This document shows, piece by piece, positions 1 through 64,000 of a stretch of DNA of 64,000 bases. Origin of the DNA: an uncultured Gammaproteobacteria bacterium (GTDB taxonomy: Bacteria; Pseudomonadota; Gammaproteobacteria; JAJDYQ01). The notes below the pieces were generated by a model. It saw only the letters and a program-made list of their open reading frames with translations. It searched no databases and was not told where the DNA came from. The stretch is taken from positions 4,110 through 68,109 of the forward strand of contig CALODD010000035.1 of NCBI GenBank assembly GCA_942491945.1, read 5' to 3'. How positions within the stretch are numbered: the first letter of the stretch is position 1; each line of letters starts with the position of its first letter. Both the position numbers and the translations under genes were made by a program.

Positions 1-36
1 CTGTTTAGTTATTCAACATCAACAGCGACTTACACC

Positions 37-241
37 ATGAAAAGAGCAATCACCGCTTTCCACATGGATGAAGAACAGCATTGGGTCGCAGAGCTTGCAT
101 GTGGACATCAACAACATGTCCGTCACCAACCCGCCATGGACAAACCGCCCCTGGACTCAATCAGACGAGTCAAGGAAACAGATGATCGGTCAGTTTTTAG
201 ACTGTAAAACGTGTGACACTGACACTCAGGAAAATAATTAA
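37..241 (+). pseudogene. DUF3565-like small protein disrupted by a +1 frameshift
   Basis: ATG at 37 gives MKRAITAFHMDEEQHWVAELACGHQQHVRHQP. The expected continuation PWTNRPWTQSDESRKQMIGQFLDCKTCD... (134..241, TAA 239-241) lies in the +1 frame. The switch falls in the C-run at 130-133. Both pieces are under 60 aa, so they are absent from the ORF track. The family is recalled from the HWVAxLxCGHxQHVRHxPPW pattern. Confidence 0.55.
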
Positions 242-1014
242 TCGTACTCGCGATCTTTCCATTGACGAATGGCAGTAAAGACATCAACAGATTCCGCTAA
301 GCCATGCCCCGCATAACGTTCTGCGGCCGCAATCACACTATCTTGACGAACGCGTAAAAACGGATTTGTTAGTAGCTCGGTACCCAGCATTGACGGGACA
401 GTAGCCACACCCTTCTCTCTAGCATGAATCGTGTCCTGCTCGCGCTTCAATAGATCAGAGTTTTCTGGCTCAACCCATTTAGCGAAGCCGATGTTATCCA
501 ACGTATATTCATGTGCGCAATAAACCTGTGTCGACTCAGGCAACTGACTAATCTTATCTAAGGAATGATGCAACTGAGCCATGGTGCCACTGAATACTCG
601 GCCACAGCCACAGGCAAACAAGGTATCGCCACAGAACAACTTATCATCAGCATAATAGGCAATATGCCCCTCTGTATGGCCCGGCACATCGAAAACCTGT
701 GGCTTAAACGTCATACCCGGAATTGACAGATCATCACCTTCAGACAAAGTATGATCGATATGAGAGATCGATTCATTCTCGGGGCCCCATACCTGACAAT
801 CCGGATAGACTGATTTTATTCCTTCAATACCACCGACATGATCATAGTGTTTGTGCGTTATCAAGATCGCCACAGGAACCAGACCTTTCTCTCCCAATGC
901 CTCGATAACAGGCTCTTCATCACCTGGGTCGACAATGGCCGCATGACCTTCTGCATCAGATATCAACCAGATATAGTTATCATCAAATGCAGGAATTGCT
1001 TCGACTTTTAGCAT
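238..1014 (-). CDS. gloB: hydroxyacylglutathione hydrolase (glyoxalase II, metallo-beta-lactamase fold)
   Basis: 258 aa. Contains the THKHYDHVGG metal-binding motif, and length and overall pattern are typical of GloB. Confidence 0.9.
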   Translation of the reverse strand: MLKVEAIPAFDDNYIWLISDAEGHAAIVDPGDEEPVIEALGEKGLVPVAILITHKHYDHVGGIEGIKSVYPDCQVWGPENESISHIDHTLSEGDDLSIPGMTFKPQVFDVPGHTEGHIAYYADDKLFCGDTLFACGCGRVFSGTMAQLHHSLDKISQLPESTQVYCAHEYTLDNIGFAKWVEPENSDLLKREQDTIHAREKGVATVPSMLGTELLTNPFLRVRQDSVIAAAERYAGHGLAESVDVFTAIRQWKDREYD

Positions 1015-1024
1015 GAAGGATTCC

Positions 1025-1366
1025 TTAGCCTGGAGGCCAGCTCAACGCACGTCCTCCAAGGATGTGAATATGTAAATGAAATACCGTTTGCCCTGCACCT
1101 GCGCCATTATTGATCACTAAACGAAACGCTTCCGCATAGCCTTCCTGCTCTGCAATTTCGCCAGCCTTTAGCATTAAATGGCCCATTAAATTCTGATCAT
1201 CCTGCTCAGCATTAATAACCATATCGATCGGTTTTTTCGGAATAAGTAAAACGTGCAAAGGTGCTTGAGGATTTATATCCCGGAAACACAGACACAAATC
1301 ATCTTCATATACGATATCCGCTGGTATTTCACGATTAATAATTTTTTCAAATAATGTCTCTGACAT
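1025..1366 (-). CDS. HIT-family (histidine triad) nucleotide-binding protein
   Basis: 113 aa with a C-terminal HLHIHILGG histidine triad. Confidence 0.85.
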   Translation of the reverse strand: MSETLFEKIINREIPADIVYEDDLCLCFRDINPQAPLHVLLIPKKPIDMVINAEQDDQNLMGHLMLKAGEIAEQEGYAEAFRLVINNGAGAGQTVFHLHIHILGGRALSWPPG

Positions 1367-1452
1367 GCTCTACTCCAGCTATAAACGATCTATAATGGAT
1401 ACAAATAAATGCGGATGATCATACAATAGGATCATCACTGCGGATAATAATA

Positions 1453-2661
1453 ATGGCGGATTCTCTCTACAGTCAGACGTTCCCAGCCGGCAGCACCATC
1501 TTTACCGAAGGTGAGGAAGGCGATGTTGCCTATATTATTGAAAGCGGTGCCATTGAAATAAGCACAACGGAGCACGGCATTCCTGTAGTGCTTGGTACTC
1601 TGGAAAAAGGCCAACTGCTTGGCGAAATGGCCATGATTGATAGAGCCCCTCGAACTGCAACCGCAGTCGCTCTGATTGAGACTACCCTCTCCGTTGTTAA
1701 CCGAGACCAGCTGCACGAACGCCTGGAATCTGCAGAGCCGATTATCAAACTTCTCGTTGATCTCATCATGTCCAGATATCGTAGCGGCTTAAGCAAAGTT
1801 AAAGGCACCCCGCTGGCGGATCAGCTAAACGCCCCTCTGGCCGAAGAGAACATGAAAACTAGCAACCATGCAGTGGAAAAGATACGCATGGAAAACGATC
1901 TACGCAGTGCTGTCGAGAACAATGAATTAGCGGTTTACTTCCAACCGCTGCTAGATATAAAACAAAACTCATGGGGCGGTTTTGAAGCACTTATTCGCTG
2001 GATACATCCAGAACGAGGATTTGTATCACCATTGGACTTTATCACCCTGGCAGAAGAAACCGATCTAATCCATTCCATAGGCCTGTTTGTGTTGAGAACC
2101 GCCTGCGAAAATCTGGTTGAACTCCAGGCGATCCGAGATAAGGTTCTACCCGGCCAAAAACCTCTGTTTGTTGGTGTTAACGTCTCATCCAAACAAATGG
2201 GGAATATCGAATTTATCGATCAGATCGCCGATGTAGTCAAAGAAACGGGGCTTAAGCCCTCCAGCTTAAAGCTTGAAATCACCGAAAGTATGGCCGCCGA
2301 TTATAAAACGGTTATCGAGTGGGTCAGACACTGTAAAGAACTCGGCTTTACTGTTGCCATCGATGATTTTGGAACCGGTTATTCCAGCCTTGAGCATTTG
2401 CTCGAACTCGACGTCGATACCTTAAAGATTGACCAGGCTTTCGTACGTGAATTAGGTACTCATGAAAAATCGGAACGCCTTGTTCGAGGTGTCGTCAATT
2501 TGTCAAAAAGCCTGGGGTATTCGATTGTTGCTGAGGGCATCGAGGACAAACAACAACTCGATATCCTGTCTAAGCTCGAATGTGAGTATGGTCAGGGTTA
2601 TTTTATTGGTAAACCTCAGACTCTGGACGACATTCGCCAACATATCGAAGCCGGCGAATAG
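1453..2661 (+). CDS. cyclic-nucleotide-binding domain / EAL-domain c-di-GMP phosphodiesterase
   Basis: The N-terminus is cNMP-binding-like (GEMAMIDRAPRTATAVA). The EAL domain has intact motifs: EALIRW, NVS, EITES, DDFGTGYSSL, KID, EGIE, QGY. Confidence 0.85.
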   Translation: MADSLYSQTFPAGSTIFTEGEEGDVAYIIESGAIEISTTEHGIPVVLGTLEKGQLLGEMAMIDRAPRTATAVALIETTLSVVNRDQLHERLESAEPIIKLLVDLIMSRYRSGLSKVKGTPLADQLNAPLAEENMKTSNHAVEKIRMENDLRSAVENNELAVYFQPLLDIKQNSWGGFEALIRWIHPERGFVSPLDFITLAEETDLIHSIGLFVLRTACENLVELQAIRDKVLPGQKPLFVGVNVSSKQMGNIEFIDQIADVVKETGLKPSSLKLEITESMAADYKTVIEWVRHCKELGFTVAIDDFGTGYSSLEHLLELDVDTLKIDQAFVRELGTHEKSERLVRGVVNLSKSLGYSIVAEGIEDKQQLDILSKLECEYGQGYFIGKPQTLDDIRQHIEAGE

Positions 2662-2684
2662 TATCGCATTCAACCGAGTATCAT

Positions 2685-2981
2685 TTACTGATCTTTATGA
2701 TCAGAATGAGAACAACATTCTACCGGAGGAACCGGATCATAGCCGCCGGGATGCCAGGGGTGGCAACGAGTTACCCGCCGTACAGCCATCCAGCTACCCT
2801 TTAATACGCCGTGCAGCTGAATAGCCTCGATAGCATATGAAGAACAGGTTGGAGCAAACCGGCAATGAGGCCCAAGAAGAGGACTAATAACCAATTGATA
2901 AAAGCGGATGGGCAGTATCACAAGCCATCTCAGGCCTCGAATCAATCTTTCCAATGGTTTCATATGAACGTTTACAGACAT
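2685..2981 (-). CDS. yidD: membrane protein insertion efficiency factor YidD
   Basis: Contains the YidD signature [28 protein letters not shown]. The true start may be the internal Met (MKPLERL). Confidence 0.85.
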
Positions 2982-3176
2982 GCAGGGAGTATACGTTGGC
3001 CGCTAAAACCCCTCCAGCATGGAAAAACTTGTTCCAGATCACACTTCTATGCCATCTTCTGTAGATTATTGCTTGGATGACTTGTATAGAAAACGCTACA
3101 ATAGGCATTAAGCTTGCTAATTAACTTTAATAATGACAAAGATTGCTGGCTAAAGCAGCGGCAAAGACGATAAAAC

Positions 3177-4013
3177 ATGCTGGATGTTACCAAGACACTA
3201 AAAGCCGATTTGCAGGACCGACTGGAAAATGCCTACAGGCAACAATTCGGTGATGCTGAGCCTCAGTGTCTGGAATTAATGCATACCGCGGCAGACGACG
3301 CAATTGATCGACTGGCAACCAGTAATGCGTCCTATCACAACGTTGAGCATACGCTCTATGTCACAACAACTGGCCAAACAATACTTGCGGGCAAGGCATC
3401 TGAAACCAGCATCACACCTATTGAATGGGCACAAATTACGCTAGCTCTACTTTTCCATGATATTGGTTTCGTTCGTGGTCTTTGTAGCAAAGACGACGAC
3501 AGCACGTATTACTCAGGAACAGGCGACGACAGGATCCCTCTCGAACGAGGAAAAACCGACGCCAGCATGATGCCCTACCATGTCGACCGCGGACAATGCT
3601 ATGTCGCTGAGACCTATAACCGTTTTGATTTTCTCGATATCGACTTTATTCAAGCCTGTATCGAACGTACACGCTTTCCAATCCCAGAAGATGAAGATCA
3701 CTCGAATACACTTGATTATCCAGGGCTGGTCAGAGCAGCAGATCTAATCGGCCAGTTCAGTGATCCCCGCTATCTACACAAACTCAACGCGCTGTATCAG
3801 GAGTTTGAAGAACAGGGAATTAACCAGCGCATTGGTTATAAAAACATGCACGATATGCAGGAATATTATCCAATTTTCTACGAAAACCAGGTACTACCTT
3901 ACATTGCTGAAGGCCTGAGATTACTGGAACTCTCTGAAAGTGGCCGCAATATCATTTCAAGCCTGAATAACAACCTCGAAAAAGCCCGCCAATCGCAGCT
4001 ATTTTCTGAGTAA
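3177..4013 (+). CDS. HD-domain-like metal-dependent phosphohydrolase (function unknown)
   Basis: 278 aa with HNVEHT ... LLFHDIGF (His...His-Asp pattern). No closer assignment is possible by eye. Confidence 0.55.
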   Translation: MLDVTKTLKADLQDRLENAYRQQFGDAEPQCLELMHTAADDAIDRLATSNASYHNVEHTLYVTTTGQTILAGKASETSITPIEWAQITLALLFHDIGFVRGLCSKDDDSTYYSGTGDDRIPLERGKTDASMMPYHVDRGQCYVAETYNRFDFLDIDFIQACIERTRFPIPEDEDHSNTLDYPGLVRAADLIGQFSDPRYLHKLNALYQEFEEQGINQRIGYKNMHDMQEYYPIFYENQVLPYIAEGLRLLELSESGRNIISSLNNNLEKARQSQLFSE

Positions 4014-4048
4014 ACTAACGTTTACTCTTCTACCCGACGTATCCAATC

Positions 4049-4486
4049 ATGTCTGAGCTTGACTATATAATCGAGACGTTCGATTTTCTGATGGAATGGG
4101 ATGAGCGCTACCGCTTCCTGGAAGAGCTAGGCGGTAAACTCAATAACGTCCCAGCAGAACAAAAATGTGATCAAAACATGGTACATGGCTGTGCCAGTAA
4201 CGTCTGGGTCACCGGTCATATGAACGAATCCGGTACGGGACAGTTTATTTACGAGGCAGAAGCGGAACAACCCATCATACGTGGCCTTGTATACCTCACA
4301 CTACAGGTTTTTGCTGATAAAACACCCGACGAGATACTGGATACGCGGTTTGATGAAACACTGGCGCGCCTGCATCTGGACGAACACCTGAGTACCCAAA
4401 GACATATTGGCATGTACGCTCTGGTACAGAAAATGAAGAGTATTGCCCTGCCGTTTTCCAGCCGGGACTCATTCGAGACGGAATAA
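4049..4486 (+). CDS. SufE/CsdE-family sulfur acceptor protein
   Basis: 145 aa with a GCASNVWV active-site cysteine context, and SufE-like length. Confidence 0.8.
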   Translation: MSELDYIIETFDFLMEWDERYRFLEELGGKLNNVPAEQKCDQNMVHGCASNVWVTGHMNESGTGQFIYEAEAEQPIIRGLVYLTLQVFADKTPDEILDTRFDETLARLHLDEHLSTQRHIGMYALVQKMKSIALPFSSRDSFETE

Positions 4487-4604
4487 CCCTTAAACCAGAC
4501 AATACCTACCATAAATTCTTTTCAGTAGGGCATAAGCTCCCAGCAGTTCAAATCAAACTCTTTTACGCTTATTATGCGCGATCCTCGCGGAAAGGCATTG
4601 GAAC

Positions 4605-5666
4605 ATGAGCCAATTACAACAAACAGACGATCTAAGAATTCAGGCAATTAAGGAAGTAGTCGCACCAAAAGAGGTGCACACGAAATTTCCAATTAGCCCG
4701 AATGCTGCCGACGTGACCGCTAATTCCCGTCAGGCCATACACAACATCCTGCATGGCCAGGATGATCGCCTACTGGTTGTCATTGGCCCCTGCTCTATCC
4801 ATGATACAGACGCTGCGCTGGAATATGCTGATCGCCTGCTGCCTCTCAGAGAAAAACTGGCCGGCGAGCTTGAAATCGTCATGCGCGTTTACTTCGAGAA
4901 GCCACGAACCACTGTTGGCTGGAAGGGGTTAATCAACGACCCCTATCTGGATGGTAGTTTTCATATCAACCAGGGATTACATCGTGCCCGTGAACTGCTG
5001 CTTACTCTGAATGAAAAGGGCATGCCCGCAGCAACCGAATTTCTGGATTTAATCACGCCACAATACTATGCCGACTTAATCAGTTGGGGCGCCATCGGTG
5101 CCCGGACAACAGAGAGTCAGGCACACCGTGAACTTGCTTCAGGACTATCCTGCCCTGTTGGATTTAAAAACGGTACTGATGGAACACTGAGCATTGCTGT
5201 AGATGCGATCCGTGCTGCGAGTAGTCCACACCATTTTCTATCACTAACGAAAGATGGCCATTCAGCTATTTTTTCTACTAAAGGCAATGAAGATTGCCAC
5301 ATTATCCTGCGCGGCGGAAAAGCGCCTAATTATGATGCAGAGAGCGTCGATCAGGCTGGAAATCATTTAACAGGCGCAGGCCTGTCACCCGTAATGATGG
5401 TCGATTGCAGCCATGCTAATAGCGCCAAACAGCATAAGCGTCAGATTGACGTCGCTAATGATATCGCCCAACAAATGTCTGACGGTGAAAAACGCATTGT
5501 CGGCGTCATGGTCGAAAGTCATCTCAATGAAGGCCGTCAGGACAATGTACCTGGACAGGAATTAAATTACGGGCAGAGCATTACGGATGCCTGCATCAGC
5601 TGGGACGATTCTGTTCCAGTACTAGAAAAACTGGCTGAAGCAGTACGCGCCAGAAGAACACAATAA
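4605..5666 (+). CDS. 3-deoxy-7-phosphoheptulonate (DAHP) synthase, class I (AroF/G/H type)
   Basis: 353 aa with GPCSIHD, KPRTTVGWKG and IGARTTESQ motifs. Feedback specificity cannot be called from sequence. Confidence 0.9.
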   Translation: MSQLQQTDDLRIQAIKEVVAPKEVHTKFPISPNAADVTANSRQAIHNILHGQDDRLLVVIGPCSIHDTDAALEYADRLLPLREKLAGELEIVMRVYFEKPRTTVGWKGLINDPYLDGSFHINQGLHRARELLLTLNEKGMPAATEFLDLITPQYYADLISWGAIGARTTESQAHRELASGLSCPVGFKNGTDGTLSIAVDAIRAASSPHHFLSLTKDGHSAIFSTKGNEDCHIILRGGKAPNYDAESVDQAGNHLTGAGLSPVMMVDCSHANSAKQHKRQIDVANDIAQQMSDGEKRIVGVMVESHLNEGRQDNVPGQELNYGQSITDACISWDDSVPVLEKLAEAVRARRTQ

Positions 5667-5722
5667 CACCGGGATCACCGGGTATATTTATCTACACAAG
5701 ACTTAATACACAGGAGACAAGT

Positions 5723-6907
5723 ATGATTAAGCCACATGGATCGGACGAACTTAATCCGTTGTTCGTATACGACTCATCTAAGAATGAAGAACTACAGAAA
5801 GAAGCCGAAGGCCTGCCTTCACTGTTAGTCAGCTCGGCAACTGCGGCTAATGCTGTAATGTTGGGTGCTGGGTATTTCAACCCACTTTCTGGCTACATGA
5901 ACGTTGCTGACGCCGTTGCTGTTGCTGACAACATGCATATGACTGATGGCACTTTCTGGCCAACACCTGTTATGAATCTGGTCGAAAGCACCTCAGACAT
6001 TGGTGATGCGAAACGTATCGCTCTACGCGACCCGAATGTTGAAGGCAATCCTGTTGTTGCCATACAGGACATCGATGCAATCGAAGAGTTTACCGATGAG
6101 CAGATGGCAACCATTACTGAGAAAGTTTATGGAACATCTGATCCTGAACACCCAGGCGTTGTAGCTTTTAATTCGCAGGGTAAGATTGCTATTTCTGGTT
6201 CAATCCAGGTTCTGAACTTCTCTTACTTCTCTACTGAATTCCCGGACACATTCCGTACAGCAGTTGAGATTCGTAACGAAATCGCCGAGCGCGGCTGGAA
6301 AAAAGTTGTTGCTTTCCAGACTCGTAACCCAATGCACCTGGCACACGAAGAACTTTGCCATATGGCAATGGATCGCCTTGGCTGTGATGGTCTGGTTATC
6401 CACATGTTGCTGGGCAAACTGAAGAAAGGCGATATTCCCGCACCAGTTCGTGATGCAGCGATTCGCAAGATGGTTGAACTGTACTTCCCAGAGAATTCAG
6501 CGATGGTAACGGGCTATGGTTTCGATATGCTCTACGCGGGTCCACGTGAGGCTGTTCTACATGCGGTATTCCGTCAGAATATGGGCGCTACCCACTTCAT
6601 CATTGGCCGTGATCACGCCGGTGTTGGTGATTACTACGGTGCTTTCGAAGCTCAGGAAATCTTCGAAGGCATTCCAGAAGGTACTCTGGACATTGAAATC
6701 TTCAAGGCTGACCACACTGCATGGTCAAAGAAGCTGAACAAAGTCGTCATGATGCGCGAAGCACCTGACCACTCTAAAGAAGATTTCATCCTGCTTTCAG
6801 GTACTAAAGTTCGTGAAATGCTGGGTAACGGCGAAGCACCACCTAAAGAGTTCTCTCGTCCGGAAGTTGCTAAGATTCTGATTGATTATTACCAATCTCA
6901 GAACTAA
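5723..6907 (+). CDS. sat: sulfate adenylyltransferase (ATP sulfurylase, homo-oligomeric Sat type)
   Basis: 394 aa with QTRNPMHLAHEEL and HFIIGRDHAGVG motifs. Confidence 0.9.
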   Translation: MIKPHGSDELNPLFVYDSSKNEELQKEAEGLPSLLVSSATAANAVMLGAGYFNPLSGYMNVADAVAVADNMHMTDGTFWPTPVMNLVESTSDIGDAKRIALRDPNVEGNPVVAIQDIDAIEEFTDEQMATITEKVYGTSDPEHPGVVAFNSQGKIAISGSIQVLNFSYFSTEFPDTFRTAVEIRNEIAERGWKKVVAFQTRNPMHLAHEELCHMAMDRLGCDGLVIHMLLGKLKKGDIPAPVRDAAIRKMVELYFPENSAMVTGYGFDMLYAGPREAVLHAVFRQNMGATHFIIGRDHAGVGDYYGAFEAQEIFEGIPEGTLDIEIFKADHTAWSKKLNKVVMMREAPDHSKEDFILLSGTKVREMLGNGEAPPKEFSRPEVAKILIDYYQSQN

Positions 6908-6930
6908 TAGCCGCTCATAGCAAAAAGAAA

Positions 6931-6968
6931 AGCTCGTCAGATAGATGTATCTGGCGAGCTTTTTATTT
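6931..6968 (+). terminator. rho-independent terminator after sat
   Basis: Stem AGCTCGTCAGATA / TATCTGGCGAGCT (one G-U pair), loop GATG, followed by TTTTATTT. Confidence 0.75.
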
Positions 6969-7012
6969 CCTGAGTTCTGGACTAAACATATTCGAATAGC
7001 TATGTTTATGTT

Positions 7013-7519
7013 ATGAAGACCATATCAATCATGTTCTTGCTTGCATATTGCGCGGTATCCTATGCAGAATTATATAAATGGGTAGATCAGAAGGGGAAAA
7101 TCCATTATTCAGATCGCCCATTAAATCAGAAAGCAGAAAAGTATTCCCCTCCTCCTCTACAGACAATTCCAGCTTTACCAACAGAAACTATCAAGCCCTT
7201 AAAAAAATCATCTAAAGATAGTAGTAAGTATGAATTGATACAGATTACTACTCCAAAACAAGATCAAATTTTGACACATGATCAGACAGATATTGCGGTA
7301 AATGTAAGATTAAAGCCTGGGCTAGATATAGGTAAATCCCACAAGCTAGCAATATACCTTGACGGATCTCTATATGCAGAAGGCTCAAAATTTAGCTACT
7401 CCATCTCTAATACAGATAGAGGAACGCATAATATTTATGCAGCAGTGCTAGATGACACAAATAAAGTACTTATAAAAACAGAACCCGTAAGCTTTCATGT
7501 GAAACGCCACCATCGCTGA
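7013..7519 (+). CDS. DUF4124-domain secreted protein
   Basis: Signal peptide followed by ELYKWVDQKGKIHYSDRP, the DUF4124 signature. Confidence 0.7.
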   Translation: MKTISIMFLLAYCAVSYAELYKWVDQKGKIHYSDRPLNQKAEKYSPPPLQTIPALPTETIKPLKKSSKDSSKYELIQITTPKQDQILTHDQTDIAVNVRLKPGLDIGKSHKLAIYLDGSLYAEGSKFSYSISNTDRGTHNIYAAVLDDTNKVLIKTEPVSFHVKRHHR

Positions 7520-7544
7520 TGGTTATAGATACAAGCACCCCCCA

Positions 7545-7817
7545 TTATATTATTCCATCAGGAAACTGATCCGTATTAATCCCCTGATCTTCCAGCATGA
7601 CAGGAATTCCATCATCAACAGGGTAGATCGTCTTCCCTGTTTCCGTAATCAACCCTTCCTGTAGTTGTTCACCCATTGTTTCACCACCAATATTATGAAC
7701 ATCATCTTGAGCTATAACCTCGTTTAACGCCTTCAGTTGTTTAGACGTTAATTTATTAACCGGTGATTTAGTCACAGGGCAACATAAAATTTCTAGTAAC
7801 TTACCGTCGATACTCAT
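7545..7817 (-). CDS. Trm112/YcaR (UPF0434) family protein
   Basis: LLEILCCPVTKSPV near the N-terminus and YPVDDGIPVMLEDQG near the C-terminus. At 90 aa it is longer than the usual ~60 aa. Confidence 0.7.
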   Translation of the reverse strand: MSIDGKLLEILCCPVTKSPVNKLTSKQLKALNEVIAQDDVHNIGGETMGEQLQEGLITETGKTIYPVDDGIPVMLEDQGINTDQFPDGII

Positions 7818-7857
7818 TTTCTATCCTGCTTAAATTAATACCTGAATGCTATGCAGC

Positions 7858-8763
7858 TTAATCCTGATTAGCAACCCCATGTGGCACATGACCCGTTGCT
7901 ACATGTTGAGAGGCCGACTCAATATGATGGTGCTGATCATCAAAAAATATATCCGCACCAAATGTTCTCAGAAACTCCCCTTTATCCATACCACCGAGAA
8001 ATAACGCCTCATCAATCCGAATACCCCAGGCACGCAAAGTCAGAATAACCCGTTTATGTGCTGGTGCGGCGCGAGCAGTGACTAAAGCAGTACGAATTGG
8101 CGCTTCATCGGCCGGATAGGATGCCTGAATACGATGCAAAGCAGCCAGGAAATTTTTGAACGGCCCACCAGATAATGGTTTCTTTGCAGCAGCAACTTCA
8201 CTATCGGTAAACGCCTGTAGACCATTTTCTTTAAAGACACGTTCTGCTTCGTCAGAAAACAACACAGCATCACCGTCAAAAGCCAGTCGTAGTTCCGTGT
8301 CACTATCATCATTGGAATTTGCGCCCGGCATAATTGTCGCTGCGGCATACCCTGCATCAAGTGCTTTTACGACATCATCTGGGTCAGTGGATAAAAATAA
8401 ATGCGCCCCAAAAGCAGACACATAGGAGTACGGGCTCTCGCCTCCCGTAAATGCTGCTCGCGAAATTTGTAGATCATGATGCTGAATTGAATTAAATATT
8501 CTTAAACCCGTATCCGCACTATTTCGTGACAGCAGGATTACTTCGACCATCGGATGGTCTGGATCACGACCATTTAACGCCAGAAGCTTGCGAACCAGTT
8601 AAAAAGCGGAGCCCGGCTGTAAGACCTTCTCCTCGTTCTCAATCTGATAACGACAATACGCTTCAATGCCTTCGTTCTGAAAGATCTCATGGCTATCATC
8701 AAGGTCGAATAATGCCCTTGATGAGATGGCAACGACTAGTTTGTCTTTCAGATCAACTTTCAT
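7858..8763 (-). pseudogene. 5'-nucleotidase (PF06189-like family) with an in-frame TAA
   Basis: ATG at 8763 gives MKVDLKDKLVVAISSRALFDLDDSHEIFQNEGIEAYCRYQIENEEKVLQPGSAF. A TAA follows (plus strand 8599..8601). The same frame then continues LVRKLLALNGRDPDHPMVEVILLSRNS... into the 230-aa track ORF (7858..8550). I verified codon by codon that 8763 and 8550 are in the same frame. Confidence 0.75.
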
Positions 8764-8867
8764 ATTACTCAGTATAATTCAATCTGCCCGTGACCGTAGT
8801 ATCTCTGAGACCCCCGAACAATTTGATACCGGTGTTCAGAAAAATCCATAGCCACATGATGAGTAAT

Positions 8868-10991
8868 TCATTCACCACGCACTGCCTCTAACACCGATGG
8901 TACCTGTGCCACTTTTTGCAACACTCTCATTAACTGATCAAGGTGCGTTATCTCCGTCACAATATTCATATGCGCTGTATTATCTTCCTCATCGCTATAG
9001 GAGTTAACCGCGCGTACATTTACATCCTCCTTAGCCAGCACCTGTGTAATATCACTGAGCAGGCCATTGCGATCATAAGCCACGATTTTGATTGGTACCG
9101 TATAACGACTATCCGGCTGATTTGCCCAGGAGACCTGTATTTTTCGCTGTTGTTGTTCCTCGTTCAAATTGAGCATATTCACACAATCCTGACGATGAAT
9201 ACGCACACCGCTACCACGCGTGATATAGCCAATGATGGATTCATAGGGGACAGGATTACAGCACGTCGCGATTTCCGTCATTAACTTGCCGACCCCTGCA
9301 ACGATAATATCATCACCCGTCGGAACCTCTGCCTGGCGATTTACAGTAGCAGGTAATTCTTTATCTAAAATTTGTGGCTGTAATTGATTAATAACCTGAT
9401 TGACGGTGACTTCACCTCGACCAACTGCGGCATAAAGGTCATCATCACTATGTAAATTAAATATTTCAGGCAGACTGCGAGCATCAGCTAACTGCAGTCC
9501 AACCCGCTTCAACTCACGTTCCAGCTGCTGCTTCCCATCGCTTAAATTCTTCTCAAAATCTTGTAGTCGAAACCACTGGCGTATGCTGCTGCGCGCTCGT
9601 CCACTAACAATATATCCAAGATGTGGGTTTAACCAATCTCTGCTTGGCCCACCTTCTTTAGCGGTGAGAATTTCAACTTTATCGCCATTGGATAGCTGAT
9701 CAGTTAGAGAAGCCATCTTGCCATTGACCTTCGCTCCACGGCACCGGTGACCAACCTGAGTATGAATATGATAAGCAAAGTCGACTGGTGTTGAATGCGA
9801 AGGCAAATCGATCACCTGGCCTTGCGGTGTTAGGACATACAGCCGCTCCTGAAATACTTCAGACTTGAAACGATCAATAAAGTCTTCAGCCTCCTGCTCG
9901 TCATCTTTCCACTCCAGCATTTGGCGCAACCAGTTTATTTCCTCGTGCAATCCGGCATCGTGTCTGGATTGTTCTTTGTACAACCAATGCGCAGCCACAC
10001 CATATTCAGCGAACTGGTGCATTTCATGCGTTCTGATCTGTACTTCGAGCGCATGACCGCCTGGGCCGACAACCGCAGTGTGCAATGACTGGTAGCCGTT
10101 CTCTTTGGGGTTCGCGATATAGTCATCAAACTCCTGCGGAATATGCTTCCACTCACCATGCACGATACCCAGCACCGTATAGCAATCTGTTACCGTATCG
10201 ACAAGCACCCTGACTGCCTGCACATCAAATAGCTCATCGAACGGCAGGTTCTTACGCTGCATTTTTCGCCAGATACTGTAAATGTGTTTTGGTCGGCCTT
10301 TCAGTTCAGCATCAATACCCTGAGAATGAAGTCCATTCCTGACCACTTCAAGCACCTGATTAATCATCGCTTCACGCTCGATACGCTTGCGTTCCAGATT
10401 ACTGGCGAGCGTTTTGTAGGTATCTCGCTCAAGCTTTCTGAAAGCCAGATCTTCCAATTCCCATTTGATCTGCCAGATACCCAGACGGTTAGCTAGAGGC
10501 GCGTAAATATCCAGTGTCTCTTTAGCCAGAATCTGCTGTTCAAGTTCTGATAGTTTTTGGATTACGCGCATCCGACTTAGCTGATCAGCCAGCTTAATCA
10601 ATACAACACGCACATCTCGGGCCATCGCCAGAAGCATTTTGCGTAAATTTTCTGCTTGTGCAGCAGGTAAATCAGAGTGCCCAGGATTGATTTCACGAAG
10701 ATAAGACAGCCTGCAAACACCTTCAACAAGATCGAATATTTCCGACCCGAGCTGACTCTGTATTTCCGACTTTGATTCAGTATCAAGTTGGATATTTTGC
10801 AACAAAGCCGCCGATAGTGTCTCATAATCCAGACCCAGCTCTGCGAGTGTCTGTGCTACGTCAATAGCATGTTCATACTCATCAATTGGTGCATTTTGAG
10901 ATCTGAGTATGTCATCTGCACGCCCAATGATATCCAGGTGCTTTTCAGGCACCAGATCCGTCAGGCTACGCGGTAAAGCAACCGCATTCAT
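8868..10991 (-). CDS. relA: GTP pyrophosphokinase RelA ((p)ppGpp synthetase I)
   Basis: 707 aa with the RelA/SpoT synthetase core (GRPKHIYSIWRKMQRK, NGYQSLHT) plus TGS and ACT regions. The hydrolase HD motif is degenerate (ALLQNI instead of ALLHD), and GIWQIKWELED is RelA-like. Confidence 0.9.
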   Translation of the reverse strand: MNAVALPRSLTDLVPEKHLDIIGRADDILRSQNAPIDEYEHAIDVAQTLAELGLDYETLSAALLQNIQLDTESKSEIQSQLGSEIFDLVEGVCRLSYLREINPGHSDLPAAQAENLRKMLLAMARDVRVVLIKLADQLSRMRVIQKLSELEQQILAKETLDIYAPLANRLGIWQIKWELEDLAFRKLERDTYKTLASNLERKRIEREAMINQVLEVVRNGLHSQGIDAELKGRPKHIYSIWRKMQRKNLPFDELFDVQAVRVLVDTVTDCYTVLGIVHGEWKHIPQEFDDYIANPKENGYQSLHTAVVGPGGHALEVQIRTHEMHQFAEYGVAAHWLYKEQSRHDAGLHEEINWLRQMLEWKDDEQEAEDFIDRFKSEVFQERLYVLTPQGQVIDLPSHSTPVDFAYHIHTQVGHRCRGAKVNGKMASLTDQLSNGDKVEILTAKEGGPSRDWLNPHLGYIVSGRARSSIRQWFRLQDFEKNLSDGKQQLERELKRVGLQLADARSLPEIFNLHSDDDLYAAVGRGEVTVNQVINQLQPQILDKELPATVNRQAEVPTGDDIIVAGVGKLMTEIATCCNPVPYESIIGYITRGSGVRIHRQDCVNMLNLNEEQQQRKIQVSWANQPDSRYTVPIKIVAYDRNGLLSDITQVLAKEDVNVRAVNSYSDEEDNTAHMNIVTEITHLDQLMRVLQKVAQVPSVLEAVRGE

Positions 10992-11000
10992 TGATCCAGT

Positions 11001-11246
11001 TTATCCTGCGCTGGAGTCATTATTCGTTGATAACCATGCCATGCGGCCGAGCTTAATCGCGAGTATAAGAAGCCCTGTACTGTGCATAATCAGATCAAAA
11101 ATATCGATGGGTTTAACCAGGCTTCCTTCGCTTAACATGCGCAACTTTTCCACTAAATGTGGCTCTGGTGCCATGGGGGCTAATCCCAACATAATCGCTA
11201 CAATCCCCAAGGGCAAAACCGGAATAGACTCGAGAACTTTCAACAT
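11001..11246 (-). CDS. small conserved-looking membrane protein (unknown function)
   Basis: MLKVLESIPVLPLGIVAIMLGLAPMAPEPHLVEKL... with two hydrophobic segments. It ends 10 nt upstream of the relA start. AGGA lies about 10 nt before the ATG at 11246. Confidence 0.5.
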   Translation of the reverse strand: MLKVLESIPVLPLGIVAIMLGLAPMAPEPHLVEKLRMLSEGSLVKPIDIFDLIMHSTGLLILAIKLGRMAWLSTNNDSSAG

Positions 11247-11303
11247 AATTCGTCCTGAGGGGCTACGCATCCCGCGTACCCCCTGTACAGTCGTTATAGG
11301 ATA

Positions 11304-11483
11304 CTAGGCGTGCATGGTCTCATCGAGCACAGGCATTAGCAAGAAAATGAGAAAGCCTGCTACCACGAGCCAGAACGCGTAGGCTGTTATGAACGGAATC
11401 GTCACAATATGACCGATAATACTGATAAGGCCTAATATCATAGCAATCCAGTATAATGTGCTATCTGTAAGGTCGCGCTGCAT
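11304..11483 (-). CDS. 59-aa two-TM membrane protein (not in ORF track)
   Basis: GAAGGAGGTGCCTC precedes the ATG at 11483. The product is MQRDLTDSTLYWIAMILGLISIIGHIVTIPFITAYAFWLVVAGFLIFLLMPVLDETMHA, with TAG at 11304-11306. It has a strong SD and two clear hydrophobic helices. Confidence 0.5.
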   Translation of the reverse strand: MQRDLTDSTLYWIAMILGLISIIGHIVTIPFITAYAFWLVVAGFLIFLLMPVLDETMHA

Positions 11484-11730
11484 GAGGCACCTCCTTCTAT
11501 ATGGACATACCCTTTAGACCCATAATACGAACAAATGCTCAACTAATAATATTTTACTGTGATCAGAACTATCTATCTGTCACGCAGGACGATTCCTTCT
11601 ATACGCTCTGGTTATTAATCATCAAATCGAGAATTCTTGAACTACTTCCAGAAAAAACACTTGTCAAACAACGGTATTACGTCCTAAAGTTAAACCTGTG
11701 TCATTCATTAATAAATCTATGGAGCTTTCC

Positions 11731-12162
11731 ATGAAACAGGCTTTGGCAATAACCGTAATATCATTGTCACTTTGCAGTTTTGCGGCTAACTCAAAACTAT
11801 ATAAGTGGGTGGATGACAAGGGTCAGGTCAACTACAGCCAGACCAAACCGACGGATTTCAAAGCGTCCGAGGTTAATGCGCCACCTCCACCACCTAGTGA
11901 TGCACCAGATTTAAATAAGCCCTTCGCTGACCAGATACGTTCGAAATCGACTTCGAAAAATGGATCTAGTTCTTCTAGCTCAACTGGAAATAACTCAAAC
12001 GATGACGCATGCGAAACCGCTAGAAAAAATCTTTCTGCGCTTCAAAACAATGCCCGAATAAAATACAAAGATACCAAAGGTGAAACAGTCATCATGCCTG
12101 ACGATGTAAAGAAACAAAAAGTCGAAGAGTCTCAGGAGCAGGTCAAGCAATTCTGTAAATAG
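11731..12162 (+). CDS. DUF4124-domain secreted protein
   Basis: GGAG lies 7 nt before the ATG at 11731. The signal peptide MKQALAITVISLSLCSFA is followed by KLYKWVDDKGQVNYSQ. A Ser-rich linker is present. Confidence 0.7.
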   Translation: MKQALAITVISLSLCSFAANSKLYKWVDDKGQVNYSQTKPTDFKASEVNAPPPPPSDAPDLNKPFADQIRSKSTSKNGSSSSSSTGNNSNDDACETARKNLSALQNNARIKYKDTKGETVIMPDDVKKQKVEESQEQVKQFCK

Positions 12163-12218
12163 CCTGATATTGAACACTGCGGACTACGCTATAGAGCCCA
12201 TATACCACACAAATAAAA

Positions 12219-12239
12219 ATGCCACCTGACTGGTGGCAT
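12219..12239 (-). terminator. intrinsic terminator hairpin between convergent genes
   Basis: A perfect 8-bp stem ATGCCACC / GGTGGCAT with loop TGACT. On the minus strand it is followed by TTTTTATTT, so it fits best as the terminator of 12280..12786. Confidence 0.65.
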
Positions 12240-12279
12240 TAGATATGTAATTTTTACTGACTAAATAAACCAGGGCATA

Positions 12280-12786
12280 TTACCAGGGCATAAAGTTATT
12301 AAACATCGACATGGGCCGTGTATTCTGAGCCATGCCAGCAACTGAATGACGCATATGCTCATTAGAGTACGTAATCGCCCTCATCGAATGATTCATTTGC
12401 TGTGTCTCTGCCACCATATTAGTCACTGAACCATCCAGTTTTTCCATATGTGAAAGCATCGGAGGCAACGATCGAATATCCGATGACATATTATTAATCG
12501 TCACTGTCATTTTCTGCATACTATCGGTGATTCGAGCCATGTGGTGCCCCATATTAGGGTCCAGGCTCCGAGCAATTGTACGAATATCGCTAGTCAGGCT
12601 GTAAATCAGGTAGAAGCCAAATGCTGCAAGAACCATGAATGCTACCAGAGAGGGATAAACGATGACTTGCCATTGTTTTGCACTTTTTTCAACGACAGAT
12701 AGGAAACGCTCCATGCTCTGTTCATTGATGCTGCTGGTTCCTTCACTAGTCTGAACCGCCACGGCGGTTTCTTGCAGTTCTGTCAT
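12280..12786 (-). CDS. single-pass membrane protein with Met/His-rich C-terminal domain (unknown function)
   Basis: 168 aa with one TM segment (VIVYPSLVAFMVLAAFGFYLIYSL). A periodic Met-rich tail follows (MGHHMARITDSMQKMTVTINNMSSDI...MRHSVAGMAQNTRPMSMFNNFMPW). Confidence 0.5.
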   Translation of the reverse strand: MTELQETAVAVQTSEGTSSINEQSMERFLSVVEKSAKQWQVIVYPSLVAFMVLAAFGFYLIYSLTSDIRTIARSLDPNMGHHMARITDSMQKMTVTINNMSSDIRSLPPMLSHMEKLDGSVTNMVAETQQMNHSMRAITYSNEHMRHSVAGMAQNTRPMSMFNNFMPW

Positions 12787-12931
12787 ATACCCGGCCTCTA
12801 TAATTAATAGTTATTATTCTAATTATCAGGTATCCAGTATGGCATAGCAGTTTTTTCAGTTCAATCTTCCGACTAATACCTGAATAGCCGGAAGAGACTA
12901 TATTTTTAACCTAAGTTAAATCATGCCTATT

Positions 12932-15900
12932 CTAGGGACAGCTGCCATTATTTTTTGCCAAATCGACATTAATTGCATGAGTACCTGCGCCTTTATACGC
13001 GGTATACCAGATTGCATTTTTTGTCCCGGTACTTGATATGGTTGTCCCTGAAATCCTGGAAGCATAATCACAAACTGTTTTACTGTATGTAAACTGGACA
13101 GCCACGCCGGCTGATGTAGATGGATTAACCTGGATTGAGCAATTGATGGAATTACCCGATGCCGGAGTACAGTTTCCATCACCACTATTGACGGTTGTAC
13201 CGGTAACAGAATAAGCGGTAGTGTTAGTAATTGATGCAGTCGTATCATATTTCGTGAAACTAAAAAGGAGGTTTACAGTTTCCAGATTTGATGCCACCAC
13301 AACTGATTCGGTTAGATCATCGCCACTCGTAGTATTATCAGTCTCCGTCGCTGTAGCCGAACTGGCATCGTAGGTAATCGTAGTACCTACCGCGACAGCC
13401 GCGTTCACTGACGCATTCACTTGCAATGTAGCACTAGCCCCGACACTGAGATTAAACCCACTCCAGGTCACTGTGCCTGAACTATGTGCCGCAGTACCCG
13501 TCGATGCCGTATGCGATAGATATGTTGAATCAGAAGATAATTTACTGGTAAATGACAGATTAGTAGCAGGGTCGCCGCCATTATTTTTAATCGTCACCAA
13601 ATATTGCAACGCGTCACCGGCCTGCGGTGTGGAGTCTCCACTATTAAGGGTTATATCGGTCTCAATATCAGCCACTGGGCTACTACCTATGGTGATAGTC
13701 TCTGAACGATCATCGCTGGCTATACTATCTACCCCCGGAGCGACAGATTTCGCGACATTAGAAGCATCGATGGTAAAACTTATATTATCTCCTACCGTCC
13801 CCGAATTCACTGACGCATCCAATACAAGCGTTGCCGAGGCATCAACTGCTAACGTAGTCATTGCCCAAGTTCGTGTTCCACTAGTATAAGTGCCCGTACT
13901 CGCATTACTACTTACATACCCTAGTTCTGTTGGCCATGCATCATGGGTCAACGAAACCGTCGTCGCCGCAACAGGGCCATTATTAGTTACTGTAACGGTA
14001 TATTGAACCTGGTCCCCCACCTGAGGAGTCCCATCCCCACTACTCAAAGTAACGTCAGTTTGTAAATCAGCTTCACCCGTAGCCACTACAGATACTGAAG
14101 CACTTAGGCTATCGCCCGTCGTACCTGGGTCGTTGTTATCGCCAGCGGCTGCAGTCGTAATATTGGTCAGTGTTGTGCCTTCCGTACCAGCATTGACTGA
14201 AGCATCGATGACGATATTAACGCTGGCGTCTTTTGCTAAAGAGCCAATCGTCCACAGACCACTGCCTGATGCATAAGTACCCTGAGAAGCTACGGCTGAT
14301 ATAAACGTGAAACCGCCTGGGACTGCATCTGTAAGCTTCACATTCGTATCCGCATCAGGGCCATCATTAGCGACGACAATCTTAAACTGAACCGTATCTC
14401 CCACCTCAGGCGTTGAATCAGCACTATTAAGCGTTTTCACCGTGGTCAGATCAGATGTTTTAGTTGACGAAGTTACCGTACAGCCAAAATTTTTGTTTGT
14501 TACATTTGCTGTTACCGCGCTCCCGGCAAATGAATAAGCTTGATCAGTAGGCGTTGTGCAAGAACCATTCTTCACACTAATGAGAACATTTCCTTCCCAA
14601 CCGATGCCAGTACTATCACTACTATCGTATGTATGAAAAACAGTACATGAATAATCAGCAATTTCTTTACCTGAGCCCATTGATGATCTATCCGTAACAG
14701 TACAATTACCTGCTGTACCATAGGTTTGATCATCTGAAGTATTCACAACAAACGCATCACTAACCAGTACACCATTGCTATTGCTGATAGATCCTGTAAT
14801 CGTATGGGTGAATTCTGGTACCAAGGATGGATTAAAGCCACACCCTGCCGTATCCATAAAGTAAGGGTAACTGCCTTCATTATTAATAATGTTTGTAGAA
14901 GACACATTACCTGAAGCGTCTGCTGAAATAACAGAACTTTCGGCAAGAATAGTATTTCCAGATGCATTTACCGTAATAGTTTCAAATATAATTTGGTCAT
15001 TATCAGCAGCTAGATAGCCCTCTTCCAGCCGTGTATCGCTGGTATACCAATATGGCTGTATCGCATCGGTCACACTATTACCGGACGCATCGGTCGTCTC
15101 GTAATAATGGGATTGATTGAGACAGACAAAATCATCTGGTGTATTGGCAAATGCATTAAGATCGTTCCCTGTATCGTTTCCTGAGGCATCGTATATATTC
15201 AGAAGGAACTCAGATTCATTCTCCATAACGCCTTTACAACCAGCATCATCATCGTTATTCCCAAGATCAAGTGCTAGAAAGTTATGTCCAGGCAGATAGG
15301 CATTACCAGAAGGATCAATACGGTAACCAGAGTTATAATTAGCATTGATATTAGCATCATGAGGACTTGGCAATATCAGCTCATCCTGAACTCCAACTGT
15401 ACGGAAGTTACCTACACCATCACTATTTTCATCGTCTAGTACGAGGTCATTACCTACAGTTGATGCACCTGCGCCCTGATAGTAGTCCTGCGACATCAAT
15501 CCACGGTAGCTGCGTCGGCCGGAAAACTTCGGCCCATTCATACCATAGCCACCATTCGTGACCGGGTCGCCGACACAAACATTGGCCTTTTTATTTGAGA
15601 CACTTTCTTCATGCAATATACTGATATTGCCAAACCAGTTGCCACCCATGTAACAAGTATATGGAAAATAACTATAGTCACCTGTATCAACGAGGGCAGT
15701 CTTGTTTTCAACACAGGCAGCGCCCGGAGTATTTGCAACAAAAATATTACTCACATCAATATCGGCATCGGAATCTTCTAACCAGACATAGCCACTTATT
15801 TCTGAGAAAGTAATACAGGCACCATTGTCACAGGCATCTTCAATTCGTAATAGAATATAACCATTTGCATCAATCAGTTCGACACGGTTCTGAGCTAGAT

Positions 15901-16537
15901 TTGTATAGGTATAGCTACCATCATCGTTCTGCTCAGCACCAGCAGGTATACTGCCATATTTGCCGGTTCCTTCTTTAGCATTACCAGATGATGTTGGATA
16001 GCCATCGACCGAAGCTGAGTCTGATGCAAGCGCTGCCACTTCTTCAGGACTTCTGTATAAAACATTGGTGCTTAATACCACTTCATCTGTATTACCTGTT
16101 TTAGGATCAGTCCAACTTACCTTAACGTCAACAACGACTGTGACCGCACCTGACGCGGCAGTCATGTTCCAGGAGCGAGTAAAATCAGCATTTACGCCGG
16201 CGATCGTTGCTGCTTCAGTAACCGTTGCGGTATCTCCAGCCTGACTATCCAGATAGCTCAGTATGTCAGCTTGAAAAGTATCGGTGGAGTCCAGATTAAT
16301 ATTACGTAATTTGGAAACCAGCTCTGGCTGGTTAATATAATTTCGTACTTCGTCGACTTTTTGCTGGGCAAGAGCTACCGCCTCCGCTCGAGCCTTACTT
16401 GATCCGCTACTCGAGACAAGACTGGACTGAAATTTAGCTACCGCTAACAAACCAACGGCAATAATAACTACCGCAATCAATGCCTCTATCAAGGTAAAAC
16501 CATGAGATTGGCGACGTGAAGAACTAGCATATATCAT
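12932..16537 (-). CDS. giant PilV-type minor pilin fused to an adhesin-like region with three DUF11 repeats
   Basis: The likely start is the ATG at 16537, preceded by GAGGGTG. It gives MIYASSSRRQSHG|FTLIEALIAVVIIAVGLLAVAKFQ, a class III (prepilin) signal with G-1/F+1/E+5 and a PilV-like helix. About 1,150 further aa follow: a Cys/Asp/Asn-rich region, three DUF11-like repeats and a 118-aa Cys-containing C-terminal domain. Confidence 0.8.
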   Translation of the reverse strand: MIYASSSRRQSHGFTLIEALIAVVIIAVGLLAVAKFQSSLVSSSGSSKARAEAVALAQQKVDEVRNYINQPELVSKLRNINLDSTDTFQADILSYLDSQAGDTATVTEAATIAGVNADFTRSWNMTAASGAVTVVVDVKVSWTDPKTGNTDEVVLSTNVLYRSPEEVAALASDSASVDGYPTSSGNAKEGTGKYGSIPAGAEQNDDGSYTYTNLAQNRVELIDANGYILLRIEDACDNGACITFSEISGYVWLEDSDADIDVSNIFVANTPGAACVENKTALVDTGDYSYFPYTCYMGGNWFGNISILHEESVSNKKANVCVGDPVTNGGYGMNGPKFSGRRSYRGLMSQDYYQGAGASTVGNDLVLDDENSDGVGNFRTVGVQDELILPSPHDANINANYNSGYRIDPSGNAYLPGHNFLALDLGNNDDDAGCKGVMENESEFLLNIYDASGNDTGNDLNAFANTPDDFVCLNQSHYYETTDASGNSVTDAIQPYWYTSDTRLEEGYLAADNDQIIFETITVNASGNTILAESSVISADASGNVSSTNIINNEGSYPYFMDTAGCGFNPSLVPEFTHTITGSISNSNGVLVSDAFVVNTSDDQTYGTAGNCTVTDRSSMGSGKEIADYSCTVFHTYDSSDSTGIGWEGNVLISVKNGSCTTPTDQAYSFAGSAVTANVTNKNFGCTVTSSTKTSDLTTVKTLNSADSTPEVGDTVQFKIVVANDGPDADTNVKLTDAVPGGFTFISAVASQGTYASGSGLWTIGSLAKDASVNIVIDASVNAGTEGTTLTNITTAAAGDNNDPGTTGDSLSASVSVVATGEADLQTDVTLSSGDGTPQVGDQVQYTVTVTNNGPVAATTVSLTHDAWPTELGYVSSNASTGTYTSGTRTWAMTTLAVDASATLVLDASVNSGTVGDNISFTIDASNVAKSVAPGVDSIASDDRSETITIGSSPVADIETDITLNSGDSTPQAGDALQYLVTIKNNGGDPATNLSFTSKLSSDSTYLSHTASTGTAAHSSGTVTWSGFNLSVGASATLQVNASVNAAVAVGTTITYDASSATATETDNTTSGDDLTESVVVASNLETVNLLFSFTKYDTTASITNTTAYSVTGTTVNSGDGNCTPASGNSINCSIQVNPSTSAGVAVQFTYSKTVCDYASRISGTTISSTGTKNAIWYTAYKGAGTHAINVDLAKNNGSCP
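13289..14470 (-). repeat. three tandem ~129-136-aa DUF11-type repeats inside the giant pilin gene
   Basis: A recurrent pattern is visible: TPxxGDxVQ[FY]x[IV]xVxNxGPxxAT[NT]VxLT ... G[TS]Y...G.W.[IM]..L....S..[LI]..DASVN. The repeat boundaries were computed from the translation. Confidence 0.7.
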
Positions 16538-16577
16538 GAGTTCACCCTCATTAGATTCAAATGCCCCATATCCCCAC

Positions 16578-17909
16578 CTAAAAGTCTTTCCAGCTACCAG
16601 ATGTTGCGATATTCTCGGCAAGAGCTTCTTCCATATCACGCAAGATGCCGCTGTCATACCAGATATCTAGCGTACCCGTTACCGCTGTATTTGTACCCTC
16701 AACAATCATGGCACCATGAACTTCCGGGTTACCTGCCGTGTCGACATCACCAATTACATAAAGAAGCCCTAGCACTACAGCGCCGTTCGTCTTAAAGTCA
16801 CCATCAATCACGACTAACGATGGCCCTCTCGTCCCCACATCTTTGCAAGGCGTATCGTATGCACCATAATCTGGGCCGCTATTCTTAGCACGCGTACCCA
16901 TTGAGGCGGAACATCCGACTGTAGGGCTGCCCGAAGTATCGCCATCTACCCATATGATTTTATTCGTCGCTAGATTCGCTCCATCCGGATAATCATCCGC
17001 AAAATCTGCTCCGCTGATAACAATATCGGCAACGTTATTTTTAAAGTGTGCTTTCGAAACGCCAAAGGTAGCCATAAAAAACTCATCCGGCGTGTAGTCA
17101 GATAGTGTTGTCTCTCCGTCAATCACATCGCCCATAGTCGCCGTTTTTGCGGCAGCATCAACCACAACACACTTGACATATTCAGTACCTGGGCAACCAT
17201 TATATAAAGTACCATCATCACATTTAAATTCACCACCGCTACAGGCTGGCCAATTGTTATCAGAATTTGTCGAATCCTTACTAGCTACTCGAGTCGAAAC
17301 CGTTGCATTATTGCCTGAAATAGTTGCCACGCCACCCGTCACAATGGTGCCGAAGCCCTCTGGATTATGTATTGTCGCTGAGCCACCAACTACCAGTGAA
17401 CCACGAGCCGTAAAGGGCGTATTTGGCGCTGTTGCCAAAGGGTCATCCGTACCTATCGTTGTAGAAACAGTTCGACTAGCAACCCCGTCACCACTAGTAC
17501 CGACTGATGTAATATAAAAGTTATCAGAGTCACTTACGGTACTGGCATCCATGGCCAGTGTTATTGCCACTGTAGAATTATTATTAAATGTTTTACTATT
17601 TGTCGTCCCTGATGCATCAGTTGCAACTAGCCCGCTTGCATAGAACACGAACTCATCTGATACGGCATCGTCATCATCGTGATCAAAGCCCCCATTCTCA
17701 GCGTAGGCAATAGCCGCTTCCATACCTGCCTCAGCAGCCTCAAATGCCATTTTACTTCGAGCATCATTGCCGGAAATTTTCTGCTCTATCGAAACTGTCT
17801 TTGCTGTATATAGCGTTATCATCGTTATCAGTGTCAGAATAATAAGCGAGATCAATATCGTCATCGCTCCTCGTTGCCTAACCCGTGTACTGGTAGTTAT
17901 TAAACGCAT
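16578..17909 (-). CDS. PilX-family minor pilin/pilus assembly protein, unusually large
   Basis: The N-terminus MRLITTSTRVRQRGAMTILISLIILTLITMITLYTAKT...ARSKMAFEAAEAGMEAAIAY matches the PilX N-terminal domain pattern. The product is about 443 aa. The start is ambiguous between 17909 and 17942. Confidence 0.7.
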   Translation of the reverse strand: MRLITTSTRVRQRGAMTILISLIILTLITMITLYTAKTVSIEQKISGNDARSKMAFEAAEAGMEAAIAYAENGGFDHDDDDAVSDEFVFYASGLVATDASGTTNSKTFNNNSTVAITLAMDASTVSDSDNFYITSVGTSGDGVASRTVSTTIGTDDPLATAPNTPFTARGSLVVGGSATIHNPEGFGTIVTGGVATISGNNATVSTRVASKDSTNSDNNWPACSGGEFKCDDGTLYNGCPGTEYVKCVVVDAAAKTATMGDVIDGETTLSDYTPDEFFMATFGVSKAHFKNNVADIVISGADFADDYPDGANLATNKIIWVDGDTSGSPTVGCSASMGTRAKNSGPDYGAYDTPCKDVGTRGPSLVVIDGDFKTNGAVVLGLLYVIGDVDTAGNPEVHGAMIVEGTNTAVTGTLDIWYDSGILRDMEEALAENIATSGSWKDF

Positions 17910-17919
17910 AAGTTCACCG

Positions 17920-18714
17920 TTATCTAACTCTAATTTGATCATTTCTAACTCTGACCGTGATATTCATGGAAGCATCAACCAGATCATCGCTAATCAATTC
18001 AGCATTTAATGAAATCTCAACGTTGCGTATTTCACCTGTGATATCACCCGCGCTTGGCGCCACACCACCCTGGGATGCATAACAGTTATTTTCATCTACA
18101 CCGCCCGTCGAAGTATCATCATCCTGTGTGGCATTGATACATTGAGCATTAGATAGATCAAACGTTAGTGCATTTACATTTATAGTGTTTTGATCAGTAA
18201 TTCTTTCCCAACTACCTCTGGCACAATCATCCGCATTGGTTCCCGCATAGGAGCAATCGTTGGAAGTCCCAGAATCATCGCAACTACTGCGCATCCATAT
18301 TGCGTTATCAACTAATTTAAAACCTAACAATTCAGTGACGGATGGATTCCCTCCACTGTTATCGGAATCGTAAGCGTAGGTAATGCAGTTGCCACTTCCG
18401 GTATCTCCGGCAGATGTATTTGCTGAGGCATCACGCACATCGAGCGCTGTGCCACCCTCTTCACTAAAAGGGTTACTAGAAGAGTTCGAGGGAGTTGCGT
18501 CAGCCCAGTATCCCGCACGGCGAATGTCAGTAGACATGATATTAACCAATGTCATAATCTCCTGGTTAAGGCGACTTTGCTGCAAGGTATCTTTTGTACT
18601 ATTAAGCGTTGACACATAAACAGTTAATACGCCTGCAACGACAAAAAGGCCTACTGTCATCCCTATCATCAGTTCGACAAGTGTAACGCCGTGTTGTAAA
18701 TTTTGACTCTTCAT
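17920..18714 (-). CDS. PilW-like type IV pilus minor pilin
   Basis: MKSQNLQHG|VTLVELMIGMTVGLFVVAGVLTVY is a prepilin signal with E+5. The ATG at 18714 lies 2 nt after the upstream gene's stop. The track ORF used a TTG at 18723. Confidence 0.75.
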   Translation of the reverse strand: MKSQNLQHGVTLVELMIGMTVGLFVVAGVLTVYVSTLNSTKDTLQQSRLNQEIMTLVNIMSTDIRRAGYWADATPSNSSSNPFSEEGGTALDVRDASANTSAGDTGSGNCITYAYDSDNSGGNPSVTELLGFKLVDNAIWMRSSCDDSGTSNDCSYAGTNADDCARGSWERITDQNTINVNALTFDLSNAQCINATQDDDTSTGGVDENNCYASQGGVAPSAGDITGEIRNVEISLNAELISDDLVDASMNITVRVRNDQIRVR

Positions 18715-18716
18715 AG

Positions 18717-19340
18717 TCAACAATCCGGATAGCCGCCAACTTTATTATTGCCACTCGCATCACTAGGGGGAGAGCAAAGGCTAACTCGACCTAGAGCATT
18801 CACTAGCACTCTAATTTCCCCGCCATCCTCGCCAGCTGCAGCATAATCGGACTGTAGTGTAATAGATCCTGCTGTAGCGGTACCTCGAACGTAACTAAAG
18901 GTTAGGTGAGCATTACTAGAGTAATCGAACGTAGAACCCGTCAAATTCACGCCTACGTAATCTTCATGTTCCATGCGGCGCAGTATATTTTCATCAGCGG
19001 CATCAGCAGCATCAGCATCACCATCATCCACCCGTAGTACGCATGCATTTGCTGCAGTATTTACTATCACATCGGGGTTACATGCAGCAGCTCCAGCAAT
19101 CATTCCAAGATCCCAATCTCGATTACCATCTCGATCAATACTAACGATTATATTCTGAGAGCGAGCCACTGCCTCTGAACGAGCAGACTGGAGTTCACCA
19201 TATAACCCTTCCGCACCCGCAATTAGACGTTTCTTATCAAAAAAGCCACCCAGATTAGGGAGTGCGAACGTAGCAACAATAGCTAGTATCGCCACAGTAA
19301 TCATGAGCTCCATTAGAGTAAAACCAGTATAGGCACGCAT
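18717..19340 (-). CDS. FimT/FimU (GspH-family) type IV minor pilin
   Basis: MRAYTG|FTLMELMITVAILAIVATFALPNLGGFFDKKRL... shows the typical GspH/FimT N-terminus. Confidence 0.75.
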   Translation of the reverse strand: MRAYTGFTLMELMITVAILAIVATFALPNLGGFFDKKRLIAGAEGLYGELQSARSEAVARSQNIIVSIDRDGNRDWDLGMIAGAAACNPDVIVNTAANACVLRVDDGDADAADAADENILRRMEHEDYVGVNLTGSTFDYSSNAHLTFSYVRGTATAGSITLQSDYAAAGEDGGEIRVLVNALGRVSLCSPPSDASGNNKVGGYPDC

Positions 19341-19507
19341 ATTCTTTCAATAAGCAATCTAGTGCGTTAATTATATGCTAGTTACTAACCGCTTGGCAGG
19401 ATTGTGAGCACCGATCATCCGAAAAAATATACATTCCATCTGCTTCACGGTAGCATTGGCACAATATGCAAATTAAAACTAGCCCACACCCATACGGAAC
19501 ATACAAG

Positions 19508-19996
19508 ATGAGCACTCGTGCATACGCTAAAGGATTCACACTAATTGAGCTAATGATAGTAGTAGCAATCATCGGGATACTAGCCTCAATTGCAACTCCC
19601 GCATACAACTCTTACGTACAAAGAGCTAAACGAACCGATGCAACAACTGCACTAAGCCAAATTCAGCTTACGCAAGAAAAACTACGAGCTAACTGCCGAT
19701 ATTACGGCCTTGAGGGCGCTTCGAGCAGCTGCGGCGCAAACGCTGCTGCAACCACTGTATCTGTAGCTGACTCAGATGCTGGCACCGCTGGCTACCAGAG
19801 TCCAGAAGGACACTACACCCTTGATATTTCTAGCAACAGCGGCACCGCATATACTGCAACAGCAACTGCTTCATCTACATCACAATTGGGAGATACGGAT
19901 TGTCGTGTATTCACATTAAAAATAGAGCCAGCTAACCCGCAAGGCGAAAAAACCAGTACAGATAGTGGCGGAAGTGCCTCAACGAATTGCTGGTAA
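19508..19996 (+). CDS. PilE-like type IVa pilin
   Basis: MSTRAYAKG|[36 protein letters not shown]. The C-terminus has a Cys pair (disulfide loop). The first ATG giving a short leader is at 19508. Confidence 0.8.
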
Positions 19997-20587
19997 TCAC
20001 CAACTGCAACTTTTCGTTGGATATCCTGCAACGTGACCATCACCTGAGGGCGAACACATTCGGATTCTACCCAGCAGCCCGGTTACCACTTTTAGACGGT
20101 AGCCGGACTCTGACTCAAGTTTTACGCTTCCAGCCTTAGCTGTTCCACGGACATATTTAAATTTTGCTTCATCAGAGCCAAAGGTAACATTACTCACACT
20201 GACTCCAGTGTAGTCATTACTCACGACTTTATACTGCACGTAGTCATCTGAATCCAAAACCCCGTCACCATCATCAATGATGATATAACAGGGGTTACTA
20301 TCTACCATTGCATGGTCAGGATTGCATCCAGATGTTTGACTAATCACCGCTACCCACTCGGTCGAACCACTGATCTCGAAATCCACATACGTGTCGGCTG
20401 AAGTAGCAATCGCGTGCGCACGAGCTAATTGCAAATAGCCATATATTGCTTCACCTGCAGCAATTAAATGACGCTTTTCGAAATAACTATTGAGGTTAGG
20501 AACTGCTATCGCCACGAGCATCGATAGAATCGAAATCGTCATCAATAACTCGATTATTGTGAACCCCGCATACAAATAATGTCGCAT
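19997..20587 (-). CDS. second FimT/GspH-family minor pilin (paralog of 18717..19340)
   Basis: GGAGGG precedes the ATG at 20587. The product starts MRHYLYAG|FTIIELLMTISILSMLVAIAVPNLNSYFEKRHL. Its C-terminus (LGRIRMCSP...GYP) parallels the other copy (LGRVSLCSP...GYP). Confidence 0.75.
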   Translation of the reverse strand: MRHYLYAGFTIIELLMTISILSMLVAIAVPNLNSYFEKRHLIAAGEAIYGYLQLARAHAIATSADTYVDFEISGSTEWVAVISQTSGCNPDHAMVDSNPCYIIIDDGDGVLDSDDYVQYKVVSNDYTGVSVSNVTFGSDEAKFKYVRGTAKAGSVKLESESGYRLKVVTGLLGRIRMCSPSGDGHVAGYPTKSCSW

Positions 20588-20638
20588 AATCCCTCCGGAC
20601 AACCCAGAGAAATCATGCGGCATTTAATCCATTAATTA

Positions 20639-20658
20639 TACTGTAATATATTATAGTT
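20639..20658. promoter_or_regulatory. SOS-box-like palindrome (TACTGT-N8-ATAGTT)
   Basis: The sequence TACTGTAATATATTATAGTT has a perfect left half of the gammaproteobacterial LexA consensus CTGT-N8-ACAG, while the right half reads ATAG. It overlaps TATAAT-like hexamers upstream of the minus-strand gene 19997..20587. Confidence 0.3.
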
Positions 20659-20697
20659 TTTAGTAATACTCCTGCGATTTAATAGAGTATTTACAGT

Positions 20698-21726
20698 CTA
20701 AGCTTCAACAGTTTCAACTTCTGCACTATCTGCAGGCTCTATACCCAGCAGTTTTTGTCGCAGTGCCGCGTCCACTTCCTCAACTATTTCAGGATGCTCT
20801 TTCAGGTACTGACGGACATTTTCTTTACCCTGACCGATACGATCTTCACCATAGCTATACCAGGCGCCTGCTTTCTTGATAAGACCATGCTCAACGCCGA
20901 GGTCAATAATCTCGCCCAGGAACGAAATACCTTCGCCGTAAAGAATTTCAAAAGTCGCGATCTTGAATGGCGGCGCCATTTTATTCTTAACCACTTTCAC
21001 CTTCGTATCGTTACCGACAATTTCATCACCTTTCTTGATTGCACCAGTACGGCGAATATCTAACCGAACCGACGCGTAGAACTTCAGTGCGTTACCACCA
21101 GTGGTCGTTTCAGGATTGCCAAACATTACACCGATCTTCATACGAATCTGGTTAATGAAAATCACCATCGTGTTAGAGCGCTTGATATTTCCCGTGAGCT
21201 TACGCAGCGCCTGCGACATGAGACGGGCCTGCAGACCCATATGCGAATCACCCATCTCACCTTCAATTTCTGCCTTCGGTGTTAGGGCCGCAACTGAGTC
21301 AATCACGACCAGATCAACCGCCCCAGAGCGCACCAGCATGTCGGTAATCTCCAGGGCTTGCTCACCGGTGTCCGGCTGAGACACCAATAAATCATCAATC
21401 GAGACATTAAGCTTTTCTGCATAACTCGGGTCTAGCGCATGTTCGGCATCGACAAATGCCACGGTTCCGCCCTGCTTTTGCGCCTCAGCAGCTACCTGCA
21501 ATGACAATGTTGTTTTACCGGAAGATTCAGGGCCGTAGATCTCGATAATCCGCCCCTTCGGTAAACCACCGATTCCCAGCGCCACATCCAGTGCCAGTGA
21601 GCCCGTCGGAATCACCTCAATATCAGTCGCTTTGCCATCACCCATACGCATCACAGAACCCTGGCCAAACTGCTTTTCTATCTGAGAGAGCGCTGCGGCG
21701 AGTGCTTTTTGTTTTTGATCTTCCAT
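20698..21726 (-). CDS. recA: recombinase RecA
   Basis: 342 aa with the Walker A motif GPESSGKTT. Similarity to RecA is unmistakable along the full length. AGGAGG lies 7 nt upstream of the ATG. Confidence 0.97.
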
Positions 21727-21778
21727 TTCATTGCCTCCTGTGGCGATTATCTTTTCCGCCTCCTGGCGGGATAACTGA

Positions 21779-21807
21779 AATGTAGTTTATACTTTTTATT
21801 ATGTCAA
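21779..21807 (-). promoter_or_regulatory. putative sigma70 promoter of recA
   Basis: On the minus strand: TTGACA (21807..21802), a 17-nt spacer, then TACATT (21784..21779), about 53 nt upstream of the recA ATG. Confidence 0.45.
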
Positions 21808-21834
21808 TACTTTTTATCATACATATACTTTTTA
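21789..21834. promoter_or_regulatory. three exact direct repeats ATACTTTTTA at 18-bp phasing (candidate operator)
   Basis: Exact 10-mers occur at 21789..21798, 21807..21816 and 21825..21834. The first lies in the promoter spacer, the second overlaps the -35 hexamer and the third is upstream of it. All sit in the recA / WYL-regulator divergent intergenic region. Confidence 0.5.
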
Positions 21835-21900
21835 CCACCAAAAGACTTTATATTTAGCTCCATATTGAGAATAATCCATCTGAATAACTGCGGTATAAGA

Positions 21901-22797
21901 ATGGAAATACGAATGGCCGATATAAAGACACAACAGGACATCAAGTGGAATACGCGCCAGCGGCTGCAATATATCGAGATTATGGCCTGGTATACCGGCG
22001 TCGTGAGCAGAAGCGACCTAGCCCGTACCTTTGGTCTATCCGACCCGGCCGCAACCAAGAACCTCAAATTATATAGCGACCTGGCACCGAAAAATCTGAT
22101 TTACCAGCAGAGTGTCTTTGGCTTTGTTCCCAGTGATAGCTTTGTTGCTATGTTTGCGGATTTATCACCCCAGGTCGCACTGCCATTGATGGCCGATAAT
22201 CGAGCGATCATAAGCCAGCCATTCGGTGAGATGCCGGTCTACGGCATTCCAACAGCACAATTACCACTACCCGCACGTTATCCAACTCAAGATATACTCG
22301 CACAACTGACCAGAGCGATTCGGCATCAACGCAAGGTAGAGGTCAGCTATCACTCACTATCTGGCAATACTGAACCACGGATTATCGAACCTCATTCACT
22401 GGTAAATAACGGCCTGCGCTGGCATCTACGTGCGTACAACAATCAGAGTTTCGATTTCAGAGACTTTGTACTGGCACGTGTTAGCACAGCTCAAATGCTG
22501 GATGAGCCGATGGAATCAGATGCACTGTACGATGAGGATTGGACCGACACCGTCGTTATTCAGCTATCGCCCCACCCTGGACTCAACGAACAAAAGCAAC
22601 TGGGCTTAAAACTGGATTATCAGATGCAAGGAAATATCCTGGAAATTGAAGTACGCCGCGCATTGGCAGGCTACCTGCTACAACGCCTTTCGGTTGATAC
22701 AACGGCAGATCACCATTTAAATGCAGACGCGTATCAGCTGATCGTTGCCAACCGAGATGAAATTGAGCCTTACTGTGGCTGGGTTTTCAGTAATTAA
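21901..22797 (+). CDS. wHTH + WYL-domain transcriptional regulator
   Basis: The N-terminal HTH-like region reads RQRLQYIEIMAWYTGVVSRSDLARTFGLSDPAATKNLKLY. The WYL-type core reads RIIEPHSLVNNGLRWHLRAYNNQSFDFRDFVLARV. The first ATG is at 21901; the track ORF starts at a TTG at 21865. Confidence 0.65.
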   Translation: MEIRMADIKTQQDIKWNTRQRLQYIEIMAWYTGVVSRSDLARTFGLSDPAATKNLKLYSDLAPKNLIYQQSVFGFVPSDSFVAMFADLSPQVALPLMADNRAIISQPFGEMPVYGIPTAQLPLPARYPTQDILAQLTRAIRHQRKVEVSYHSLSGNTEPRIIEPHSLVNNGLRWHLRAYNNQSFDFRDFVLARVSTAQMLDEPMESDALYDEDWTDTVVIQLSPHPGLNEQKQLGLKLDYQMQGNILEIEVRRALAGYLLQRLSVDTTADHHLNADAYQLIVANRDEIEPYCGWVFSN

Positions 22798-23308
22798 ACC
22801 CCCAATCAGCCAGAACATCATATATAGGCCCAGCTGACCTCAATCGTGATTCGACTAACGAAAAACCATTTACTCGCCAGTGAATCGGCACGATCTCATG
22901 CGTCATGATTGATGAGGCATCCGCTCGCCGCGCCATCGTCACGTGTGGTTTATAAGCTCGTTTCTCTCGTGCAATACCAACCACCGATAAGGCATGTTGA
23001 AGGTCAGCCTGCAATACCATTAACTCATCGATCGGTTTTGATGGATGCAATCCGACAATACCCGTCTTTGTCCAGCTGAAGACCTCATCTATAACCACTT
23101 CAAACGACCTCGCTACCACGCCATCTGCAGCCAATCCGATCGCATCCATCATGTCATCGGGCTGATCCCCAAGGAATGACAGCGTCATATGAAAGTTATC
23201 TGAATTAACCGGATGCTCAAAAATACCCAGCTGTCGTTGCCCCAAGGCCAATGCCTGACGAATTTCGGCATCTGGCCAAAGAGCGAAGAACAAGCGCCTT
23301 TTCTTCAT
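22787..23308 (-). CDS. thpR: RNA 2',3'-cyclic phosphodiesterase ThpR/LigT (2H phosphoesterase)
   Basis: 173 aa with two HxT/S motifs (HMTLSFLG and HVTMAR). Confidence 0.8.
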   Translation of the reverse strand: MKKRRLFFALWPDAEIRQALALGQRQLGIFEHPVNSDNFHMTLSFLGDQPDDMMDAIGLAADGVVARSFEVVIDEVFSWTKTGIVGLHPSKPIDELMVLQADLQHALSVVGIAREKRAYKPHVTMARRADASSIMTHEIVPIHWRVNGFSLVESRLRSAGPIYDVLADWGFNY

Positions 23309-23781
23309 TCGCTAATAAATCTCAGCAAACCCGCCAATGCATAATCTGCTGCCGCCCCACGTACTGCTTCTCGATCCCCATCAAAATGCTGCGCCTCTTC
23401 CTCTACACGATCTGCTGCTGCCCAGGCGAACCAGACTGTGCCAACCGGCTTCTCGTCAGTTCCACCATCAGGACCAGCAATACCGCTGATCGCTATCGAT
23501 AGATCGGCATGACTTTTTTTAATCGCCCCGGCAGCCATCTCATGAACGGTCTCACAGCTCACCGCACCATGGCTATCCAGTATCTGTGAACTAACTCCGA
23601 GCATCTCGACTTTGGCTTCATTGCTGTAGGTCACAAAGCCTCGCTCAAACCAGGCCGAACTTCCGGCCTGATCTGTTAGCAGCTTTGCTACAAGCCCAGC
23701 AGTACATGATTCCGCGGTCGCGACTTTTAAATCTCGCTTCAGCAATTGCTGGCTTAGTTTATTGATCGTGCTAGCACTCAT
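23305..23781 (-). CDS. pncC: CinA C-terminal-domain protein / nicotinamide-nucleotide amidohydrolase PncC
   Basis: Contains ATAESCTAGLVAKLLTDQAGSSAWFERGFVTYSNEAK. The likely start is MSASTINK at 23781. It overlaps thpR by ATGA. Confidence 0.85.
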   Translation of the reverse strand: MSASTINKLSQQLLKRDLKVATAESCTAGLVAKLLTDQAGSSAWFERGFVTYSNEAKVEMLGVSSQILDSHGAVSCETVHEMAAGAIKKSHADLSIAISGIAGPDGGTDEKPVGTVWFAWAAADRVEEEAQHFDGDREAVRGAAADYALAGLLRFISE

Positions 23782-23858
23782 TGCATTATCTCTAAATATT
23801 CTAACCCTCGGCATCGGCTTTCGCCTGTATTCTTGTATAATCGCGCCGCATTCACATC

Positions 23859-24722
23859 ATGTCACTCCCTATGTTCAGCGTCTTTCTGCAAACCATACTG
23901 CCACACCACCTGCTATCGCGCATCATGCTGCGATTTTTACGGTTACGTGTGACGTGGCTAAAAAACCTGCAAATAAAATTTGTGATCAACAAATTTAACG
24001 TCGATATGTCGCAGGTTGAAAACCCGGACATTAATTCTTTTGAACACTTTAATGCCTTCTTCACACGCGCCATGAAGGCTGATGCTCGTCCCGTTAATGA
24101 GCCTGATAACACGAATAAATACTGCAGCCCAGTAGATGGCAGAGTCAGTCAGTTCGGTGATATCAATAACGATAATCTCATGCAGGCTAAAGGCATTGAC
24201 TATTCCCTACTGGAACTTGTCGGCGGCAAACAGGATCTTGCTGAGCAGTTCTCAGGTGGTCACTTCAGTACGATTTATTTATCACCTCGCGATTACCATC
24301 GCATTCATATGCCCGCAGGTGGCACATTAAAGTCTATGACTTATGTACCCGGCCGACTTTTTTCAGTTGCCGATAAACTAGTACAGAACTTACCAAATCT
24401 GTTCAATCGCAATGAGCGTGTTGTCTGTATATTCGATACCGACAACGGCCCTCTGGCAGTAATTCTGGTTGGCGCTATCTTTGTTGGCTGTATGGATACG
24501 GTCTGGGCGGGCACCGTTTCTCCACCTCACCGCAGTTCGGTAGAACGTACCGATTACGACAACGAGACTGCACCAACATTAAACAAGGGCGAAGAAATGG
24601 GACGCTTCAACATGGGGTCAACTGTCATCCTTCTATGGCCTGACCAGGGTATGAACTGGGCGGAAGATTTTACTGTCGGCGCATCGGTGAAAATGGGGAA
24701 GCATATCGCTGAACGTACTTAG
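23859..24722 (+). CDS. psd: phosphatidylserine decarboxylase proenzyme
   Basis: Contains LSPRDYHRIHMP and the FNMGSTVILL self-cleavage (G-S) site. Confidence 0.9.
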   Translation: MSLPMFSVFLQTILPHHLLSRIMLRFLRLRVTWLKNLQIKFVINKFNVDMSQVENPDINSFEHFNAFFTRAMKADARPVNEPDNTNKYCSPVDGRVSQFGDINNDNLMQAKGIDYSLLELVGGKQDLAEQFSGGHFSTIYLSPRDYHRIHMPAGGTLKSMTYVPGRLFSVADKLVQNLPNLFNRNERVVCIFDTDNGPLAVILVGAIFVGCMDTVWAGTVSPPHRSSVERTDYDNETAPTLNKGEEMGRFNMGSTVILLWPDQGMNWAEDFTVGASVKMGKHIAERT

Positions 24723-24724
24723 TA

Positions 24725-26590
24725 CTAAGTAGTACCCGGTGTAGCTTCTTCTCCATCTGCATTCGATTCTTCAACGTCAGGCTTTGGCGTTTTCGTTAAT
24801 ACCACCGGGTCGACATAGAAGTTCAGCGGGCATTCGCCCGGGCAATTCTTCTCACATTGATCATTATCGATGATATTTTGCCAACAATAGGTCAATGCCT
24901 TAGTACGGGTTCGATAGAGTGTTTTACCACCCACCATTTCGGTCAATCCCATTTTATTGAAGATATCAACTAACGGCGCTTTATTACGCGCAAACACCAT
25001 TTCAATACCCAACTTATCCAGGCGGGTAATCAATTCATGCAGCATTTCTTCACCGGTTGAATCAATCTGATTAATGCCTTCCGCATCAATCAATACGTAT
25101 TTTAAATTAGGCTTTACAGCGATACGTTCCAGTACCCGATCTTCAAAATAGCCTGAATTCGCGAAATAAAGCGAGCCATCAAAACGCATCACAGAGATAT
25201 GATCACAGGTATTGAGGATATGCGCCTCAGCATCGCGCAGGGTATCGTCCTTATGCCGGGAAAGTATCGCCATACGTGGCCGCATGGTTCGCCACACGTA
25301 GAGTCCAAGCGATAACATCACACCAACCAGCATTCCCTTATCCAGATGTGGCGCCATAGCGATCGTCAAAATAAAAGTAACCACAGCCACAATGGCATCG
25401 TGTGGCTGCACCCGCCACGCATGCACTACCGAATCAATACGAATCAATTTAATCACCGCCATAATAATCACGGCGGCTAACGTCGCCTGCGGTAGGTGGT
25501 ATAGCAGCGGCGTAAAAAATAACAATGCCACGCCAACCATGAGACCGGTCACTACCGAAGAAAACCCAGTTACCGCACCATTCTCAATATTTACTGCAGA
25601 ACGAGAAAATGAACCAGATACCGGATAACTTTGTGAGAAAGAACTAACGACATTTGCGACTCCCTGACCCAATAGCTCCTGATTTGCATCGAGTCGCTGT
25701 CGAGTTCGGGCCGCCATGGCCTTGGCAATAGAAATTGCTTCCATAAAGCCAACCAGTGAAATCACTATGGCCGCACTCATTAACTGAGCTGCAACCGACC
25801 AGTCAATTGTCGGGAATGCCATGGAAGGTAAACCCTCAGGTACAAAACCAACAATCGCCCCGCCCTTTTCAGAGAAATTCAGCAGGTAAGAGAGAATCGT
25901 AGTAAAAGCTACTGCGATCAGAACACTGGGAATACGGGGGTAATGTTTCGCCAGATACCACATGATCAATATCGATATAATCGCCATCGCCAGCGTTGGC
26001 CAATGCGTACTTTCAAACACCGCCTGCGTTACGCGCCAGATGGTTTCATAATAGTGTTCAGCACGCTCCACATTGACGCCAAACAACTTGCTCATCTGTG
26101 ATGTGGCGATAATCAAGGCCGCTGCATTGGTAAAACCCATCACTACGGGATGCGACAGAAAGTCGACTAACTCACCCATACGAAACAACCCAAGCAACAG
26201 CTGAAACACGCCCACCATTAATGCCAGCATGATGGCATAAACGATATAACCATCGGGATTCTGAGTAGCTATTGGCTCTAATGCTGCAGCGGTTAGCAAA
26301 GAGACAACAGCAACCGGGCCGGTTTGTAACTGACGAGAAGAACCCAGGAGGGCCGCGATTAAAGGCGGTAAGAAAGAAGCATATAAACCATAGTGAGGTG
26401 GCAGACCTGCCAGCTGAGCATAAGCCATAGACTGGGGGATAAGCACCATCGCCACAGTCAGGCCCGCTAAAACATCCTTACGCAGGACTTGCGGATCTTT
26501 TAACTCACCTATCCACCCCTTAAACGGGACGAACATTCCTCCAAGCGCCATCAAAGACTTCTTAATGGTTTGCATGAATGTCGATCTCAT
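24725..26590 (-). CDS. SulP-family anion (sulfate) permease with STAS domain and Cys-rich C-terminal tail
   Basis: Contains the SulP signature LIPQSMAYAQLAGLPPHYGLYAS, multiple TM segments and a C-terminal STAS-like region. The last ~55 aa contain C-x10-C-x3-C-x3-C. Confidence 0.9.
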   Translation of the reverse strand: MRSTFMQTIKKSLMALGGMFVPFKGWIGELKDPQVLRKDVLAGLTVAMVLIPQSMAYAQLAGLPPHYGLYASFLPPLIAALLGSSRQLQTGPVAVVSLLTAAALEPIATQNPDGYIVYAIMLALMVGVFQLLLGLFRMGELVDFLSHPVVMGFTNAAALIIATSQMSKLFGVNVERAEHYYETIWRVTQAVFESTHWPTLAMAIISILIMWYLAKHYPRIPSVLIAVAFTTILSYLLNFSEKGGAIVGFVPEGLPSMAFPTIDWSVAAQLMSAAIVISLVGFMEAISIAKAMAARTRQRLDANQELLGQGVANVVSSFSQSYPVSGSFSRSAVNIENGAVTGFSSVVTGLMVGVALLFFTPLLYHLPQATLAAVIIMAVIKLIRIDSVVHAWRVQPHDAIVAVVTFILTIAMAPHLDKGMLVGVMLSLGLYVWRTMRPRMAILSRHKDDTLRDAEAHILNTCDHISVMRFDGSLYFANSGYFEDRVLERIAVKPNLKYVLIDAEGINQIDSTGEEMLHELITRLDKLGIEMVFARNKAPLVDIFNKMGLTEMVGGKTLYRTRTKALTYCWQNIIDNDQCEKNCPGECPLNFYVDPVVLTKTPKPDVEESNADGEEATPGTT

Positions 26591-26691
26591 TACGCCACCA
26601 TCTAAGACCTGTTTGTCACAGGCCCTATCCTAGCTAGTTATTTTATTATGAGCTTATGACTGCTCACTTATAACAACATAGTATCGCGAGA

Positions 26692-27645
26692 TTAACTGTC
26701 TGTCACATCCTGCCACGCAAACGCCATGGTATTTGATATTGCAGATTGATTTCGCGCCAGCATGAGTAATCGATCAACACCAAGTGCAACCCCGGAAGTC
26801 GATGGCATGGCATCGATAGCCGATAAAAATTTCTCATCCAATGGTATCTCCGCTTGCCCATTAGCCTTGCGTTGCATATTTTCAGCCTCAAAGCGTTCTC
26901 GCTGCTCGCGGCTATCCGTCAGTTCTTCAAAGCCATTCGCAATTTCAATACCATCGATATACAACTCAAAGCGTTTCGCAACGTCAGGGGTTACGGCATC
27001 AATTCGTGCCAGAGACGCCTGCGATGCAGGATAGTCATAGATGAAACTGATACTACCCTGCATCTGTGGTTGAATCACACAGGACAACAGCCAGTCGATA
27101 GCCACATCCCAGCCATCATTTTGAACAACTGGACATTGTAATTGGTGTTGCTGGCAATACTGATTTATAGCATCCCAATCTTCTTTAAGTGGATTGATGT
27201 TAACGGTGCTTTCAAATAATGACTGGTAACTTATCGTCTGAACATCAATATTTTTACCCCATAACACCTGAACCAGATCAGCGACTTCGGTCATCAATTG
27301 CGCCTGATCGAATCCCGGCCGATACCATTCCAGTAATGTAAATTCAGGGTTATGTAAGCGACCACGTTCATCATCACGAAACACTCTGCTGAGCTGGTAA
27401 ATCGCCCCACTACCTGCAGCCAGCAGGCGCTTCATATAAAATTCAGGGGATGTTTGCAGATAGTAGGTTTGTTTTTGAAAGCAGGTTTTCAAGCTTTCTA
27501 TATGAGGGTCAGGGATGGTTGAAGGCGCAAGTACTGGCGTTTCAACTTCCAGTACATCACGCTCATCGAAGAACTGTCGAATGGACTTTAACCATGCTGC
27601 GCGGATGCGCAGCATGTCGATTGATGCATCAGGCTGCCAGGACAT
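26692..27645 (-). CDS. epmA: EF-P--(R)-beta-lysine ligase EpmA (PoxA/GenX)
   Basis: 317 aa, class II LysRS-like catalytic core without an anticodon domain. Adjacent to efp. Confidence 0.85.
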   Translation of the reverse strand: MSWQPDASIDMLRIRAAWLKSIRQFFDERDVLEVETPVLAPSTIPDPHIESLKTCFQKQTYYLQTSPEFYMKRLLAAGSGAIYQLSRVFRDDERGRLHNPEFTLLEWYRPGFDQAQLMTEVADLVQVLWGKNIDVQTISYQSLFESTVNINPLKEDWDAINQYCQQHQLQCPVVQNDGWDVAIDWLLSCVIQPQMQGSISFIYDYPASQASLARIDAVTPDVAKRFELYIDGIEIANGFEELTDSREQRERFEAENMQRKANGQAEIPLDEKFLSAIDAMPSTSGVALGVDRLLMLARNQSAISNTMAFAWQDVTDS

Positions 27646-27682
27646 CGTTGTATAGACGTGTTCTGACTTCTTTCGCTAATTG

Positions 27683-28252
27683 CTAGTCTTTGGCTCGAGA
27701 AACATACTCACCAGTTCGAGTATCGATTTTCAGCACATCCCCAATCTCGATAAACAGTGGAACACGTACTGTTGCGCCGGTTTCCAGAGTTGCTGGCTTC
27801 ACACCACCCTGGGCAGTATCACCGCGCACACCAGGCTCAGTTTCAGAGACGGTCAACGTAACAAAATTCGGTGGCTCTATAGCAATCGGCACACCATCCC
27901 AAAGCAACATTTTGCAAACATCCTGCTCTTTCAGCCACAACGCCTGATCACCTACCGCAGCTTTATCCGCCTGCACCTGCTCATAGGTCGCCTCATCCAT
28001 AAAGTGCCAGTATTCACCATCGTTATATAGATACTGCATGTCAGTATCCATGACATCGGCGGCCTCGACCTTTTCACCGGATTTAAAGGTTTTATCAATC
28101 ACACGACCTGTTTTCAGGTTCTTCACCTTCACACGATTGAAGGCCTGCCCTTTACCTGGCTTGACGAATTCATTCTCAACAATATTGAAGGGGTCACCAT
28201 CCAGCATGATTTTCAGGCCAGATTTGAATTCGTTTGTGCTGTAAGATGCCAT
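27683..28252 (-). CDS. efp: elongation factor P
   Basis: 189 aa, starting [42 protein letters not shown], which includes the modified-Lys loop KPGKGQA. Confidence 0.95.
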
Positions 28253-28288
28253 GTTATCCTCTGAGAAAAGAGCCGTTCAAAGCCGCGT

Positions 28289-29290
28289 ATGATACCCCGA
28301 ACTCGCCCTCAAGGCACAGACTGGAAACAATCTCTTCGAGACGCGATCACAACCCCAGACGCACTACTCGACGCAGTTGAATTACCCCGGTCTCGATGGT
28401 TATCGGGTGCGCGTGCCGCAGCAAAGATCTTTCCTCTCAAAGTACCGTTGGGATATATCGAACGTATTGAGAAATCCAACCCCTATGACCCGCTACTGCA
28501 GCAGGTACTACCACTGTCAGATGAACTAGCAACTCCTGAAGGCTATGTTGATGATCCAGTCGGTGATCAACTGGCCACCTGCCAGCCCGGCCTGATCCAT
28601 AAGTACCAAAGCCGTGCTTTACTCATTACAACCGGTGCGTGTGCGATCCACTGTCGATACTGTTTCCGACGACATTTTCCATATAGTGAATCACATAGCG
28701 GTGGCTCCAATACATCAGAGATTCTCCAATATATTGAAGCTCATACTGAGCTTGACGAGGTCATACTCAGCGGTGGTGACCCGCTAATGCTTGACGATGA
28801 AGCACTGGGATCATTACTATCGAGAATCAATGAATATCCACATATCCGCTGGATAAGAATCCATACACGCCTGCCCATCGTGCTACCTGAGAGGATTGAT
28901 GCCCCCTTTCTGGGAACAATAAAACCCTATATCAGCAAACTCGTTCTGATCATTCATAGCAATCACGCCAATGAAATCGATGATCATGTTGCCGATGCTC
29001 TGAATGACTTATACATGTCGGGTGCAAGACTATTAAATCAGGCTGTGCTGCTGAAAGGCGTGAATAATGATGCACAAACGTTGTCTGATTTATCACATCT
29101 ACTATTTCAGCATCGCGTACAACCCTACTACCTCCACCTACTTGATCGTGTAACTGGGGCTGCCCATTTCGATATCAATGAAAACACGGCTAAATCCATC
29201 TATCAGGAGATGCAAAGCATACTCCCTGGCTACCTGTTACCTCGGCTGGTTCGAGAAATACAGGGGCAACCATCGAAGACCCTGATTTAG
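28289..29290 (+). CDS. epmB: EF-P beta-lysylation protein EpmB (lysine 2,3-aminomutase-like radical SAM)
   Basis: Contains the CAIHCRYCFRR radical-SAM motif. Divergent from efp. Confidence 0.85.
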   Translation: MIPRTRPQGTDWKQSLRDAITTPDALLDAVELPRSRWLSGARAAAKIFPLKVPLGYIERIEKSNPYDPLLQQVLPLSDELATPEGYVDDPVGDQLATCQPGLIHKYQSRALLITTGACAIHCRYCFRRHFPYSESHSGGSNTSEILQYIEAHTELDEVILSGGDPLMLDDEALGSLLSRINEYPHIRWIRIHTRLPIVLPERIDAPFLGTIKPYISKLVLIIHSNHANEIDDHVADALNDLYMSGARLLNQAVLLKGVNNDAQTLSDLSHLLFQHRVQPYYLHLLDRVTGAAHFDINENTAKSIYQEMQSILPGYLLPRLVREIQGQPSKTLI

Positions 29291-29411
29291 ATTATTCCAC
29301 AGGCCTTGCCGCCAATAGCAAAACGTTAGAGAATGTGTCTCGGATCACAGATAATTATAAGAATATCAATACACTGTAGCCATTCAATAGATATTTCATT
29401 AAAACAGGGAA

Positions 29412-31526
29412 TTGTTGTTGGAGAGAGACGACACAATCAATATCGCGGTCTACGAGAGTATGCCCGACGAAGCGGAGTTCATTGCAACTGAATTACGCAA
29501 TGCCGGTCATGCCGTTAAGCCTCTGTCGTTTAAAAATAGTGATGACCTTAAAGCTATCTTATCGAATAACCGCGTCGACCTGATCTATTGCACAACAGAA
29601 GATAAGGAACTCGGCAGCGCCTGTCGAATTGCCGACAAACACAAAGATCATATCCCCGTCATTGCAATATCCTCAGATACAGATACCGCTGCCGTGATTC
29701 ATGCCATGGAAAACGGCGCCCGCGACCTGGTCAGTCGAAATCAACCCGCGCATCTACGCATGGTGACCGAGCGCGAGCTTAAAGGCATTAAGCACTGCAA
29801 AGGTATGTATGAATTTAAACAGGCTTATCAGGAAAGCGAAAAACGCTGCCGTAGTCTGCTCGATAGCTCACGTGACGCCATTGCTTATATTCATGACGGC
29901 ATGCACATCTATTCAAATAACGTGTATGTCGAGAAATTTGGTTTTGAAGACAGCGATGACCTGGAAGGCTTACCAATTCTCGATCTGGTTGCCATTGATG
30001 AGCACCCGAGATTTAAAGAATTTCTGACAAACTACGGCAAACAGGCCGGTGAAGAAAACGTCGACATCCGTTGTGAACGTGATGACGGTACTGAATTCGA
30101 AGCCGCCATGGAATTCTCCCCTGCCAGTATCGATGGCGAAGCCTGTACACAGGTCATTATCCGCGAGCAAAGTGTGAGCCAGGAAGTTATCAATGAACTG
30201 GAGATACTGAAATCTCAGGATAGTGTGACCGGTCTTTATAACCGTCAGGCATTTATCGAAGAGGTTGAGCAGGCCATTACCGATGTACAGAACGGTAACC
30301 GTCCAGGCGTCATTTTATATATTGAAGTCGATAAATTTGATGCTGTTAAAAGCACCATGGGTCTGGAAAATATCGATAACTGTATTGCAACCATCGGTAA
30401 GCTCATCGCAAGCAAGTTAAAAGATGATGATTTTGGCGCACGGTTTGGTGAGCACACATTCACTATTCTGGTCAGAGAAGGCGATGTACGGAAAATTGGT
30501 GCGAAATCCAAGGCGCTCGTCAAATCACTCAATACCATTGTTGAAGCCAAAGACCTTTCGATGCAGGTAACGTCTAGCCTGGGACTCGCCTCAATTCGTA
30601 GCACTACTCGAACACCCTACGAGATCATCGCCTGCGCAGATATGGCCTGCAACATCGCTAAAGAACGTGGTGGCAATAGTATTGAAGCCTATAAGAGCCC
30701 TGAAAAAGAAGCAGAGAAGAAGAAAACACAGGATGACCTTCGCTGGGTTAACCTGCTAAAAAATGCCTTAGAAAACAATCTGTTAAAACTCGCCTTCCAG
30801 CCAGTTGTTGGACTTAAAGATGAGAGTGACCAGATCTATGAGGTTCTGCTACGCCTGACTGATGAAGATGGTACAGAAATCCTGCCGGGTGAATTTCTTC
30901 CTGCAGCGGAGAAAACCGGCATGATCAATCTGATTGATCGCTGGGTCATTGGGCGTGCGCTGCATATGCTAGCTGAAAAGCAACGAGAAGGTGACAATAC
31001 CAACCTGTTCGTCAAACTATCAGGTTCAGCTTATACCGATGAAGGCCTGCTCCCCTGGTTATATGAACGCAGCAAAGCCTCTAAAATCGATACCAATCGC
31101 CTTATTTTTGAGGTTGCTGAATCTGATGCAACCGGCCATATCAGTAAAGTAGCGCAGTTCTGTCGTACCCTGAAGAAGATGCGTTGCCGCACCCTGGTTA
31201 GTCAATTTGGTATGGCAGATGAACCCACCAAGCTATTCAAAGCCGTACCAATCGACTTCGTGAAAATACACCCCGGCCTGACGGGCCAGATTGCTAGTGA
31301 TCCCTCGATGATGCAGGCGGTACGAGAACTGGTAAATGAAGCCCATGAGGCCGAAAAAGAGGTTATCGCTCCACATGTCGAAAGCGCTGACAGCATGGCA
31401 CAACTATTTACCTGCGGCTTCGACTTTATTCAAGGCAACTTCCTGCAAGAACCTGATATCGTCATGCAGTTTGACTTCTCAGAAAATGAAGCCTCCATGC
31501 ACCGCTCACAAGCAGCGATGGAATAA
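29412..31526 (+). CDS. FimX-like REC-PAS-GGDEF-EAL protein with degenerate catalytic motifs
   Basis: The GGDEF position reads RFGEHTF. The EAL position reads YEVLLRL (EVL), and DDFG is replaced by SQFGMADEP. The N-terminus is receiver-like. The start is a TTG at 29412, which is uncertain. Confidence 0.7.
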   Translation: MLLERDDTINIAVYESMPDEAEFIATELRNAGHAVKPLSFKNSDDLKAILSNNRVDLIYCTTEDKELGSACRIADKHKDHIPVIAISSDTDTAAVIHAMENGARDLVSRNQPAHLRMVTERELKGIKHCKGMYEFKQAYQESEKRCRSLLDSSRDAIAYIHDGMHIYSNNVYVEKFGFEDSDDLEGLPILDLVAIDEHPRFKEFLTNYGKQAGEENVDIRCERDDGTEFEAAMEFSPASIDGEACTQVIIREQSVSQEVINELEILKSQDSVTGLYNRQAFIEEVEQAITDVQNGNRPGVILYIEVDKFDAVKSTMGLENIDNCIATIGKLIASKLKDDDFGARFGEHTFTILVREGDVRKIGAKSKALVKSLNTIVEAKDLSMQVTSSLGLASIRSTTRTPYEIIACADMACNIAKERGGNSIEAYKSPEKEAEKKKTQDDLRWVNLLKNALENNLLKLAFQPVVGLKDESDQIYEVLLRLTDEDGTEILPGEFLPAAEKTGMINLIDRWVIGRALHMLAEKQREGDNTNLFVKLSGSAYTDEGLLPWLYERSKASKIDTNRLIFEVAESDATGHISKVAQFCRTLKKMRCRTLVSQFGMADEPTKLFKAVPIDFVKIHPGLTGQIASDPSMMQAVRELVNEAHEAEKEVIAPHVESADSMAQLFTCGFDFIQGNFLQEPDIVMQFDFSENEASMHRSQAAME

Positions 31527-31531
31527 CATAA

Positions 31532-32764
31532 TTAGTCGAGTACTTTAGACACCATGCCGTCGGCGAGCTTAGGCTCAAACCAGGTCGATTTAGGCGGCAT
31601 CACCTGATCATCATCCGCAACGGCCATTAAATCCGCGATGCTGGTCGGATATAGAGAAAACGCGATGGCCATGTCACCACTATCGACACGCTTTTCCAGT
31701 TCACCCAGACCACGGATACCACCAACAAAATCAATACGATCATCAGTACGTGGATCAGAGATCCCGAGTAATGGCTCAATGAGGTTATCTGCCAGCAAGC
31801 TCACATCCAGGCGTTTAACCGGATCAGAAGGAATCAGATCCGCATTAACCTTGAGCGCATACCACTGACCATTAACATACATACCGAACTCGCCTGGAGC
31901 AGCCGGCTTGAACTGGCTGTCAACGGCTTCACAACTGAATGCGGAACCGGATTTTTCGATTAACTCATGTACACTCAAACCATTCAGGTCTTTTATCACG
32001 CGATTGTAATCCAGGATTTTCATCTGATGATCAGGGAAGATCACCGTCAGGAAATACTCATGACTCGCTTCAGGGTCGTTATTAGTTTCACGTCGCATCG
32101 CAGCAACACGAGAAGCCGCTGCAGAACGATGATGACCATCAGCGACATAGATCACACCCATCTTGTCGAACTCGGATGTCAGCGTACTAATAGTGTCATC
32201 GTCATCAATAACCCATAGCTCATGGCGTACGCCATCCGCTAAAGTCACATCAACCTCGGCATTACCCTGCTCTGCCGCTTTCAGAATCCCATCGACAACA
32301 TCCTGACCTTTGTAAGTCAGAAAAACAGGACCTGTCTGCGCATTCAAAGCGTCGACCTGACGAACACGATCATCCTCTTTCTTCGGGCGGGTATACTCAT
32401 GCTTACGCACATCGTTTCGGTCATACGCTGCAACAGAAGCACCAGCCACCAAACCCGTCTGCGTATGTTCACCCATGGTAATACGGTAGGCGTAGTAACA
32501 ATCCTTCGGATCACGTGCGAGCACACCGTCATTAATCATGCGCTGAAAGTTCTCTGCACCTTTCGCATAAACCGACGGATCATACGGGTCAGTTTCGGGC
32601 GGCAGGTCGATCTCAGGCTTGGAAATATGCAGGAAACGATTCGGCTCATGACCGGCCAGTTCGCGGGCCTCTTCAGTATTTAGAACGTCATAGGGAGGAG
32701 CCAGTACTTCAGCGGCTTTTCCAGGGGCTGGGCGTAGACCTGCAAATGGAGCAATTAGAGACAT
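31532..32764 (-). CDS. DUF1015-family protein
   Basis: 410 aa. The N-terminus MSLIAPFAGLRPAPGKAAEVLAPPYDVLNTEEAREL is typical of DUF1015. Confidence 0.75.
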   Translation of the reverse strand: MSLIAPFAGLRPAPGKAAEVLAPPYDVLNTEEARELAGHEPNRFLHISKPEIDLPPETDPYDPSVYAKGAENFQRMINDGVLARDPKDCYYAYRITMGEHTQTGLVAGASVAAYDRNDVRKHEYTRPKKEDDRVRQVDALNAQTGPVFLTYKGQDVVDGILKAAEQGNAEVDVTLADGVRHELWVIDDDDTISTLTSEFDKMGVIYVADGHHRSAAASRVAAMRRETNNDPEASHEYFLTVIFPDHQMKILDYNRVIKDLNGLSVHELIEKSGSAFSCEAVDSQFKPAAPGEFGMYVNGQWYALKVNADLIPSDPVKRLDVSLLADNLIEPLLGISDPRTDDRIDFVGGIRGLGELEKRVDSGDMAIAFSLYPTSIADLMAVADDDQVMPPKSTWFEPKLADGMVSKVLD

Positions 32765-32899
32765 TTTGATTCCTACCTAGATTCGAATGCGGCGCATTCT
32801 AACGGGGATGGGGGATGAATTCATTAGCCAATGTTATTTATTGGCATTCGACTTACTCGTCATTCCGGCGTGCTACTCAGTCAAGCTGAGCACAGGCTT

Positions 32900-33117
32900 T
32901 GGCCGGAATCTGTCTCACCTGTCATTCCCGAATGATCTTATCGGGAATCCATATTTTGGTGTAGGAAGGTTTCGCGCTTGATCGTCTACAGTTTTTCTTA
33001 AATTTACTGCACGAGCGCAAGCCCTTTTTGTTTCGGCAAAAAGGGCGAAAAACCATTTGCTCCAGATACGCTGGCCTGCGGCCAATGTCATTGACTTAAG
33101 CCGTAAGTGATTGAAAG
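32900..33117. repeat. left long terminal inverted repeat (contains hairpins)
   Basis: Includes ATTCCCGAATGATCTTATCGGGAAT and GCCCTTTTTG-TTTCGG-CAAAAAGGGC hairpins. It is mirrored on the right side of the element. Confidence 0.65.
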
Positions 33118-33232
33118 TAGGTGTTATAATCAGTCCAATGACAAACTAACAGGCTTTAAAACATGACCCGAGAAGACCTCATTTAAAACCATCTATGCCC
33201 GCATAAATGAAACCATAGAATCTACTGCGTTT

Positions 33233-34468
33233 TTGCAAAAGCACCGCCAAAGCTCAACGCACTTTACTCGCCAACGCGAGCTAACCTTTCCGACGCTGAT
33301 TCGCTTTTTCCTGAACCTGATTAAAGGCTCATTACAAAGCGAACTCAATCACTTCTTTGAAATCGCACAGTCAAAACGCACGCCACTGATGCGTGTCACG
33401 GCATCAGCCTTTTGTCGGGCCAGAAAGAAGTTAAGCCCGCAGGTGTTTATTGATCTGAACCATCAGGCCGTCGATGAGTTTTATCATCATGCTGATATTG
33501 AAACATGGAACGACTTTCGCGTACTGGCCATTGATGGCAGTAAATATCACGTTCCATCCAATGCGCAAACGGCGCAGACATTCGGTAGCCAATTCAATCA
33601 ATATGCGACAACCGTACCCATGGCACGTGGCTCTTGTTTATATGATGTGTTTCAGGGCATCGTACTCGATGCACAGATCACCGCATGCGATGCCAGTGAA
33701 CGTGAACTAGCGTATCAACATCTGGGCCATACCGGTTCGAATGATTTAATGCTCTATGATCGAGGCTATCCTGCCTTCTGGTTGTTTGCCGCTCACCGGG
33801 CATTACAACGGGATTATTGTATGCGGGTCACGACGTCATTTAATCTTGATGTCCAAGCCTTTGTCGCCTCATCAAAGAAACAAGCCATCATCCACATCAA
33901 ACCCAATGCTGTCAGTATCCGAAGATGTCGGGAGAAAGGCTTATCAATAGAGCCGATTAAAGTCCGGCTCGTTCGAGTGAAAACGCAACGCGGCGAATAT
34001 GTCTTAATGACAAGTTTGTTGGATAAACAACGCTATCCCGTAAAATGCTTCAAGACGTTATATCACCTGAGATGGCAGATTGAGGAAAGCTACAAACAGC
34101 AGAAAAACTGGCTTGAAATTGAAAACTTCTCGGGTAAATCCGTCTTGAGCATTCAGCAGGACTTTCATGCCAAAATGCTGTGTCTGTCACTGACGGCGAT
34201 GAGTTTATTTGCTGCTCAGGAGAAGATAAAGTCGTCGGTGGCTGAGCGTTATTATGCGTACAAGATCAATTTCTCTGCGGCGTTATCCAGCATGAAAGAT
34301 ACGATCGTTCATCTGCTTTCCAAGGGGTTAGACGAGTTCGAATGGCATCGCTGGTTGACGGTATTAAGTCGATGTTTAATTCCTATCAGGCCTAAACGTT
34401 CTTTCCCTCGTAAGGCCTCCCCGCGACCTCGACGTACCTTTCGTTCTTCCTATCGGAGAGCTTTGTGA
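33233..34468 (+). CDS. IS4-family DDE transposase
   Basis: 411 aa with LAIDGS, LMLYDRGYPAFWLF and YHLRWQIEESYKQQKNWLEIENF (Y-R-E-K) motifs. The ORF opens at a TTG. An ATG at 33163 (MTREDLI-stop) lies in another frame, so the 5' end may carry a 1-nt lesion. Confidence 0.8.
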   Translation: MQKHRQSSTHFTRQRELTFPTLIRFFLNLIKGSLQSELNHFFEIAQSKRTPLMRVTASAFCRARKKLSPQVFIDLNHQAVDEFYHHADIETWNDFRVLAIDGSKYHVPSNAQTAQTFGSQFNQYATTVPMARGSCLYDVFQGIVLDAQITACDASERELAYQHLGHTGSNDLMLYDRGYPAFWLFAAHRALQRDYCMRVTTSFNLDVQAFVASSKKQAIIHIKPNAVSIRRCREKGLSIEPIKVRLVRVKTQRGEYVLMTSLLDKQRYPVKCFKTLYHLRWQIEESYKQQKNWLEIENFSGKSVLSIQQDFHAKMLCLSLTAMSLFAAQEKIKSSVAERYYAYKINFSAALSSMKDTIVHLLSKGLDEFEWHRWLTVLSRCLIPIRPKRSFPRKASPRPRRTFRSSYRRAL

Positions 34469-34526
34469 TTTCAAGCACTTAGGGCTTAAGTCAATGACAT
34501 TGCCCGTAGGGCAGCGTATTGGGAGC

Positions 34527-35840
34527 TGTACGGGTCAAGTACATAGGTAACAAAAGAGTCCAGATACATAGGTTACACTTTTAATGTCCAGTAAGGTGTA
34601 TTCCCACCTTTTTTATCGCGTAAGTTATAGCCCCCTAATCGGACGGAACCAAAATAAACTTCCCATATTCCATCATCTATCTCATCAAAGCCAACATATT
34701 CACCTCGAAGTAATTTCGCGATATAAACCTGTCCCGTATGGGCATAGACCACGCCGCTGTGACAGACTGGTCTGACTACAAAATAATCTGGATACTGTAT
34801 TTCAGGTAGCTTGCTCGGATATTCTCTGGGCGATGGTTGGTAATGCATGGCAGGTGGTGTTTGATCTAATGCCTCATGTGGACGTTCATGGTTGTATGCC
34901 TCACGAAAGATATCAAAGCGTTTTTGTTGTGCGGTAAAAGTCTTCGCTGCGGGGCTGACGGTTTCACTGTTTAACATTGATGCATCCGCTCATGACGGCC
35001 ATTTTGCTGCGGCCTGCCAGGCTGAATACGCTCAGGTATGATACCTAAACGTATCCACCAGATGGATAAACTGGATAGTCCGCCTGCTGAACGAGTCGCA
35101 AAGGGGACTCCGTTGTCGGAACGAATACGTCGAGGCAATCCATAGTGTTTGAAGAGCCGGGTAAAGCACTGGCGGGCCATCTGAGTCGCTGTTCCGGATA
35201 CACCTTTACAACCCAGTAGGTAACGGGAATGGTGATCCATCACCGTCAGTGGGTAACACCATTGGCCTTTACCAAGTTTAATCTGTCCTTTGTAGTCAGC
35301 GCTCCAGACCTCGTTGGGCTTATCCACGGGATCAAAAGGCTGTGGATAGGGGCTGACTTTACGGCGAGGCTTTTGTTGATGCACCAGTCCTTCAGCATTG
35401 AGTATGTTGTAGATTGTTGTCTTTGAAGGCAGTGTTTGGTTGGGGAAGCGTTGTTGCAGTAATGCTCTGATCTTTTTAGCCCCCAGTGTGATGCGACTTT
35501 TAGTCCGTAACTCAATAATTGCTTTACGAATCGTATAGGGCGTACTCAGCGGGCTTTGATGTGGCTTACGGCTTCGCTCTTCCAGCCCAGATAGTTCATT
35601 GTGTTGGTAACGTTCCAGCCATTTGTAGCCTGTCTTACGACTAATACCATAACGCTGGCATAACGCCGTGTGCGTATACCCACCTCGTAGATGGTCAGCA
35701 ATGAATAGTATCTTCTGTTCCATAGATTTTATCTCTTGCCAGGGCATTGGAAGCACCTCCATTATTCAGTGCTTCCAGCATAGGTAATCTGTTACCTATG
35801 TACCTGGACTGAGTTGTTACCTATGTCTATAGACCATACA
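34527..35840 (-). mobile_element. IS481-family insertion sequence nested in the right arm of the IS4-type element
   Basis: The imperfect ~50-bp terminal inverted repeats start TGTA...ACATAGGTAACAA..AGTCCAG.TACATAGGT. The element is flanked by a 4-bp direct repeat GAGC (34523..34526 and 35841..35844). Confidence 0.7.
34573..35762 (-). pseudogene. IS481-family transposase (integrase core), frameshifted
   Basis: Two ORFs, 34971..35762 (...GRPQQNGRHERMHQC-stop) and 34573..34977 (LNSETVSPAAKTFTAQQKRFDIFREAYNHERPHEAL...), together make one rve-type transposase. The frame changes at about 34975 in TGTTAAAC. Confidence 0.75.
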
Positions 35841-36003
35841 GAGCAATGGTTTTTGGTTCGTTTTTGCCGAAACAAAAAGGGCTCGCGCTCGTGTAACAAT
35901 TCAAGAAAAAGAACAAACGATCAAGCGCGAAACCTTTCATGCCAATACAGACAAATTCCCGCTAAAGGCACGCGGGAATAACAGGTGAGATAGATACCGA
36001 CAT
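35841..36003. repeat. outer part of the right long terminal inverted repeat
   Basis: Its reverse complement aligns with 32900..33061, for example GGTTTCGCGCTTGATCGT, CACGAGCGC.AGCCCTTTTTGTTTCGGCAAAAA and AAAAACCATT.GCTC. It ends about 18 nt from the parC stop. Confidence 0.65.
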
Positions 36004-36022
36004 CCGCCGGCATCACAAAACC

Positions 36023-38302
36023 CTAACTCTTCCTCTCAACCTCAACTCGATCAACCGCCTGATACCCACGTGGTAACTTCCACCCACGTCGCCCACGCTC
36101 AGCAACATACTCATCAACTTCAGGGCCTTTCATAGTCTTATGTTTTTTACCGGCGTAAACCGTTACCTTTTCACCATCCTGCACCAGCTCGATGGCTTTG
36201 ACATGTTCTTCACGTGTCTTGAATTTTGCCGTTGGAATATTGATAATTTTATTGCCTTTACCTTTTGACATCACTGGTAATTCAGTTAGCGAAGTCACTA
36301 GCATATAGCCCTGTTTAGTTAACGATACAATCCAGTCGTCGTCCAAGCTTCTAACATGAACGGGTGGCAAGACTTTAGCGCCTTTAGGAACGCTTAATAC
36401 AATCTTGCCTTTTTTGTTACGTGTCACCATATCTTCGAGCTTACAGGCAAAGCCGTAGCCACCATCGGTACTTAATAGATAGTAGTCATCCGGCTTACCC
36501 ATCATGACGCCGACAAACGTGGCTCCATCGGGCGCGGTTACTCGACCAGAAAGTGGTTCGCCTTGCCCTCTCGCTGAAGGGAGATTGTGTGTCGCTATGT
36601 TATATACGCGCCCGGTTGAATCGAGGAAGATCGCCATCTGGTTGCTTTTGCCTTTTGCCGATCCCTGATAGTCATCTCCGGCTTTATAGTTCAGAGTTGT
36701 TGCATCGACTTCATGCCCTTTAGCTGCTCTTACCCAGCCTTTCTGTGAGAGTACAACTGTAATGGATTCAGATGGCATGAGTTCGGTTTCATCTAATGCC
36801 TGTGCGGCCTGACGCTCTACGATCTGAGAACGACGTTCGTCACCGTACAACTCAGCATCAGCCAACAATTCTTTCTTAATAAGTGTTTTTAAACGGGCTG
36901 ATGAACCTAATGTCTTTTGTAAATAATCCTGTTCTTCATGCAATTCTTCCTGCTCTTGTTTGATTTTCATCTCTTCCAGTCGCGCCAGCTGTCGTAACTT
37001 GGTATCGAGTATGTAATCGGCCTGTATTTCACTTAATGAAAAACGTTTCATTAAGACCGGCTTGGGTTCATCTTCTGTCCGCACAATGCGAATGACTTCA
37101 TCGATATTTAGAAAGGCAATTAATAAACCGTCTAAGAGGTGCAGTCGCTTTTGTACTTTCTCTAATCGCCATTGCAAACGACGGCGCACTGTCATAGTCC
37201 TGAAGACCAGCCACTCTTTCAGTACTGTCTTCAAATCCATGACCTCTGGACGGCCATGGTTGTTAATGACATTCATGTTTACACGATAGTTTCGTTCGAG
37301 ATCTGTCGTCGCAAATAAATGCGCCATCAGTTGTTCGGTATCAACGCGGTTGGAACGCGGTACCACAACCAGGCGTATTGGGTTTTCATGATCCGATTCA
37401 TCGCGAAGGTCTTCAACCAATGGTAGTTTTTTAGCGTTCATCTGCTGAGCAATCTGCTCTAAAATTTTTGCGCCAGATACCTGATACGGTAAGGCGGTAA
37501 TAACGATTTCGCCGTTCTCCTTTTCATAGCAGGCACGCATTTTGATTGCCCCGTGACCAGTACGATACATATCCAGTATCTCTGCGCGCGGCGTAATGAT
37601 CTCACCTCGTGTTGGATAGTCCGGGCCCTGAATATGCTCACAGAGTTCTTCGGTTGTCGTTTTAGGCGCTTCCAGTAAACGAATAGCGGCGGTAACCACT
37701 TCATTGAGATTATGTGGCGGGATATCGGTCGACATACCAACGGCAATACCTGTCGCGCCATTTAAAAGTACATTCGGTAATCGAGCAGGCAGTAATACCG
37801 GCTCATCCATAGTGCCATCAAAATTCGGCTGCCAGTCGACAGTCCCCTGCCCCAGTTCCTGTAATAGTGACTTCGCATAGGGGGAAAGCTTTGCTTCGGT
37901 GTAGCGCATAGCAGCAAATGACTTGGGATCATCCTGCGACCCCCAGTTACCCTGCCCCTCGACAAGTTTGTAACGGAAGGAAAAATCCTGCGCCATATGT
38001 ACCATGGCTTCATAACAGGCGGAATCTCCGTGCGGATGGAATTTACCGATAACATCACCAATGGTTCGAGCAGATTTTTTAGGCTTTGAAGTCGCGCTTA
38101 AGCCAAGCTCTGACATAGCGTAGACAATCCGACGCTGTACAGGCTTCAGGCCATCACCTATTGCCGGTAATGCCCGGTCCAGAATGACGTACATGGAATA
38201 ATCAAGATACGCCTTTTCGGTAAATTCACTTAAGGGGCGCTGTTCCAGCCCTTCGAAATCCATTTCCTGCATTGTTCTTTTCACCCTTGAGTTTTCGCTC
38301 AA
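36023..38302 (-). CDS. parC: DNA topoisomerase IV subunit A
   Basis: 759 aa with the GyrA/ParC N-terminal domain (AMRYTE active-site Tyr context). It lacks a GyrA box. parE lies nearby. Confidence 0.9.
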
Positions 38303-38348
38303 ATCTTCATGCTATGATCTCTCGCAGAGGTATCATAACGCAAGCAAT

Positions 38349-39194
38349 ATGGTTGATGGTCAGGAAAAACAGTCTGCAGTGAGCGATTCAAAAGAGATCG
38401 GCTTTAGTTACGAAGAACAGGTCAAAAGCGACCAGTTTATTGCCTTACAGGGCCAGGTCAGTCAGTGTCTTGATGAACGCCGTGGTTTAATCGAATCACG
38501 CAATCTTTATATCAAACTCATGATTGCTTCATGGGCAATCACTGTATTTGTGGTGTTTATTTATCCTGGCATTCAGGAGTCACGACTGGAAAAGCAGGAT
38601 ATCCGAAAACAGGCGCTAAGAGCCGCCGCACAACATACCAGTTCAGCTCCACAGCGTGGCTGCAAACCTTGTGCTGATCAGACAACAGAGATATCGCCAC
38701 TCGCTTCGCCAAAAGAGTATCTGCAACACCTGGAAAAGAAACTGGGTAAATCGAAAGCAGTGCCAGCAGCCGATCTATCACCTTTAGTCACACAACAGAC
38801 ACTGCCTGCCGAATCGGAACAATCAGAGGAGAAGACCACTGTCCCAGTTCTGATTGAACAGATTGTTAAACAGACTGTATTCGAGTGGAGTATTGCCTGG
38901 GAACTACAAAACTCTGAACGCTATTTATCCTACTATGGGAAACGTTTTATTCCCGAGAATGGAACCACGTTATATAAATGGAAAAATCAACGCCGCGATA
39001 GAGTTGAAAAACCAACTTCTATTCGTATCAGGATAGATGATCTCATCGTGACTGATTTTCAGAATGGACAGGCTACTGTTGAGTTTATACAGCACTATAT
39101 GACGCCGAATTATAAGGACGTCGCGCATAAACGCATGATTTTTGTGAAAGAAGACAAGCAATGGAAAATTATTCGAGAAATTGTTCTCGGATAA
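38349..39194 (+). CDS. membrane-anchored hypothetical protein (C-terminal NTF2/Cds6-like domain suspected)
   Basis: 281 aa with one TM segment (LMIASWAITVFVVFIYPGI). The C-terminus, WSIAWELQNSERYLSYYGKRF...ATVEFIQHYMTPNYKDVAHKRMIFVKEDKQWKI, resembles SnoaL/NTF2-like folds. This is a weak call. Confidence 0.5.
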   Translation: MVDGQEKQSAVSDSKEIGFSYEEQVKSDQFIALQGQVSQCLDERRGLIESRNLYIKLMIASWAITVFVVFIYPGIQESRLEKQDIRKQALRAAAQHTSSAPQRGCKPCADQTTEISPLASPKEYLQHLEKKLGKSKAVPAADLSPLVTQQTLPAESEQSEEKTTVPVLIEQIVKQTVFEWSIAWELQNSERYLSYYGKRFIPENGTTLYKWKNQRRDRVEKPTSIRIRIDDLIVTDFQNGQATVEFIQHYMTPNYKDVAHKRMIFVKEDKQWKIIREIVLG

Positions 39195-40211
39195 TTAAGG
39201 CAGGATATTCACCTCTGGTTCCAGGTTAATTCCGAGGTGTCGAGCAACGCTTTCCTGTATATCACTCACCAGTTGCATCATGTCTTCGCCAGATGCGTGA
39301 TTATGATTTATCAGTACAAGTGCATGCTGCTCATGCACACCACAGGTCTCTCGTCGATGACCTTTCCAGCCACTTCTTTCTATCAACCAGCCAGCCGGAA
39401 CTTTAACCTGCTGATTCGGCTGAGGGTAAGCCGGCATGTCAGGATACTCTGATTTCAATTCCTGATACCGCCCTTCGGTTACAATCGGGTTCTTAAAAAA
39501 ACTCCCTGCATTCGGTAGTACCGCTGGGTCCGGTAATTTCGAAGAACGAATTTCAATGACCGTCTGTGCGACATCATGGATACTCGGGGAGGGATTGCCG
39601 GAACTTGCCAGTTTCTCAGCAATCGCACCGTAACTGGTATTTAACACATGATTCTGAGTAGTTAATGCAAAGGTCACTGACGTGATTACCCATTTGCCCT
39701 TTTCCTTGTGTTTGAAGATTGAACTTCGATAAGAAAACTCACATTCAGAGATTTTAAAACAACGTTCCTGACCATCAGAAATGCGTATCGCTTTCACTGC
39801 TATCACATGATCAGATAACTCTACACCGTACGCCCCAATGTTCTGTACAGGTGCCGCACCGACCGTACCCGGTATCAATGCCAGGTTTTCAAGCCCGCCA
39901 TAATTTTGTTCCACACACCACATCACGAACTCATGCCAGTTCTCACCGGCCATGGCGGTAACGTGGACACAATCATCCTGATGACTTTCAGAGATACCTC
40001 TCAGTTCAGGCTGCAAAACCAAACCAGTGAAAGTTGATTGCCTGAATAGCAGATTACTACCACCACCGAGGATAAGAGATGGCGTTGTTTCGGATAAAAC
40101 CTCTTGTAGATCTGAGATGTTATCTACGGAGCAATACTCTTCTGCCACACATTCAATAGCAAAGGTATTTCGCTGCTTTAATGAAACCTGTGATTCAATT
40201 TTCACTGACAT
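39195..40211 (-). CDS. murB: UDP-N-acetylenolpyruvoylglucosamine reductase
   Basis: 338 aa with an FAD-binding N-terminus (LILGGGSNLL) and a MurB C-terminal domain pattern. Confidence 0.9.
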   Translation of the reverse strand: MSVKIESQVSLKQRNTFAIECVAEEYCSVDNISDLQEVLSETTPSLILGGGSNLLFRQSTFTGLVLQPELRGISESHQDDCVHVTAMAGENWHEFVMWCVEQNYGGLENLALIPGTVGAAPVQNIGAYGVELSDHVIAVKAIRISDGQERCFKISECEFSYRSSIFKHKEKGKWVITSVTFALTTQNHVLNTSYGAIAEKLASSGNPSPSIHDVAQTVIEIRSSKLPDPAVLPNAGSFFKNPIVTEGRYQELKSEYPDMPAYPQPNQQVKVPAGWLIERSGWKGHRRETCGVHEQHALVLINHNHASGEDMMQLVSDIQESVARHLGINLEPEVNILP

Positions 40212-40229
40212 AAGTCAGAACATGACAGG

Positions 40230-42116
40230 CTACACAATAGCCTTATCACCCTTCTTCTCCAACCATGCGCGTCGATCAGATGCACGCTTCTTAGCGAGTA
40301 ACATATCCATCATACGATTCGTTTTATCACCCGCATCCAGAGTCAACTTAACCAGGCGTCGAGTATCCGGTGACATCGTCGACTCGCGCAGCTGCTTTGG
40401 ACTCATCTCACCCAGACCTTTAAAGCGAGTAATACTGATTTTACCTTTACGCTTTTCAGCTTTTATACGATCTAGAATGCCTTCACGTTCTGCCTCATCA
40501 AGCGCATAGAACACATCCTTACCAACATCGATGCGAAATAATGGCGGCATAGCGACATGCACATGACCAGCTTCGACCAGTGGTCTAAAGTGTCTGACAA
40601 ATAAAGCACAAAGTAGTGTAGCGATATGTAGGCCATCTGAATCAGCATCAGCCAAAATACAAACTTTACCGTAACGTAAGCTCTTTAAATCTCCCAACCC
40701 GGGCTCAACACCAATCGCAACTGAAATATCATGCACTTCCTGAGAAGCTAATACCTGATCCGGTGAAACCTCCCATGTATTCAGAATTTTCCCACGCAAC
40801 GGCATGATGGCCTGAAACTCTCGATCACGTGCCTGTTTCGCTGAACCACCAGCAGAGTCACCTTCTACCAGGAACAATTCGGTTCGACCTAAATCTTGCG
40901 AGCTACAGTCAGCCAGCTTACCGGGTAATGCCGGTCCGGCAGTGACGCGCTTACGAACTACCTTCTTACCCGCTTTTAATCGTTTATGTGCATTGGCAAT
41001 GGCAAGTTGTGCAATACCTTCACCAGCTTCCGGATGCTGGTTTAACCAGAGGCTGAAGGCATCTTTAACTACACCCGATACAAAGGCGGCACTCTCTCGT
41101 GAAGATAAACGTTCTTTTGTCTGACCAGAGAATTGAGGATCAGCCATTTTAATTGACAGAATGTAGCTACATTTATCCCAGACATCATCTGGTGTTATTT
41201 TCACACCGCGCGGTAACAGGTTTCGAAATTCACAGAACTCGCGAACTGCTTCTGTTAGACCAGTCCGCAAGCCATTTACATGAGTGCCACCCTGCGCAGT
41301 CGGAATTAAGTTCACATAGCTTTCAGTAATTAACTCGCCACCTTCAGGAAGCCATTGAACCGCCCAGTCTACTGCTTCTTTTTCGCCACTCAAGCTGCCA
41401 AGAAATGGTTCATCGGGAAGTACTTCGAAACCCTGTAGTGCTCCGGTTAAATAATCCTGGAGACCATCTTCGTAATACCACTCTTCTTTATCTTTACCCT
41501 TCTCATCGTGAAAACGAATCAATAAGCCGGGACATAAAACTGCCTTCGCACGAAGGACATGCTTGAGCCTGGGTAGGGAAAAATTAACCGAATCAAAATA
41601 CTTACCATCAGGCCAGAAGTGAATCGTAGTACCCGTATTTCGTTTACCGACATCTCCAACAACTTTCAGGTTCGAAGACTTCTTGCCACCCTTGAAGGTA
41701 ATCTTGTGTTCCTTGCCAGCTCGTCGAACAAATACTTCAAGGTTCTTTGACAATGCATTAACAACGGATACACCAACACCGTGGAGTCCACCAGAGAACT
41801 GATAATTCTTATCTGAAAATTTACCACCGGCATGAAGTTTGGTAAGAATAACTTCTACACCAGGGATTTTTTGTTGAGGATGGAGATCGACCGGCATACC
41901 TCGACCATCATCAATGACCTCCAGGGACCCATCTTTAAATAACGTCACATCGATTTTTTTCGCGTGCCCTGCAATCGCTTCGTCAACGCTATTATCAATC
42001 ACTTCCTGAGCAAGATGATTAGGTCGGGTGGTATCGGTATACATGCCCGGGCGTTTACGGACAGGTTCTAAACCACTTAAAACCTCGATTGCCGAGGCAT
42101 CATATTGATCTACCAT
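40230..42116 (-). CDS. parE: DNA topoisomerase IV subunit B
   Basis: 628 aa with GHKL ATPase and Toprim motifs (LEGDSAGGSAKQ, PLRGKILN). The length matches ParE rather than GyrB. Confidence 0.92.
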   Translation of the reverse strand: MVDQYDASAIEVLSGLEPVRKRPGMYTDTTRPNHLAQEVIDNSVDEAIAGHAKKIDVTLFKDGSLEVIDDGRGMPVDLHPQQKIPGVEVILTKLHAGGKFSDKNYQFSGGLHGVGVSVVNALSKNLEVFVRRAGKEHKITFKGGKKSSNLKVVGDVGKRNTGTTIHFWPDGKYFDSVNFSLPRLKHVLRAKAVLCPGLLIRFHDEKGKDKEEWYYEDGLQDYLTGALQGFEVLPDEPFLGSLSGEKEAVDWAVQWLPEGGELITESYVNLIPTAQGGTHVNGLRTGLTEAVREFCEFRNLLPRGVKITPDDVWDKCSYILSIKMADPQFSGQTKERLSSRESAAFVSGVVKDAFSLWLNQHPEAGEGIAQLAIANAHKRLKAGKKVVRKRVTAGPALPGKLADCSSQDLGRTELFLVEGDSAGGSAKQARDREFQAIMPLRGKILNTWEVSPDQVLASQEVHDISVAIGVEPGLGDLKSLRYGKVCILADADSDGLHIATLLCALFVRHFRPLVEAGHVHVAMPPLFRIDVGKDVFYALDEAEREGILDRIKAEKRKGKISITRFKGLGEMSPKQLRESTMSPDTRRLVKLTLDAGDKTNRMMDMLLAKKRASDRRAWLEKKGDKAIV

Positions 42117-42122
42117 AGTTAA

Positions 42123-42692
42123 CTAAAAGCTACGACTATCGGAAGGAATTGTATCTGGATATCTCACTCTTTCGAGTATTTCATGTTTAAGTAAGGCATT
42201 TCTATCTGAATCACACAAGTACGCGGTAATATAATCTCGTCTATAATCCAAACCAGTCCCACCCCGCTGCTTTACCACTTTCCATTGAGGTTCTGATAAC
42301 TCATAAAAAGTGCCTTTTCCCGTTCCATAGGCATAGGTGACATACTCCCTAGTATCACAACGAAAGCCTTCGAAAAATACATTTTGATATCCGCTTCTGG
42401 ACACAATAACACTTGTTACTCGCACTGCCACCTGGTCTATCCCAATTTGGATTGAATCTGGATCTATGTAGTAGTCAAAAACAGCATCAGGCGTATCCAC
42501 ATGCACCTTCAATAACTTATTATTTACAGGGTATGCTGGTAAATCTATAACATCTTCGCGAAACTCCCATTCTTTGATATTTTTTGTATCGACAATGCCA
42601 TCTATCTCTAGATCTTTAAGATGTTCGTTTGTTTGCAGGTAAGCTACGCTGGGTACAAAAAGCAAAAAAGAGAATACAAACAAGTATCTCAC
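42123..42692 (-). CDS. CNP1-like periplasmic protein (unknown function)
   Basis: 189 aa with a signal peptide. The FEGFRCDTREYVTYAYG pattern is recalled from the CNP1-like family. Moderate certainty. Confidence 0.5.
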   Translation of the reverse strand: MRYLFVFSFLLFVPSVAYLQTNEHLKDLEIDGIVDTKNIKEWEFREDVIDLPAYPVNNKLLKVHVDTPDAVFDYYIDPDSIQIGIDQVAVRVTSVIVSRSGYQNVFFEGFRCDTREYVTYAYGTGKGTFYELSEPQWKVVKQRGGTGLDYRRDYITAYLCDSDRNALLKHEILERVRYPDTIPSDSRSF

Positions 42693-42774
42693 TGACGTTC
42701 CCCACTATTACAACGCACATAGACTAGTACGCCTAGCCGTGGACAGCAAGCGCTATCAGTTGTTGAAACAGAGT

Positions 42775-43359
42775 CTACGAAAGGTCTGCTGTCAAAGATT
42801 CTCGTATAGAAGCAGACACAGGCGTCACGACTTGCGCATAATTTGCCAGATCACTACCCATATTCAGACCTGCGCCATTCTTTAACGATTCCACCATACC
42901 CGCATCCAGCTCAAAACGAGAAAAATGAACAGCTGAAGTCTTACCATCCTCAGTACGTTCCAGGTCTTCATCAGATATCGCGAAACTCTTATCGTGCCCC
43001 TCGACCTGAACCCAGACCTGATCTTCGATACCCACCAGTTGAGTCAGTGCCTGTTTACGCTCTTCGACATCGTCGTATTCGATCATCATGGTTGCCTTAA
43101 AATTTGTACCATCTGGGATTAGTGGGTTGTAAGCATCTAGCTCTTCCTGAATTCCATCCGCCTCAAAGATTTTTTCGATACGCAACATTTCCTGAATCTG
43201 ATAGTGCATCGTCAGGCGATCTTCAAAATAAAGCGCCAGATGCTCGCCAATTCGGACATGACGATTTTGTTTATGTGCCAATACTTCTGCACGAAACTCC
43301 GCACGTTTTTCAGAGTACTCTTCCAGGCTAAACAGGTCTGCTCTTGTTAATTTTTCCAT
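42775..43359 (-). CDS. DUF3501-family protein
   Basis: 194 aa. Its position downstream of a CCG-domain Fe-S protein and a rubrerythrin is a recurrent triad as I recall it. Confidence 0.6.
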   Translation of the reverse strand: MEKLTRADLFSLEEYSEKRAEFRAEVLAHKQNRHVRIGEHLALYFEDRLTMHYQIQEMLRIEKIFEADGIQEELDAYNPLIPDGTNFKATMMIEYDDVEERKQALTQLVGIEDQVWVQVEGHDKSFAISDEDLERTEDGKTSAVHFSRFELDAGMVESLKNGAGLNMGSDLANYAQVVTPVSASIRESLTADLS

Positions 43360-43368
43360 TATTCTTCC

Positions 43369-44703
43369 TTAAATTCCGTATGCCTGCCGTAGTAGTGATA
43401 TTGGGGTCTCTGCCGCCATACCATCTTCCATGCCATTCTGTATTTGCGCTCCAGCCATCGGACAATCACTACCATAGTGATCAGCTTCCGCGCGTTGTAC
43501 CTGACTGATTATCGGGCGACAGATCCTTTTTGAGATTTCGTGAAACTCTTTCTTCACGGCGTAAGTTCCATCGTGTCCGGAGCAACGCTCAATCATTTTC
43601 ACCTGAGTATCCTGAATCAATTCCAGAATCTCCCGTGTTTTTGGACCAATTTTCTGCACACGTTGATGACAGGCCGCATGGTAAGCCACATTACCGAGGG
43701 AAGTTTTAAAATCAGTTTTCAGTGCGCCCTCTTTATGACGCAGCATTAAATATTCGAATGGATCGTAGATCGCCTGACTCACCTTAATCACGTCAGGATC
43801 ATCCGGAAACATCAGCGGTAATTCCTGTTTAAACATCAAAACGCAAGACGGCACTGGCGCCATGATATCCCAGCCTTCATCAACCAGTTTCGATAACATG
43901 GGAATATTTGTGTTTTTAGCAGCTTCCACTGAGTCCAGATCACCCAGCTCCAGCTTCGGCATTCCGCAGCATTGTTCTTTATCGGCCAGTTTCACAACCA
44001 CATCGTTGTGCTGCAAAACTTTGATTAAATCTTCACCTAACTCTGGATCGTTGTGATTGGCATAGCAGGTGGCAAAGATCGCAATCTTACCTGTGGTCTC
44101 GCCTGCTGGTTTTACTGCCGACTCATCAACAGACATTCCCTTAGCACGCTTACGTAATGTCTTGCTGTGATATTCAGGAACAACGGCATCCTTGTGAATA
44201 CCCAGTACATTCTCTGTGATACCACGCATGGCCTTGCTCTTATTGGCTGCGTTACCAATCTGATTAATAACTGGAATACCCATGAATGAACCCATGGTAT
44301 CGGTCGAAGACAGCATGTTGTCGCGGAACGATACACCCTCTTTCTTAAATTTGACCGCTTTGGCTCTAAGCATGAGGTGAGGAAAATCGACATTCCACTC
44401 GTGCGGTGGCACATAAGGGCATTTGGTTAAGTAACAAAGATCACATAGATAGCAATGATCGACGACCTTGATGTAATCTTTCTTATCAACACCATCGACT
44501 TCCATGGTTTCCGACTCATCAACCAGATCGAACAAGGTCGGAAATGAATTACACAGGCTCACACAGCGGCGACAGCCATGACAAATGTCATAAACGCGTT
44601 CTAACTCCGCGTTAAGCTTGTCTTCATCCCAGAAATCCGGGTTTTTCCAGTCCAGGGCGTGGCGTGTGGGTGCTTCGAGTGAACCTTCTTGTATATGTGC
44701 CAT
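43369..44703 (-). CDS. heterodisulfide-reductase-related (Fe-S)-binding protein with CCG domains (GlpC/HdrD-like)
   Basis: 444 aa with ferredoxin-type clusters (CHGCRRCVSLC, CYLCDLCYLTKCP) and C-terminal Cys-rich CCG motifs (QCCGMP, CSGHDG). Confidence 0.8.
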   Translation of the reverse strand: MAHIQEGSLEAPTRHALDWKNPDFWDEDKLNAELERVYDICHGCRRCVSLCNSFPTLFDLVDESETMEVDGVDKKDYIKVVDHCYLCDLCYLTKCPYVPPHEWNVDFPHLMLRAKAVKFKKEGVSFRDNMLSSTDTMGSFMGIPVINQIGNAANKSKAMRGITENVLGIHKDAVVPEYHSKTLRKRAKGMSVDESAVKPAGETTGKIAIFATCYANHNDPELGEDLIKVLQHNDVVVKLADKEQCCGMPKLELGDLDSVEAAKNTNIPMLSKLVDEGWDIMAPVPSCVLMFKQELPLMFPDDPDVIKVSQAIYDPFEYLMLRHKEGALKTDFKTSLGNVAYHAACHQRVQKIGPKTREILELIQDTQVKMIERCSGHDGTYAVKKEFHEISKRICRPIISQVQRAEADHYGSDCPMAGAQIQNGMEDGMAAETPISLLRQAYGI

Positions 44704-44790
44704 TGGGGTATGCGCTATTTATTTGATCTCTAATGACGTAGAAATCAGAGAGCGATTAACTCGCCCTCTGAAATCCGACAAACAACCTGG

Positions 44791-45210
44791 TTAACCGTCC
44801 AGGCCGTCCAGAGCTTTCTGGAAGCGGTTAGCGTGAGAACGCTCAGCCTTAGCCAGAGTCTCAAACCAGTCAGCAATCTCGTCGAAATTTTCGTCACGAG
44901 CTGTCTTTGCCATGCCAGGATACATATCAGTGTACTCATGAGTTTCACCAGCAATGGAAGCCTTCAGGTTATCTGAAGTGCCACCGATTGGCAGACCAGT
45001 TGCTGGATCGCCTGTCTCTTCCAGGTATTCCAGATGACCGTGTGCGTGGCCAGTTTCGCCTTCAGCGGTTGAACGGAAAACAGCAGCAACATCGTTATAG
45101 CCTTCAACATCAGCTTTTGCTGCGAAGTACAGGTAACGACGGTTAGCCTGAGATTCGCCTGCGAAAGCGTCCTTCAGGTTCTGTTCTGTATTACTATCTT
45201 TCAGACCCAT
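44791..45210 (-). CDS. rubrerythrin-family diiron protein (no rubredoxin domain)
   Basis: Contains ExxH diiron ligand patterns ([39 protein letters not shown]). GGAGAGGA precedes the ATG at 45210. Confidence 0.85.
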
Positions 45211-45355
45211 GGTCCTCTCCATTTTATTAATAGAAATTTCGAAATTCCTAATCCGACAGGATCAAATCGTCCCATCGAACAGGCGCTGACATATCTATCA
45301 GCTGAGTCGAACTTTAGGCGTCGACCAGTAATTATTCAATTCAATTTTCTTCGCC

Positions 45356-45386
45356 GAATGATTCATTTTTACGAATAATCATTTGC
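45356..45386. promoter_or_regulatory. Fur/PerR-box-like AT-rich repeat upstream of rubrerythrin
   Basis: The sequence is GAATGATTCATTTTTACGAATAATCATTTGC. The segment TTTACGAATAATCATTTGC matches about 12 of 19 positions of the GATAATGATAATCATTATC consensus by eye. Weak. Confidence 0.25.
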
Positions 45387-45478
45387 TGACATTTTAATAT
45401 GAAAAAACCAACAGTCATTGACCGGCCGCACTGAAATCGCTACGGTTGCGCACCACGTGAAAGCGCACAGGTTTTAGC

Positions 45479-45727
45479 ATGCCCGCAAAGAAAAAAACGG
45501 CCTCCGCCCCCGATTTTGAACAGTCCATGAACGAGCTGGAAGAACTAGTCGAAGCCATGGAATCAGGAAAGCTGAGCCTTGAGCAGTCTATGGAACACTT
45601 TGAGCGCGGTATCAAGCTTACAAAGAACTGCCAGAAATCTCTCACAGAGGCAGAGCAGCGCGTACAGATCCTAATGAAAGAAGCCGGCCAGGAAAAGCTG
45701 GTCGATTTCGAGCCAGACGAAGAATAA
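45479..45727 (+). CDS. xseB: exodeoxyribonuclease VII small subunit
   Basis: 82 aa. The FEQSMNELEELVEAMESGKLSLEQSMEHFERGIKL pattern is present, and the canonical xseB-ispA-dxs order follows. Confidence 0.9.
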   Translation: MPAKKKTASAPDFEQSMNELEELVEAMESGKLSLEQSMEHFERGIKLTKNCQKSLTEAEQRVQILMKEAGQEKLVDFEPDEE

Positions 45728-45729
45728 GA

Positions 45730-46617
45730 ATGGCAGATTTCAAAATCTTTATGCGTGACAGCCAGTCACGCGTTGAACAGGCGCTTGCCGGTTATTTACC
45801 CGCTGCTGATACGATTCCGAACCAGCTCCATGAAGCCATGCGCTATTCCACGCTGGATGGGGGGAAACGTGTACGCCCAATGTTGGTGTATGCAGCAGGC
45901 CAGGCCGTCAGCGCTGACGATAATATGCTTAACGCATCTGCCTGCGCCATCGAGATGATCCATGTCTATTCACTCATCCATGATGACCTCCCCGCTATGG
46001 ATGATGATGATTTACGTCGGGGGCGTCCGACCTGTCACAAAGCCTTTGATGATGCGACCGCTATTCTGGCCGGTGACTCCTTACAGCCATTAGCCTTTGA
46101 AATAATCTCCCGAGAAACAAATCTCGCAGCCGAAAGTCGAATCCGGATTATTCAAACACTCGCTCATGCCAGTGGCTCAATCGGTATGGCCGGTGGGCAG
46201 GCGATTGACCTGGAATCTGAAGGCAAACAATTATCTCTGGATCAACTCGAAGAAATGCACAGTAAAAAAACCGGTGCATTAATCCGAGCTGCAATCCAGA
46301 TGGGCGCCTTGTGCGATCCCAATATTAGCGATGATGATCTTGAGGCACTGGACACCTTTGGCCGAAGCATAGGACTTGCCTTTCAAATCCAGGACGACAT
46401 CCTCGATGAAACGGCAGATACGGAAAAACTGGGTAAGCCGCAAGGTTCAGATAGAGAAAAAGACAAGTCGACATTTATATCGCTCTGTGGCCTGGATGAA
46501 TCACGACAACGGGCGAACGACTTGCTGAAACAGGCCATCGACGCACTTAAACCTTTGCAAGGTGATACCAACCAGCTTGTAAATCTGGCGAACTATATTG
46601 TTCAGAGAGACTATTAA
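45730..46617 (+). CDS. ispA: farnesyl diphosphate synthase
   Basis: Contains two Asp-rich motifs (HDDLPAMDDDDLRRG and FQIQDDILD). Confidence 0.92.
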   Translation: MADFKIFMRDSQSRVEQALAGYLPAADTIPNQLHEAMRYSTLDGGKRVRPMLVYAAGQAVSADDNMLNASACAIEMIHVYSLIHDDLPAMDDDDLRRGRPTCHKAFDDATAILAGDSLQPLAFEIISRETNLAAESRIRIIQTLAHASGSIGMAGGQAIDLESEGKQLSLDQLEEMHSKKTGALIRAAIQMGALCDPNISDDDLEALDTFGRSIGLAFQIQDDILDETADTEKLGKPQGSDREKDKSTFISLCGLDESRQRANDLLKQAIDALKPLQGDTNQLVNLANYIVQRDY

Positions 46618-46711
46618 GCAGCAAAATTCCACCTAATATTGCCTGTTTCTATACCCATTATTAGCACATTCTGATGATGCAATTCTCAGCGTAGTAACCG
46701 ATAATCCGCCT

Positions 46712-48589
46712 ATGAGTGCCTACCCCCTATTATCCCAGGTTGATTCACCGGCAGATCTGAGAAAGTTCTCAGAGGACGAGCTCATCCAGCTCGCTGATGA
46801 ATTACGCCAGTACCTGATCGAAACAGTCTCCAGCTGTGGTGGGCATTTTGGTGCCGGGCTTGGGACAATCGAACTTACCGTGGCATTGCATTACGTATTT
46901 AACTCGCCTGATGACCGCCTGGTCTGGGATGTTGGTCATCAGAGTTACCCACACAAAGTCCTTACCGGACGCCGTGACCAGCTCGGCACGATTCGTAAAA
47001 AAGATGGATTAACACCATTCCCTAAGCGTAAAGAAAGTGAATTCGATACCTTCGGCGTCGGACACTCAAGCACGTCTATTGGCGCAGCGCTCGGCATGGC
47101 CGTCGCAGGCGAACAACAAGGACTGGATAGAAAGTATGTTGCCGTCATCGGCGATGGTGCAATGTCAGCCGGAATGGCTTTCGAGGCCTTAAACCATTGT
47201 GGAGATATTCAGGCAGATTTGCTCACTGTATTGAACGACAATGAGATGTCGATCTCCCCCAACGTGGGCGCTCTCTCCAAATACTTTACTCGTATCCTTT
47301 CGGGCAAAACTTATTCCAGTATGCGTGAAGGTAGTAAAAAGCTACTGGAAATTGTTCCTCCGATGTGGGAAATCGCCAAACGTGCTGAAGAACATATGAA
47401 AGGCATGGTTTCCCCCGGAACTTTATTTGAAGAACTGGACATCAGTTATTTTGGTCCAATTGACGGTCATGACCTGCCTACCTTGATCAAAACTCTGCAA
47501 AACCTGAAAGAACACAAAGGCCCGCGTATCCTGCACATCATCACCAAGAAAGGTAAAGGCTACTCACGTGCTGAACAGAATCCTGTAACTTATCATGGTG
47601 TTACACCATTCGACCCATCCACAGGTATCAAAAAAGGAACGTCACCATCTGCGCCAACCTATACACAGGTCTTTGGTAGCTGGCTATGCGATATGGCTGC
47701 AGCCGATAAAAAACTCATCGGTATAACCCCGGCTATGCGTGAAGGCTCAGGCCTGGTTGAATTTTCCCAGAAATTTCCAGAGCGTTATTATGATGTCGCC
47801 ATTGCCGAACAGCATGCGCTTATCTTTGCGGCGGGTCTGGCCTGCGACGGCATGAAGCCCGTGGTCGCGATTTACTCGACGTTTCTGCAACGCGCCTATG
47901 ACCAGCTCGCTCATGATATCGATCTGCAAAACCTGAATGTCCTGTTCGCCATTGATCGCGCAGGCGTTGTCGGCCCAGATGGCCCAACCCATGCCGGCAC
48001 GTTCGATTACAGCTTTATGCGCTGCCTGCCAAATATGGTGATTATGGCGCCAGCCAATGAAAACGAGTGTCGTCAGATGTTGAGCACCGGCTTTCAACAC
48101 ACTGGGCCAGCAGCTGTTCGCTATCCACGTGGAAAAGGCCCAGGCGCAGAAGTCGAAAATAATCTGGAAACCATCGAGATAGGCAAAGCCGAACTGATTA
48201 TACAGGGCCATGGCATCGCAATTCTTGCCTTTGGCACCATGGTTCCCGCAGCCCAACAGGCTGCAAACAGTCTTGATGCTACGCTGGTCAATATGCGTTT
48301 TGTAAAACCCATGGATGAAGAGATCATTCGAAAAATGGCCGAATCACATGATGTCCTGGTGACTATCGAAGAAAACTCAATTCAGGGCGGGGCTGGTAGC
48401 GCTGTCGCCGAATTCCTAAATCAGGAAGGCATAACCACACCTCTGGTTCAGCATGGGTTGCCCAATCAATACATTGAACATGCCGAACGAGAAGAACAAC
48501 TGGCCCAGTGCCAACTTGATCCAAAAGGGATAGAAGACTTCCTGAGAAAATACCAAACAGGGTCAATTGCCAAATCTGCCGCACTCTAA
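46712..48589 (+). CDS. dxs: 1-deoxy-D-xylulose-5-phosphate synthase
   Basis: 625 aa with a GDG thiamine-diphosphate motif ([16 protein letters not shown]) and the transketolase-like architecture. Confidence 0.95.
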
Positions 48590-48670
48590 TATGCTTCGCG
48601 GCCTAATTACCTACTAAAATACTCAGGTATTACGAGTATATCGACGAGCTGTAACCCATTGGACAAATCC

Positions 48671-49486
48671 ATGTTAGACAAGACCAAAGACGAACTGCCC
48701 AGCATTGCGGACGTTCAGCAAAGCGCGGACACGCGTCAAATCGCGATCGATAAGGTCGGAATCAAAGATATTCGCCATCCGGTCAAGGTTCGTGATCGTT
48801 CTGGTGGTGATCAGCACACCGTTGCGACGTTTAATATGTATGTCGATCTGCCAAAGCAGTTCAAAGGCACACATATGTCCCGTTTCGTAAATATTTTGAA
48901 TCAACACGAACGTGAAATTACTGTTAAATCCTTCAAGGACATGCTGCACGAAGTAACTGATCTACTGGAAGCAGAGTCAGGCCACATCGAGATGACTTTC
49001 CCGTACTTTGTGAACAAAAAAGCACCCGTATCGGGCGTCGAGAGCCTGCTGGATTACGAGGTCACATTTAACGGTGCGAAGATCAATAACGAAATTTGTC
49101 TGAATATCAAAGTCGTCGTCCCGGTTACCAGCCTGTGTCCCTGCTCAAAGAAGATATCTGAATACGGTGCACATAATCAGCGCTCCCATGTAACCGTTGA
49201 TGTCTGCGCCAAAGATTTCATCTGGATTGAAGAAATCATCGACCTCGTTGAAGAAGAAGCATCCTGCGAACTATATGGCCTGCTTAAACGCCCAGATGAG
49301 AAGTATGTAACTGAACGCGCTTACGATAATCCAAAGTTTGTTGAAGACATGGTACGTGACGTAGCAGCGCGCTTGAACAATGACGATCGTATCGTGAAAT
49401 ACGTTGTTGAATCAGAGAATTTTGAATCGATCCACAACCATTCGGCATACGCACTCATCGAAAGAGACAAACGCCAGGACGATTAA
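48671..49486 (+). CDS. folE2: GTP cyclohydrolase I type 2 (FolE2 / GCYH-IB)
   Basis: Contains the FolE2-family patterns [16 protein letters not shown] and SLCPCSK. The first ATG is at 48671; the track start at 48659 is a TTG. Confidence 0.85.
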
Positions 49487-49516
49487 ATCAAAAGCGATTA
49501 ATCTGCGGGCGGGTAA

Positions 49517-50170
49517 TTATTGGGTTCTGGCCTCAAGAACCACTATCCCCTGCTCTTGTGTCATCTTCAAGCGACTTAAAAATGACATCCCCAATAGAAT
49601 CTGCTGATCGTGATTGGTATCGATGATACTGGCCTGTACCCGGTTTAGTTTGATCCCACCTACTGTCACGGTATCCAGCATCACAGCCCAGGCATCTTTC
49701 AGCTCAGAGGCTGTACTAACCTGTGACGGAATTCCTTTCTCTCGATAGGGGATTTGCAGCTTATCGGCTGTTACCCGGCTCATAGCCACAACGCTAGCTC
49801 CGGTATCAACCAGAAAGTCGACATTACGACCATTGATCAGGCCCTGCGTCAGGTACATGCCACGATTGGAGGGGATCCGAACAATATGCTTCTTCGGCTT
49901 AGCCAGTTTCGTACTGACCTGTGAACCAAGACCGAGTTTTTTCTGCTGGCCATTCACTTCAATAACAGCTTCACGGGAACTGGCACGAACCAGCTTAACC
50001 CCATGCTTCACATCGCCAGCTGCCATCATGACCTGTTTACCGTCGATTTTGACCATGGCCTTACCACTAAAGAGCGCAACTACTTTGATCTTTGGCGCAT
50101 TCGCAGCCATTGCGGTAAAAGCAAATAGTACTGATAGAAAAACCAGAGATGTTAATGCGAATCGCTTCAA
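49517..50170 (-). CDS. retropepsin-like (clan AA) aspartic protease, TIGR02281-type
   Basis: Signal/anchor sequence followed by the FLVDTGAS active-site motif. Confidence 0.75.
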   Translation of the reverse strand: MKRFALTSLVFLSVLFAFTAMAANAPKIKVVALFSGKAMVKIDGKQVMMAAGDVKHGVKLVRASSREAVIEVNGQQKKLGLGSQVSTKLAKPKKHIVRIPSNRGMYLTQGLINGRNVDFLVDTGASVVAMSRVTADKLQIPYREKGIPSQVSTASELKDAWAVMLDTVTVGGIKLNRVQASIIDTNHDQQILLGMSFLSRLKMTQEQGIVVLEARTQ

Positions 50171-50224
50171 GGGATAATCTCTTCTAGATTTTGAGTAATC
50201 TTAGCAGTTCATCGACGAGCAATC

Positions 50225-50926
50225 ATGAAACCAGTCACAATTTTTAGACATATCGAATGCGAAGGGCCCGGCTATCTGGACACCGTATTGCAGCGGTATC
50301 AGATCCCCACATGTCTGATCGCAATCGACCAGGGTAACAGTATCCCCGAAGAACTGGGCGATACCAGCGGTGTGATCATTATGGGTGGCCCCATGAGCGT
50401 CAATGATGACGATGAATGGATCTCTCGGGAAACACGTTTCATCCAGCAGGCCATCGAAGCCAATTTACCCGTCCTCGGACATTGTCTGGGCGGCCAGTTT
50501 ATCGCCAGGGCACTCAGCGCGAAGATTATTCAAAATACCGTCCAAGAAATTGGCTGGCTACCTGTTTCCAGCCCAACAAAAAATGATAGCCCCGCATGGC
50601 TTAAAGACTTTCACGAGCCCGAAACCCTGTTTCACTGGCACGGCGAAACCTTCGAACTACCCGATAACGCCACTCGCCTGCTCAGTAGCCCCGACTGCAA
50701 AAATCAGGCATTCATGGTGAAAGACAACGTCTACGCCTTTCAGTGCCACATCGAAATGACCGCTGACATGGTCGATGAATGGAGTGCACTCTACGAAGAC
50801 GAATTAACCTCCGACGAGGTTACGGTACAATCGCGCGAACAAATGATGTCACTGACACCACAATATATAGACCGGCTAAATCAACTAGCCAACAACGTAT
50901 ATGAACACTGGATTACAAAATTATGA
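50225..50926 (+). CDS. class I glutamine amidotransferase (GMP-synthase-like GATase1 domain only)
   Basis: Contains the GHCLGGQ nucleophile elbow and a later His (FQCHIEM). Confidence 0.75.
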   Translation: MKPVTIFRHIECEGPGYLDTVLQRYQIPTCLIAIDQGNSIPEELGDTSGVIIMGGPMSVNDDDEWISRETRFIQQAIEANLPVLGHCLGGQFIARALSAKIIQNTVQEIGWLPVSSPTKNDSPAWLKDFHEPETLFHWHGETFELPDNATRLLSSPDCKNQAFMVKDNVYAFQCHIEMTADMVDEWSALYEDELTSDEVTVQSREQMMSLTPQYIDRLNQLANNVYEHWITKL

Positions 50927-51207
50927 TGACCTGTTACGTCTACCGTAGTACACGTAAAAACGATACCTATCTTTACATGCCTAAGAAAGATGAGTTCGAT
51001 GATCTCCCTGAGCCAGTACAGAAAATATTCGGTACGCCTGAATTCAGCATGTCCTTCGTTATCACACCAGATAAGAAATTAGCCCAGGTCGATGCAAAAG
51101 ATGTGATCGAGAAGATGGAAAGCGATGGATATTTTCTGCAGTTACCACGGCAGGACTTTTATCTTGAAGCGATTGAGCAGAAAATCCTCGAATCCATAAA
51201 AAAATAA
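50923..51207 (+). CDS. YcgL-domain protein
   Basis: 94 aa with CYVYRSTRKNDTYLYMPKKDEFDDLPE, typical of the YcgL family. Overlaps the upstream gene by ATGA. Confidence 0.7.
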   Translation: MMTCYVYRSTRKNDTYLYMPKKDEFDDLPEPVQKIFGTPEFSMSFVITPDKKLAQVDAKDVIEKMESDGYFLQLPRQDFYLEAIEQKILESIKK

Positions 51208-51306
51208 CAGACCAAACACTTCATATATACCTGATACGGAACCACCCTCTATATGGTCGATGGGACAATGTCTACCTGAATTGATAGCTACAACTGTTAT
51301 GCATTG

Positions 51307-52158
51307 ATGAATCAGACTCTATACGCTTACTTAAATATCACCCTTCCAATGGTCGCTTGGGAAGTAGCTATTGGCCGGATACGATCCGCATGTGATATTA
51401 ACCTTAAGCAACATGAATATGGTATTTCGCTTTGGCAATACAATCTCATCCGAAAATATGTGGCTAATGGGATCAGCAATCGATTTAGGAACGAACTCTC
51501 CCTTGAGTTAATAAGACAAAGGAAATTTTCTACTTCTGTTTCAAGATTAAGAGGTGTTTACTTTTTTAAATCCGAAAAAGACGCTTATGCCGCAGTCGAT
51601 CGGTGGGGTGTCCCTGAAAATCGAAAATTCATATCCGCCGTAAATTTTTCAAGTAACAATACGACCTTTGTAGATTCAGAATGGATTACGTCATTTTTGG
51701 CGTCTGACGAAGAAGATTGGATGGAAAGATATTGGAGAGGAGAAACATTAGGAGCAAAACCATTAACTGAAGTATTATCGAGTGGCATCGGCCTAGTGCA
51801 AAACAAAGAGTTAAGAAAACAAGCATATGAAAAAATTATCCATACTTTCCCTTACTCCACTCGACTGCTTGCTATTGCCACTTGCGGCATTAAATATGCA
51901 AAGATTGAAAGTATCGCTCAAGCAATGCCATTCATCACTCAGGAAGACGCAAGGCTTAAAATCAGCTTTTATCTAAATATTGGTGATCTAAACAAGAAAA
52001 AACACGAGCTCATGAAAGCATGTGACTCTTGCAAAGAAAACAATGAATATCCTTTAACTATTAAACCACTTAGTGAGAATGTAGTCTTCCATACCCCAGA
52101 TTTAACTGATGATGCGTCAATAAAAATCAATCGGAAATTACACCAATCAATAAGATAG
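51307..52158 (+). CDS. hypothetical protein, AT-rich orphan
   Basis: 283 aa from the ATG at 51307. I recognise no motif. Hand counts of two 60-nt samples give 40% and 32% GC, against visibly higher GC in the neighbours. Confidence 0.55.
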   Translation: MNQTLYAYLNITLPMVAWEVAIGRIRSACDINLKQHEYGISLWQYNLIRKYVANGISNRFRNELSLELIRQRKFSTSVSRLRGVYFFKSEKDAYAAVDRWGVPENRKFISAVNFSSNNTTFVDSEWITSFLASDEEDWMERYWRGETLGAKPLTEVLSSGIGLVQNKELRKQAYEKIIHTFPYSTRLLAIATCGIKYAKIESIAQAMPFITQEDARLKISFYLNIGDLNKKKHELMKACDSCKENNEYPLTIKPLSENVVFHTPDLTDDASIKINRKLHQSIR

Positions 52159-52202
52159 CCTCATGAAGGATCATAGACGCCAGCAAATTAACTCAAAAAT
52201 AA

Positions 52203-52817
52203 TCACGTTGGGCGTCTAAACTTTTCCCTAGCGTCCGCTACTGTTTCTCCAAATACACAACTAGGGAAATGATCATTCACCATACCCATCGCCTGCATGA
52301 ACGAATACACCGTTGTCGGGCCAACAAACTTCCAGCCCATCTTCTTCAATGCTTTCGATAATGCTGTAGATTCGGGAGATGATGAAATGGTTTGTGGGCC
52401 ATCGATATCTTTCGGTTCGTACGACCAAAAATAAGCAGCTAGTGAGCCTTCCGCTTTAATCAATTCTTTCGCACGTTGCGCGTTATTAATTACCGCCTCG
52501 ATTTTCCCTCGATGGCGGACAATACCTTTGTCCTGCAACAACCGATCAACATCTTTCTCGGTAAAACGGACGACTTTATTAATATCAAAATTCTTAAAGG
52601 CTTTTCGGAAGTTCTCACGCTTCATCAAAATCGTGCGCCAGCTTAGTCCAGACTGAAACCCTTCCAGGCAGAGCTTTTCAAACAGGCGTTGATCATCAAC
52701 GACAGGGAAGCCCCATTCGGTATCGTGATACTTAATATATTCAGGTGTCGAATGACACCAGTGACAACGTTGCTTGCCGTCTTCGCCTGTGAATAGATCA
52801 CTCATCGGCACTCTCAA
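52203..52817 (-). CDS. tag: DNA-3-methyladenine glycosylase I
   Basis: RCHWC...YIKYHDTEWGFPV and EGFQSGLSW are Tag signatures. Confidence 0.88.
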   Translation of the reverse strand: MRVPMSDLFTGEDGKQRCHWCHSTPEYIKYHDTEWGFPVVDDQRLFEKLCLEGFQSGLSWRTILMKRENFRKAFKNFDINKVVRFTEKDVDRLLQDKGIVRHRGKIEAVINNAQRAKELIKAEGSLAAYFWSYEPKDIDGPQTISSSPESTALSKALKKMGWKFVGPTTVYSFMQAMGMVNDHFPSCVFGETVADAREKFRRPT

Positions 52818-53333
52818 TCACCATGACAGCAAGCTAATAGCGGAAAGGTCGAAATAAAGATTAGTAACATGCATAACGATTAACGCGAATACACCTGCTA
52901 GCACATCATCAATCATGATACCTGTTCCGCCATGCACATGTTTATCCAGCCATCGAATTGGCCAGGGTTTAATGATATCGAAAAAACGAAAGGCTAGAAA
53001 TCCAAGAGCCAAAGTCCAGAGATTTACCGGGATTAGTATCATCGTAATGAGGTAACCAACCACCTCGTCGATGACGATACCTGAGTGATCATGTACGCCG
53101 ATGTCGTTCGATGTTTTGTTGCATACCCAGACACCGAAAAAATATAACGCGACAGTAATCAGTAAATAAACCCAGATTGACAAGCCCGCCATTAACCAGA
53201 CTAGCGGTATACCCAATAATGTACCCACCGTACCCGGTGCATAGGGTGATGCACCTGTACCTAGTCCAAACGCGATAAAGTGAATGGGATTTCGCCAGAC
53301 AGATGAGGGAACTTGATTACGTTTGATTTTCAT
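52818..53333 (-). CDS. pgpA: phosphatidylglycerophosphatase A
   Basis: 171 aa membrane protein with the GTxGT and KPWPI patterns. The thiL-pgpA order is conserved. Confidence 0.85.
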   Translation of the reverse strand: MKIKRNQVPSSVWRNPIHFIAFGLGTGASPYAPGTVGTLLGIPLVWLMAGLSIWVYLLITVALYFFGVWVCNKTSNDIGVHDHSGIVIDEVVGYLITMILIPVNLWTLALGFLAFRFFDIIKPWPIRWLDKHVHGGTGIMIDDVLAGVFALIVMHVTNLYFDLSAISLLSW

Positions 53334-53335
53334 TG

Positions 53336-54301
53336 TTACTTAAAATGATCATAGCCCTGTGTTTCAACAACTTCCGTCGACCCGTCAGGCATCATGAGTT
53401 TGAGTCCAGGTGAAGTTTCTATCATTCCGATACAACTTACCGAGTGTCCGCTATCGCTCATCATTGCTTCAAACTCACCCTGTTTATCTTCAGGGATGGT
53501 AAAACAAATCTCATAATCGTCTCCAGAGTTCAGTGGCACAGTCCAGCCACCAGCCAAATCGAAACAATCTTGTAATTCATCGGACAAAGGAATCTGATCA
53601 ACATAGAGCGCTGCACCGACATTACTTTGATCAAGCATGTGTCCAAGATCTGCTGCCAACCCATCCGATATATCGATACAGGCACTGGCATAACCCTGTA
53701 TCGAAAGCCCTGTTTCAACTCTTGGTGTGGGTCTATTTAATCTATCCACCAAAGCTCGTTGTTGTGGCCCAGTTAGGTGGAGCTCTCCCAGTAACGCCAA
53801 CAAGGCAGCACCTGCGTCACCTACTGTTCCAGTCACATAAATCAAATCACCAGCTTGCGCGCCACTTCTCCGAATCGCAGAACCTTTCTCAACAACCCCC
53901 ATGACCGTGACACTAATACTCAGTCCACCACAAGTAGTATCACCACCCATTAATTGCACATTATGTTTAGCTGCTAACTCAAAGAAGCCTTCGGCAAAAG
54001 TCGTTAGCCAGCCATCATCAGAATCAGGCAATGACAAGGAAAGATTAACCGCTAATGGCTTCGCACCCATCGCTGCCATATCACTCAGATTAACCGCAAG
54101 GGACTTATAGCCAATATCCCGGGCACTGGTTTCTTGTGGGAAATGAACACCTGCGTTCAGTGTGTCGGTACTGACGACAAGTTCATAACCTTCGGGTATA
54201 TCCAGTATCGCTGCATCGTCACCGATGCCCAATACAACTTCTTCACGTTGTACGGTTTGGTTTGTCGCTAGTTGACGAATTAAATCAAATTCAGATGACA
54301 C
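53336..54301 (-). CDS. thiL: thiamine-monophosphate kinase
   Basis: 321 aa, AIR-synthase-like (GDDAAIL, DISDGL). It has a GTG start that overlaps the upstream stop by 1 nt. Confidence 0.88.
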   Translation of the reverse strand: MSSEFDLIRQLATNQTVQREEVVLGIGDDAAILDIPEGYELVVSTDTLNAGVHFPQETSARDIGYKSLAVNLSDMAAMGAKPLAVNLSLSLPDSDDGWLTTFAEGFFELAAKHNVQLMGGDTTCGGLSISVTVMGVVEKGSAIRRSGAQAGDLIYVTGTVGDAGAALLALLGELHLTGPQQRALVDRLNRPTPRVETGLSIQGYASACIDISDGLAADLGHMLDQSNVGAALYVDQIPLSDELQDCFDLAGGWTVPLNSGDDYEICFTIPEDKQGEFEAMMSDSGHSVSCIGMIETSPGLKLMMPDGSTEVVETQGYDHFK

Positions 54302-56781
54302 TAAAATGGGCGAGTCATTAAGATAAGTTTCGGCAATAAAGTTAAGGCCGCTAGCAATGCAATTGCCATCGCCATCGCAGTGAAGACACCGAAATAGATT
54401 GTTGGTATGAAGTTGGACAACACTAGAATTGAGAAACCAACAATAATTGTGACTGCTGTATAGAACACAGCTTTACCAATATTTGCATGACAGTAATGCA
54501 AGGCTCGTAAGTAATCACCGCCCTGCCTGGGTAACTCTTCTCTGAAGCGATAGATATAGTGAATCGCATTATCCACGGCAATACCTATCGTGATTGCGGC
54601 GATAGTAATGGTCATCATGTCGAGTGGAATGCCTAACAGACCAATAATACCCAGTATCAATAAAGCCGAGAGAATGTTCGGCAATATGCCAATTAAAGCC
54701 AGCTTGAAAGAACGGAACAGCAGAACCAGCATGGCAAAGATACCTAGCATTACTGTACCTAGTGTTTCAATCTGAGATGAAAACAGGCTTTGCAGCATAT
54801 TGTTATAAAGAACCAGCATACCGGTAATTTTGTACTGACCTTCTTTTAAACCCACTTCATCTTTAAGACCAGCATCAAGACGTTCAATCAATTCCTTACG
54901 ACGTAGATCAGGTAAGGAATCTTTAACCCGTAAATTCACTCTACCTTCATCACGCTCAATATCGATATACGGATCGATCATTGAAGTACGAAGCTGGGCC
55001 GGTACTTTCTGATACATAATCGCCAACGCCAGACTATCTAACGGCTGTCCGTCATTCAGATCCTCCGCTACGCGTATCGGTGCCGCAAGCGATAACACCT
55101 TACCAATTTCAGGCTGACTATCGAGATAGTCATGCACGCCCTTAATCGTGTCGATTTTATCTGTCGTAAACCAGGTATCTTCTTTTTTGCTTTCGAAGCC
55201 AAAGGCCGCACCGATATCATCCAGCGATGGAAAACCAAAACCATCATCAGCCGGCGCCTCTATTTCAGGTTCTTTCAGATCGATAATGATATCTAGAGGC
55301 GTTGTTCCTCCCAGCTCTTCATCGATTAGCTTCATGCCTTTATAAATTTCAGTATCGTCATCGAAGTAATTGATAAAGCTGTTTTCAACACGCAGCATGG
55401 AAATACCAAGCGCTGCTACCAGAGCCAGTACCAGCGAAATCCCAACTATCTGATTGCCACGATTCTCAGTTAGTTTCGCAAGCGTTTCGGTAAATGAATA
55501 ATCTTCTTTCTCATCAGCCGAAACCTGTGAGCGTTTGAGCTGAACAAGCACCGCAGGGAATAAAGTAAACGTTGTCAGAAACGTGACTGACAAACCTATC
55601 GTCATCATCCAGCCGAAGTCTATAACGGGTTTGATGCCGCTAACGGTCAACGAGGCAAATGCCAGAATAGTCGTCAAAGCCGTATATAGACATGGCATAA
55701 CCATTTTACGCGCTGTCTCCAGAACCAGGCTGCGTTGGTCGGCATCGGCATCATCCTTACACAGCTGGCGATAACGCACGATGAGATGCACATTCATCGA
55801 CATCGTCAGAATCAACATCAGTGAGATAAAGTTAGATGAAATTACCGTAACGCGCCAACCTGCAAAGCCCAATACGCCCATCATCAACATGCCGGCATAA
55901 ACACAACTCAGTAACGGCAGGATGACCCAGCGAACTCGTCTGAAGATCACTCCGAGAGCAACAATCAGGAAGATAAACACACCCGCGCCAAAAACAATCA
56001 GGTCACTCTTGATGAATGTAATCATGTCATCAGCAATCATCGGCACACCACCTAAATGAAGCGTACCGGCATCTTTGTATTTCTTGACGATCTGGCGAAT
56101 TTGCTCAATCGCGTCATGACGCTCATCATCGATCTTGCGTGTGAGTGCATCGTACTCAACTAAGACTTTAGCGTATTCGACCTGACCTTCGGCATCCAGC
56201 TCACCCGCCCGGTCTGCGGCACGCAGGCTATCACGATGCTTTAGCAAAACCGGATATTCTTTATTACCTCGAATATTGATCTGCAAGGCACTGGTCTGAC
56301 CATCTGCACTGATCAATAAATCACGATAAATTGGGCTCTCAAGAAATTCTTTTCTGGCGCGCTCACGTACAACCGTTGGCACCTCTAATGTCTGGACATT
56401 ATCGGCCATCGCCAATAGCGGAACATCCGAGCTTTTCAGTAATGGAACATCGAGAATCGTAACCACTGAAGTCACTAGCGGTACTGTTTTCAGCTCATCA
56501 CGTAACTGGGCCAGAGGTTTTAGTGCCTCATCGGAGAATAAATCAGTATTTGGGGTATAACTAAGAAACAGAAATTCATCATTACCGTAATTCTCACCAA
56601 CCTGGCGCAGTGCCTCCAGATCCTTATCCCCTTCTAAAACCAGAGAATCTGCCGAAGCATCCAGCTTAAAATACTGAATATTCCAGACGAAAAAGCCCAG
56701 TATGACCGCTAGCACCACGAGGGTGATACGAGCATGCCCCAGTACATACTGATCATAGATATTGGCGACCTTATCTTGCAT
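54301..56781 (-). CDS. MMPL/RND-superfamily transporter (HpnN-like architecture)
   Basis: 826 aa with two blocks of about 6 TM helices, each preceded by a large periplasmic loop. Confidence 0.8.
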   Translation of the reverse strand: MQDKVANIYDQYVLGHARITLVVLAVILGFFVWNIQYFKLDASADSLVLEGDKDLEALRQVGENYGNDEFLFLSYTPNTDLFSDEALKPLAQLRDELKTVPLVTSVVTILDVPLLKSSDVPLLAMADNVQTLEVPTVVRERARKEFLESPIYRDLLISADGQTSALQINIRGNKEYPVLLKHRDSLRAADRAGELDAEGQVEYAKVLVEYDALTRKIDDERHDAIEQIRQIVKKYKDAGTLHLGGVPMIADDMITFIKSDLIVFGAGVFIFLIVALGVIFRRVRWVILPLLSCVYAGMLMMGVLGFAGWRVTVISSNFISLMLILTMSMNVHLIVRYRQLCKDDADADQRSLVLETARKMVMPCLYTALTTILAFASLTVSGIKPVIDFGWMMTIGLSVTFLTTFTLFPAVLVQLKRSQVSADEKEDYSFTETLAKLTENRGNQIVGISLVLALVAALGISMLRVENSFINYFDDDTEIYKGMKLIDEELGGTTPLDIIIDLKEPEIEAPADDGFGFPSLDDIGAAFGFESKKEDTWFTTDKIDTIKGVHDYLDSQPEIGKVLSLAAPIRVAEDLNDGQPLDSLALAIMYQKVPAQLRTSMIDPYIDIERDEGRVNLRVKDSLPDLRRKELIERLDAGLKDEVGLKEGQYKITGMLVLYNNMLQSLFSSQIETLGTVMLGIFAMLVLLFRSFKLALIGILPNILSALLILGIIGLLGIPLDMMTITIAAITIGIAVDNAIHYIYRFREELPRQGGDYLRALHYCHANIGKAVFYTAVTIIVGFSILVLSNFIPTIYFGVFTAMAMAIALLAALTLLPKLILMTRPF

Positions 56782-56941
56782 ATTTTGTGCGTCCGTTATT
56801 TGTTATGATTCGCTCTTATTAGGCAGGCGGAATTCGCCGCATATTATAACCACAGGATTAATCTTTGATACGGATGTTTTGGTATATAAACCGGCTATGT
56901 CCTGCAACGAGGCATGAGCCGCCCTCAAATCGATGTAACTC

Positions 56942-57523
56942 ATGACTGAATACGCCCTCATATTACTCAGCACCGTGCTGGTCAATAACTTCGTTCTAGT
57001 GAAGTTTCTTGGCCTGTGTCCATTCATGGGTGTTTCCAGACAGCTGGAATCCGCCATGGGCATGGCTGCGGCCACGACTTTCGTCCTGACATTATCTTCG
57101 ACACTCAGCTATCTGGTGGACTCTTTCCTGCTAGCCCCATTTGAGCTGGAGTATTTACGCGTCATCAGCTTTATTCTGGTCATCGCCATTGTGGTTCAAT
57201 TCACTGAAATTATGGTTCGGGCGACATCGCCCCTGCTACATCAGGTTCTGGGCATATATCTGCCATTGATTACAACCAACTGCGCCGTGCTAGGTGTCGC
57301 CCTATTAAACGTGCAGGAAGCACACGATCTGGTGGAATCGATTCTGTTTGGCTTTGGTGCCGCCCTGGGCTTTTCGTTGGTACTTATTTTATTTGCCGCC
57401 ATGCGCGAGAAAATGGCAGCAGCGGATATCCCTGTTCCGTTTCAGGGTGCATCTATCTCGCTGATCACCGCGGGCTTGATGTCACTGGCATTTATGGGCT
57501 TTTCTGGCCTTATCCGGGTGTAA
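56942..57523 (+). CDS. rnfA: electron transport complex subunit RnfA/RsxA
   Basis: 193 aa polytopic protein. It starts [32 protein letters not shown]. Confidence 0.93.
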
Positions 57524-57526
57524 CCA

Positions 57527-58084
57527 GTGTTAGGAACTGTCGTTACATTTGCTCTGCTTGCGCTCGCCGCGGGCCTGCTGCTGGGCTATATCTCGCAACG
57601 CTTCAAGGTAGACGGTGATCCTGTCGCCGATCGAATTGAATCATTGTTGCCACAGACACAATGCGGGCAGTGTGATTTTGCCGGCTGCCGCCCATACGCT
57701 GAGGCCATGGCTGCAGAAGAAGCCGAAATCAATCGCTGTGTACCGGGTGGTGAAGCCACTATCGCCGAACTGGCCGCGCTACTGGATAAAGAAGTCATCC
57801 CACTGGATGAAGAGCTCGGCGAAGAAAAACCACCAATGGTCGCTATTATTCGCGAGAATGAATGTATCGGCTGTACCAAGTGTATCCAGGCCTGCCCTGT
57901 CGACGCCATCCTGGGCTGCGCCAAACATATGCATACGGTGATTGAAGAAGAATGTACGGGCTGCGAGCTTTGCCTGCCGCCATGCCCGGTTGATTGTATC
58001 GATATGGTCGAAATACCCACGACACTGGAAAACTGGCACTGGCCACAGCCAAATAGCTCCATTAATGAAAGGAAGGCCTCATGA
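57527..58084 (+). CDS. rnfB: electron transport complex subunit RnfB
   Basis: N-terminal anchor, a [13 protein letters not shown] cluster and two 4Fe-4S ferredoxin motifs. GTG start. Confidence 0.9.
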
Positions 58085-59598
58085 AGCATCCAATGAGTGG
58101 CGGCCTGCCTTTACGCGGCTATAGAGCGATATCAACCGAACTACCGGTTGAACGTGCCCCGATCCCTAAAGAGTTAATCTTGCCGCTATCCCAGCATATC
58201 GGTACGACTTCTGAACCTGTGGTTGAAGTCGGAGAGACCGTATCTCGTGGTCAGTTAATTGCTGCCGCCAAAGGCTTTGTCAGCGCGAATCTGCATGCGC
58301 CAATCAATGCAGTCGTAACAGCGATTGAACAGCGGCCTATACCCCACCCCTCCGGCTTAACCGGCGAATGCATCATTCTGGCACCAACGGACGATGCAAG
58401 CTGGGAAGACCCAGCTCCAAAACACATTCAGAAAGACGATATATCAAAATGCGAACCCGAAGCTATTCGTCAAAAAATTCGTGATGCTGGCATTGTTGGT
58501 CTCGGCGGTGCGACCTTTCCGACGTCTGTCAAAATCAAAACCGGTATCGATAGTCATATCGAGACGCTCATCATTAACGGCTGCGAATGTGAGCCCTGGA
58601 TTACCTGTGATGAAATGCTATTCCGTGAACGACCACAGCATGTCATTGGCGGCTCCTGCCTGATTCAGCAAGCCATTAATGCCGATGAACGAGTACTCGC
58701 TATCGAAGAAGAAGAATCCAAAGCGATTGAGCTACTGCGTAATTCGATTGTGGACTGCGGTATTCCCATGCATCTGGAAGTACTTCCAACTCGCTACCCT
58801 ACCGGTAGTGAGAAACAGCTCATCAATATTGTCACCGATAAAGAAGTGCCAAGCGATGGTCTTCCTGCGGATATCGGTGTGGCGGTGTACAACGCGGGGA
58901 CGGCGGCGGCTATTTATCGCGCCGTTGTATTTGGTGAACCGTTAATTAGTCGATTTGTCACGATCTCCGGTCTTGGTATCAAACAACCACGTGTTCTGGA
59001 AGTTTTGATAGGCACTCCGATTTCGACCTTGCTGGAATTCTGCGGTGGACGTACAGATGACGCGAATGGACTAATCATGGGCGGCGCCATGATGGGCCTG
59101 GGTCTGAGTTCAGATGCAGTGCCTGTGACCAAGGGAATGAATTCGGTACTCGTTACCACACCCACCATGATGAACGAACACCAGGGCGAGATGCCCTGTA
59201 TCCGCTGTGGCGAATGTGCACGTGTTTGCCCGATTCATCTAGCACCTCAACAGTTACTTAGCCTGATAAAAGCAGACAACCTGGAGCAGGCCCAACGCTG
59301 GAATCTGGAAGACTGTATTGAGTGCGGCTGTTGTAATGCGGTATGCCCAAGCCATATCCCGCTATCGAATTACTACCGATACGCCAAAGGCGAGATACGT
59401 ACCCAGGGTAAGGCCAAGGTCAAAGCGCAACAGGCCAAGGCACGTTACGAATTCCGTAATGAGCGTATTGAAAGAGCCAAGCGCGAACGTGAAGAAAAGA
59501 TGCGTAAGAAAAAGGAAGCCCTGCAGGCAAAAGCCGCTGCAGCTGCCAAGGCATCTGCTGATGCGGCACCAGCAACCGACGGAGAATCACAGTCATGA
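58081..59598 (+). CDS. rnfC: electron transport complex subunit RnfC
   Basis: Contains GLGGATFPT, two [12 protein letters not shown]-type clusters and a Lys/Ala-rich tail. Confidence 0.92.
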
Positions 59599-60587
59599 TG
59601 ACACTTAAACATTCTCCAATTGCTGCACCTAATGCCGCCGTCTCCGCAACTATGCGAAGAGTGCTGCTAGCGCTATCACCGGGCATTGTCGTATATACCG
59701 GCTTCTTTGGCTGGGGTCTGCTGATACAAATCACCCTGGCGACAGTGACAGCACTGACATTTGAAGCCATCATGCTCAAGTTACGTGATCGCCCCATCGG
59801 TCTTCATCTAAGCGATTACAGCGCTATCGTGACTGCATGGTTACTCGCCATCTGCCTGCCGCCCTACCTGCCCTGGTGGATGACTGTACTTGCCGTATTC
59901 TTTGCCATCGTCATCGCAAAACATCTATATGGTGGTCTGGGCTACAACCCGTTCAACCCAGCTATGATCGGTTATGCCGTATTACTGGTCTCCTTTCCTC
60001 GGGAAATGACCCAATGGATACCACAGGAAAGTTACGCTCTACCTGGTTTTGGCGAAACACTTTCGATTATATTTGGCAGTAACGTCACAACACATTTGGA
60101 TGGCCTGACAACAGCAACACCGCTAGATCACTTCAAACATAGCGTAAACGCCGCACCAAGTATTATGGGCTTGGTCGCAGGCAAAGGTTGGGAATGGGTA
60201 TCACTGGCCTGGTTGGCCGGTGGTCTGTGGCTCGCCTTTAAACGCACACTGGACTGGCGTATTCCAACATCACTGCTACTCACCGTCGGTTTATTCTCTG
60301 TCGGACTTTCTCTCGGAACAGATAACCCTGCATGGCAAAACCCACTATTCCATTTGCTATCAGGTGGCACAATACTGGCAGCTTTCTTCATTGCAACAGA
60401 CCCGGTTACCGCCGCAACAACACGGCGTGGTCGCTGGATCTATGCGGCAGGCATTGGTCTGCTCGCAATGATTATTAGACTCTGGGGTGGTTACCCTGAT
60501 GGCTTTGCCTTCGCTGTGCTGTTGATGAACCTCACTGCACCCATGATTGACTATCTGACGATACCGCGAGCTTATGGACACAAATAA
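59595..60587 (+). CDS. rnfD: electron transport complex subunit RnfD
   Basis: 330 aa polytopic protein with the TGATPL-type FMN attachment context (GLTTATPLD). Confidence 0.92.
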   Translation: MMTLKHSPIAAPNAAVSATMRRVLLALSPGIVVYTGFFGWGLLIQITLATVTALTFEAIMLKLRDRPIGLHLSDYSAIVTAWLLAICLPPYLPWWMTVLAVFFAIVIAKHLYGGLGYNPFNPAMIGYAVLLVSFPREMTQWIPQESYALPGFGETLSIIFGSNVTTHLDGLTTATPLDHFKHSVNAAPSIMGLVAGKGWEWVSLAWLAGGLWLAFKRTLDWRIPTSLLLTVGLFSVGLSLGTDNPAWQNPLFHLLSGGTILAAFFIATDPVTAATTRRGRWIYAAGIGLLAMIIRLWGGYPDGFAFAVLLMNLTAPMIDYLTIPRAYGHK

Positions 60588-61200
60588 TACATCGCCTAAA
60601 TCGCCGGAAAGCAAACTACCAGACTGGCTGCAGCCGGGCTGGTTGCTAGGTGGTTTTTCACTCATATTCATCTTTGCACTGGCACTAAGTTACGACCTGA
60701 CTAAAGACCGTATTGCAGAACAGGAACGTATTCGCCTGCTCTCGCAGCTACAGCAACTACTTGTTGAAGGCACTTATGACAACGAACCGGAAAATGATGT
60801 GCATATCGATGAGTCAACTGGCCGAACCATTTATCGTGTTCGGAAAAATGCACAACCTGTTGCGGCATTGATCACCACAGTTGCACCGAATGGCTACAGC
60901 GGTTCGATTCATTTATTGGTCGGCATAAATATGAATGGTGAACTCCTTGGCGTTCGCGCTCTAAAACATCAGGAAACACCGGGCCTGGGCGATGCCATTG
61001 ATCTACGTAAATCTGACTGGGTTTTAAGCTTTAATGAAAAATCACTTTCAAACCCAGCGCCCAGGCAATGGGCCGTTAAGAAAGATGGAGGCGTGTTTGA
61101 CGCCTTCACTGGCGCAACCATTACACCTCGCGCTGTTGTCGGCGAAGTTAAAAACACGCTGGAATATTTTCAGCAACACCAACGGGAGCTATTTCAATGA
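60574..61200 (+). CDS. rnfG: electron transport complex subunit RnfG
   Basis: 208 aa with an FMN-binding domain (FDAFTGATITPRAV). Confidence 0.9.
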   Translation: MDTNNTSPKSPESKLPDWLQPGWLLGGFSLIFIFALALSYDLTKDRIAEQERIRLLSQLQQLLVEGTYDNEPENDVHIDESTGRTIYRVRKNAQPVAALITTVAPNGYSGSIHLLVGINMNGELLGVRALKHQETPGLGDAIDLRKSDWVLSFNEKSLSNPAPRQWAVKKDGGVFDAFTGATITPRAVVGEVKNTLEYFQQHQRELFQ

Positions 61201-61889
61201 GTACTCCAACGGTTAATGAAATTCTTTATCAGGGACTCTGGAAAAACAATCCTGGTCTAGTGCAGTTATTAGGCCTGTGCCCACTCCTGGCGATCAGTAA
61301 TACATTTATCAATGCACTCGGTATGGGTCTGGCGACGATTGCCGTACTGACCGCAAGCAACTTCGTCGTCGCCCTGTCTCGCCCTGTTCTACGCGAAGAA
61401 ATTCGTATCGCGATATTTGTACTGGTTATCGCCGGCTTTGTAGGCATCGTACAGCTAGTCATGCAAGCATGGTTTTATGATCTCTATACAATACTCGGTA
61501 TCTTCATCCCGCTGATTGTTACCAATTGCATCATCATTGGCCGCGCCGAAGCTTTCGCCTCACGCCAACCTCTATGGGCATCGACACTGGACGGCTTCAG
61601 CATGGGCCTGGGATTCATGCTAATCCTGATTACACTGGGTGCTATGCGAGAAATACTAGGCAGCGCCACACTATTTGCCGAAGCAGAGCTTATTTTCGGT
61701 GCCTGGGCTGCTGATATGAAAATCACATTTGGCGAAGACGCACGAGGCATTTTACTGTTCGCCCTACCGCCCGGCGCTTTTCTTGGATTAGGTTTACTGG
61801 TCGCCATCAAAAATGTAATTGATGAAAAAGCGAAGAAACCCAAAGCGGTGACTGTTGAATTAACTCAGCCTGCAATGACCGAATCCTAA
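61197..61889 (+). CDS. rnfE: electron transport complex subunit RnfE
   Basis: 230 aa. Contains GLWKNNPGLVQLLGLCPLLA. Confidence 0.92.
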   Translation: MSTPTVNEILYQGLWKNNPGLVQLLGLCPLLAISNTFINALGMGLATIAVLTASNFVVALSRPVLREEIRIAIFVLVIAGFVGIVQLVMQAWFYDLYTILGIFIPLIVTNCIIIGRAEAFASRQPLWASTLDGFSMGLGFMLILITLGAMREILGSATLFAEAELIFGAWAADMKITFGEDARGILLFALPPGAFLGLGLLVAIKNVIDEKAKKPKAVTVELTQPAMTES

Positions 61890-61895
61890 TTTTCC

Positions 61896-62038
61896 TGTCA
61901 CAGAGACACAGAGTGCGCAGAGATAGATTATTGTCATTCCGGCGTATGCCGGAATCCAGAATCCTCACAGCCAGCACGATCGTCCGACTAGACTCCGGCG
62001 ACACCAGATTTAACTCTGTGTCCTCCGTGTCTCTGTGG
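61896..62038. repeat. MITE/REP-like element between rnfE and nth
   Basis: Terminal inverted repeats CACAGAGACAC (61898..61908) and GTGTCTCTGTG (62026..62036). The central hairpin is CATTCCGGCGTATGCCGGAATC. Confidence 0.6.
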
Positions 62039-62337
62039 TGAAACAAACATGAATAAAACCAAACGACATGAAATATTCTCGCGCCTGAGAGACGCAAACC
62101 CTAATCCAACGACCGAACTCAAATACAGCAATCCATTTGAATTGTTGATATCCGTCATCCTGTCAGCACAGGCAACTGATGTTTCCGTCAACAAGGCAAC
62201 CGACAAGCTCTACCCTGTAGCCAACACACCGGAAGCCATTTATGAACTTGGTGTTGATGGACTCAAGACTTATATCAAAACCATCGGTCTGTTCAATAGT
62301 AAAGCTGAGAACGTCATCAAAACCTGCCGTATGTTGA

Positions 62338-62444
62338 TGGACAAACACAATAGCGAAATACCGGACAATCGAGCTGAGCTGGAAGCCTTACCGGGTGTCG
62401 GACGAAAAACAGCAAACTTCGTTTCGCTTTGTCACCCCACCATG
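62338..62444 (+). repeat. left copy of the direct repeat inside nth
   Basis: Shares TGGACAAACACAA, AGCGAAATACCGGACA, TCGAG, GCAAAC and a perfect GTCACCCCACCATG with 62693..62778. Confidence 0.8.
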
Positions 62445-62692
62445 CGGTGCCCAAAAAACACACGCCGACCCAACCAAACTCAACGTGCCATCAATATAAG
62501 TCTGGGGTCAAACCCAAGTTAAATATCAGAGATATCAACAATTCAAATAGGCGATGGGCCGCACCGTATTATCAGAAGAGACGGGGCCAGGTCACGGACG
62601 ACGCGGGACCGGAGCTCCCGAGCACACACCGGAAGAATGAACGGGGAGGACCAAGAATATCAAAAATCGGGCAGATAGCGAGAGGCCAAAGG

Positions 62693-62778
62693 TGGACAAA
62701 CACAAAGCGAAATACCGGACATCGAGGGCGGACGGTAGCAAACGTCGTTTTAAATACCGCCTTGGTCACCCCACCATG
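62693..62778 (+). repeat. right copy of the direct repeat inside nth
   Basis: See the left copy. This copy has deletions in its 5' part (for example, 26 nt of the GVGRK-coding stretch are missing). It becomes the faithful nth sequence from about 62744 onward. Confidence 0.8.
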
Positions 62779-63006
62779 GCGGTCGATACACATATCTTCC
62801 GTGTATCGAATCGCACTAAAATCGCACCCGGCAAAACCGTACTGGAAGTCGAAAAGAGATTAATCAAATTTATTCCTGGTGAATTTATGGTCAATGCACA
62901 CCATTGGCTCATCCTGCATGGCCGATACACCTGCATTGCACGCAAACCCAAATGCGCTGAATGTATCATTAACGACTTATGTGAATTTAAGGCTAAGGAA
63001 CTGTAA

Positions 63007-63432
63007 ATGTTCGGACAAGACCGTAATCAACTCCGTCGCTTCTACCAGACCTGCTGGCAGAAGTTCAAAGACGAACAACCTTTGGAAGGACTAGAAACCA
63101 TGATCGTCGGTGTGATTCAAGATCATCCCGAATATCACTCACTAATCGAATCAGGTGACGATGGTATCGCCAAAGACTACACCCCAGAAGATGGTGAAAC
63201 TAACCCCTACCTACACATGGGAATGCATATCTCTATTCGTGAAGGGCTGCAGGTCGACAGGCCCATGGGCATCAAAGCCGCTCATTCGGCACTTACTCTC
63301 AAACTAGGCGACCAACACGAAGCTGAACATAAGATGCAGGAATGTCTAGGACTGATCCTATGGGAAGCACAACGTTCAGGTGTTGCGCCGGATGAACAAC
63401 AATACCTGGAATGCGTCAAAAAACTACTTTAG
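63007..63432 (+). CDS. DUF1841-family protein
   Basis: 141 aa. MFGQDRNQLRRFYQTCWQK...HPEYH...NPYLHMGMH is a pattern recalled for DUF1841. Confidence 0.65.
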   Translation: MFGQDRNQLRRFYQTCWQKFKDEQPLEGLETMIVGVIQDHPEYHSLIESGDDGIAKDYTPEDGETNPYLHMGMHISIREGLQVDRPMGIKAAHSALTLKLGDQHEAEHKMQECLGLILWEAQRSGVAPDEQQYLECVKKLL

Positions 63433-63568
63433 GCGATACCAAAACACCAATCCAATCTCGCCTGATACTCAATTGATTGTAATCAGTAATAATAAAAAAC
63501 GTGATATATTTGCGCGCCTGAAACTGCATATTAATGCAGGTTACCTATCAATTCTGGAGTGAATATCT

Positions 63569-64000
63569 ATGTTAACCACTCGCCATCTGATTTTCAGTGC
63601 TTTCATCGTGTCGATGATGCTTGTTGCCCAGTCGGTCCTTTCTGCTTCAAATACCGACTCACGCAGCGGCGGCGGTATCATGAGTGTTGCGGGTTTTTAT
63701 GCGATGGGAATTACAACTCCAGGCGCAGCCTTTGATCCCACTGGCTCGGATACTTCAGGTGCTTCAAGTAGTGCTAGCGGTGTGTCCCCCAGTACTGTCA
63801 GCATTACTTCTTCCCCAAAAACTATTACCAGCAAAGATCCCATCAATATAGAAATAACCCTCAGTAACGTACCCATCTTCGAGAATATAGGAACACGAAA
63901 CCTCTCAGGAATCAGCGTTAAAAATGGTACCGCCACTAGCGCTACACCTGTATTCGGAGGAGCTAAAGGCAGTTTCCCTTTCAGAATATCTATAACACCA
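63569..64000 (+). CDS. secreted Ser/Thr/Gly-rich protein, 5' partial (runs off the window)
   Basis: GGAG lies about 10 nt upstream of the ATG at 63569. The signal peptide is MLTTRHLIFSAFIVSMMLVAQSVLSA. The frame is open to position 64000. It is absent from the track because no stop is reached. Confidence 0.6.
   Translation, partial: MLTTRHLIFSAFIVSMMLVAQSVLSASNTDSRSGGGIMSVAGFYAMGITTPGAAFDPTGSDTSGASSSASGVSPSTVSITSSPKTITSKDPINIEITLSNVPIFENIGTRNLSGISVKNGTATSATPVFGGAKGSFPFRISITP

What the first reader, a model, noticed from the sequence alone, without database searches (positions are those of the whole stretch)
12932..19340. Minor-pilin operon ending in a 1,201-aa PilV-type prepilin fused to a DUF11-repeat adhesin, with no separate pilV or pilY1
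On the minus strand the order is fimT-like, pilW-like, pilX-like, then a giant gene. The giant gene's product starts with a textbook class III signal and PilV-like helix (MIYASSSRRQSHG|FTLIEALIAVVIIAVGLLAVA). It then continues for about 1,150 aa. These comprise a Cys/Asp/Asn-rich region with possible Ca-binding-like DxNxDG stretches, three tandem DUF11-type repeats (13289..14470) and a 118-aa Cys-containing terminal domain. In the canonical fimU-pilVWXY1E arrangement, PilV is a ~180-aa minor pilin. The tip adhesin PilY1 is a separate protein without a pilin anchor. Here the slot after pilX is taken by one polypeptide that combines a pilin anchor with an adhesin-sized ectodomain. This suggests a covalently pilus-integrated tip adhesin. 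MshQ-like proteins of MSHA pili may be a partial precedent, so the novelty needs checking.
Basis: partly seen in the sequence, partly recalled or inferred. Interest (0 to 1): 0.72.

Follow-up and report, generated by a model that had tools for sequence, protein, structure and literature searches.

The report
Giant PilV-class modular minor pilin
The 1,201-residue gene is real and intact: it is an oversized PilV-type pilus subunit carrying a long adhesin-like extension, one member of a widespread but unstudied family that sits in a conserved pilus-tip gene cassette lacking the usual separate tip adhesin PilY1.

Summary
On the minus strand the genes run FimU-like (18717-19340), PilW/PpdB-like (17920-18723), PilX_N protein of 454 aa (16578-17942), then one uninterrupted 1,201-codon gene (12932-16537). 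That gene has a class III prepilin signal, a PilV-like pilin module, a Cys-rich region, three DUF11 (CLIPPER) domains and a 118-aa Cys-containing end.

The interpretation needs correcting on three points.
- The order FimT/U-PilW-PilX-PilV is the known order of E. coli ppdA-ppdB-ygdB-ppdC and of the V. cholerae competence-pilus operon. Both lack PilY1. The giant therefore sits in the normal PilV slot, not in a PilY1 slot.
- It is not a one-off. An exhaustive profile search found 509 protein clusters (E<=1e-30) of long PilV proteins, median about 680 aa and up to 1,584 aa. They share a conserved Cys-rich core with no Pfam family and no significant PDB match. In 65 loci the same cassette recurs, and none of 67 long-PilV genes is followed by PilY1.
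- The DUF11 domains are a rare insert between two family-typical Cys domains.

Pilins fused to functional modules are an established concept, and a pilin-DUF11 architecture is already catalogued. The most likely function is a pilus-tip adhesin built into the priming complex. That function is inferred, not shown. No member appears to have been characterised.

The parts
19997..20623 (-). FimT-like GspH-family minor pilin (208 aa) with E5 and a C-terminal G-R-I-R motif
   Evidence: Pfam GspH and N_methyl hits. GRIR lies at aa 185-188. It matches the FimT G-[R/K]-x-[R/K] DNA-binding motif described in PMC12040237.
19466..19996 (+). PilE-like minor pilin (176 aa), divergently transcribed
   Evidence: Pfam ComP_DUS 1.4e-16 and N_methyl 2.3e-09. 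A PilE-like gene accompanies the cassette in most related loci.
19370..19399 (-). sigma-70-like promoter match upstream of the FimU-like gene
   Evidence: CTGCCA-18-TATAAT, 10 of 12 matches. This is a consensus match only; the number of such sites in the region does not exceed the shuffled expectation.
18717..19340 (-). FimU-like GspH-family minor pilin (207 aa)
   Evidence: Pfam GspH 7e-10 and N_methyl 3.9e-07; NCBIfam PRK10506 5.9e-13.
17920..18723 (-). PilW/PpdB-like (GspJ-class) minor pilin (267 aa)
   Evidence: N_methyl 1.2e-05; NCBIfam PRK10557 5.8e-12. The orthologous genes in related loci carry PF27121 PpdB.
16578..17942 (-). Enlarged PilX/GspK-class cap pilin (454 aa), lacking E5
   Evidence: Pfam PilX_N 1.1e-08. 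The mature N-terminus RG|AMTIL has no Glu5. Median length is 410 aa in 64 related cassettes.
12932..16537 (-). Giant PilV-class modular minor pilin, 1,201 aa (whole gene including stop)
   Evidence: Family membership.
16499..16537 (-). Class III leader peptide (aa 1-13, MIYASSSRRQSHG)
   Evidence: Leader ends in Gly, followed by F+1 and E+5 (FTLIE). N_methyl and TIGR02532 score above their cutoffs.
16013..16498 (-). Pilin module (aa 14-175): long alpha-1 helix plus a four-stranded sheet
   Evidence: AF2 model 2 gives pLDDT mostly 83-94 in the helix and strands, lower in the loop between them, with helix then four strands. TIGR02523 PilV is the best NCBIfam hit for all 24 family members tested.
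15098..15997 (-). Family-defining Cys-rich core (aa 181-480) with motifs YxYFxYTCYxGxGWxGNIG, VCVGDP and RRxYRG
   Evidence: Invariant C275, C295, C321, C434, W301, G303 and others in alignments A1 and A2. AF2 gives a beta-rich domain at aa 185-350 with 10-residue-block mean pLDDT of about 64-93, mostly 75-93. No Pfam family, no significant PDB sequence match and no significant fold match.
14468..14842 (-). First, weak copy of the family's Cys-bracketed beta domain (aa 566-690)
   Evidence: Pattern NC..YSCTV..GWEGN..GSCTTP. Weak match to the family C-terminal-domain HMM, i-E 0.0044. AF2 pLDDT is about 65-78.
14072..14461 (-). DUF11/CLIPPER repeat 1 (aa 693-822), with an intact putative isopeptide triad K701/D737/N792
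   Evidence: Pfam DUF11. Residues and spacing; the K-to-N spacing of 91 equals K715-N806 in 9IFR (PMC12617251). AF2 pLDDT exceeds 90.
13682..14071 (-). DUF11/CLIPPER repeat 2 (aa 823-952), lacking the Lys and Asn of the triad
   Evidence: Alignment of the three repeats.
13289..13681 (-). DUF11/CLIPPER repeat 3 (aa 953-1083), lacking Lys, Asp and Asn of the triad
   Evidence: Alignment of the three repeats. Foldseek match of the DUF11 region to 9IFR: TM 0.81, rmsd 2.8 A.
12935..13288 (-). C-terminal Cys domain (aa 1084-1201) ending ...AKNNGSCP
   Evidence: Homologous to the C-termini of P0003 (2.5e-09) and P0067 (3.6e-08). Matches the family C-terminal-domain HMM at 24.5 bits, 1.7e-09. 109 of 172 retrieved proteins end with Cys in the last 6 residues and 43 end in CP. 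AF2 confidence is low.
12280..12786 (-). 168-aa membrane protein, possibly co-transcribed; membership of the system uncertain
   Evidence: No terminator-like site lies between it and the giant gene. It is 73-78% identical in the syntenic loci L003 and L004 but absent from the cassette in other genera.
12218..12240 (-). Terminator-like hairpin closing the transcription unit
   Evidence: 9-bp stem with 5 GC pairs, followed by a T-run.

Best explanation
The cluster at 12.9-20.6 kb is a type IVa pilus minor-pilin (priming and tip) cassette of the Vibrio/ppd type. Its order is FimT-like, divergent PilE-like, FimU-like, PilW/PpdB-like, an enlarged PilX cap pilin, then PilV last. There is no PilY1.

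The 1,201-aa gene is the PilV (GspI/PilI-class) subunit of that cassette. It belongs to a large unnamed family of long PilV proteins. In these proteins the pilin module is followed by a conserved Cys-rich core and one to several Cys-bracketed beta domains. In this gene three CLIPPER/DUF11 Ig-like stalk domains have been inserted before the last Cys domain.

Proposed mechanism:
- Prepilin peptidase removes the 13-residue leader (inferred).
- The alpha-1 helix with Glu5 docks the protein into the PilX-PilV-PilW-FimU priming complex (inferred).
- That complex ends up at the pilus tip, so the roughly 1,000-residue disulfide-bonded ectodomain is displayed there. It is covalently part of the filament and acts as the tip adhesin in place of PilY1 (inferred).
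- The beta-strand that licenses assembly, which PilY1 supplies in trans in other systems, is probably supplied in cis by the enlarged PilX, as proposed for PilY1-less systems (inferred from the literature).

Shown here: gene integrity, domain architecture, family membership, cassette conservation and the absence of PilY1 from the cassette. Inferred: processing, tip location and adhesive function.
For: - Intact ORF with Shine-Dalgarno sequence and class III signal.
- N_methyl scores above its cutoff. PilV TIGR02523 is the top NCBIfam hit for the giant and for all 24 family members tested, and ComGE (the PilV equivalent) is second.
- The cluster contains GspH-type, PpdB-type and PilX_N-type genes, so the PilV class is the only missing core class.
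- The PilX-like protein lacks Glu5 while all other subunits have it. This fits the tip order PilX > PilV > PilW > FimT given in PMC12040237.
- The same gene order occurs in E. coli ppdA-ppdB-ygdB-ppdC (PMC7248040) and in V. cholerae VC0858-VC0861.
- Family size: 509 representatives at E<=1e-30. The best 150 have lengths 353-1584 aa; the 161 family proteins in hand have a median of 677 aa.
- Cassette survey of 65 loci and 67 long-PilV genes: 64 have the enlarged PilX directly upstream, 60 show W-X-V, 55 show H-W-X-V, 43 are followed by pilE and none by pilY1.
- PilY1 genes occur in five loci. Where gene lengths were read directly (L005 and L014), PilY1 follows short pilV-pilW-pilX genes in an adjacent canonical cassette; L010 and L050 show the same layout in the survey listing.
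- The pairing of enlarged PilX with no PilY1 against short PilX with PilY1 matches the cis/trans beta-strand rule of PMC13533445.
- The DUF11 region is modelled with pLDDT above 90 and matches the CLIPPER structure 9IFR (TM 0.81) and Ig-domain arrays. CLIPPER is a stalk domain of fibrillar adhesins (PMC12617251).
- The accessory domains found in other long members are all adhesin-stalk types: Flg_new_2, Big_9, cadherin-like.
- The cassette proteins are 33-60% identical between syntenic relatives whose flanking housekeeping proteins are 65-94% identical. This is as expected for exposed tip components.
- Modular pilins acting as adhesins have experimental precedent in PilB of S. sanguinis (PMC8179133).
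Against: - There is no experimental evidence for any family member.
- The PilV assignment rests mainly on the alpha-1 helix region. The TIGR02523 score is just below its curated cutoff (49.8-50.9 against 52.2). Profile comparison of the globular part alone did not discriminate between minor-pilin classes. BLASTP against E. coli PpdC finds nothing.
- PilV/GspI is normally the smallest tip subunit (PMC7248040). Whether a 1,000-residue appendage is sterically compatible with that position, or with passage through the secretin, is untested.
- The conserved core has no recognisable fold or ligand-binding signature, so calling it an adhesin is by analogy only.
- The rest of the source genome could not be searched. 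A PilY1-containing cassette may exist elsewhere, as it does in L005, L010, L014, L029 and L050.
- No pilus assembly machinery is encoded in the window.
Confidence: 0.6

Rival explanations
1. The cassette is a competence (DNA-uptake) pilus tip set like V. cholerae VC0857-VC0861. The giant PilV ectodomain would serve that pilus, for example by tethering to particles or chitin or by capturing DNA, rather than general surface adhesion or twitching.
For: The gene order and the lack of PilY1 match the V. cholerae competence T4aP. The upstream FimT-like pilin keeps the G-R-x-R DNA-binding motif. The cluster abuts recA and cinA in the window and in the syntenic loci L003 and L004.
Against: The recA/cinA adjacency is lineage-specific and absent in Thioalkalivibrio and most other loci. 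No DNA-binding signature was found in the ectodomain. In several genomes the cassette sits beside a canonical PilY1 cassette, which suggests alternative tips for one machine. This explanation is not exclusive of the main one.
Confidence: 0.15
2. The ectodomain is structural or regulatory rather than adhesive. It would stabilise or license the priming complex, gate the secretin or sense surfaces, as proposed for the PilY1 beta-propeller. Its conserved C-terminal tail might dock back onto the tip complex.
For: The core domain and the C-terminal ...CP tail are conserved across the family, while only the middle varies. A core conserved across distant genera is more typical of an assembly role than of ligand binding. 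PMC13533445 shows that tip proteins can have licensing roles.
Against: The inserted modules are typical adhesin stalk domains. Divergence between close relatives is high. The enlarged PilX already fits the cis-licensing model.
Confidence: 0.12
3. The protein uses the prepilin signal only as an export or anchor device. It is not polymerised into pili; it would remain an inner-membrane-anchored or periplasmic protein, or be part of a short pseudopilus.
For: The ectodomain is very large, and the window encodes no major pilin or assembly genes. GspI-class subunits are normally small.
Against: The protein has Glu5 and a full alpha-1 helix. It is always co-encoded with a complete H-J-K set and a PilE-like pilin. 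PilY1, MshQ and CpaL proteins of 600-1,400 aa are accepted tip components. Sixteen Cys residues and CLIPPER domains point to an extracytoplasmic, mechanically loaded protein.
Confidence: 0.08
4. Artefact: a frameshift or misassembly has joined a small pilV to an unrelated DUF11 adhesin gene.
For: None beyond the unusual size.
Against: The reading frame is continuous, with a proper Shine-Dalgarno sequence and start. The region between the pilin module and the DUF11 domains (aa 181-690) is itself conserved in hundreds of prepilin-led homologues from independent assemblies and cultured strains. P0003 and P0067 have the same pilin-core-DUF11-C-terminal layout.
Confidence: 0.01
5. It is a divergent PilY1 or MshQ homologue that has acquired a pilin N-terminus.
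For: Similar size. It is the last gene after the PilX-class gene, as for pilY1 and mshQ.
Against: No PF05567 PilY1 hit and no PilY1- or MshQ-named hit in Pfam or NCBIfam. A local PilY1 HMM finds nothing in the window. No beta-propeller is predicted. In this cassette type the last slot is the PilV slot.
Confidence: 0.03

Closest known systems
Modular type IV pilins (PilB and PilC of Streptococcus sanguinis; concept and census in Raynaud et al. 2021, PMC8179133)
   Same: An N-terminal class III signal and pilin module is followed by grafted functional modules that are proposed to be exposed at the tip. The census lists more than 1,200 such proteins in 264 architectures. These include one IPR012902-IPR001434 (N_methyl-DUF11) protein. 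DUF11 is also found fused to PilY1 in 5 proteins.
   Different: PilB and PilC are bimodular pilins of a Gram-positive (monoderm) pilus. Here the carrier is a PilV/GspI-class core minor pilin of a diderm cassette. The extension is about 1,000 aa, larger than the 860-aa 'most extreme case' cited in that paper. Most of it is a conserved core without any database signature.
V. cholerae competence T4aP minor-pilin operon (FimT VC0858, PilW VC0859, PilX VC0860, PilV VC0861) and E. coli ppdA-ppdB-ygdB-ppdC
   Same: Same gene order H-W-X-V, no PilY1, and a cap pilin lacking Glu5. The PilK/PilX homologue carries a large insertion in V. cholerae.
   Different: E. coli PpdC, the PilV-class subunit, is a small pilin of 107 aa. 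Here the PilV-class subunit is 1,201 aa, with a family median of about 680 aa. No detectable BLASTP similarity to PpdC.
PilC/PilY1 tip adhesins (and MshQ of MSHA pili)
   Same: Large tip-associated proteins encoded at the end of the minor-pilin operon. They are modular with variable adhesive parts, and DUF11 is among the modules fused to PilY1.
   Different: PilY1 and MshQ are not pilins. They attach non-covalently, by donating a C-terminal beta-strand to PilK/PilX (PMC13533445). The giant has its own pilin anchor and no PilY1 beta-propeller.
Large minor pilins with extra domains: GspK, CofB/TcpB, ComZ, CpaL/TadG
   Same: Tip-located pilin-like proteins whose extra domains cap the filament or give it a function. 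CpaL and ComZ are 550-600 aa.
   Different: Those proteins are the cap (PilK-class) subunit or T4b/Tad initiators. Here the cap-class gene is a separate enlarged PilX_N protein, and the giant belongs to the PilV/GspI class, normally the smallest subunit.
CLIPPER (DUF11) stalk domains of fibrillar adhesins (PDB 9IFR, PMC12617251)
   Same: Three tandem DUF11 domains with a CnaA-like Ig fold (TM 0.81 to 9IFR). Repeat 1 keeps the Lys/Asp/Asn isopeptide triad with the same Lys-Asn spacing.
   Different: Repeats 2 and 3 lack the triad. The anchor is a pilin helix rather than an OmpA-like, sortase or T1SS/T5SS anchor.

Membership tests
Type IV (pre)pilin / class III signal peptide | Short hydrophilic leader ending in Gly, hydrophobic +1 residue (Phe), Glu at +5 and about 20 hydrophobic residues | tested here: met
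   MIYASSSRRQSHG|FTLIEALIAVVIIAVGLLAVA. Pfam N_methyl 32 bits against 21.2; TIGR02532 20 bits against 16.3.
Type IV (pre)pilin / class III signal peptide | Cleavage and N-methylation by the prepilin peptidase PilD | not testable with these tools
   Needs biochemistry. No pilD gene lies in the window.
PilV (TIGR02523 equivalog; GspI/PilI/ComGE class) | Score at or above the curated whole-protein cutoff of the PilV model | tested here: inconclusive
   49.8-50.9 bits against a cutoff of 52.2. It is the best NCBIfam hit for the giant and is matched by 24 of 24 family members; ComGE is matched by 6 of 24. The globular part alone is not discriminating.
PilV (TIGR02523 equivalog; GspI/PilI/ComGE class) | Small size, the smallest of the core minor pilins (about 110-190 aa) | tested here: not met
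   1,201 aa; family median 677 aa. Statement on GspI size from PMC7248040.
PilV (TIGR02523 equivalog; GspI/PilI/ComGE class) | Encoded with GspH-, GspJ- and GspK-class genes as the fourth core minor pilin | tested here: met
   H, W(PpdB) and X(PilX_N) genes lie directly upstream. H-W-X-V is seen for 55 of 67 long-PilV genes.
Modular pilin (Raynaud et al. 2021) | [quoted passage not shown] | tested here: met
   N_methyl plus three DUF11 domains. The same architecture is listed in Dataset S1 of PMC8179133.
Modular pilin (Raynaud et al. 2021) | The extra module directly mediates a pilus function such as adhesion | not testable with these tools
   Needs genetics and binding assays.
CLIPPER / DUF11 (PF01345) | Pfam match above the gathering score and a CnaA-like Ig fold | tested here: met
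   173.6 bits against 24.6, in 3 stretches. Foldseek match to 9IFR: TM 0.81, rmsd 2.8 A.
CLIPPER / DUF11 (PF01345) | Intramolecular Lys-Asn isopeptide with a catalytic Asp | tested here: inconclusive
   The triad residues are present only in repeat 1 (K701, D737, N792) and absent in repeats 2 and 3. Bond formation itself needs mass spectrometry or a structure.
PilC/PilY1 | C-terminal PilY1 beta-propeller domain (PF05567 / IPR008707) | tested here: not met
   No Pfam hit. The local PilY1 HMM finds nothing in the window. No propeller appears in the AF2 models.
PilC/PilY1 | The C-terminal roughly 10 residues donate a beta-strand to PilK/PilX | not tested
   This would need multimer modelling of the giant's tail with the PilX-like protein.
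MshQ (MSHA pilus) | Sequence homology to MshQ and location after the mshDOP genes | not tested
   No MshQ-named hit in Pfam or NCBIfam at E<=0.01. I did not verify that a MshQ model exists in those libraries, and I had no MshQ sequence to compare.
GspK/PilX cap pilin | Lacks Glu5; PilX_N or GspK domain | tested here: not met
   The giant has Glu5 and no PilX_N hit. The separate 454-aa neighbour fulfils both criteria.

The most novel reading that the evidence does not exclude
The long-PilV family may be a third, previously undescribed way of putting an adhesin on a type IV pilus tip. The two known ways are trans beta-strand addition (PilY1, MshQ) and insertions in the cap pilin (CpaL, ComZ, V. 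cholerae PilX). In this third way the adhesin is covalently fused to the PilV/PilI-class subunit. Its conserved Cys-rich core, a fold with no significant PDB match, and its conserved C-terminal ...CP tail would fold back onto the enlarged PilX. The protein would then act as a PilV-PilY1 functional fusion that both licenses assembly and binds the substrate.
Probability: 0.1. Interest if true: 0.75.

Novelty: new variant of a known kind. Interest (0 to 1): 0.45.

Why it matters
How type IV pili attach to things is usually explained through PilY1/PilC. Many environmental Gammaproteobacteria carry cassettes without it. This family gives a concrete, testable candidate for the tip adhesin of such PilY1-less cassettes. 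It occurs in culturable marine genera (Microbulbifer, Colwellia, Thalassotalea, Marinobacterium, Thioalkalivibrio) and often lies next to a canonical PilY1 cassette. Bacteria may therefore swap alternative tips on one machine. It also defines a conserved extracellular domain with no Pfam family and no significant structural match, and it places mechanically robust CLIPPER stalk domains on a retractile filament. The general principle, pilin carrier plus effector module, is already established, so this extends rather than overturns current models.

Tried and rejected
- Exact look-up of the giant's own contig: not on record. The window's genome is not among the GTDB species representatives; the best hit is 35% identical.
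It succeeded with 11 closer sequences.
- The first local HMM iteration timed out and was redone with a faster alignment. My local 'canonical PilV/PilW' HMMs became contaminated by the long family, so I relied on ORF length plus position.
- PDB sequence searches of both halves: nothing significant.
- Foldseek of the aa 1-700 model: no hit at E<0.001.
- The second AF2 run, on the full mature protein, improved the pilin and DUF11 parts. It degraded the central region and left the C-terminal domain at low confidence.
- hhalign of the pilin globular part against canonical PilV, PilW, PpdB, GspH and PilE profiles: all E>=0.03, not discriminating.
- BLASTP against E. coli PpdC: no alignment.
- A word-indexed homologue search with the core alone (aa 181-480) returned essentially nothing. 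The exhaustive HMM search was needed.
- The Ca-binding DxNxDG idea is dropped: a single DENSDG motif lies in a low-confidence segment.
- The frameshift/misassembly, PilY1-homologue and MshQ-homologue readings are rejected or unsupported, as set out under rival explanations.
- Literature searches for 'large minor pilin', 'giant pilin', 'PilV-like' and 'tip adhesin' found no paper on this family.

Full report
**1. What is in the sequence**

The minus strand between 12.9 and 20.6 kb carries a compact set of pilin-type genes:
- a GspH/FimT-like pilin (19997-20623);
- on the plus strand, a divergently oriented PilE-like pilin (19466-19996; Pfam ComP_DUS);
- a second GspH/FimU-like pilin (18717-19340);
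- a PilW/PpdB-like pilin (17920-18723);
- a 454-aa protein whose only Pfam hit is PilX_N (16578-17942);
- a very long ORF (12932-16657).

The long ORF's upstream 40 codons overlap the PilX-like gene. The ATG at 16537 has a GAGGGTG Shine-Dalgarno sequence 5 nt upstream and follows the PilX-like stop codon (TAG 16578-16580). It opens MIYASSSRRQSHG|FTLIEAL..., so 1,201 aa is the right length.

Domain hits on the giant:
- Pfam N_methyl at aa 8-33, above its cutoff.
- NCBIfam PilV model TIGR02523 at aa 12-137: 49.8 bits, E 4.8e-13, just below the equivalog cutoff of 52.2.
- Three DUF11 domains, 173.6 bits.

There are 16 cysteines: 12 between aa 236 and 686 and 4 in the last 118 residues. Only one DxDxDG-like motif exists (DENSDG at aa 369), so the calcium-binding suggestion has no real support.

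The rest of the window encodes housekeeping genes: recA, cinA, spoT, parC/parE, dxs, rnfC and others. It contains no PilY1-like ORF, no further class III signal and no pilus machinery.

**2. It is not an artefact and not a singleton**

A word-indexed search with aa 1-700 found 33 proteins. Nearly all start with a prepilin signal. They are 476-1218 aa long and several are labelled 'PilV family' by their sources.

A profile of 24 of them (alignment A1) was then run through every representative of 1.84 billion clusters. It found 509 proteins at E<=1e-30. The best 150 all score below about 1e-92 and are 353-1584 aa long. The 161 family proteins in hand have a median length of 677 aa.

The region shared by all members is the pilin module plus a Cys-rich core. 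The core has strongly conserved motifs (YxYFxYTCYxGxGWxGNIG, VCVGDP, RRxYRG) and invariant Cys275, Cys295, Cys321 and Cys434.

**3. The cassette**

Gene neighbourhoods of homologues, a scan of one genome per species (60 loci) and local HMM classification show a stereotyped cassette. Its order is GspH-type, PpdB/PilW-type, an enlarged PilX_N protein (median 410 aa), then long PilV (median 693 aa, range 409-1468). It is usually followed by, or preceded in reverse orientation by, a PilE-like gene.

Of 67 long-PilV genes:

| Feature | Count |
|---|---|
| Enlarged PilX directly upstream | 64 |
| W-X-V order | 60 |
| H-W-X-V order | 55 |
| Followed by pilE | 43 |
| Followed by pilY1 | 0 |

Carriers include cultured Microbulbifer, Colwellia, Thalassotalea, Thalassomonas, Marinobacterium and Thioalkalivibrio. 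They also include many MAGs: Thiohalomonadaceae, Pseudohongiellaceae, Woeseiaceae and Hydrogenophaga.

In five loci (L005, L010, L014, L029, L050) a canonical cassette with PilY1 lies next to the long-PilV cassette. In L005 and L014, where I read the gene lengths directly, that cassette has a short PilV, a PilW and a short PilX before PilY1. Thalassotalea carries two tandem long-PilV cassettes.

**4. Correcting the frame of reference**

The order H-W-X-V is in fact a known alternative. E. coli K-12 has ppdA-ppdB-ygdB-ppdC. By the equivalences in PMC7248040 Table 1 these are FimU-PilW-PilX-PilV. The V. cholerae competence pilus operon is FimT (VC0858), PilW (VC0859), PilX (VC0860), PilV (VC0861) (PMC12040237). 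Neither system has PilY1. So 'no separate pilV and no pilY1' is what this cassette type normally looks like, and the giant is the PilV gene in its own position.

Three results support the PilV class:
- All 24 family members tested hit TIGR02523, and ComGE (the Gram-positive PilV equivalent) is the second most common hit.
- The giant has Glu5, whereas the neighbouring PilX_N protein lacks it (RG|AMTIL). That is the hallmark of the cap pilin.
- The H, J and K classes are already accounted for by the neighbouring genes.

What is unusual is the size. GspI/PilV is normally the smallest tip subunit, and here it is the largest.

**5. Anatomy of the ectodomain**

AF2 with the family alignment gives:
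- a canonical pilin module: helix at aa 16-65 and strands at 110-160;
- a beta-rich domain at aa 185-350, with 10-residue-block mean pLDDT of about 64-93, mostly 75-93;
- a moderately confident piece at aa 420-475;
- a poorly predicted stretch at aa 488-565;
- a moderately confident beta domain at aa 576-690.

Foldseek against the PDB found nothing at E<0.001 for this model, and sequence search of the PDB found nothing significant. The core is thus an uncharacterised domain.

The second AF2 run, on the mature full-length protein, modelled the three DUF11 domains at pLDDT above 90. Foldseek matched them to tandem Ig arrays and to the CLIPPER crystal structure 9IFR (TM 0.81, rmsd 2.8 A).

CLIPPER is the renamed DUF11. 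It is a CnaA-like stalk domain of fibrillar adhesins that can carry a Lys-Asn isopeptide bond (PMC12617251). Only repeat 1 keeps the triad (K701, D737, N792), with a Lys-Asn spacing of 91 as in 9IFR. Repeats 2 and 3 lack it.

The last 118 residues are not an orphan:
- They are homologous to the C-termini of P0003 and P0067 (E 2.5e-09 and 3.6e-08).
- They match an HMM built from family C-termini at 24.5 bits.
- They end in ...AKNNGSCP, close to the family consensus ...AKNNNTCP.
- 109 of the 172 retrieved proteins end with a Cys in the last six residues.
- The same Cys-bracketed domain occurs in 1-5 copies in 92 of 161 members. It is weakly recognisable at aa 577-688 of the giant.

The DUF11 triplet is therefore an insertion between two family-typical Cys domains. 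It is a rare one. Among 40 members of at least 800 aa, only 2 have DUF11. Others carry Flg_new_2, Big_9 or cadherin-like domains, which are all stalk-type modules.

**6. Evolutionary behaviour**

The window and two syntenic metagenome contigs (L003, L004) share the recA...spoT frame.

| Proteins compared | Identity between window and L003/L004 |
|---|---|
| Flanking housekeeping proteins | 65-94% |
| Minor pilins | 33-60% |
| Giant against P0002 (828 aa, no DUF11) | 49% |
| Giant against P0003 (1,218 aa, with DUF11) | 33% |

A fast-evolving, module-shuffling gene in a conserved frame is what one expects of an exposed tip component.

**7. Mechanism**

Current models place PilX (cap), PilV, PilW and FimT/U in that order at the tip. 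Ellison et al. 2026 (PMC13533445) show that PilY1/PilC is held by donating its last roughly 10 residues as a beta-strand to PilK/PilX. Systems without PilY1 (T2SS, V. cholerae competence T4aP, Thermus, Tad) have a PilK homologue that supplies the strand in cis, often with a large insertion.

The cassette here fits that rule. PilX is enlarged (about 410-454 aa) where PilY1 is absent. PilX is short (141 and 183 aa in L005 and L014) in neighbouring cassettes that have PilY1.

My best explanation is as follows. The enlarged PilX licenses assembly in cis. The adhesive role that PilY1 plays elsewhere is carried by the PilV subunit, whose ectodomain is covalently part of the tip complex and, in this organism, lengthened by three CLIPPER domains. 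Processing, tip location and adhesion are inferences. Architecture, family, cassette and absence of PilY1 from the cassette are shown.

Alternatives are a role specific to a competence pilus, a structural or licensing role for the conserved core and tail, and a non-polymerised anchor. The competence reading rests on the FimT-like GRIR motif, the recA/cinA adjacency and the Vibrio-type order.

**8. Comparison with what is known, and novelty**

The concept is established. Raynaud et al. 2021 defined modular pilins, counted more than 1,200 of them in 264 architectures, and listed one N_methyl-DUF11 protein and five DUF11-PilY1 proteins. Large tip pilins such as GspK, CofB/TcpB, ComZ and CpaL are known, but they are cap-class subunits or T4b/Tad initiators.

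I found no paper describing a PilV-class subunit with a conserved ectodomain of several hundred residues, or this cassette. The core has no Pfam family and no significant PDB match.

I therefore rate it a new variant of a known kind. It is a real, widespread, uncharacterised family and cassette, of which the window's gene is a large, DUF11-bearing member. It is moderately interesting to a pilus specialist because it offers a testable tip adhesin for PilY1-less T4aP cassettes. It is not a conceptual surprise.

Noticed in passing
window 19997-20623 (-): The upstream GspH-type pilin ends with LLGRIRMCSP. This matches the FimT G-[R/K]-x-[R/K] motif shown to bind DNA in V. cholerae, Legionella, Xylella and Acinetobacter. 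The second GspH-type pilin (18717-19340) has GRVS, so the motif is broken there.
   Followed up: partly
window 20698-23814; L003 2716-5796; L004 1671-4760: The minor-pilin cluster lies directly beside recA. A WYL/BrxR-like regulator (21865-22797, plus strand), a LigT-type 2'-5' RNA ligase (22787-23308) and cinA (23305-23814) follow. The adjacency is conserved in the two syntenic relatives but not in other genera. It could hint at a link to competence or DNA damage.
   Followed up: partly
window 12280-12786 (-): A 168-aa membrane protein (weak DUF948 hit) lies downstream of the giant gene with no terminator-like site between them. The first good hairpin is at 12218-12240. The protein is 73-78% identical in L003 and L004 but is not part of the cassette elsewhere.
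   Followed up: partly
L005 1-16827; L010; L014 7283-18563; L029; L050: Some genomes carry up to three minor-pilin cassettes side by side: one or two long-PilV cassettes plus a canonical fimU-pilV-pilW-pilX-pilY1-pilE cassette. This resembles the multiple minor-pilin/PilY1 sets of Myxococcus.
   Followed up: partly
L031 264-14479 (Thalassotalea litorea); also L019, L033: There are two tandem long-PilV cassettes, plus a reversed short pilV-pilW-(193-aa ORF)-pilE set with no PilY1 gene in the 18 kb examined.
   Followed up: no
window 16578-17942 (-): The PilX_N protein is itself unusually large (454 aa; 350-477 aa in nearly all related cassettes) and has no annotated domain beyond the N-terminal 50 residues. 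Its listed ORF probably starts too early: MIKLELDNGEL precedes a second Met at MRLITTSTRVRQRG.
   Followed up: no
window 33233-34468 (+): A DDE transposase (DDE_Tnp_1) ORF, apparently an insertion sequence within otherwise housekeeping DNA.
   Followed up: no
window 1453-2661 (+) and 29412-31526 (+): A cNMP-binding/EAL protein and a GGDEF-EAL protein (cyclic-di-GMP signalling) lie in the same window as the pilus-tip cluster. No link was established.
   Followed up: no
window 7013-7519 (+) and 11698-12162 (+): Two paralogous DUF4124 proteins flank the spoT region.
   Followed up: no

Follow-up and report, generated by a model that had tools for sequence, protein, structure and literature searches.

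The recA gene described here probably answers to the regulator encoded beside it, a WYL-domain protein of a kind so far known only from anti-phage defence genes. Both genes lie in a 64 kb stretch of DNA from an uncultured gammaproteobacterium (the window, by which we mean the whole of the sequence analysed), and they are transcribed away from each other across an intergenic region in which candidate sites of the form RTA-N5-TAY abut or overlap the -35 hexamer, the spacer and the -10 hexamer of the recA promoter as well as the -35 hexamer of the regulator gene. The anatomy of this region, its conservation, the family to which the regulator belongs and the conservation of its ligand residues are established by the analysis that follows. 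The original prediction, that recA is controlled through a set of repeats by the divergent WYL protein and not through a LexA box, finds strong support in the comparison of related loci.

Layout of the recA/WYL locus

The genes, promoter elements and candidate sites are as follows, in window coordinates.

20698..21726, minus strand: recA (Pfam RecA, E = 7e-145, plus RecA_C)
21779..21784, minus strand: recA -10 hexamer TACATT, from a promoter scan
21782..21792: site 0, GTAGTTTATAC, which fits RTA-N5-TAY and overlaps the recA -10 hexamer
21789..21799: site 1 (repeat 1 of the original prediction), ATACTTTTTAT, within the 17-bp spacer of the recA promoter
21802..21807, minus strand: recA -35 hexamer TTGACA, from a promoter scan
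21807..21817: site 2 (repeat 2), ATACTTTTTAT, which abuts the recA -35 hexamer with one base shared and has its centre near -40
21825..21835: site 3 (repeat 3), ATACTTTTTAC, 18 bp beyond site 2 and away from recA
21843..21853: site 4, AGACTTTATAT, a degenerate fourth repeat at the third 18-bp step, overlapping the candidate WYL-gene -35 hexamer
21847..21875, plus strand: candidate WYL-gene promoter TTTATA-17-AATAAT, from a promoter scan (9/12 positions)
21913..22797, plus strand: WYL regulator, 294 aa, wHTH-WYL-WCX (Pfam WYL; database start 21913)
22787..23308, minus strand: thpR (NCBIfam and Pfam), convergent with the WYL gene
23305..23814, minus strand: cinA/pncC (NCBIfam and Pfam), convergent with the WYL gene

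On the recA strand, the promoter scan gives TTGACA-17-TACATT as its best sigma-70 match, with 10/12 positions matched. On the other strand, the candidate promoter of the WYL gene has counterparts in relatives, where a TTgTAT or TTTATA block stands at the matching columns and is followed, in Thiobacillus, by TATAAT. Three exact copies of a 10-mer had been reported at 18-bp spacing over the recA promoter, and they are indeed present: ATACTTTTTA begins at 21789, 21807 and 21825 on the plus strand, in 18-bp steps, and has no other exact copy in the 64 kb window. Their reported overlap with the spacer and -35 hexamer of TTGACA-17-TACATT is also borne out, with repeat 1 in the spacer and repeat 2 sharing one base of the -35 hexamer. 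For the neighbouring gene, which had been placed at 21901..22797, the divergent orientation and the wHTH and WYL domains hold, but the start does not, since the database form begins at 21913. The gene does sit between recA and a cinA(pncC)-thpR pair, as described; we treat thpR and cinA/pncC as conserved context, and their regulation by the WYL protein is no part of our claim.

For the degenerate core RTA-[ACT]W4-TAY the window has 7 matches, close to the mean of 6.9 in shuffled sequence. Two pairs and one triple of cores at 18-bp spacing are found, all of them at the recA/WYL region and none elsewhere in the 64 kb, whereas 200 shuffles averaged 0.005 pairs at this spacing and gave not one triple. 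Since an 18-bp array of this kind is absent from the shuffles, it is not attributable to chance. An Rfam search of the window for structured RNA returned zero matches.

Among Beta- and Gammaproteobacteria, the LexA box is of the type CTGT-N8-ACAG. The earlier observation that recA lacks a LexA site upstream stands: this motif has no match between recA and the WYL gene even when one mismatch is allowed, its exact form is missing from the whole of the 64 kb, and none of five LexA motif types, this one included, appears in the intergenic region of the window or in 109 orthologous intergenic regions. The motifs of two WYL activators considered below, CGWCA-N5-TGWCG for DdaA and CGAC-N7-GTCG for DriD, are likewise absent from the window's intergenic region and from the 109 orthologous ones. 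A tblastn search with E. coli LexA found no lexA match in the window or in loci L001-L032, which represent a small part of each genome. The independence from LexA that these searches suggest is that of the recA promoter alone and not of whole genomes.

Conservation of the promoter block and of the linkage to recA

In the 109 orthologous intergenic regions, a GTCAA anchor was present in the right context in 105/109, and 92 unique promoters were aligned. Across all 92, approximately 75 bp align without a gap, from the recA -10 hexamer through the WYL-gene -35 hexamer, and the flanks of this block cannot be aligned; the G+C content of the host genomes varies between about 46% and about 66%. With the alignment anchored on GTCAA, TTGACA stands at the recA -35 position in 90/92 promoters, at a spacer length of 17 bp, and TAnnnT occupies the -10 column in 92/92.

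The candidate sites are conserved to different extents. A match to RTA-N5-TAY is found at the site 2 column in 92/92 unique promoters, and this site is also present in clusters at 41-52% identity, where the -35 hexamer and two sites at 18-bp spacing can still be seen; site 2 is the universal candidate operator of the clade. The site 3 column matches in 74/92 promoters, the site 0 column in 44/92, and the site 4 column or the one preceding it in 35/92. At site 1, the left half (ATAYWTTT) alone is kept across the family, and the full palindrome is limited to lineages similar to that of the window. Conservation of the repeats in close relatives had been proposed as a test of their role, and they are kept where the WYL protein shares 84% or 73% identity with that of the window.

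Forty-two promoters have a site centre resembling TTTTT, 50 (Thiobacillus) have one resembling AAAAA, and the ATA/TAY ends remain constant. In the aligned sequences, the conserved unit is an RTA-N5-TAY pseudo-palindrome with an A/T-rich centre, of which the exact 10-mers are the local form. The direct 10-mer of the original prediction is therefore real as to its copies, but it is not the unit that is conserved, as the AAAAA centre in Thiobacillus illustrates. We read the unit as a palindrome because its ATA/TAY ends are conserved and its centre flips, and flank symmetry is no part of the basis for this reading: the flanks outside the ATA/TAY cores lack two-fold symmetry, the 18-bp units read as direct repeats in many lineages, and when the aligned promoters were scanned for dyads, the centres of the sites did not stand out. 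The top dyad score of the symmetry scan belongs to site 0. How far the WYL start codon lies from the block is variable, for example through an insertion of about 250 bp at locus L048. That locus had been considered as an exception lacking recA and was rejected as such: it has a short recA fragment and the operator block in addition to the insertion.

Linkage to recA was followed through genomes, metagenomes and distant protein clusters. We read 28 GTDB genome loci (many of them from MAGs, others from Thiobacillus denitrificans and T. thioparus) together with 4 loci of closer relatives (84% and 73% identity). In 30/31 genome loci recA is divergent from the WYL gene, and at the sole locus with no visible recA (L018) the sequence ends 182 bp upstream of the WYL gene. 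The gene cinA is usually convergent with the WYL gene and is absent from L113 and L114. A metagenome scan confirmed at least 338 relatives, from which 80 loci were retained for neighbourhood reading, and recA is divergent in 66/66 of the retained loci that have sufficient upstream DNA. At every informative locus the neighbour is recA, and not an anti-phage defence gene as is characteristic of CapW and BrxR.

An exhaustive search of representatives at 50% identity returned 1975 relatives with E up to 1e-3, of which 188 had E up to 1e-30. The best-scoring full-length clusters (P0122 to P0128, at 59-41% identity) are all divergent from recA, and this arrangement persists in five distant clusters (41-52% identity) even with cinA replaced by other genes. 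The next cluster with readable DNA, P0132 at 38% identity, lies upstream of a 1745-aa DEAD/Helicase_C/MZB gene, and there the neighbourhood is, for the first time with falling identity, of the defence type usual for BrxR and CapW. The clusters linked to recA fall together in a neighbour-joining tree, which is rough and lacks bootstrap values.

The regulator among WYL-domain proteins

Sequence, predicted fold and ligand site agree, and on this basis the WYL protein is placed in the CapW/BrxR repressor class and not in the PafBC/DriD activator class; of the parallels first drawn with PafBC, DriD, CapW and BrxR, the latter two hold as to class and the former two do not. Its precomputed domain architecture is WHD_BrxR + WYL + BrxR_CTD, and its length agrees with the roughly 290-300 aa of the class. 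Full-length matches in the PDB (residues 5-292) take in all solved structures of CapW and BrxR, namely 7tb5 (1e-39), 7qfz (3e-38), 7t8k (2e-37), 9c5g (1e-36), and 7tb6 (1e-35), whereas the match to PafBC is limited to the WYL domain (E = 5e-5) and DriD has no sequence match. An AlphaFold2 monomer model of medium confidence (mean pLDDT 71.9), whose use we restricted to fold ranking, gives Foldseek values of 1e-23 to 1e-20 for BrxR and CapW, with BrxR on top, against 1e-9 for DriD and PafBC; TM-scores of the model to the solved structures are near 0.3, which is low, as is to be expected where a monomer model is set against solved dimer structures.

The CapW of R. leguminosarum contacts ssDNA through S144, R164, R168, and R184, the middle two of which lie in the motif RWHVR (PMC11662680). 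In the alignment with 9c5g, these residues correspond to S148, R169, R173, and R189 of the window protein, and RWHVR corresponds to RWHLR, which holds R169 and R173. All four residues are invariant across 18 orthologues, and in one recA-linked homologue (P0124) the ligand residues are degenerate. In the wHTH, residues R32, S42, and S47 of Sm CapW correspond to R33, S43, and T48 of the window protein, all invariant, and Q45 corresponds to A46, a change compatible with altered DNA specificity. The recognition helix, LSD[PA]AATK[DN]LK, is conserved in the family to the same degree as the sites.

Both members of this class act as repressors of nearby genes. CapW represses from an operator at the core promoter next to its own gene and acts in both directions (PMC9122588); ssDNA that arises in damage processing binds its WYL domain and takes it off DNA, and in a recA mutant a CapW reporter has already lost its repression (PMC11662680). 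CapW, which is associated with CBASS (PDB 7TB5, 7TB6, 9C5G), is like the window protein in length, in its three domains, in the motif RWH(V/L)R and in the four ssDNA-contact residues, and in both cases the gene points away from its presumed target across a bidirectional promoter that holds candidate operators. The two systems differ in the neighbour, which is an anti-phage operon for CapW and the housekeeping repair gene recA here, in the operator, which is one palindrome of 19-24 bp over the -10 hexamer for CapW and three to five sites at 18-bp steps here, and in the recognition helix, SxPQAS in CapW and SDPAAT here; the proteins are about 30-35% identical.

BrxR (PDB 7T8K, 7QFZ), the WYL protein of BREX and defence islands, is a repressor that autoregulates from an operator adjoining its own gene (PMC9122589, PMC9122601). 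In its co-crystal with DNA, the half-sites flank a 5-bp A/T-rich centre at which the minor groove is narrowed, and the site overlaps a -35 hexamer (PMC9122589). The fold and architecture of BrxR are shared with the window protein, and the candidate sites described here resemble the BrxR operator in having two half-sites, a 5-bp A/T-rich centre and a place at a -35 hexamer. In contrast, the base-contacting SRQQ of Acinetobacter BrxR is replaced in the window protein, and the conserved bases lie 6-7 from the dyad centre for BrxR and at positions 3-5 on either side here. Published surveys of CapW and BrxR neighbourhoods make no mention of recA and report defence systems as the neighbours.

Several other WYL regulators act on recA or the damage response. 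The original prediction held that a WYL-controlled recA would be unusual in a gammaproteobacterium; this is weakened by a precedent, DdaA, a WYL activator of recA and the damage response with an ssDNA signal in Acinetobacter and Moraxellaceae (PMC12392091, PMC13010146), but it survives insofar as DdaA is an activator from another clade with another motif. DdaA is like the proposed regulator in exerting WYL control over recA in Gammaproteobacteria without LexA and in response to ssDNA. It is unlike it in being an activator, in belonging to a separate clade next to DriD, in its mass of about 38.7 kDa, and in having a motif that is absent from the 109 regions; a DdaA gene adjoining recA is not described in these studies (PMC12392091, PMC13010146). 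PafBC of actinobacteria and DriD of Caulobacter share the ssDNA-sensing WYL domain and a role in the damage response, and PafBC induces recA, but they are activators of other clades with motifs of their own, and their target promoters lack a -35 hexamer, a rule that comes from DriD-activated promoters (PMC13004042). SiwR is a further WYL regulator tied to recA or the damage response. A full-text search of the literature for a recA-linked WYL repressor found none.

Proposed repression, its release by ssDNA, and other readings

We think it fairly likely that a dimer of the WYL protein represses both recA and its own gene and that ssDNA produced by damage releases the dimer. The recA/WYL intergenic region would then be a bidirectional operator-promoter module. 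The regulator would act as a dimer, as judged from its solved homologues, and dimers would bind RTA-N5-TAY at 21789, 21807, and 21825, more weakly at 21843, and possibly at the further match at 21782. Occupied sites would mask the -35 hexamer and the spacer of the near-consensus recA promoter, as well as the -35 hexamer of the regulator's own gene, and recA and the WYL gene would thus be held down in undamaged cells. After damage, ssDNA would bind the WYL domain, presumably through S148, R169, R173, and R189, and the ssDNA-bound dimer would leave the DNA, so that recA would be induced without LexA cleavage or a RecA filament. As RecA and repair removed the free ssDNA, repression would return. 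This predicted logic is like that of LexA and the SOS response, in which an autoregulated repressor over the recA promoter is released by damage; however, the protein is unrelated, and its release would come about by direct binding of ssDNA instead of self-cleavage stimulated by a RecA filament.

We infer from homologues and promoter geometry that the protein binds the sites, that the sign of regulation is negative and that ssDNA is the ligand. Repression is proposed because the promoter is near consensus, because sites adjoin the -35 hexamer, fall within the spacer and overlap the -10 hexamer, and because CapW and BrxR are repressors. Several considerations weigh against it. A direct-repeat reading of the 18-bp units would be unusual for a symmetric dimer, the 18-bp spacing of centres would make footprints of the 25-bp size of BrxR overlap, the ligand residues of P0124 are degenerate, and the structure model is of medium confidence. 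In addition, a class II activator, too, classically binds at about -40, where site 2 is centred.

This last consideration suits a model in which the WYL protein activates recA from the same sites, with ssDNA promoting its binding and the dimer at site 2 recruiting RNA polymerase, and activation is also how every WYL regulator with demonstrated control of recA or of the damage response works to date. We nonetheless judge activation to be unlikely: the protein falls in the repressor class by sequence and by fold and carries an RWHVR-type motif, the recA promoter has a near-invariant consensus -35 hexamer with a 17-bp spacer whereas DriD-activated promoters have no -35 hexamer, and additional sites are positioned within the spacer and over the -10 hexamer.

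The sites could, alternatively, belong to some other factor, such as a non-canonical LexA or a nucleoid protein, or could function as UP-element-like or curved DNA, with the WYL protein acting elsewhere. They are A/T-rich and immediately precede the -35 hexamer, as UP elements do, and lineage-specific LexA motifs do exist. However, fixed ATA/TAY ends around a flipping centre point to recognition of a dyad by a protein and not to a generic A-tract effect, and the 18-bp period is out of helical phase, so curvature would not add up. The motif co-occurs with the WYL gene at every locus, the recognition helix is equally conserved, and the known LexA motif types are absent from the 109 regions; we consider a factor other than the WYL protein quite improbable. 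Still less probable is that the sites serve only for autoregulation by the WYL protein, or for control of cinA or some other target, with recA an unregulated neighbour: although BrxR and CapW autoregulate through sites adjoining their own genes and site 4 overlaps the candidate WYL-gene -35 hexamer, in 92/92 promoters it is the recA -35 hexamer that the best conserved site adjoins, the block stays in register with both recA hexamers without a gap, the linkage to recA extends down to 41% identity even without cinA, and the distance to the WYL start codon varies, by some 250 bp in the case of L048.

If the WYL protein is indeed a repressor of recA that ssDNA releases, the known routes of recA induction, by LexA cleavage and by WYL activators (PafBC, DdaA), would be joined by a third design, a WYL repressor dedicated to recA that reads the ssDNA damage signal directly, with RecA closing the loop by removing that signal. 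Neither proteolysis nor a RecA filament would be needed for such a damage switch, in which unbound ssDNA would turn recA on and RecA would in turn reduce the signal that induces it. The CapW/BrxR family, no longer confined to phage defence, would gain a conserved, well-defined operator of approximately 75 bp for study. A broader proposal, which we offer tentatively and with more doubt than conviction, is that a CapW/BrxR-type ssDNA-sensing repressor took the place of LexA at recA, and perhaps over a wider damage regulon, across a large clade of sulfur-cycle Proteobacteria that is mostly uncultured (Thiobacillus and Chromatiales-like Gammaproteobacteria). On that proposal, the CapW and BrxR regulators of defence islands would share descent with a housekeeping regulator of the damage response. 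At locus L118, the gap upstream of a Y-family polymerase gene contains no clear copy of the operator. Because the arrangement is present in the culturable species Thiobacillus denitrificans and T. thioparus, the prediction of a WYL-controlled recA is directly testable. The clade is common in metagenomes from sediment, wetland, and wastewater.

Start and 3' end of the WYL gene

The longest open reading frame of the WYL gene, which encodes the CapW/BrxR-type regulator divergent from recA, begins at TTG 21865 of the window, and the original prediction had placed the start at ATG 21901; the database protein and alignments of orthologues instead favour ATG 21913, which is preceded by GGA 5-9 nt upstream. 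In the related locus L048 (230-510), an insertion of unrelated, G+C-rich sequence, about 250 bp long, separates the conserved operator block from the WYL start codon, and the recA side is intact.

At its other end, the WYL gene (21913-22797) overlaps the convergent thpR by 11 bp (window 22787-22797). No terminator-like site was found on the - strand of the window from thpR to the recA promoter, so transcription reading through from cinA-thpR would cross the WYL gene in the antisense orientation and recA in the sense orientation.

recA leader and downstream genes

The predicted 5' leader of recA contains a hairpin:

Window 21756-21769, - strand RNA: GC-rich hairpin CCGCC-AGGA-GGCGG, starting about 3 nt downstream of the predicted recA transcription start

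The position of this hairpin is kept in relatives while its sequence is changed: it reads CCGCC-TTGA-GGCGG in the related locus L029 and, at the same place after the recA start, CCCC-TATG-GGGG in L031, and Thiobacillus has a longer hairpin at the equivalent position of the recA leader. The hairpin may act as a stabiliser of the mRNA 5' end.

Directly downstream of recA, the window carries a type IV pilus minor-pilin gene cluster (12932-20623), whereas more distant relatives have recX in this position. One of the proteins encoded in the cluster is 1241 aa long, has an N-terminus resembling PilV and carries a DUF11 repeat.

Distant recA-linked relatives

In L118, a recA-linked locus (41% identity), the WYL gene is followed directly, on the same strand, by a gene for a Y-family DNA polymerase (Pfam IMS; 1532-2698), and no clear operator copy was found upstream of this polymerase gene. 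The WYL ligand residues are degenerate in P0124, the homologue in another recA-linked locus (L114 3001-3870; 45% identity): SHWYAR replaces the RWHVR motif of CapW, histidine stands at the position of R189, a predicted ssDNA-contact residue of the window protein, and P0124 has no Pfam WYL match. P0124 may have lost ssDNA sensing.

Follow-up and report, generated by a model that had tools for sequence, protein, structure and literature searches.

In enterobacteria, tandem inversion duplications and quasipalindrome template-switch mutations have reportedly been described by the Roth and Lovett laboratories; these share a forward-inverted-forward arrangement, are said to originate by strand switching at short inverted sequences followed by remodelling deletions, and extend either over kilobases, selected for gene dosage, or over few nucleotides only. 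Published templated insertions and inverted triplications are, as far as we are aware, essentially accurate copies, and we know of no polymerase that skips 38% of its template bases over more than 130 nt. Small inverted triplications (DUP/IN/DUP) have been characterized as a replication-error product in yeast rad27 mutants and human tumours, with stability tests on E. coli plasmids, and show medians of 148/160/148 bp with spacers of about 30 bp (PMC13334657). Templated insertions are generated by polymerase theta-like end joining, including that of the bacterial group II intron-like reverse transcriptase G2L4 (10.1101/2022.03.14.484287). Among primase-polymerases, PrimPol and the mycobacterial LigD PolDom loop out template bases; their indels greatly outnumber substitutions, and each binding event adds 1-4 nt (PMC5295015).

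In the present study an insert of 326 nt (62418-62743) in nth, the gene of endonuclease III, was analyzed within a window of 64 kb, that is, the whole stretch of DNA under consideration. Its properties point to copying that went wrong once, or to an artefact of sequencing, and not to a decayed duplicate, an intron or a mobile element. As the main reading we take the tract to be a real one-off lesion, which stems from a single accident in the cell and turned nth into a very recent pseudogene without a function of its own; we assign to it a probability of roughly 0.45.

The 3' end of the window is occupied by an operon of rsxG (60574-61200), rsxE (61197-61889), the split nth (62049-63006, forward strand) and a DUF1841 gene (63007-63432), with rsxG, rsxE and the DUF1841 gene assigned by ORF list and Pfam. 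Overall, the window is 92% coding, contains zero N and presents long unbroken ORFs in which no frameshifts were noticed; full-length Pfam domain matches were obtained for the four scanned ORFs, adjoining or overlapping, of an EAL protein, a pilin-like protein, a 1241-aa protein and the DUF1841 protein. The spacer between rsxE and nth (61890-62048) contains a hairpin of about 140 nt with 30-nt arms (61899-61928 and 62008-62037) and an inner hairpin CATTCCGGCGTATGCCGGAATC. Its RNA fold reaches -61.8 kcal/mol (z = -6.2 versus shuffles), it is the sole copy in the window, and its ends are partly conserved in the relative L082; possible identities are a REP/MITE-like element and, placed between the rsx operon and nth, a terminator or regulatory structure.

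The 5' part of nth (62049-62417, forward strand; ORF, PF00730 and PF00633) comprises codons 1-123 with the HhH-GPD domain up to ...LPGVGRKTAN and is intact; so is, bar one G, the 3' part (62744-63006, forward strand; PF10576 and PF00730), which runs from VVLNTAL over GHPTMAVDTH and the Fe-S cluster loop to the stop codon. At about 62762-62764 a G run is short by one G (TTGGTCAC versus the expected TTGGGTCAC), because of which the GHPTMAVDTH part lies in a different frame from VVLNTAL. ORFs and translation bear out the split as it had been described in a first-pass annotation of this DNA, including the remark that deletion of 62418-62743 leaves a deficit of 1 nt. With the block removed and one G added, a full Nth of 210 aa is restored, which is 90% identical to the protein of the closest relative (P0003). 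Residues invariant in an alignment of eight Nth sequences all lie outside the replaced segment and are all intact, and dN/dS versus the closest relative amounts to 0.018 for codons 1-123, 0.054 for the 3' part and 0.03 overall, in agreement with the earlier description of the outer gene halves as pristine. The missing G sits 20 nt past the end of the insert and probably belongs to the same faulty tract as its last error; read in this way, the faulty block is contiguous from 62418 to about 62765.

The insert is of mosaic origin, its pieces stand in forward-reverse-forward order, its divergence is deletion-only and base-biased, and it is unique in the window. For its dissection a mosaic dynamic program was used, in which either strand of the reconstructed ancestral locus can serve as source of the insert, skips of source bases being cheap and jumps costly; the segment assignments were unchanged under four scoring schemes. 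Roughly 70% of the insert stems from nth itself. Taken whole, it reaches z = 15 when compared with its own neighbourhood, and six distant control sources give no signal. It begins with a faulty direct copy (F1, 62418-62451, forward strand) of 62744-62791, the gene sequence due after 62417, in which 32 of the 34 bases match, 14 source bases are skipped and the 14-mer GTCACCCCACCATG is held at 62431-62444. This is followed by 42 C/A-rich nucleotides without identifiable source (62452-62493; mosaic z = 0.6, no better than shuffles), which might, on weak indications, be copied from about 62404-62358 in inverted and heavily gapped form (fold-back p about 0.05-0.07). Two inverted pieces come next. 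The first (62494-62527, reverse strand) copies nth 62275-62232 with 31/34 matching bases and few bases skipped, the repeat search having returned 62494-62509 as inverted match of 62260-62275. The second (62528-62548, reverse strand) copies nth 62158-62135 and contains a perfect 18-mer (18-21 nt), in that 62531-62548 is the reverse complement of 62135-62152 (E = 0.001 versus the whole window; z = 7). Together the two inverted pieces (62494-62548) reach z = 6.6 versus shuffles and six distant control sources. Beyond a further stretch without identifiable source, 57 nt long and G-rich (62549-62605; z = 1.0; fold-back and direct-copy tests negative), the insert closes with F2 (62606-62743, forward strand), a deletion-only direct copy of nth 62195-62417, in which 223 nt of source have become 138 nt (z = 23). 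F2 may start at 62591 already, copying from 62162, and it ends in AGCAAAC, the point of rejoining the gene. In this layout inverted copies (62494-62548) lie between the original (62135-62417) and the second direct copy (62606-62743), and the pieces of 42 and 57 nt occupy the sites where template switches should be.

For these two pieces no source was found elsewhere in the 64-kb window. Every scoring scheme placed 62452-62493 and 62549-62605, one per strand, at 63412-63673, a region of about 260 nt downstream of the DUF1841 gene; the scores equalled those of shuffles, and the placement was taken as chance. The earlier statement that the intervening DNA is not foreign is sound for most of the insert. 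A TAA reported at 62520 is present.

The first-pass annotation had explained the locus by tandem duplication of the final ~350 bp of nth, with subsequent decay and loss of T in the inner halves. Its direct repeats were recovered (62338-62373 = 62693-62726, 36 nt with two 1-nt gaps; 62427-62448 = 62761-62783, the perfect 14-mer included); the sequences flanking the break do recur at the ends of the insert, and spacings of 334-355 nt suit a unit. GGACAA, which had been put forward as a mark of the unit boundaries, is present there but is a weak marker, with 18 copies in the window, among them a fourth one at 62363 inside the repeat. However, beyond the first ~34 nt the interior is unlike the 3' end of the gene: in global alignment 62449-62692 versus 62784-63012 gives z = -1.4, 475 of 500 shuffles scoring at least as well, and the peptide look-alikes quoted for a ruined nth 3' end lose their support, since the interior does not align with that end. 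Chains of short matches follow, in both orientations, the order of the gene segment 5' of the break and not that of the 3' segment; likewise, global alignment of 62449-62743 to 62049-62417 yields z = 10 versus -1.4 for the downstream control, and the T-poor part aligns 5' of the break as well (z = 23). Moreover, inverted segments are present, TRF finds no tandem repeat at the locus, and 33 deletions stand against 3 substitutions with no homology in collapsed alphabets. We regard a decayed tandem duplicate as the least probable of all readings considered here and as next to excluded by these data; overall, the observation made in the annotation is partly confirmed and its interpretation partly supported. 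Among all 2,132 tiles of the 64-kb window scanned for a similar gapped self-copy, this locus alone was returned.

The divergence of F2 has an unusual signature. Matches account for 135 of its 138 bases, with 3 mismatches, 33 deletion events and 0 insertions, and 85 of the 223 source bases (~38%) are missing. Nearly all deletions (30/33) are 1-3 nt long, and the small ones remove 29 T, 12 C, 11 A and 2 G; over 62591-62743 the loss of source bases amounts to 76% for T, 43% for C, 33% for A and 16% for G. For the 173 nt of 62571-62743 the earlier count, 12 T, was reproduced. With a T fraction of 0.067 the T-poor block is the lowest 150-nt stretch of the 64 kb (mean 0.258, sd 0.044) and it also shows the highest G content therein; this depletion arises through omission, not substitution: T's were left out of the gene copy, as were, less often, C's and A's. 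Whole T/C runs are missing, and flanking microhomology is found at 15% of deletion sites versus 44% +/- 9% for random placement. This speaks against slippage and for a loss driven by base identity. The retained runs have a median of 3 nt, which fits distributive synthesis. Gradual neutral decay would give substitutions far in excess of indels and damaged flanks, whereas 3 substitutions versus 33 deletions and a single flank lesion were seen; the earlier objection that neutral decay of a dead gene fails to explain the locus is thus upheld, and the absence of insertions beside 33 deletions and 3 substitutions argues for a single burst of faulty copying. Three further candidates were tried and rejected: a hypermutated copy, given that T-to-C, T-to-A, T-to-G and other collapsed alphabets reveal no hidden homology; skipping at UV dimers, as pyrimidines in runs of 1 versus 2 are lost about equally; and a kinetoplastid-style T-less cryptogene, as C and A are also missing and there is no hint of editing.

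A functional intervening sequence (a self-splicing intron, a segment that a site-specific recombinase removes at the 14-mer or at AGCAAAC, or a gene deliberately divided into two polypeptides) would suit the perfect 14-nt direct repeats which flank 334 nt and recombine in frame. Yet, as stated earlier, the product of this recombination carries FVSLC in place of VVLNTALG and with it loses the conserved helix VVLNTA(L/F)G that adjoins the catalytic lysine, and the AGCAAAC join is out of frame, so that the claim that no simple join yields wild-type nth is correct. The break itself falls between the catalytic Lys motif (GVGRKTA) and the Asp motif (VDTH) of Nth. In a scan of Rfam 15 with E up to 10, no family was detected in the insert, the only matches being chance snoRNA hits outside of it; its folding energy resembles that of shuffles on both strands (z = -0.19 on the forward, +0.33 on the reverse strand), and promoter and terminator scans of the insert stay at chance level. 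The closest relative lacks the insert, and no other copy was seen in the window, plasmids or phages. Of the four explanations which had been offered before, removal of the segment at the DNA or RNA level is thus left unsupported, with a recent pseudogene and a misassembly still standing. A programmed excision element of the nifD or sigK type was rejected too, because excision at the direct repeats fails to restore wild-type frame or sequence. GAGAGG occurs 7 nt 5' of a GTG at 62692 (site 62679-62694), and this GTG opens a 104-aa ORF with the C-terminal part of Nth; as a candidate ribosome-binding site it could possibly start a separately translated C-terminal fragment, but in purine-rich DNA it is probably fortuitous. 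In sum, we give a functional segment hardly any credence.

A foreign origin was considered in the form of a remnant of an element (MITE, small circle or island), which would have entered by a Campbell-type crossover in a nth-homologous segment and left hybrid end repeats. Single-crossover integration gives just such a layout, A-B-C'-x-B'-C-D, with pristine outer and diverged inner copies, and 99 nt of the interior are without identified source; on the other hand, the interior too is nth sequence, inverted pieces included, and the inner copies differ by missing bases instead of the substitutions expected of a foreign homologue. Neither 72,556 plasmids nor 50,697 phage records contain a match to the insert, and no second copy exists within the 64-kb window. 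The only long ORF that crosses the insert, with 105 aa, is without relatives in a search of 1.84 billion proteins and matches no Pfam domain, and the insert was dismissed as a coding fragment for want of homologue and domain; such a frame is expected, because T-poor DNA has few stop codons. We consider a foreign remnant very unlikely. Two related candidates were rejected outright. As to an IS or MITE, the 11-nt inverted repeat (62422-62432/62702-62712), which is indeed present as annotated, is nth-derived, and no further copy turned up in window, plasmids or phages. For a diversity-generating retroelement the repeats should differ by substitutions at template adenines, and they differ by missing bases. 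Judged from its sequence, the insert appears to be without function, conservation or mobility, and it inactivates nth on paper.

A contig from run SRR14866217 (L082) represents the closest relative; it has the same gene order, 77% nucleotide identity and an uninterrupted nth. In 80 further relatives from reference genomes nth is full-length throughout, at identities of 83% or less. The species is represented by one genome among the collections searched, and the four contig proteins looked up fall into clusters with a single NCBI member and are absent from the assemblies of public read sets. A metagenome scan for population variants returned only unrelated nth genes, which share the conserved GVGRKTAN codons. 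On an unrelated metagenome contig (L081, ENA ERZ27282982 k141_357746) a nth of 275 aa (2534-3361; P0002) carries about 65 residues twice in tandem, in frame and diverged (AVTLSAQSTDV...CRLLI, then AVILSAQATDV...CRLLI), and probably represents two strain variants joined in tandem by the assembler.

Returning to the main reading, a real lesion would be one contiguous low-fidelity tract from 62418 to about 62765, in which the sequence of nth itself is retraced. Synthesis would have proceeded forward past the break for about 48 nt, then backward on the opposite strand from at least 62275 to 62135, and then forward again from about 62195 or 62162 and on into the gene. The resulting topology would be that of a small inverted triplication or templated insertion produced by two successive template switches over about 270 nt, and in the cell it might have arisen during repair of a break or restart of a fork. 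A polymerase that is distributive and skips bases would have copied the nearby template, omitting about 38% of the bases, T most and G least, until accurate synthesis took over again after the faulty tract. The bias of T>C>A>G would require a skewed nucleotide supply or a damaged template. From the pattern of the copy we infer that copying took place in vivo, in a single event and by an enzyme of this kind. The full version of this scenario, namely that a repair or restart event with two template switches, and skipping by base identity (T>C>A>G in the product strand), produced a bacterial small inverted triplication with a new deletion-only signature, is put forward tentatively, and we rate it as somewhat doubtful; the signature might go back to nucleotide-selective template scrunching or to a heavily damaged template. 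Against a real lesion it has to be held that the skipping of 38% of a template over more than 130 nt is unmatched by any known polymerase, that base-specific dropout along the reported strand is also expected from a detection or consensus fault, and that one genome of the species is available among the collections searched.

If the lesion is real, comparison with the described systems is closest for small inverted triplications. The insert likewise has an inverted copy between two direct copies of one short segment and disrupts a gene body, its source of ~220-280 nt is of a scale similar to the medians of 148/160/148 bp, and its pieces of 42 and 57 nt would stand for the short unrelated spacers, for which a median of 30 bp is given (PMC13334657). 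It differs in that it is a single case, located on a bacterial chromosome, and in that the extra copies lack ~25-40% of the source bases with a base bias, whereas the reported cases are faithful. With tandem inversion duplications and quasipalindromes it has the forward-inverted-forward order in common, but these are said to be far larger or far smaller, and their remodelling reportedly removes blocks at the junctions, unlike the scattered single T's here. In theta-type end joining, snap-back or nearby-template synthesis at a break copies flanking DNA in either orientation as in the insert; its patches, however, usually comprise few to tens of nucleotides and are accurately copied. The nearest biochemical parallel to the nth tract appears to be template scrunching by primase-polymerases, with which it shares the excess of indels and the short retained runs (median of 3 nt versus 1-4 nt added), although their reported error is ~1e-4 on undamaged DNA versus ~0.4 per base here (PMC5295015). 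A tract of more than 130 nt is unprecedented for primase-polymerases, and the bias of T>C>A>G is left unexplained by such enzymes. The new element at this locus would be the copying fidelity.

The chief competitor of a real lesion is an artefact. The true nth would then be intact, and the consensus would have taken in, without later polishing, a single-molecule read that was chimeric or folded back, a chimera from amplification, or low-quality sequence left untrimmed at a bad join; the missing bases would be undetected or out-voted base calls. Such an origin is quite plausible, if short of an even chance. Fold-back long reads and the chimeras of multiple displacement amplification are known sources of such errors, and they resemble the insert in having inverted junctions within a few hundred bases and, for single-molecule noise, in being rich in missing bases. 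In favour of an artefact, the divergence consists nearly entirely of missing bases with a strong base bias (76% of T and 16% of G lost), entire T runs are gone without microhomology as in detection dropout, the faulty tract forms a contiguous block of which the 1-nt loss in the G run at 62762-62764 would be the last error, and removal of the block plus one G gives a perfect gene. In addition, the four looked-up proteins of the contig occur only in the NCBI record, so that public Illumina reads may not exist, and contig L081 demonstrates that assembly can create tandem duplications inside nth. On the contrary, the remainder of the 64 kb is of finished quality, without noticed frameshifts or a second tract; raw long-read noise normally contains insertions and mismatches, of which there are 0 and 3 in the 138 nt of F2; two turns within ~330 nt misfit a single missed adapter; and the 42-nt and 57-nt pieces gave no adapter match above multiple-testing noise. 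A contig of 71 kb is typical of short-read assemblies, and such assemblers cannot invent sequence like that of the insert, which lies beyond what they could produce.

Should the lesion be real, it would preserve a record, made in nature, of error-prone synthesis with template switching in a bacterium, with a fidelity signature of almost only base-specific deletions without microhomology, and we know of no described polymerase or repair pathway that gives a base-specific, deletion-only tract over more than 100 nt. Bacteria would join yeast and human cells as a source of small inverted triplications, and the lesion would supply a search pattern for more cases, namely the deletion-tolerant self-alignment of a locus against its own neighbourhood. 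If it is an artefact, it serves as a warning: a false nth pseudogene stands in a public genome, and this kind of scan could uncover similar faults. In both cases, no function is apparent and the sole biological consequence would be the loss of endonuclease III in one lineage; the interest of the locus rests only on the odd copying signature, if real.

Apart from the nth locus, the window encodes on its reverse strand (12932-17942) the protein of 1241 aa, which possesses an N-terminal methylation motif and three DUF11 repeats and is adjoined by a protein of 454 aa with a PilX N-terminal domain; the pair looks like a type IV pilus or pseudopilin-like adhesin cluster.
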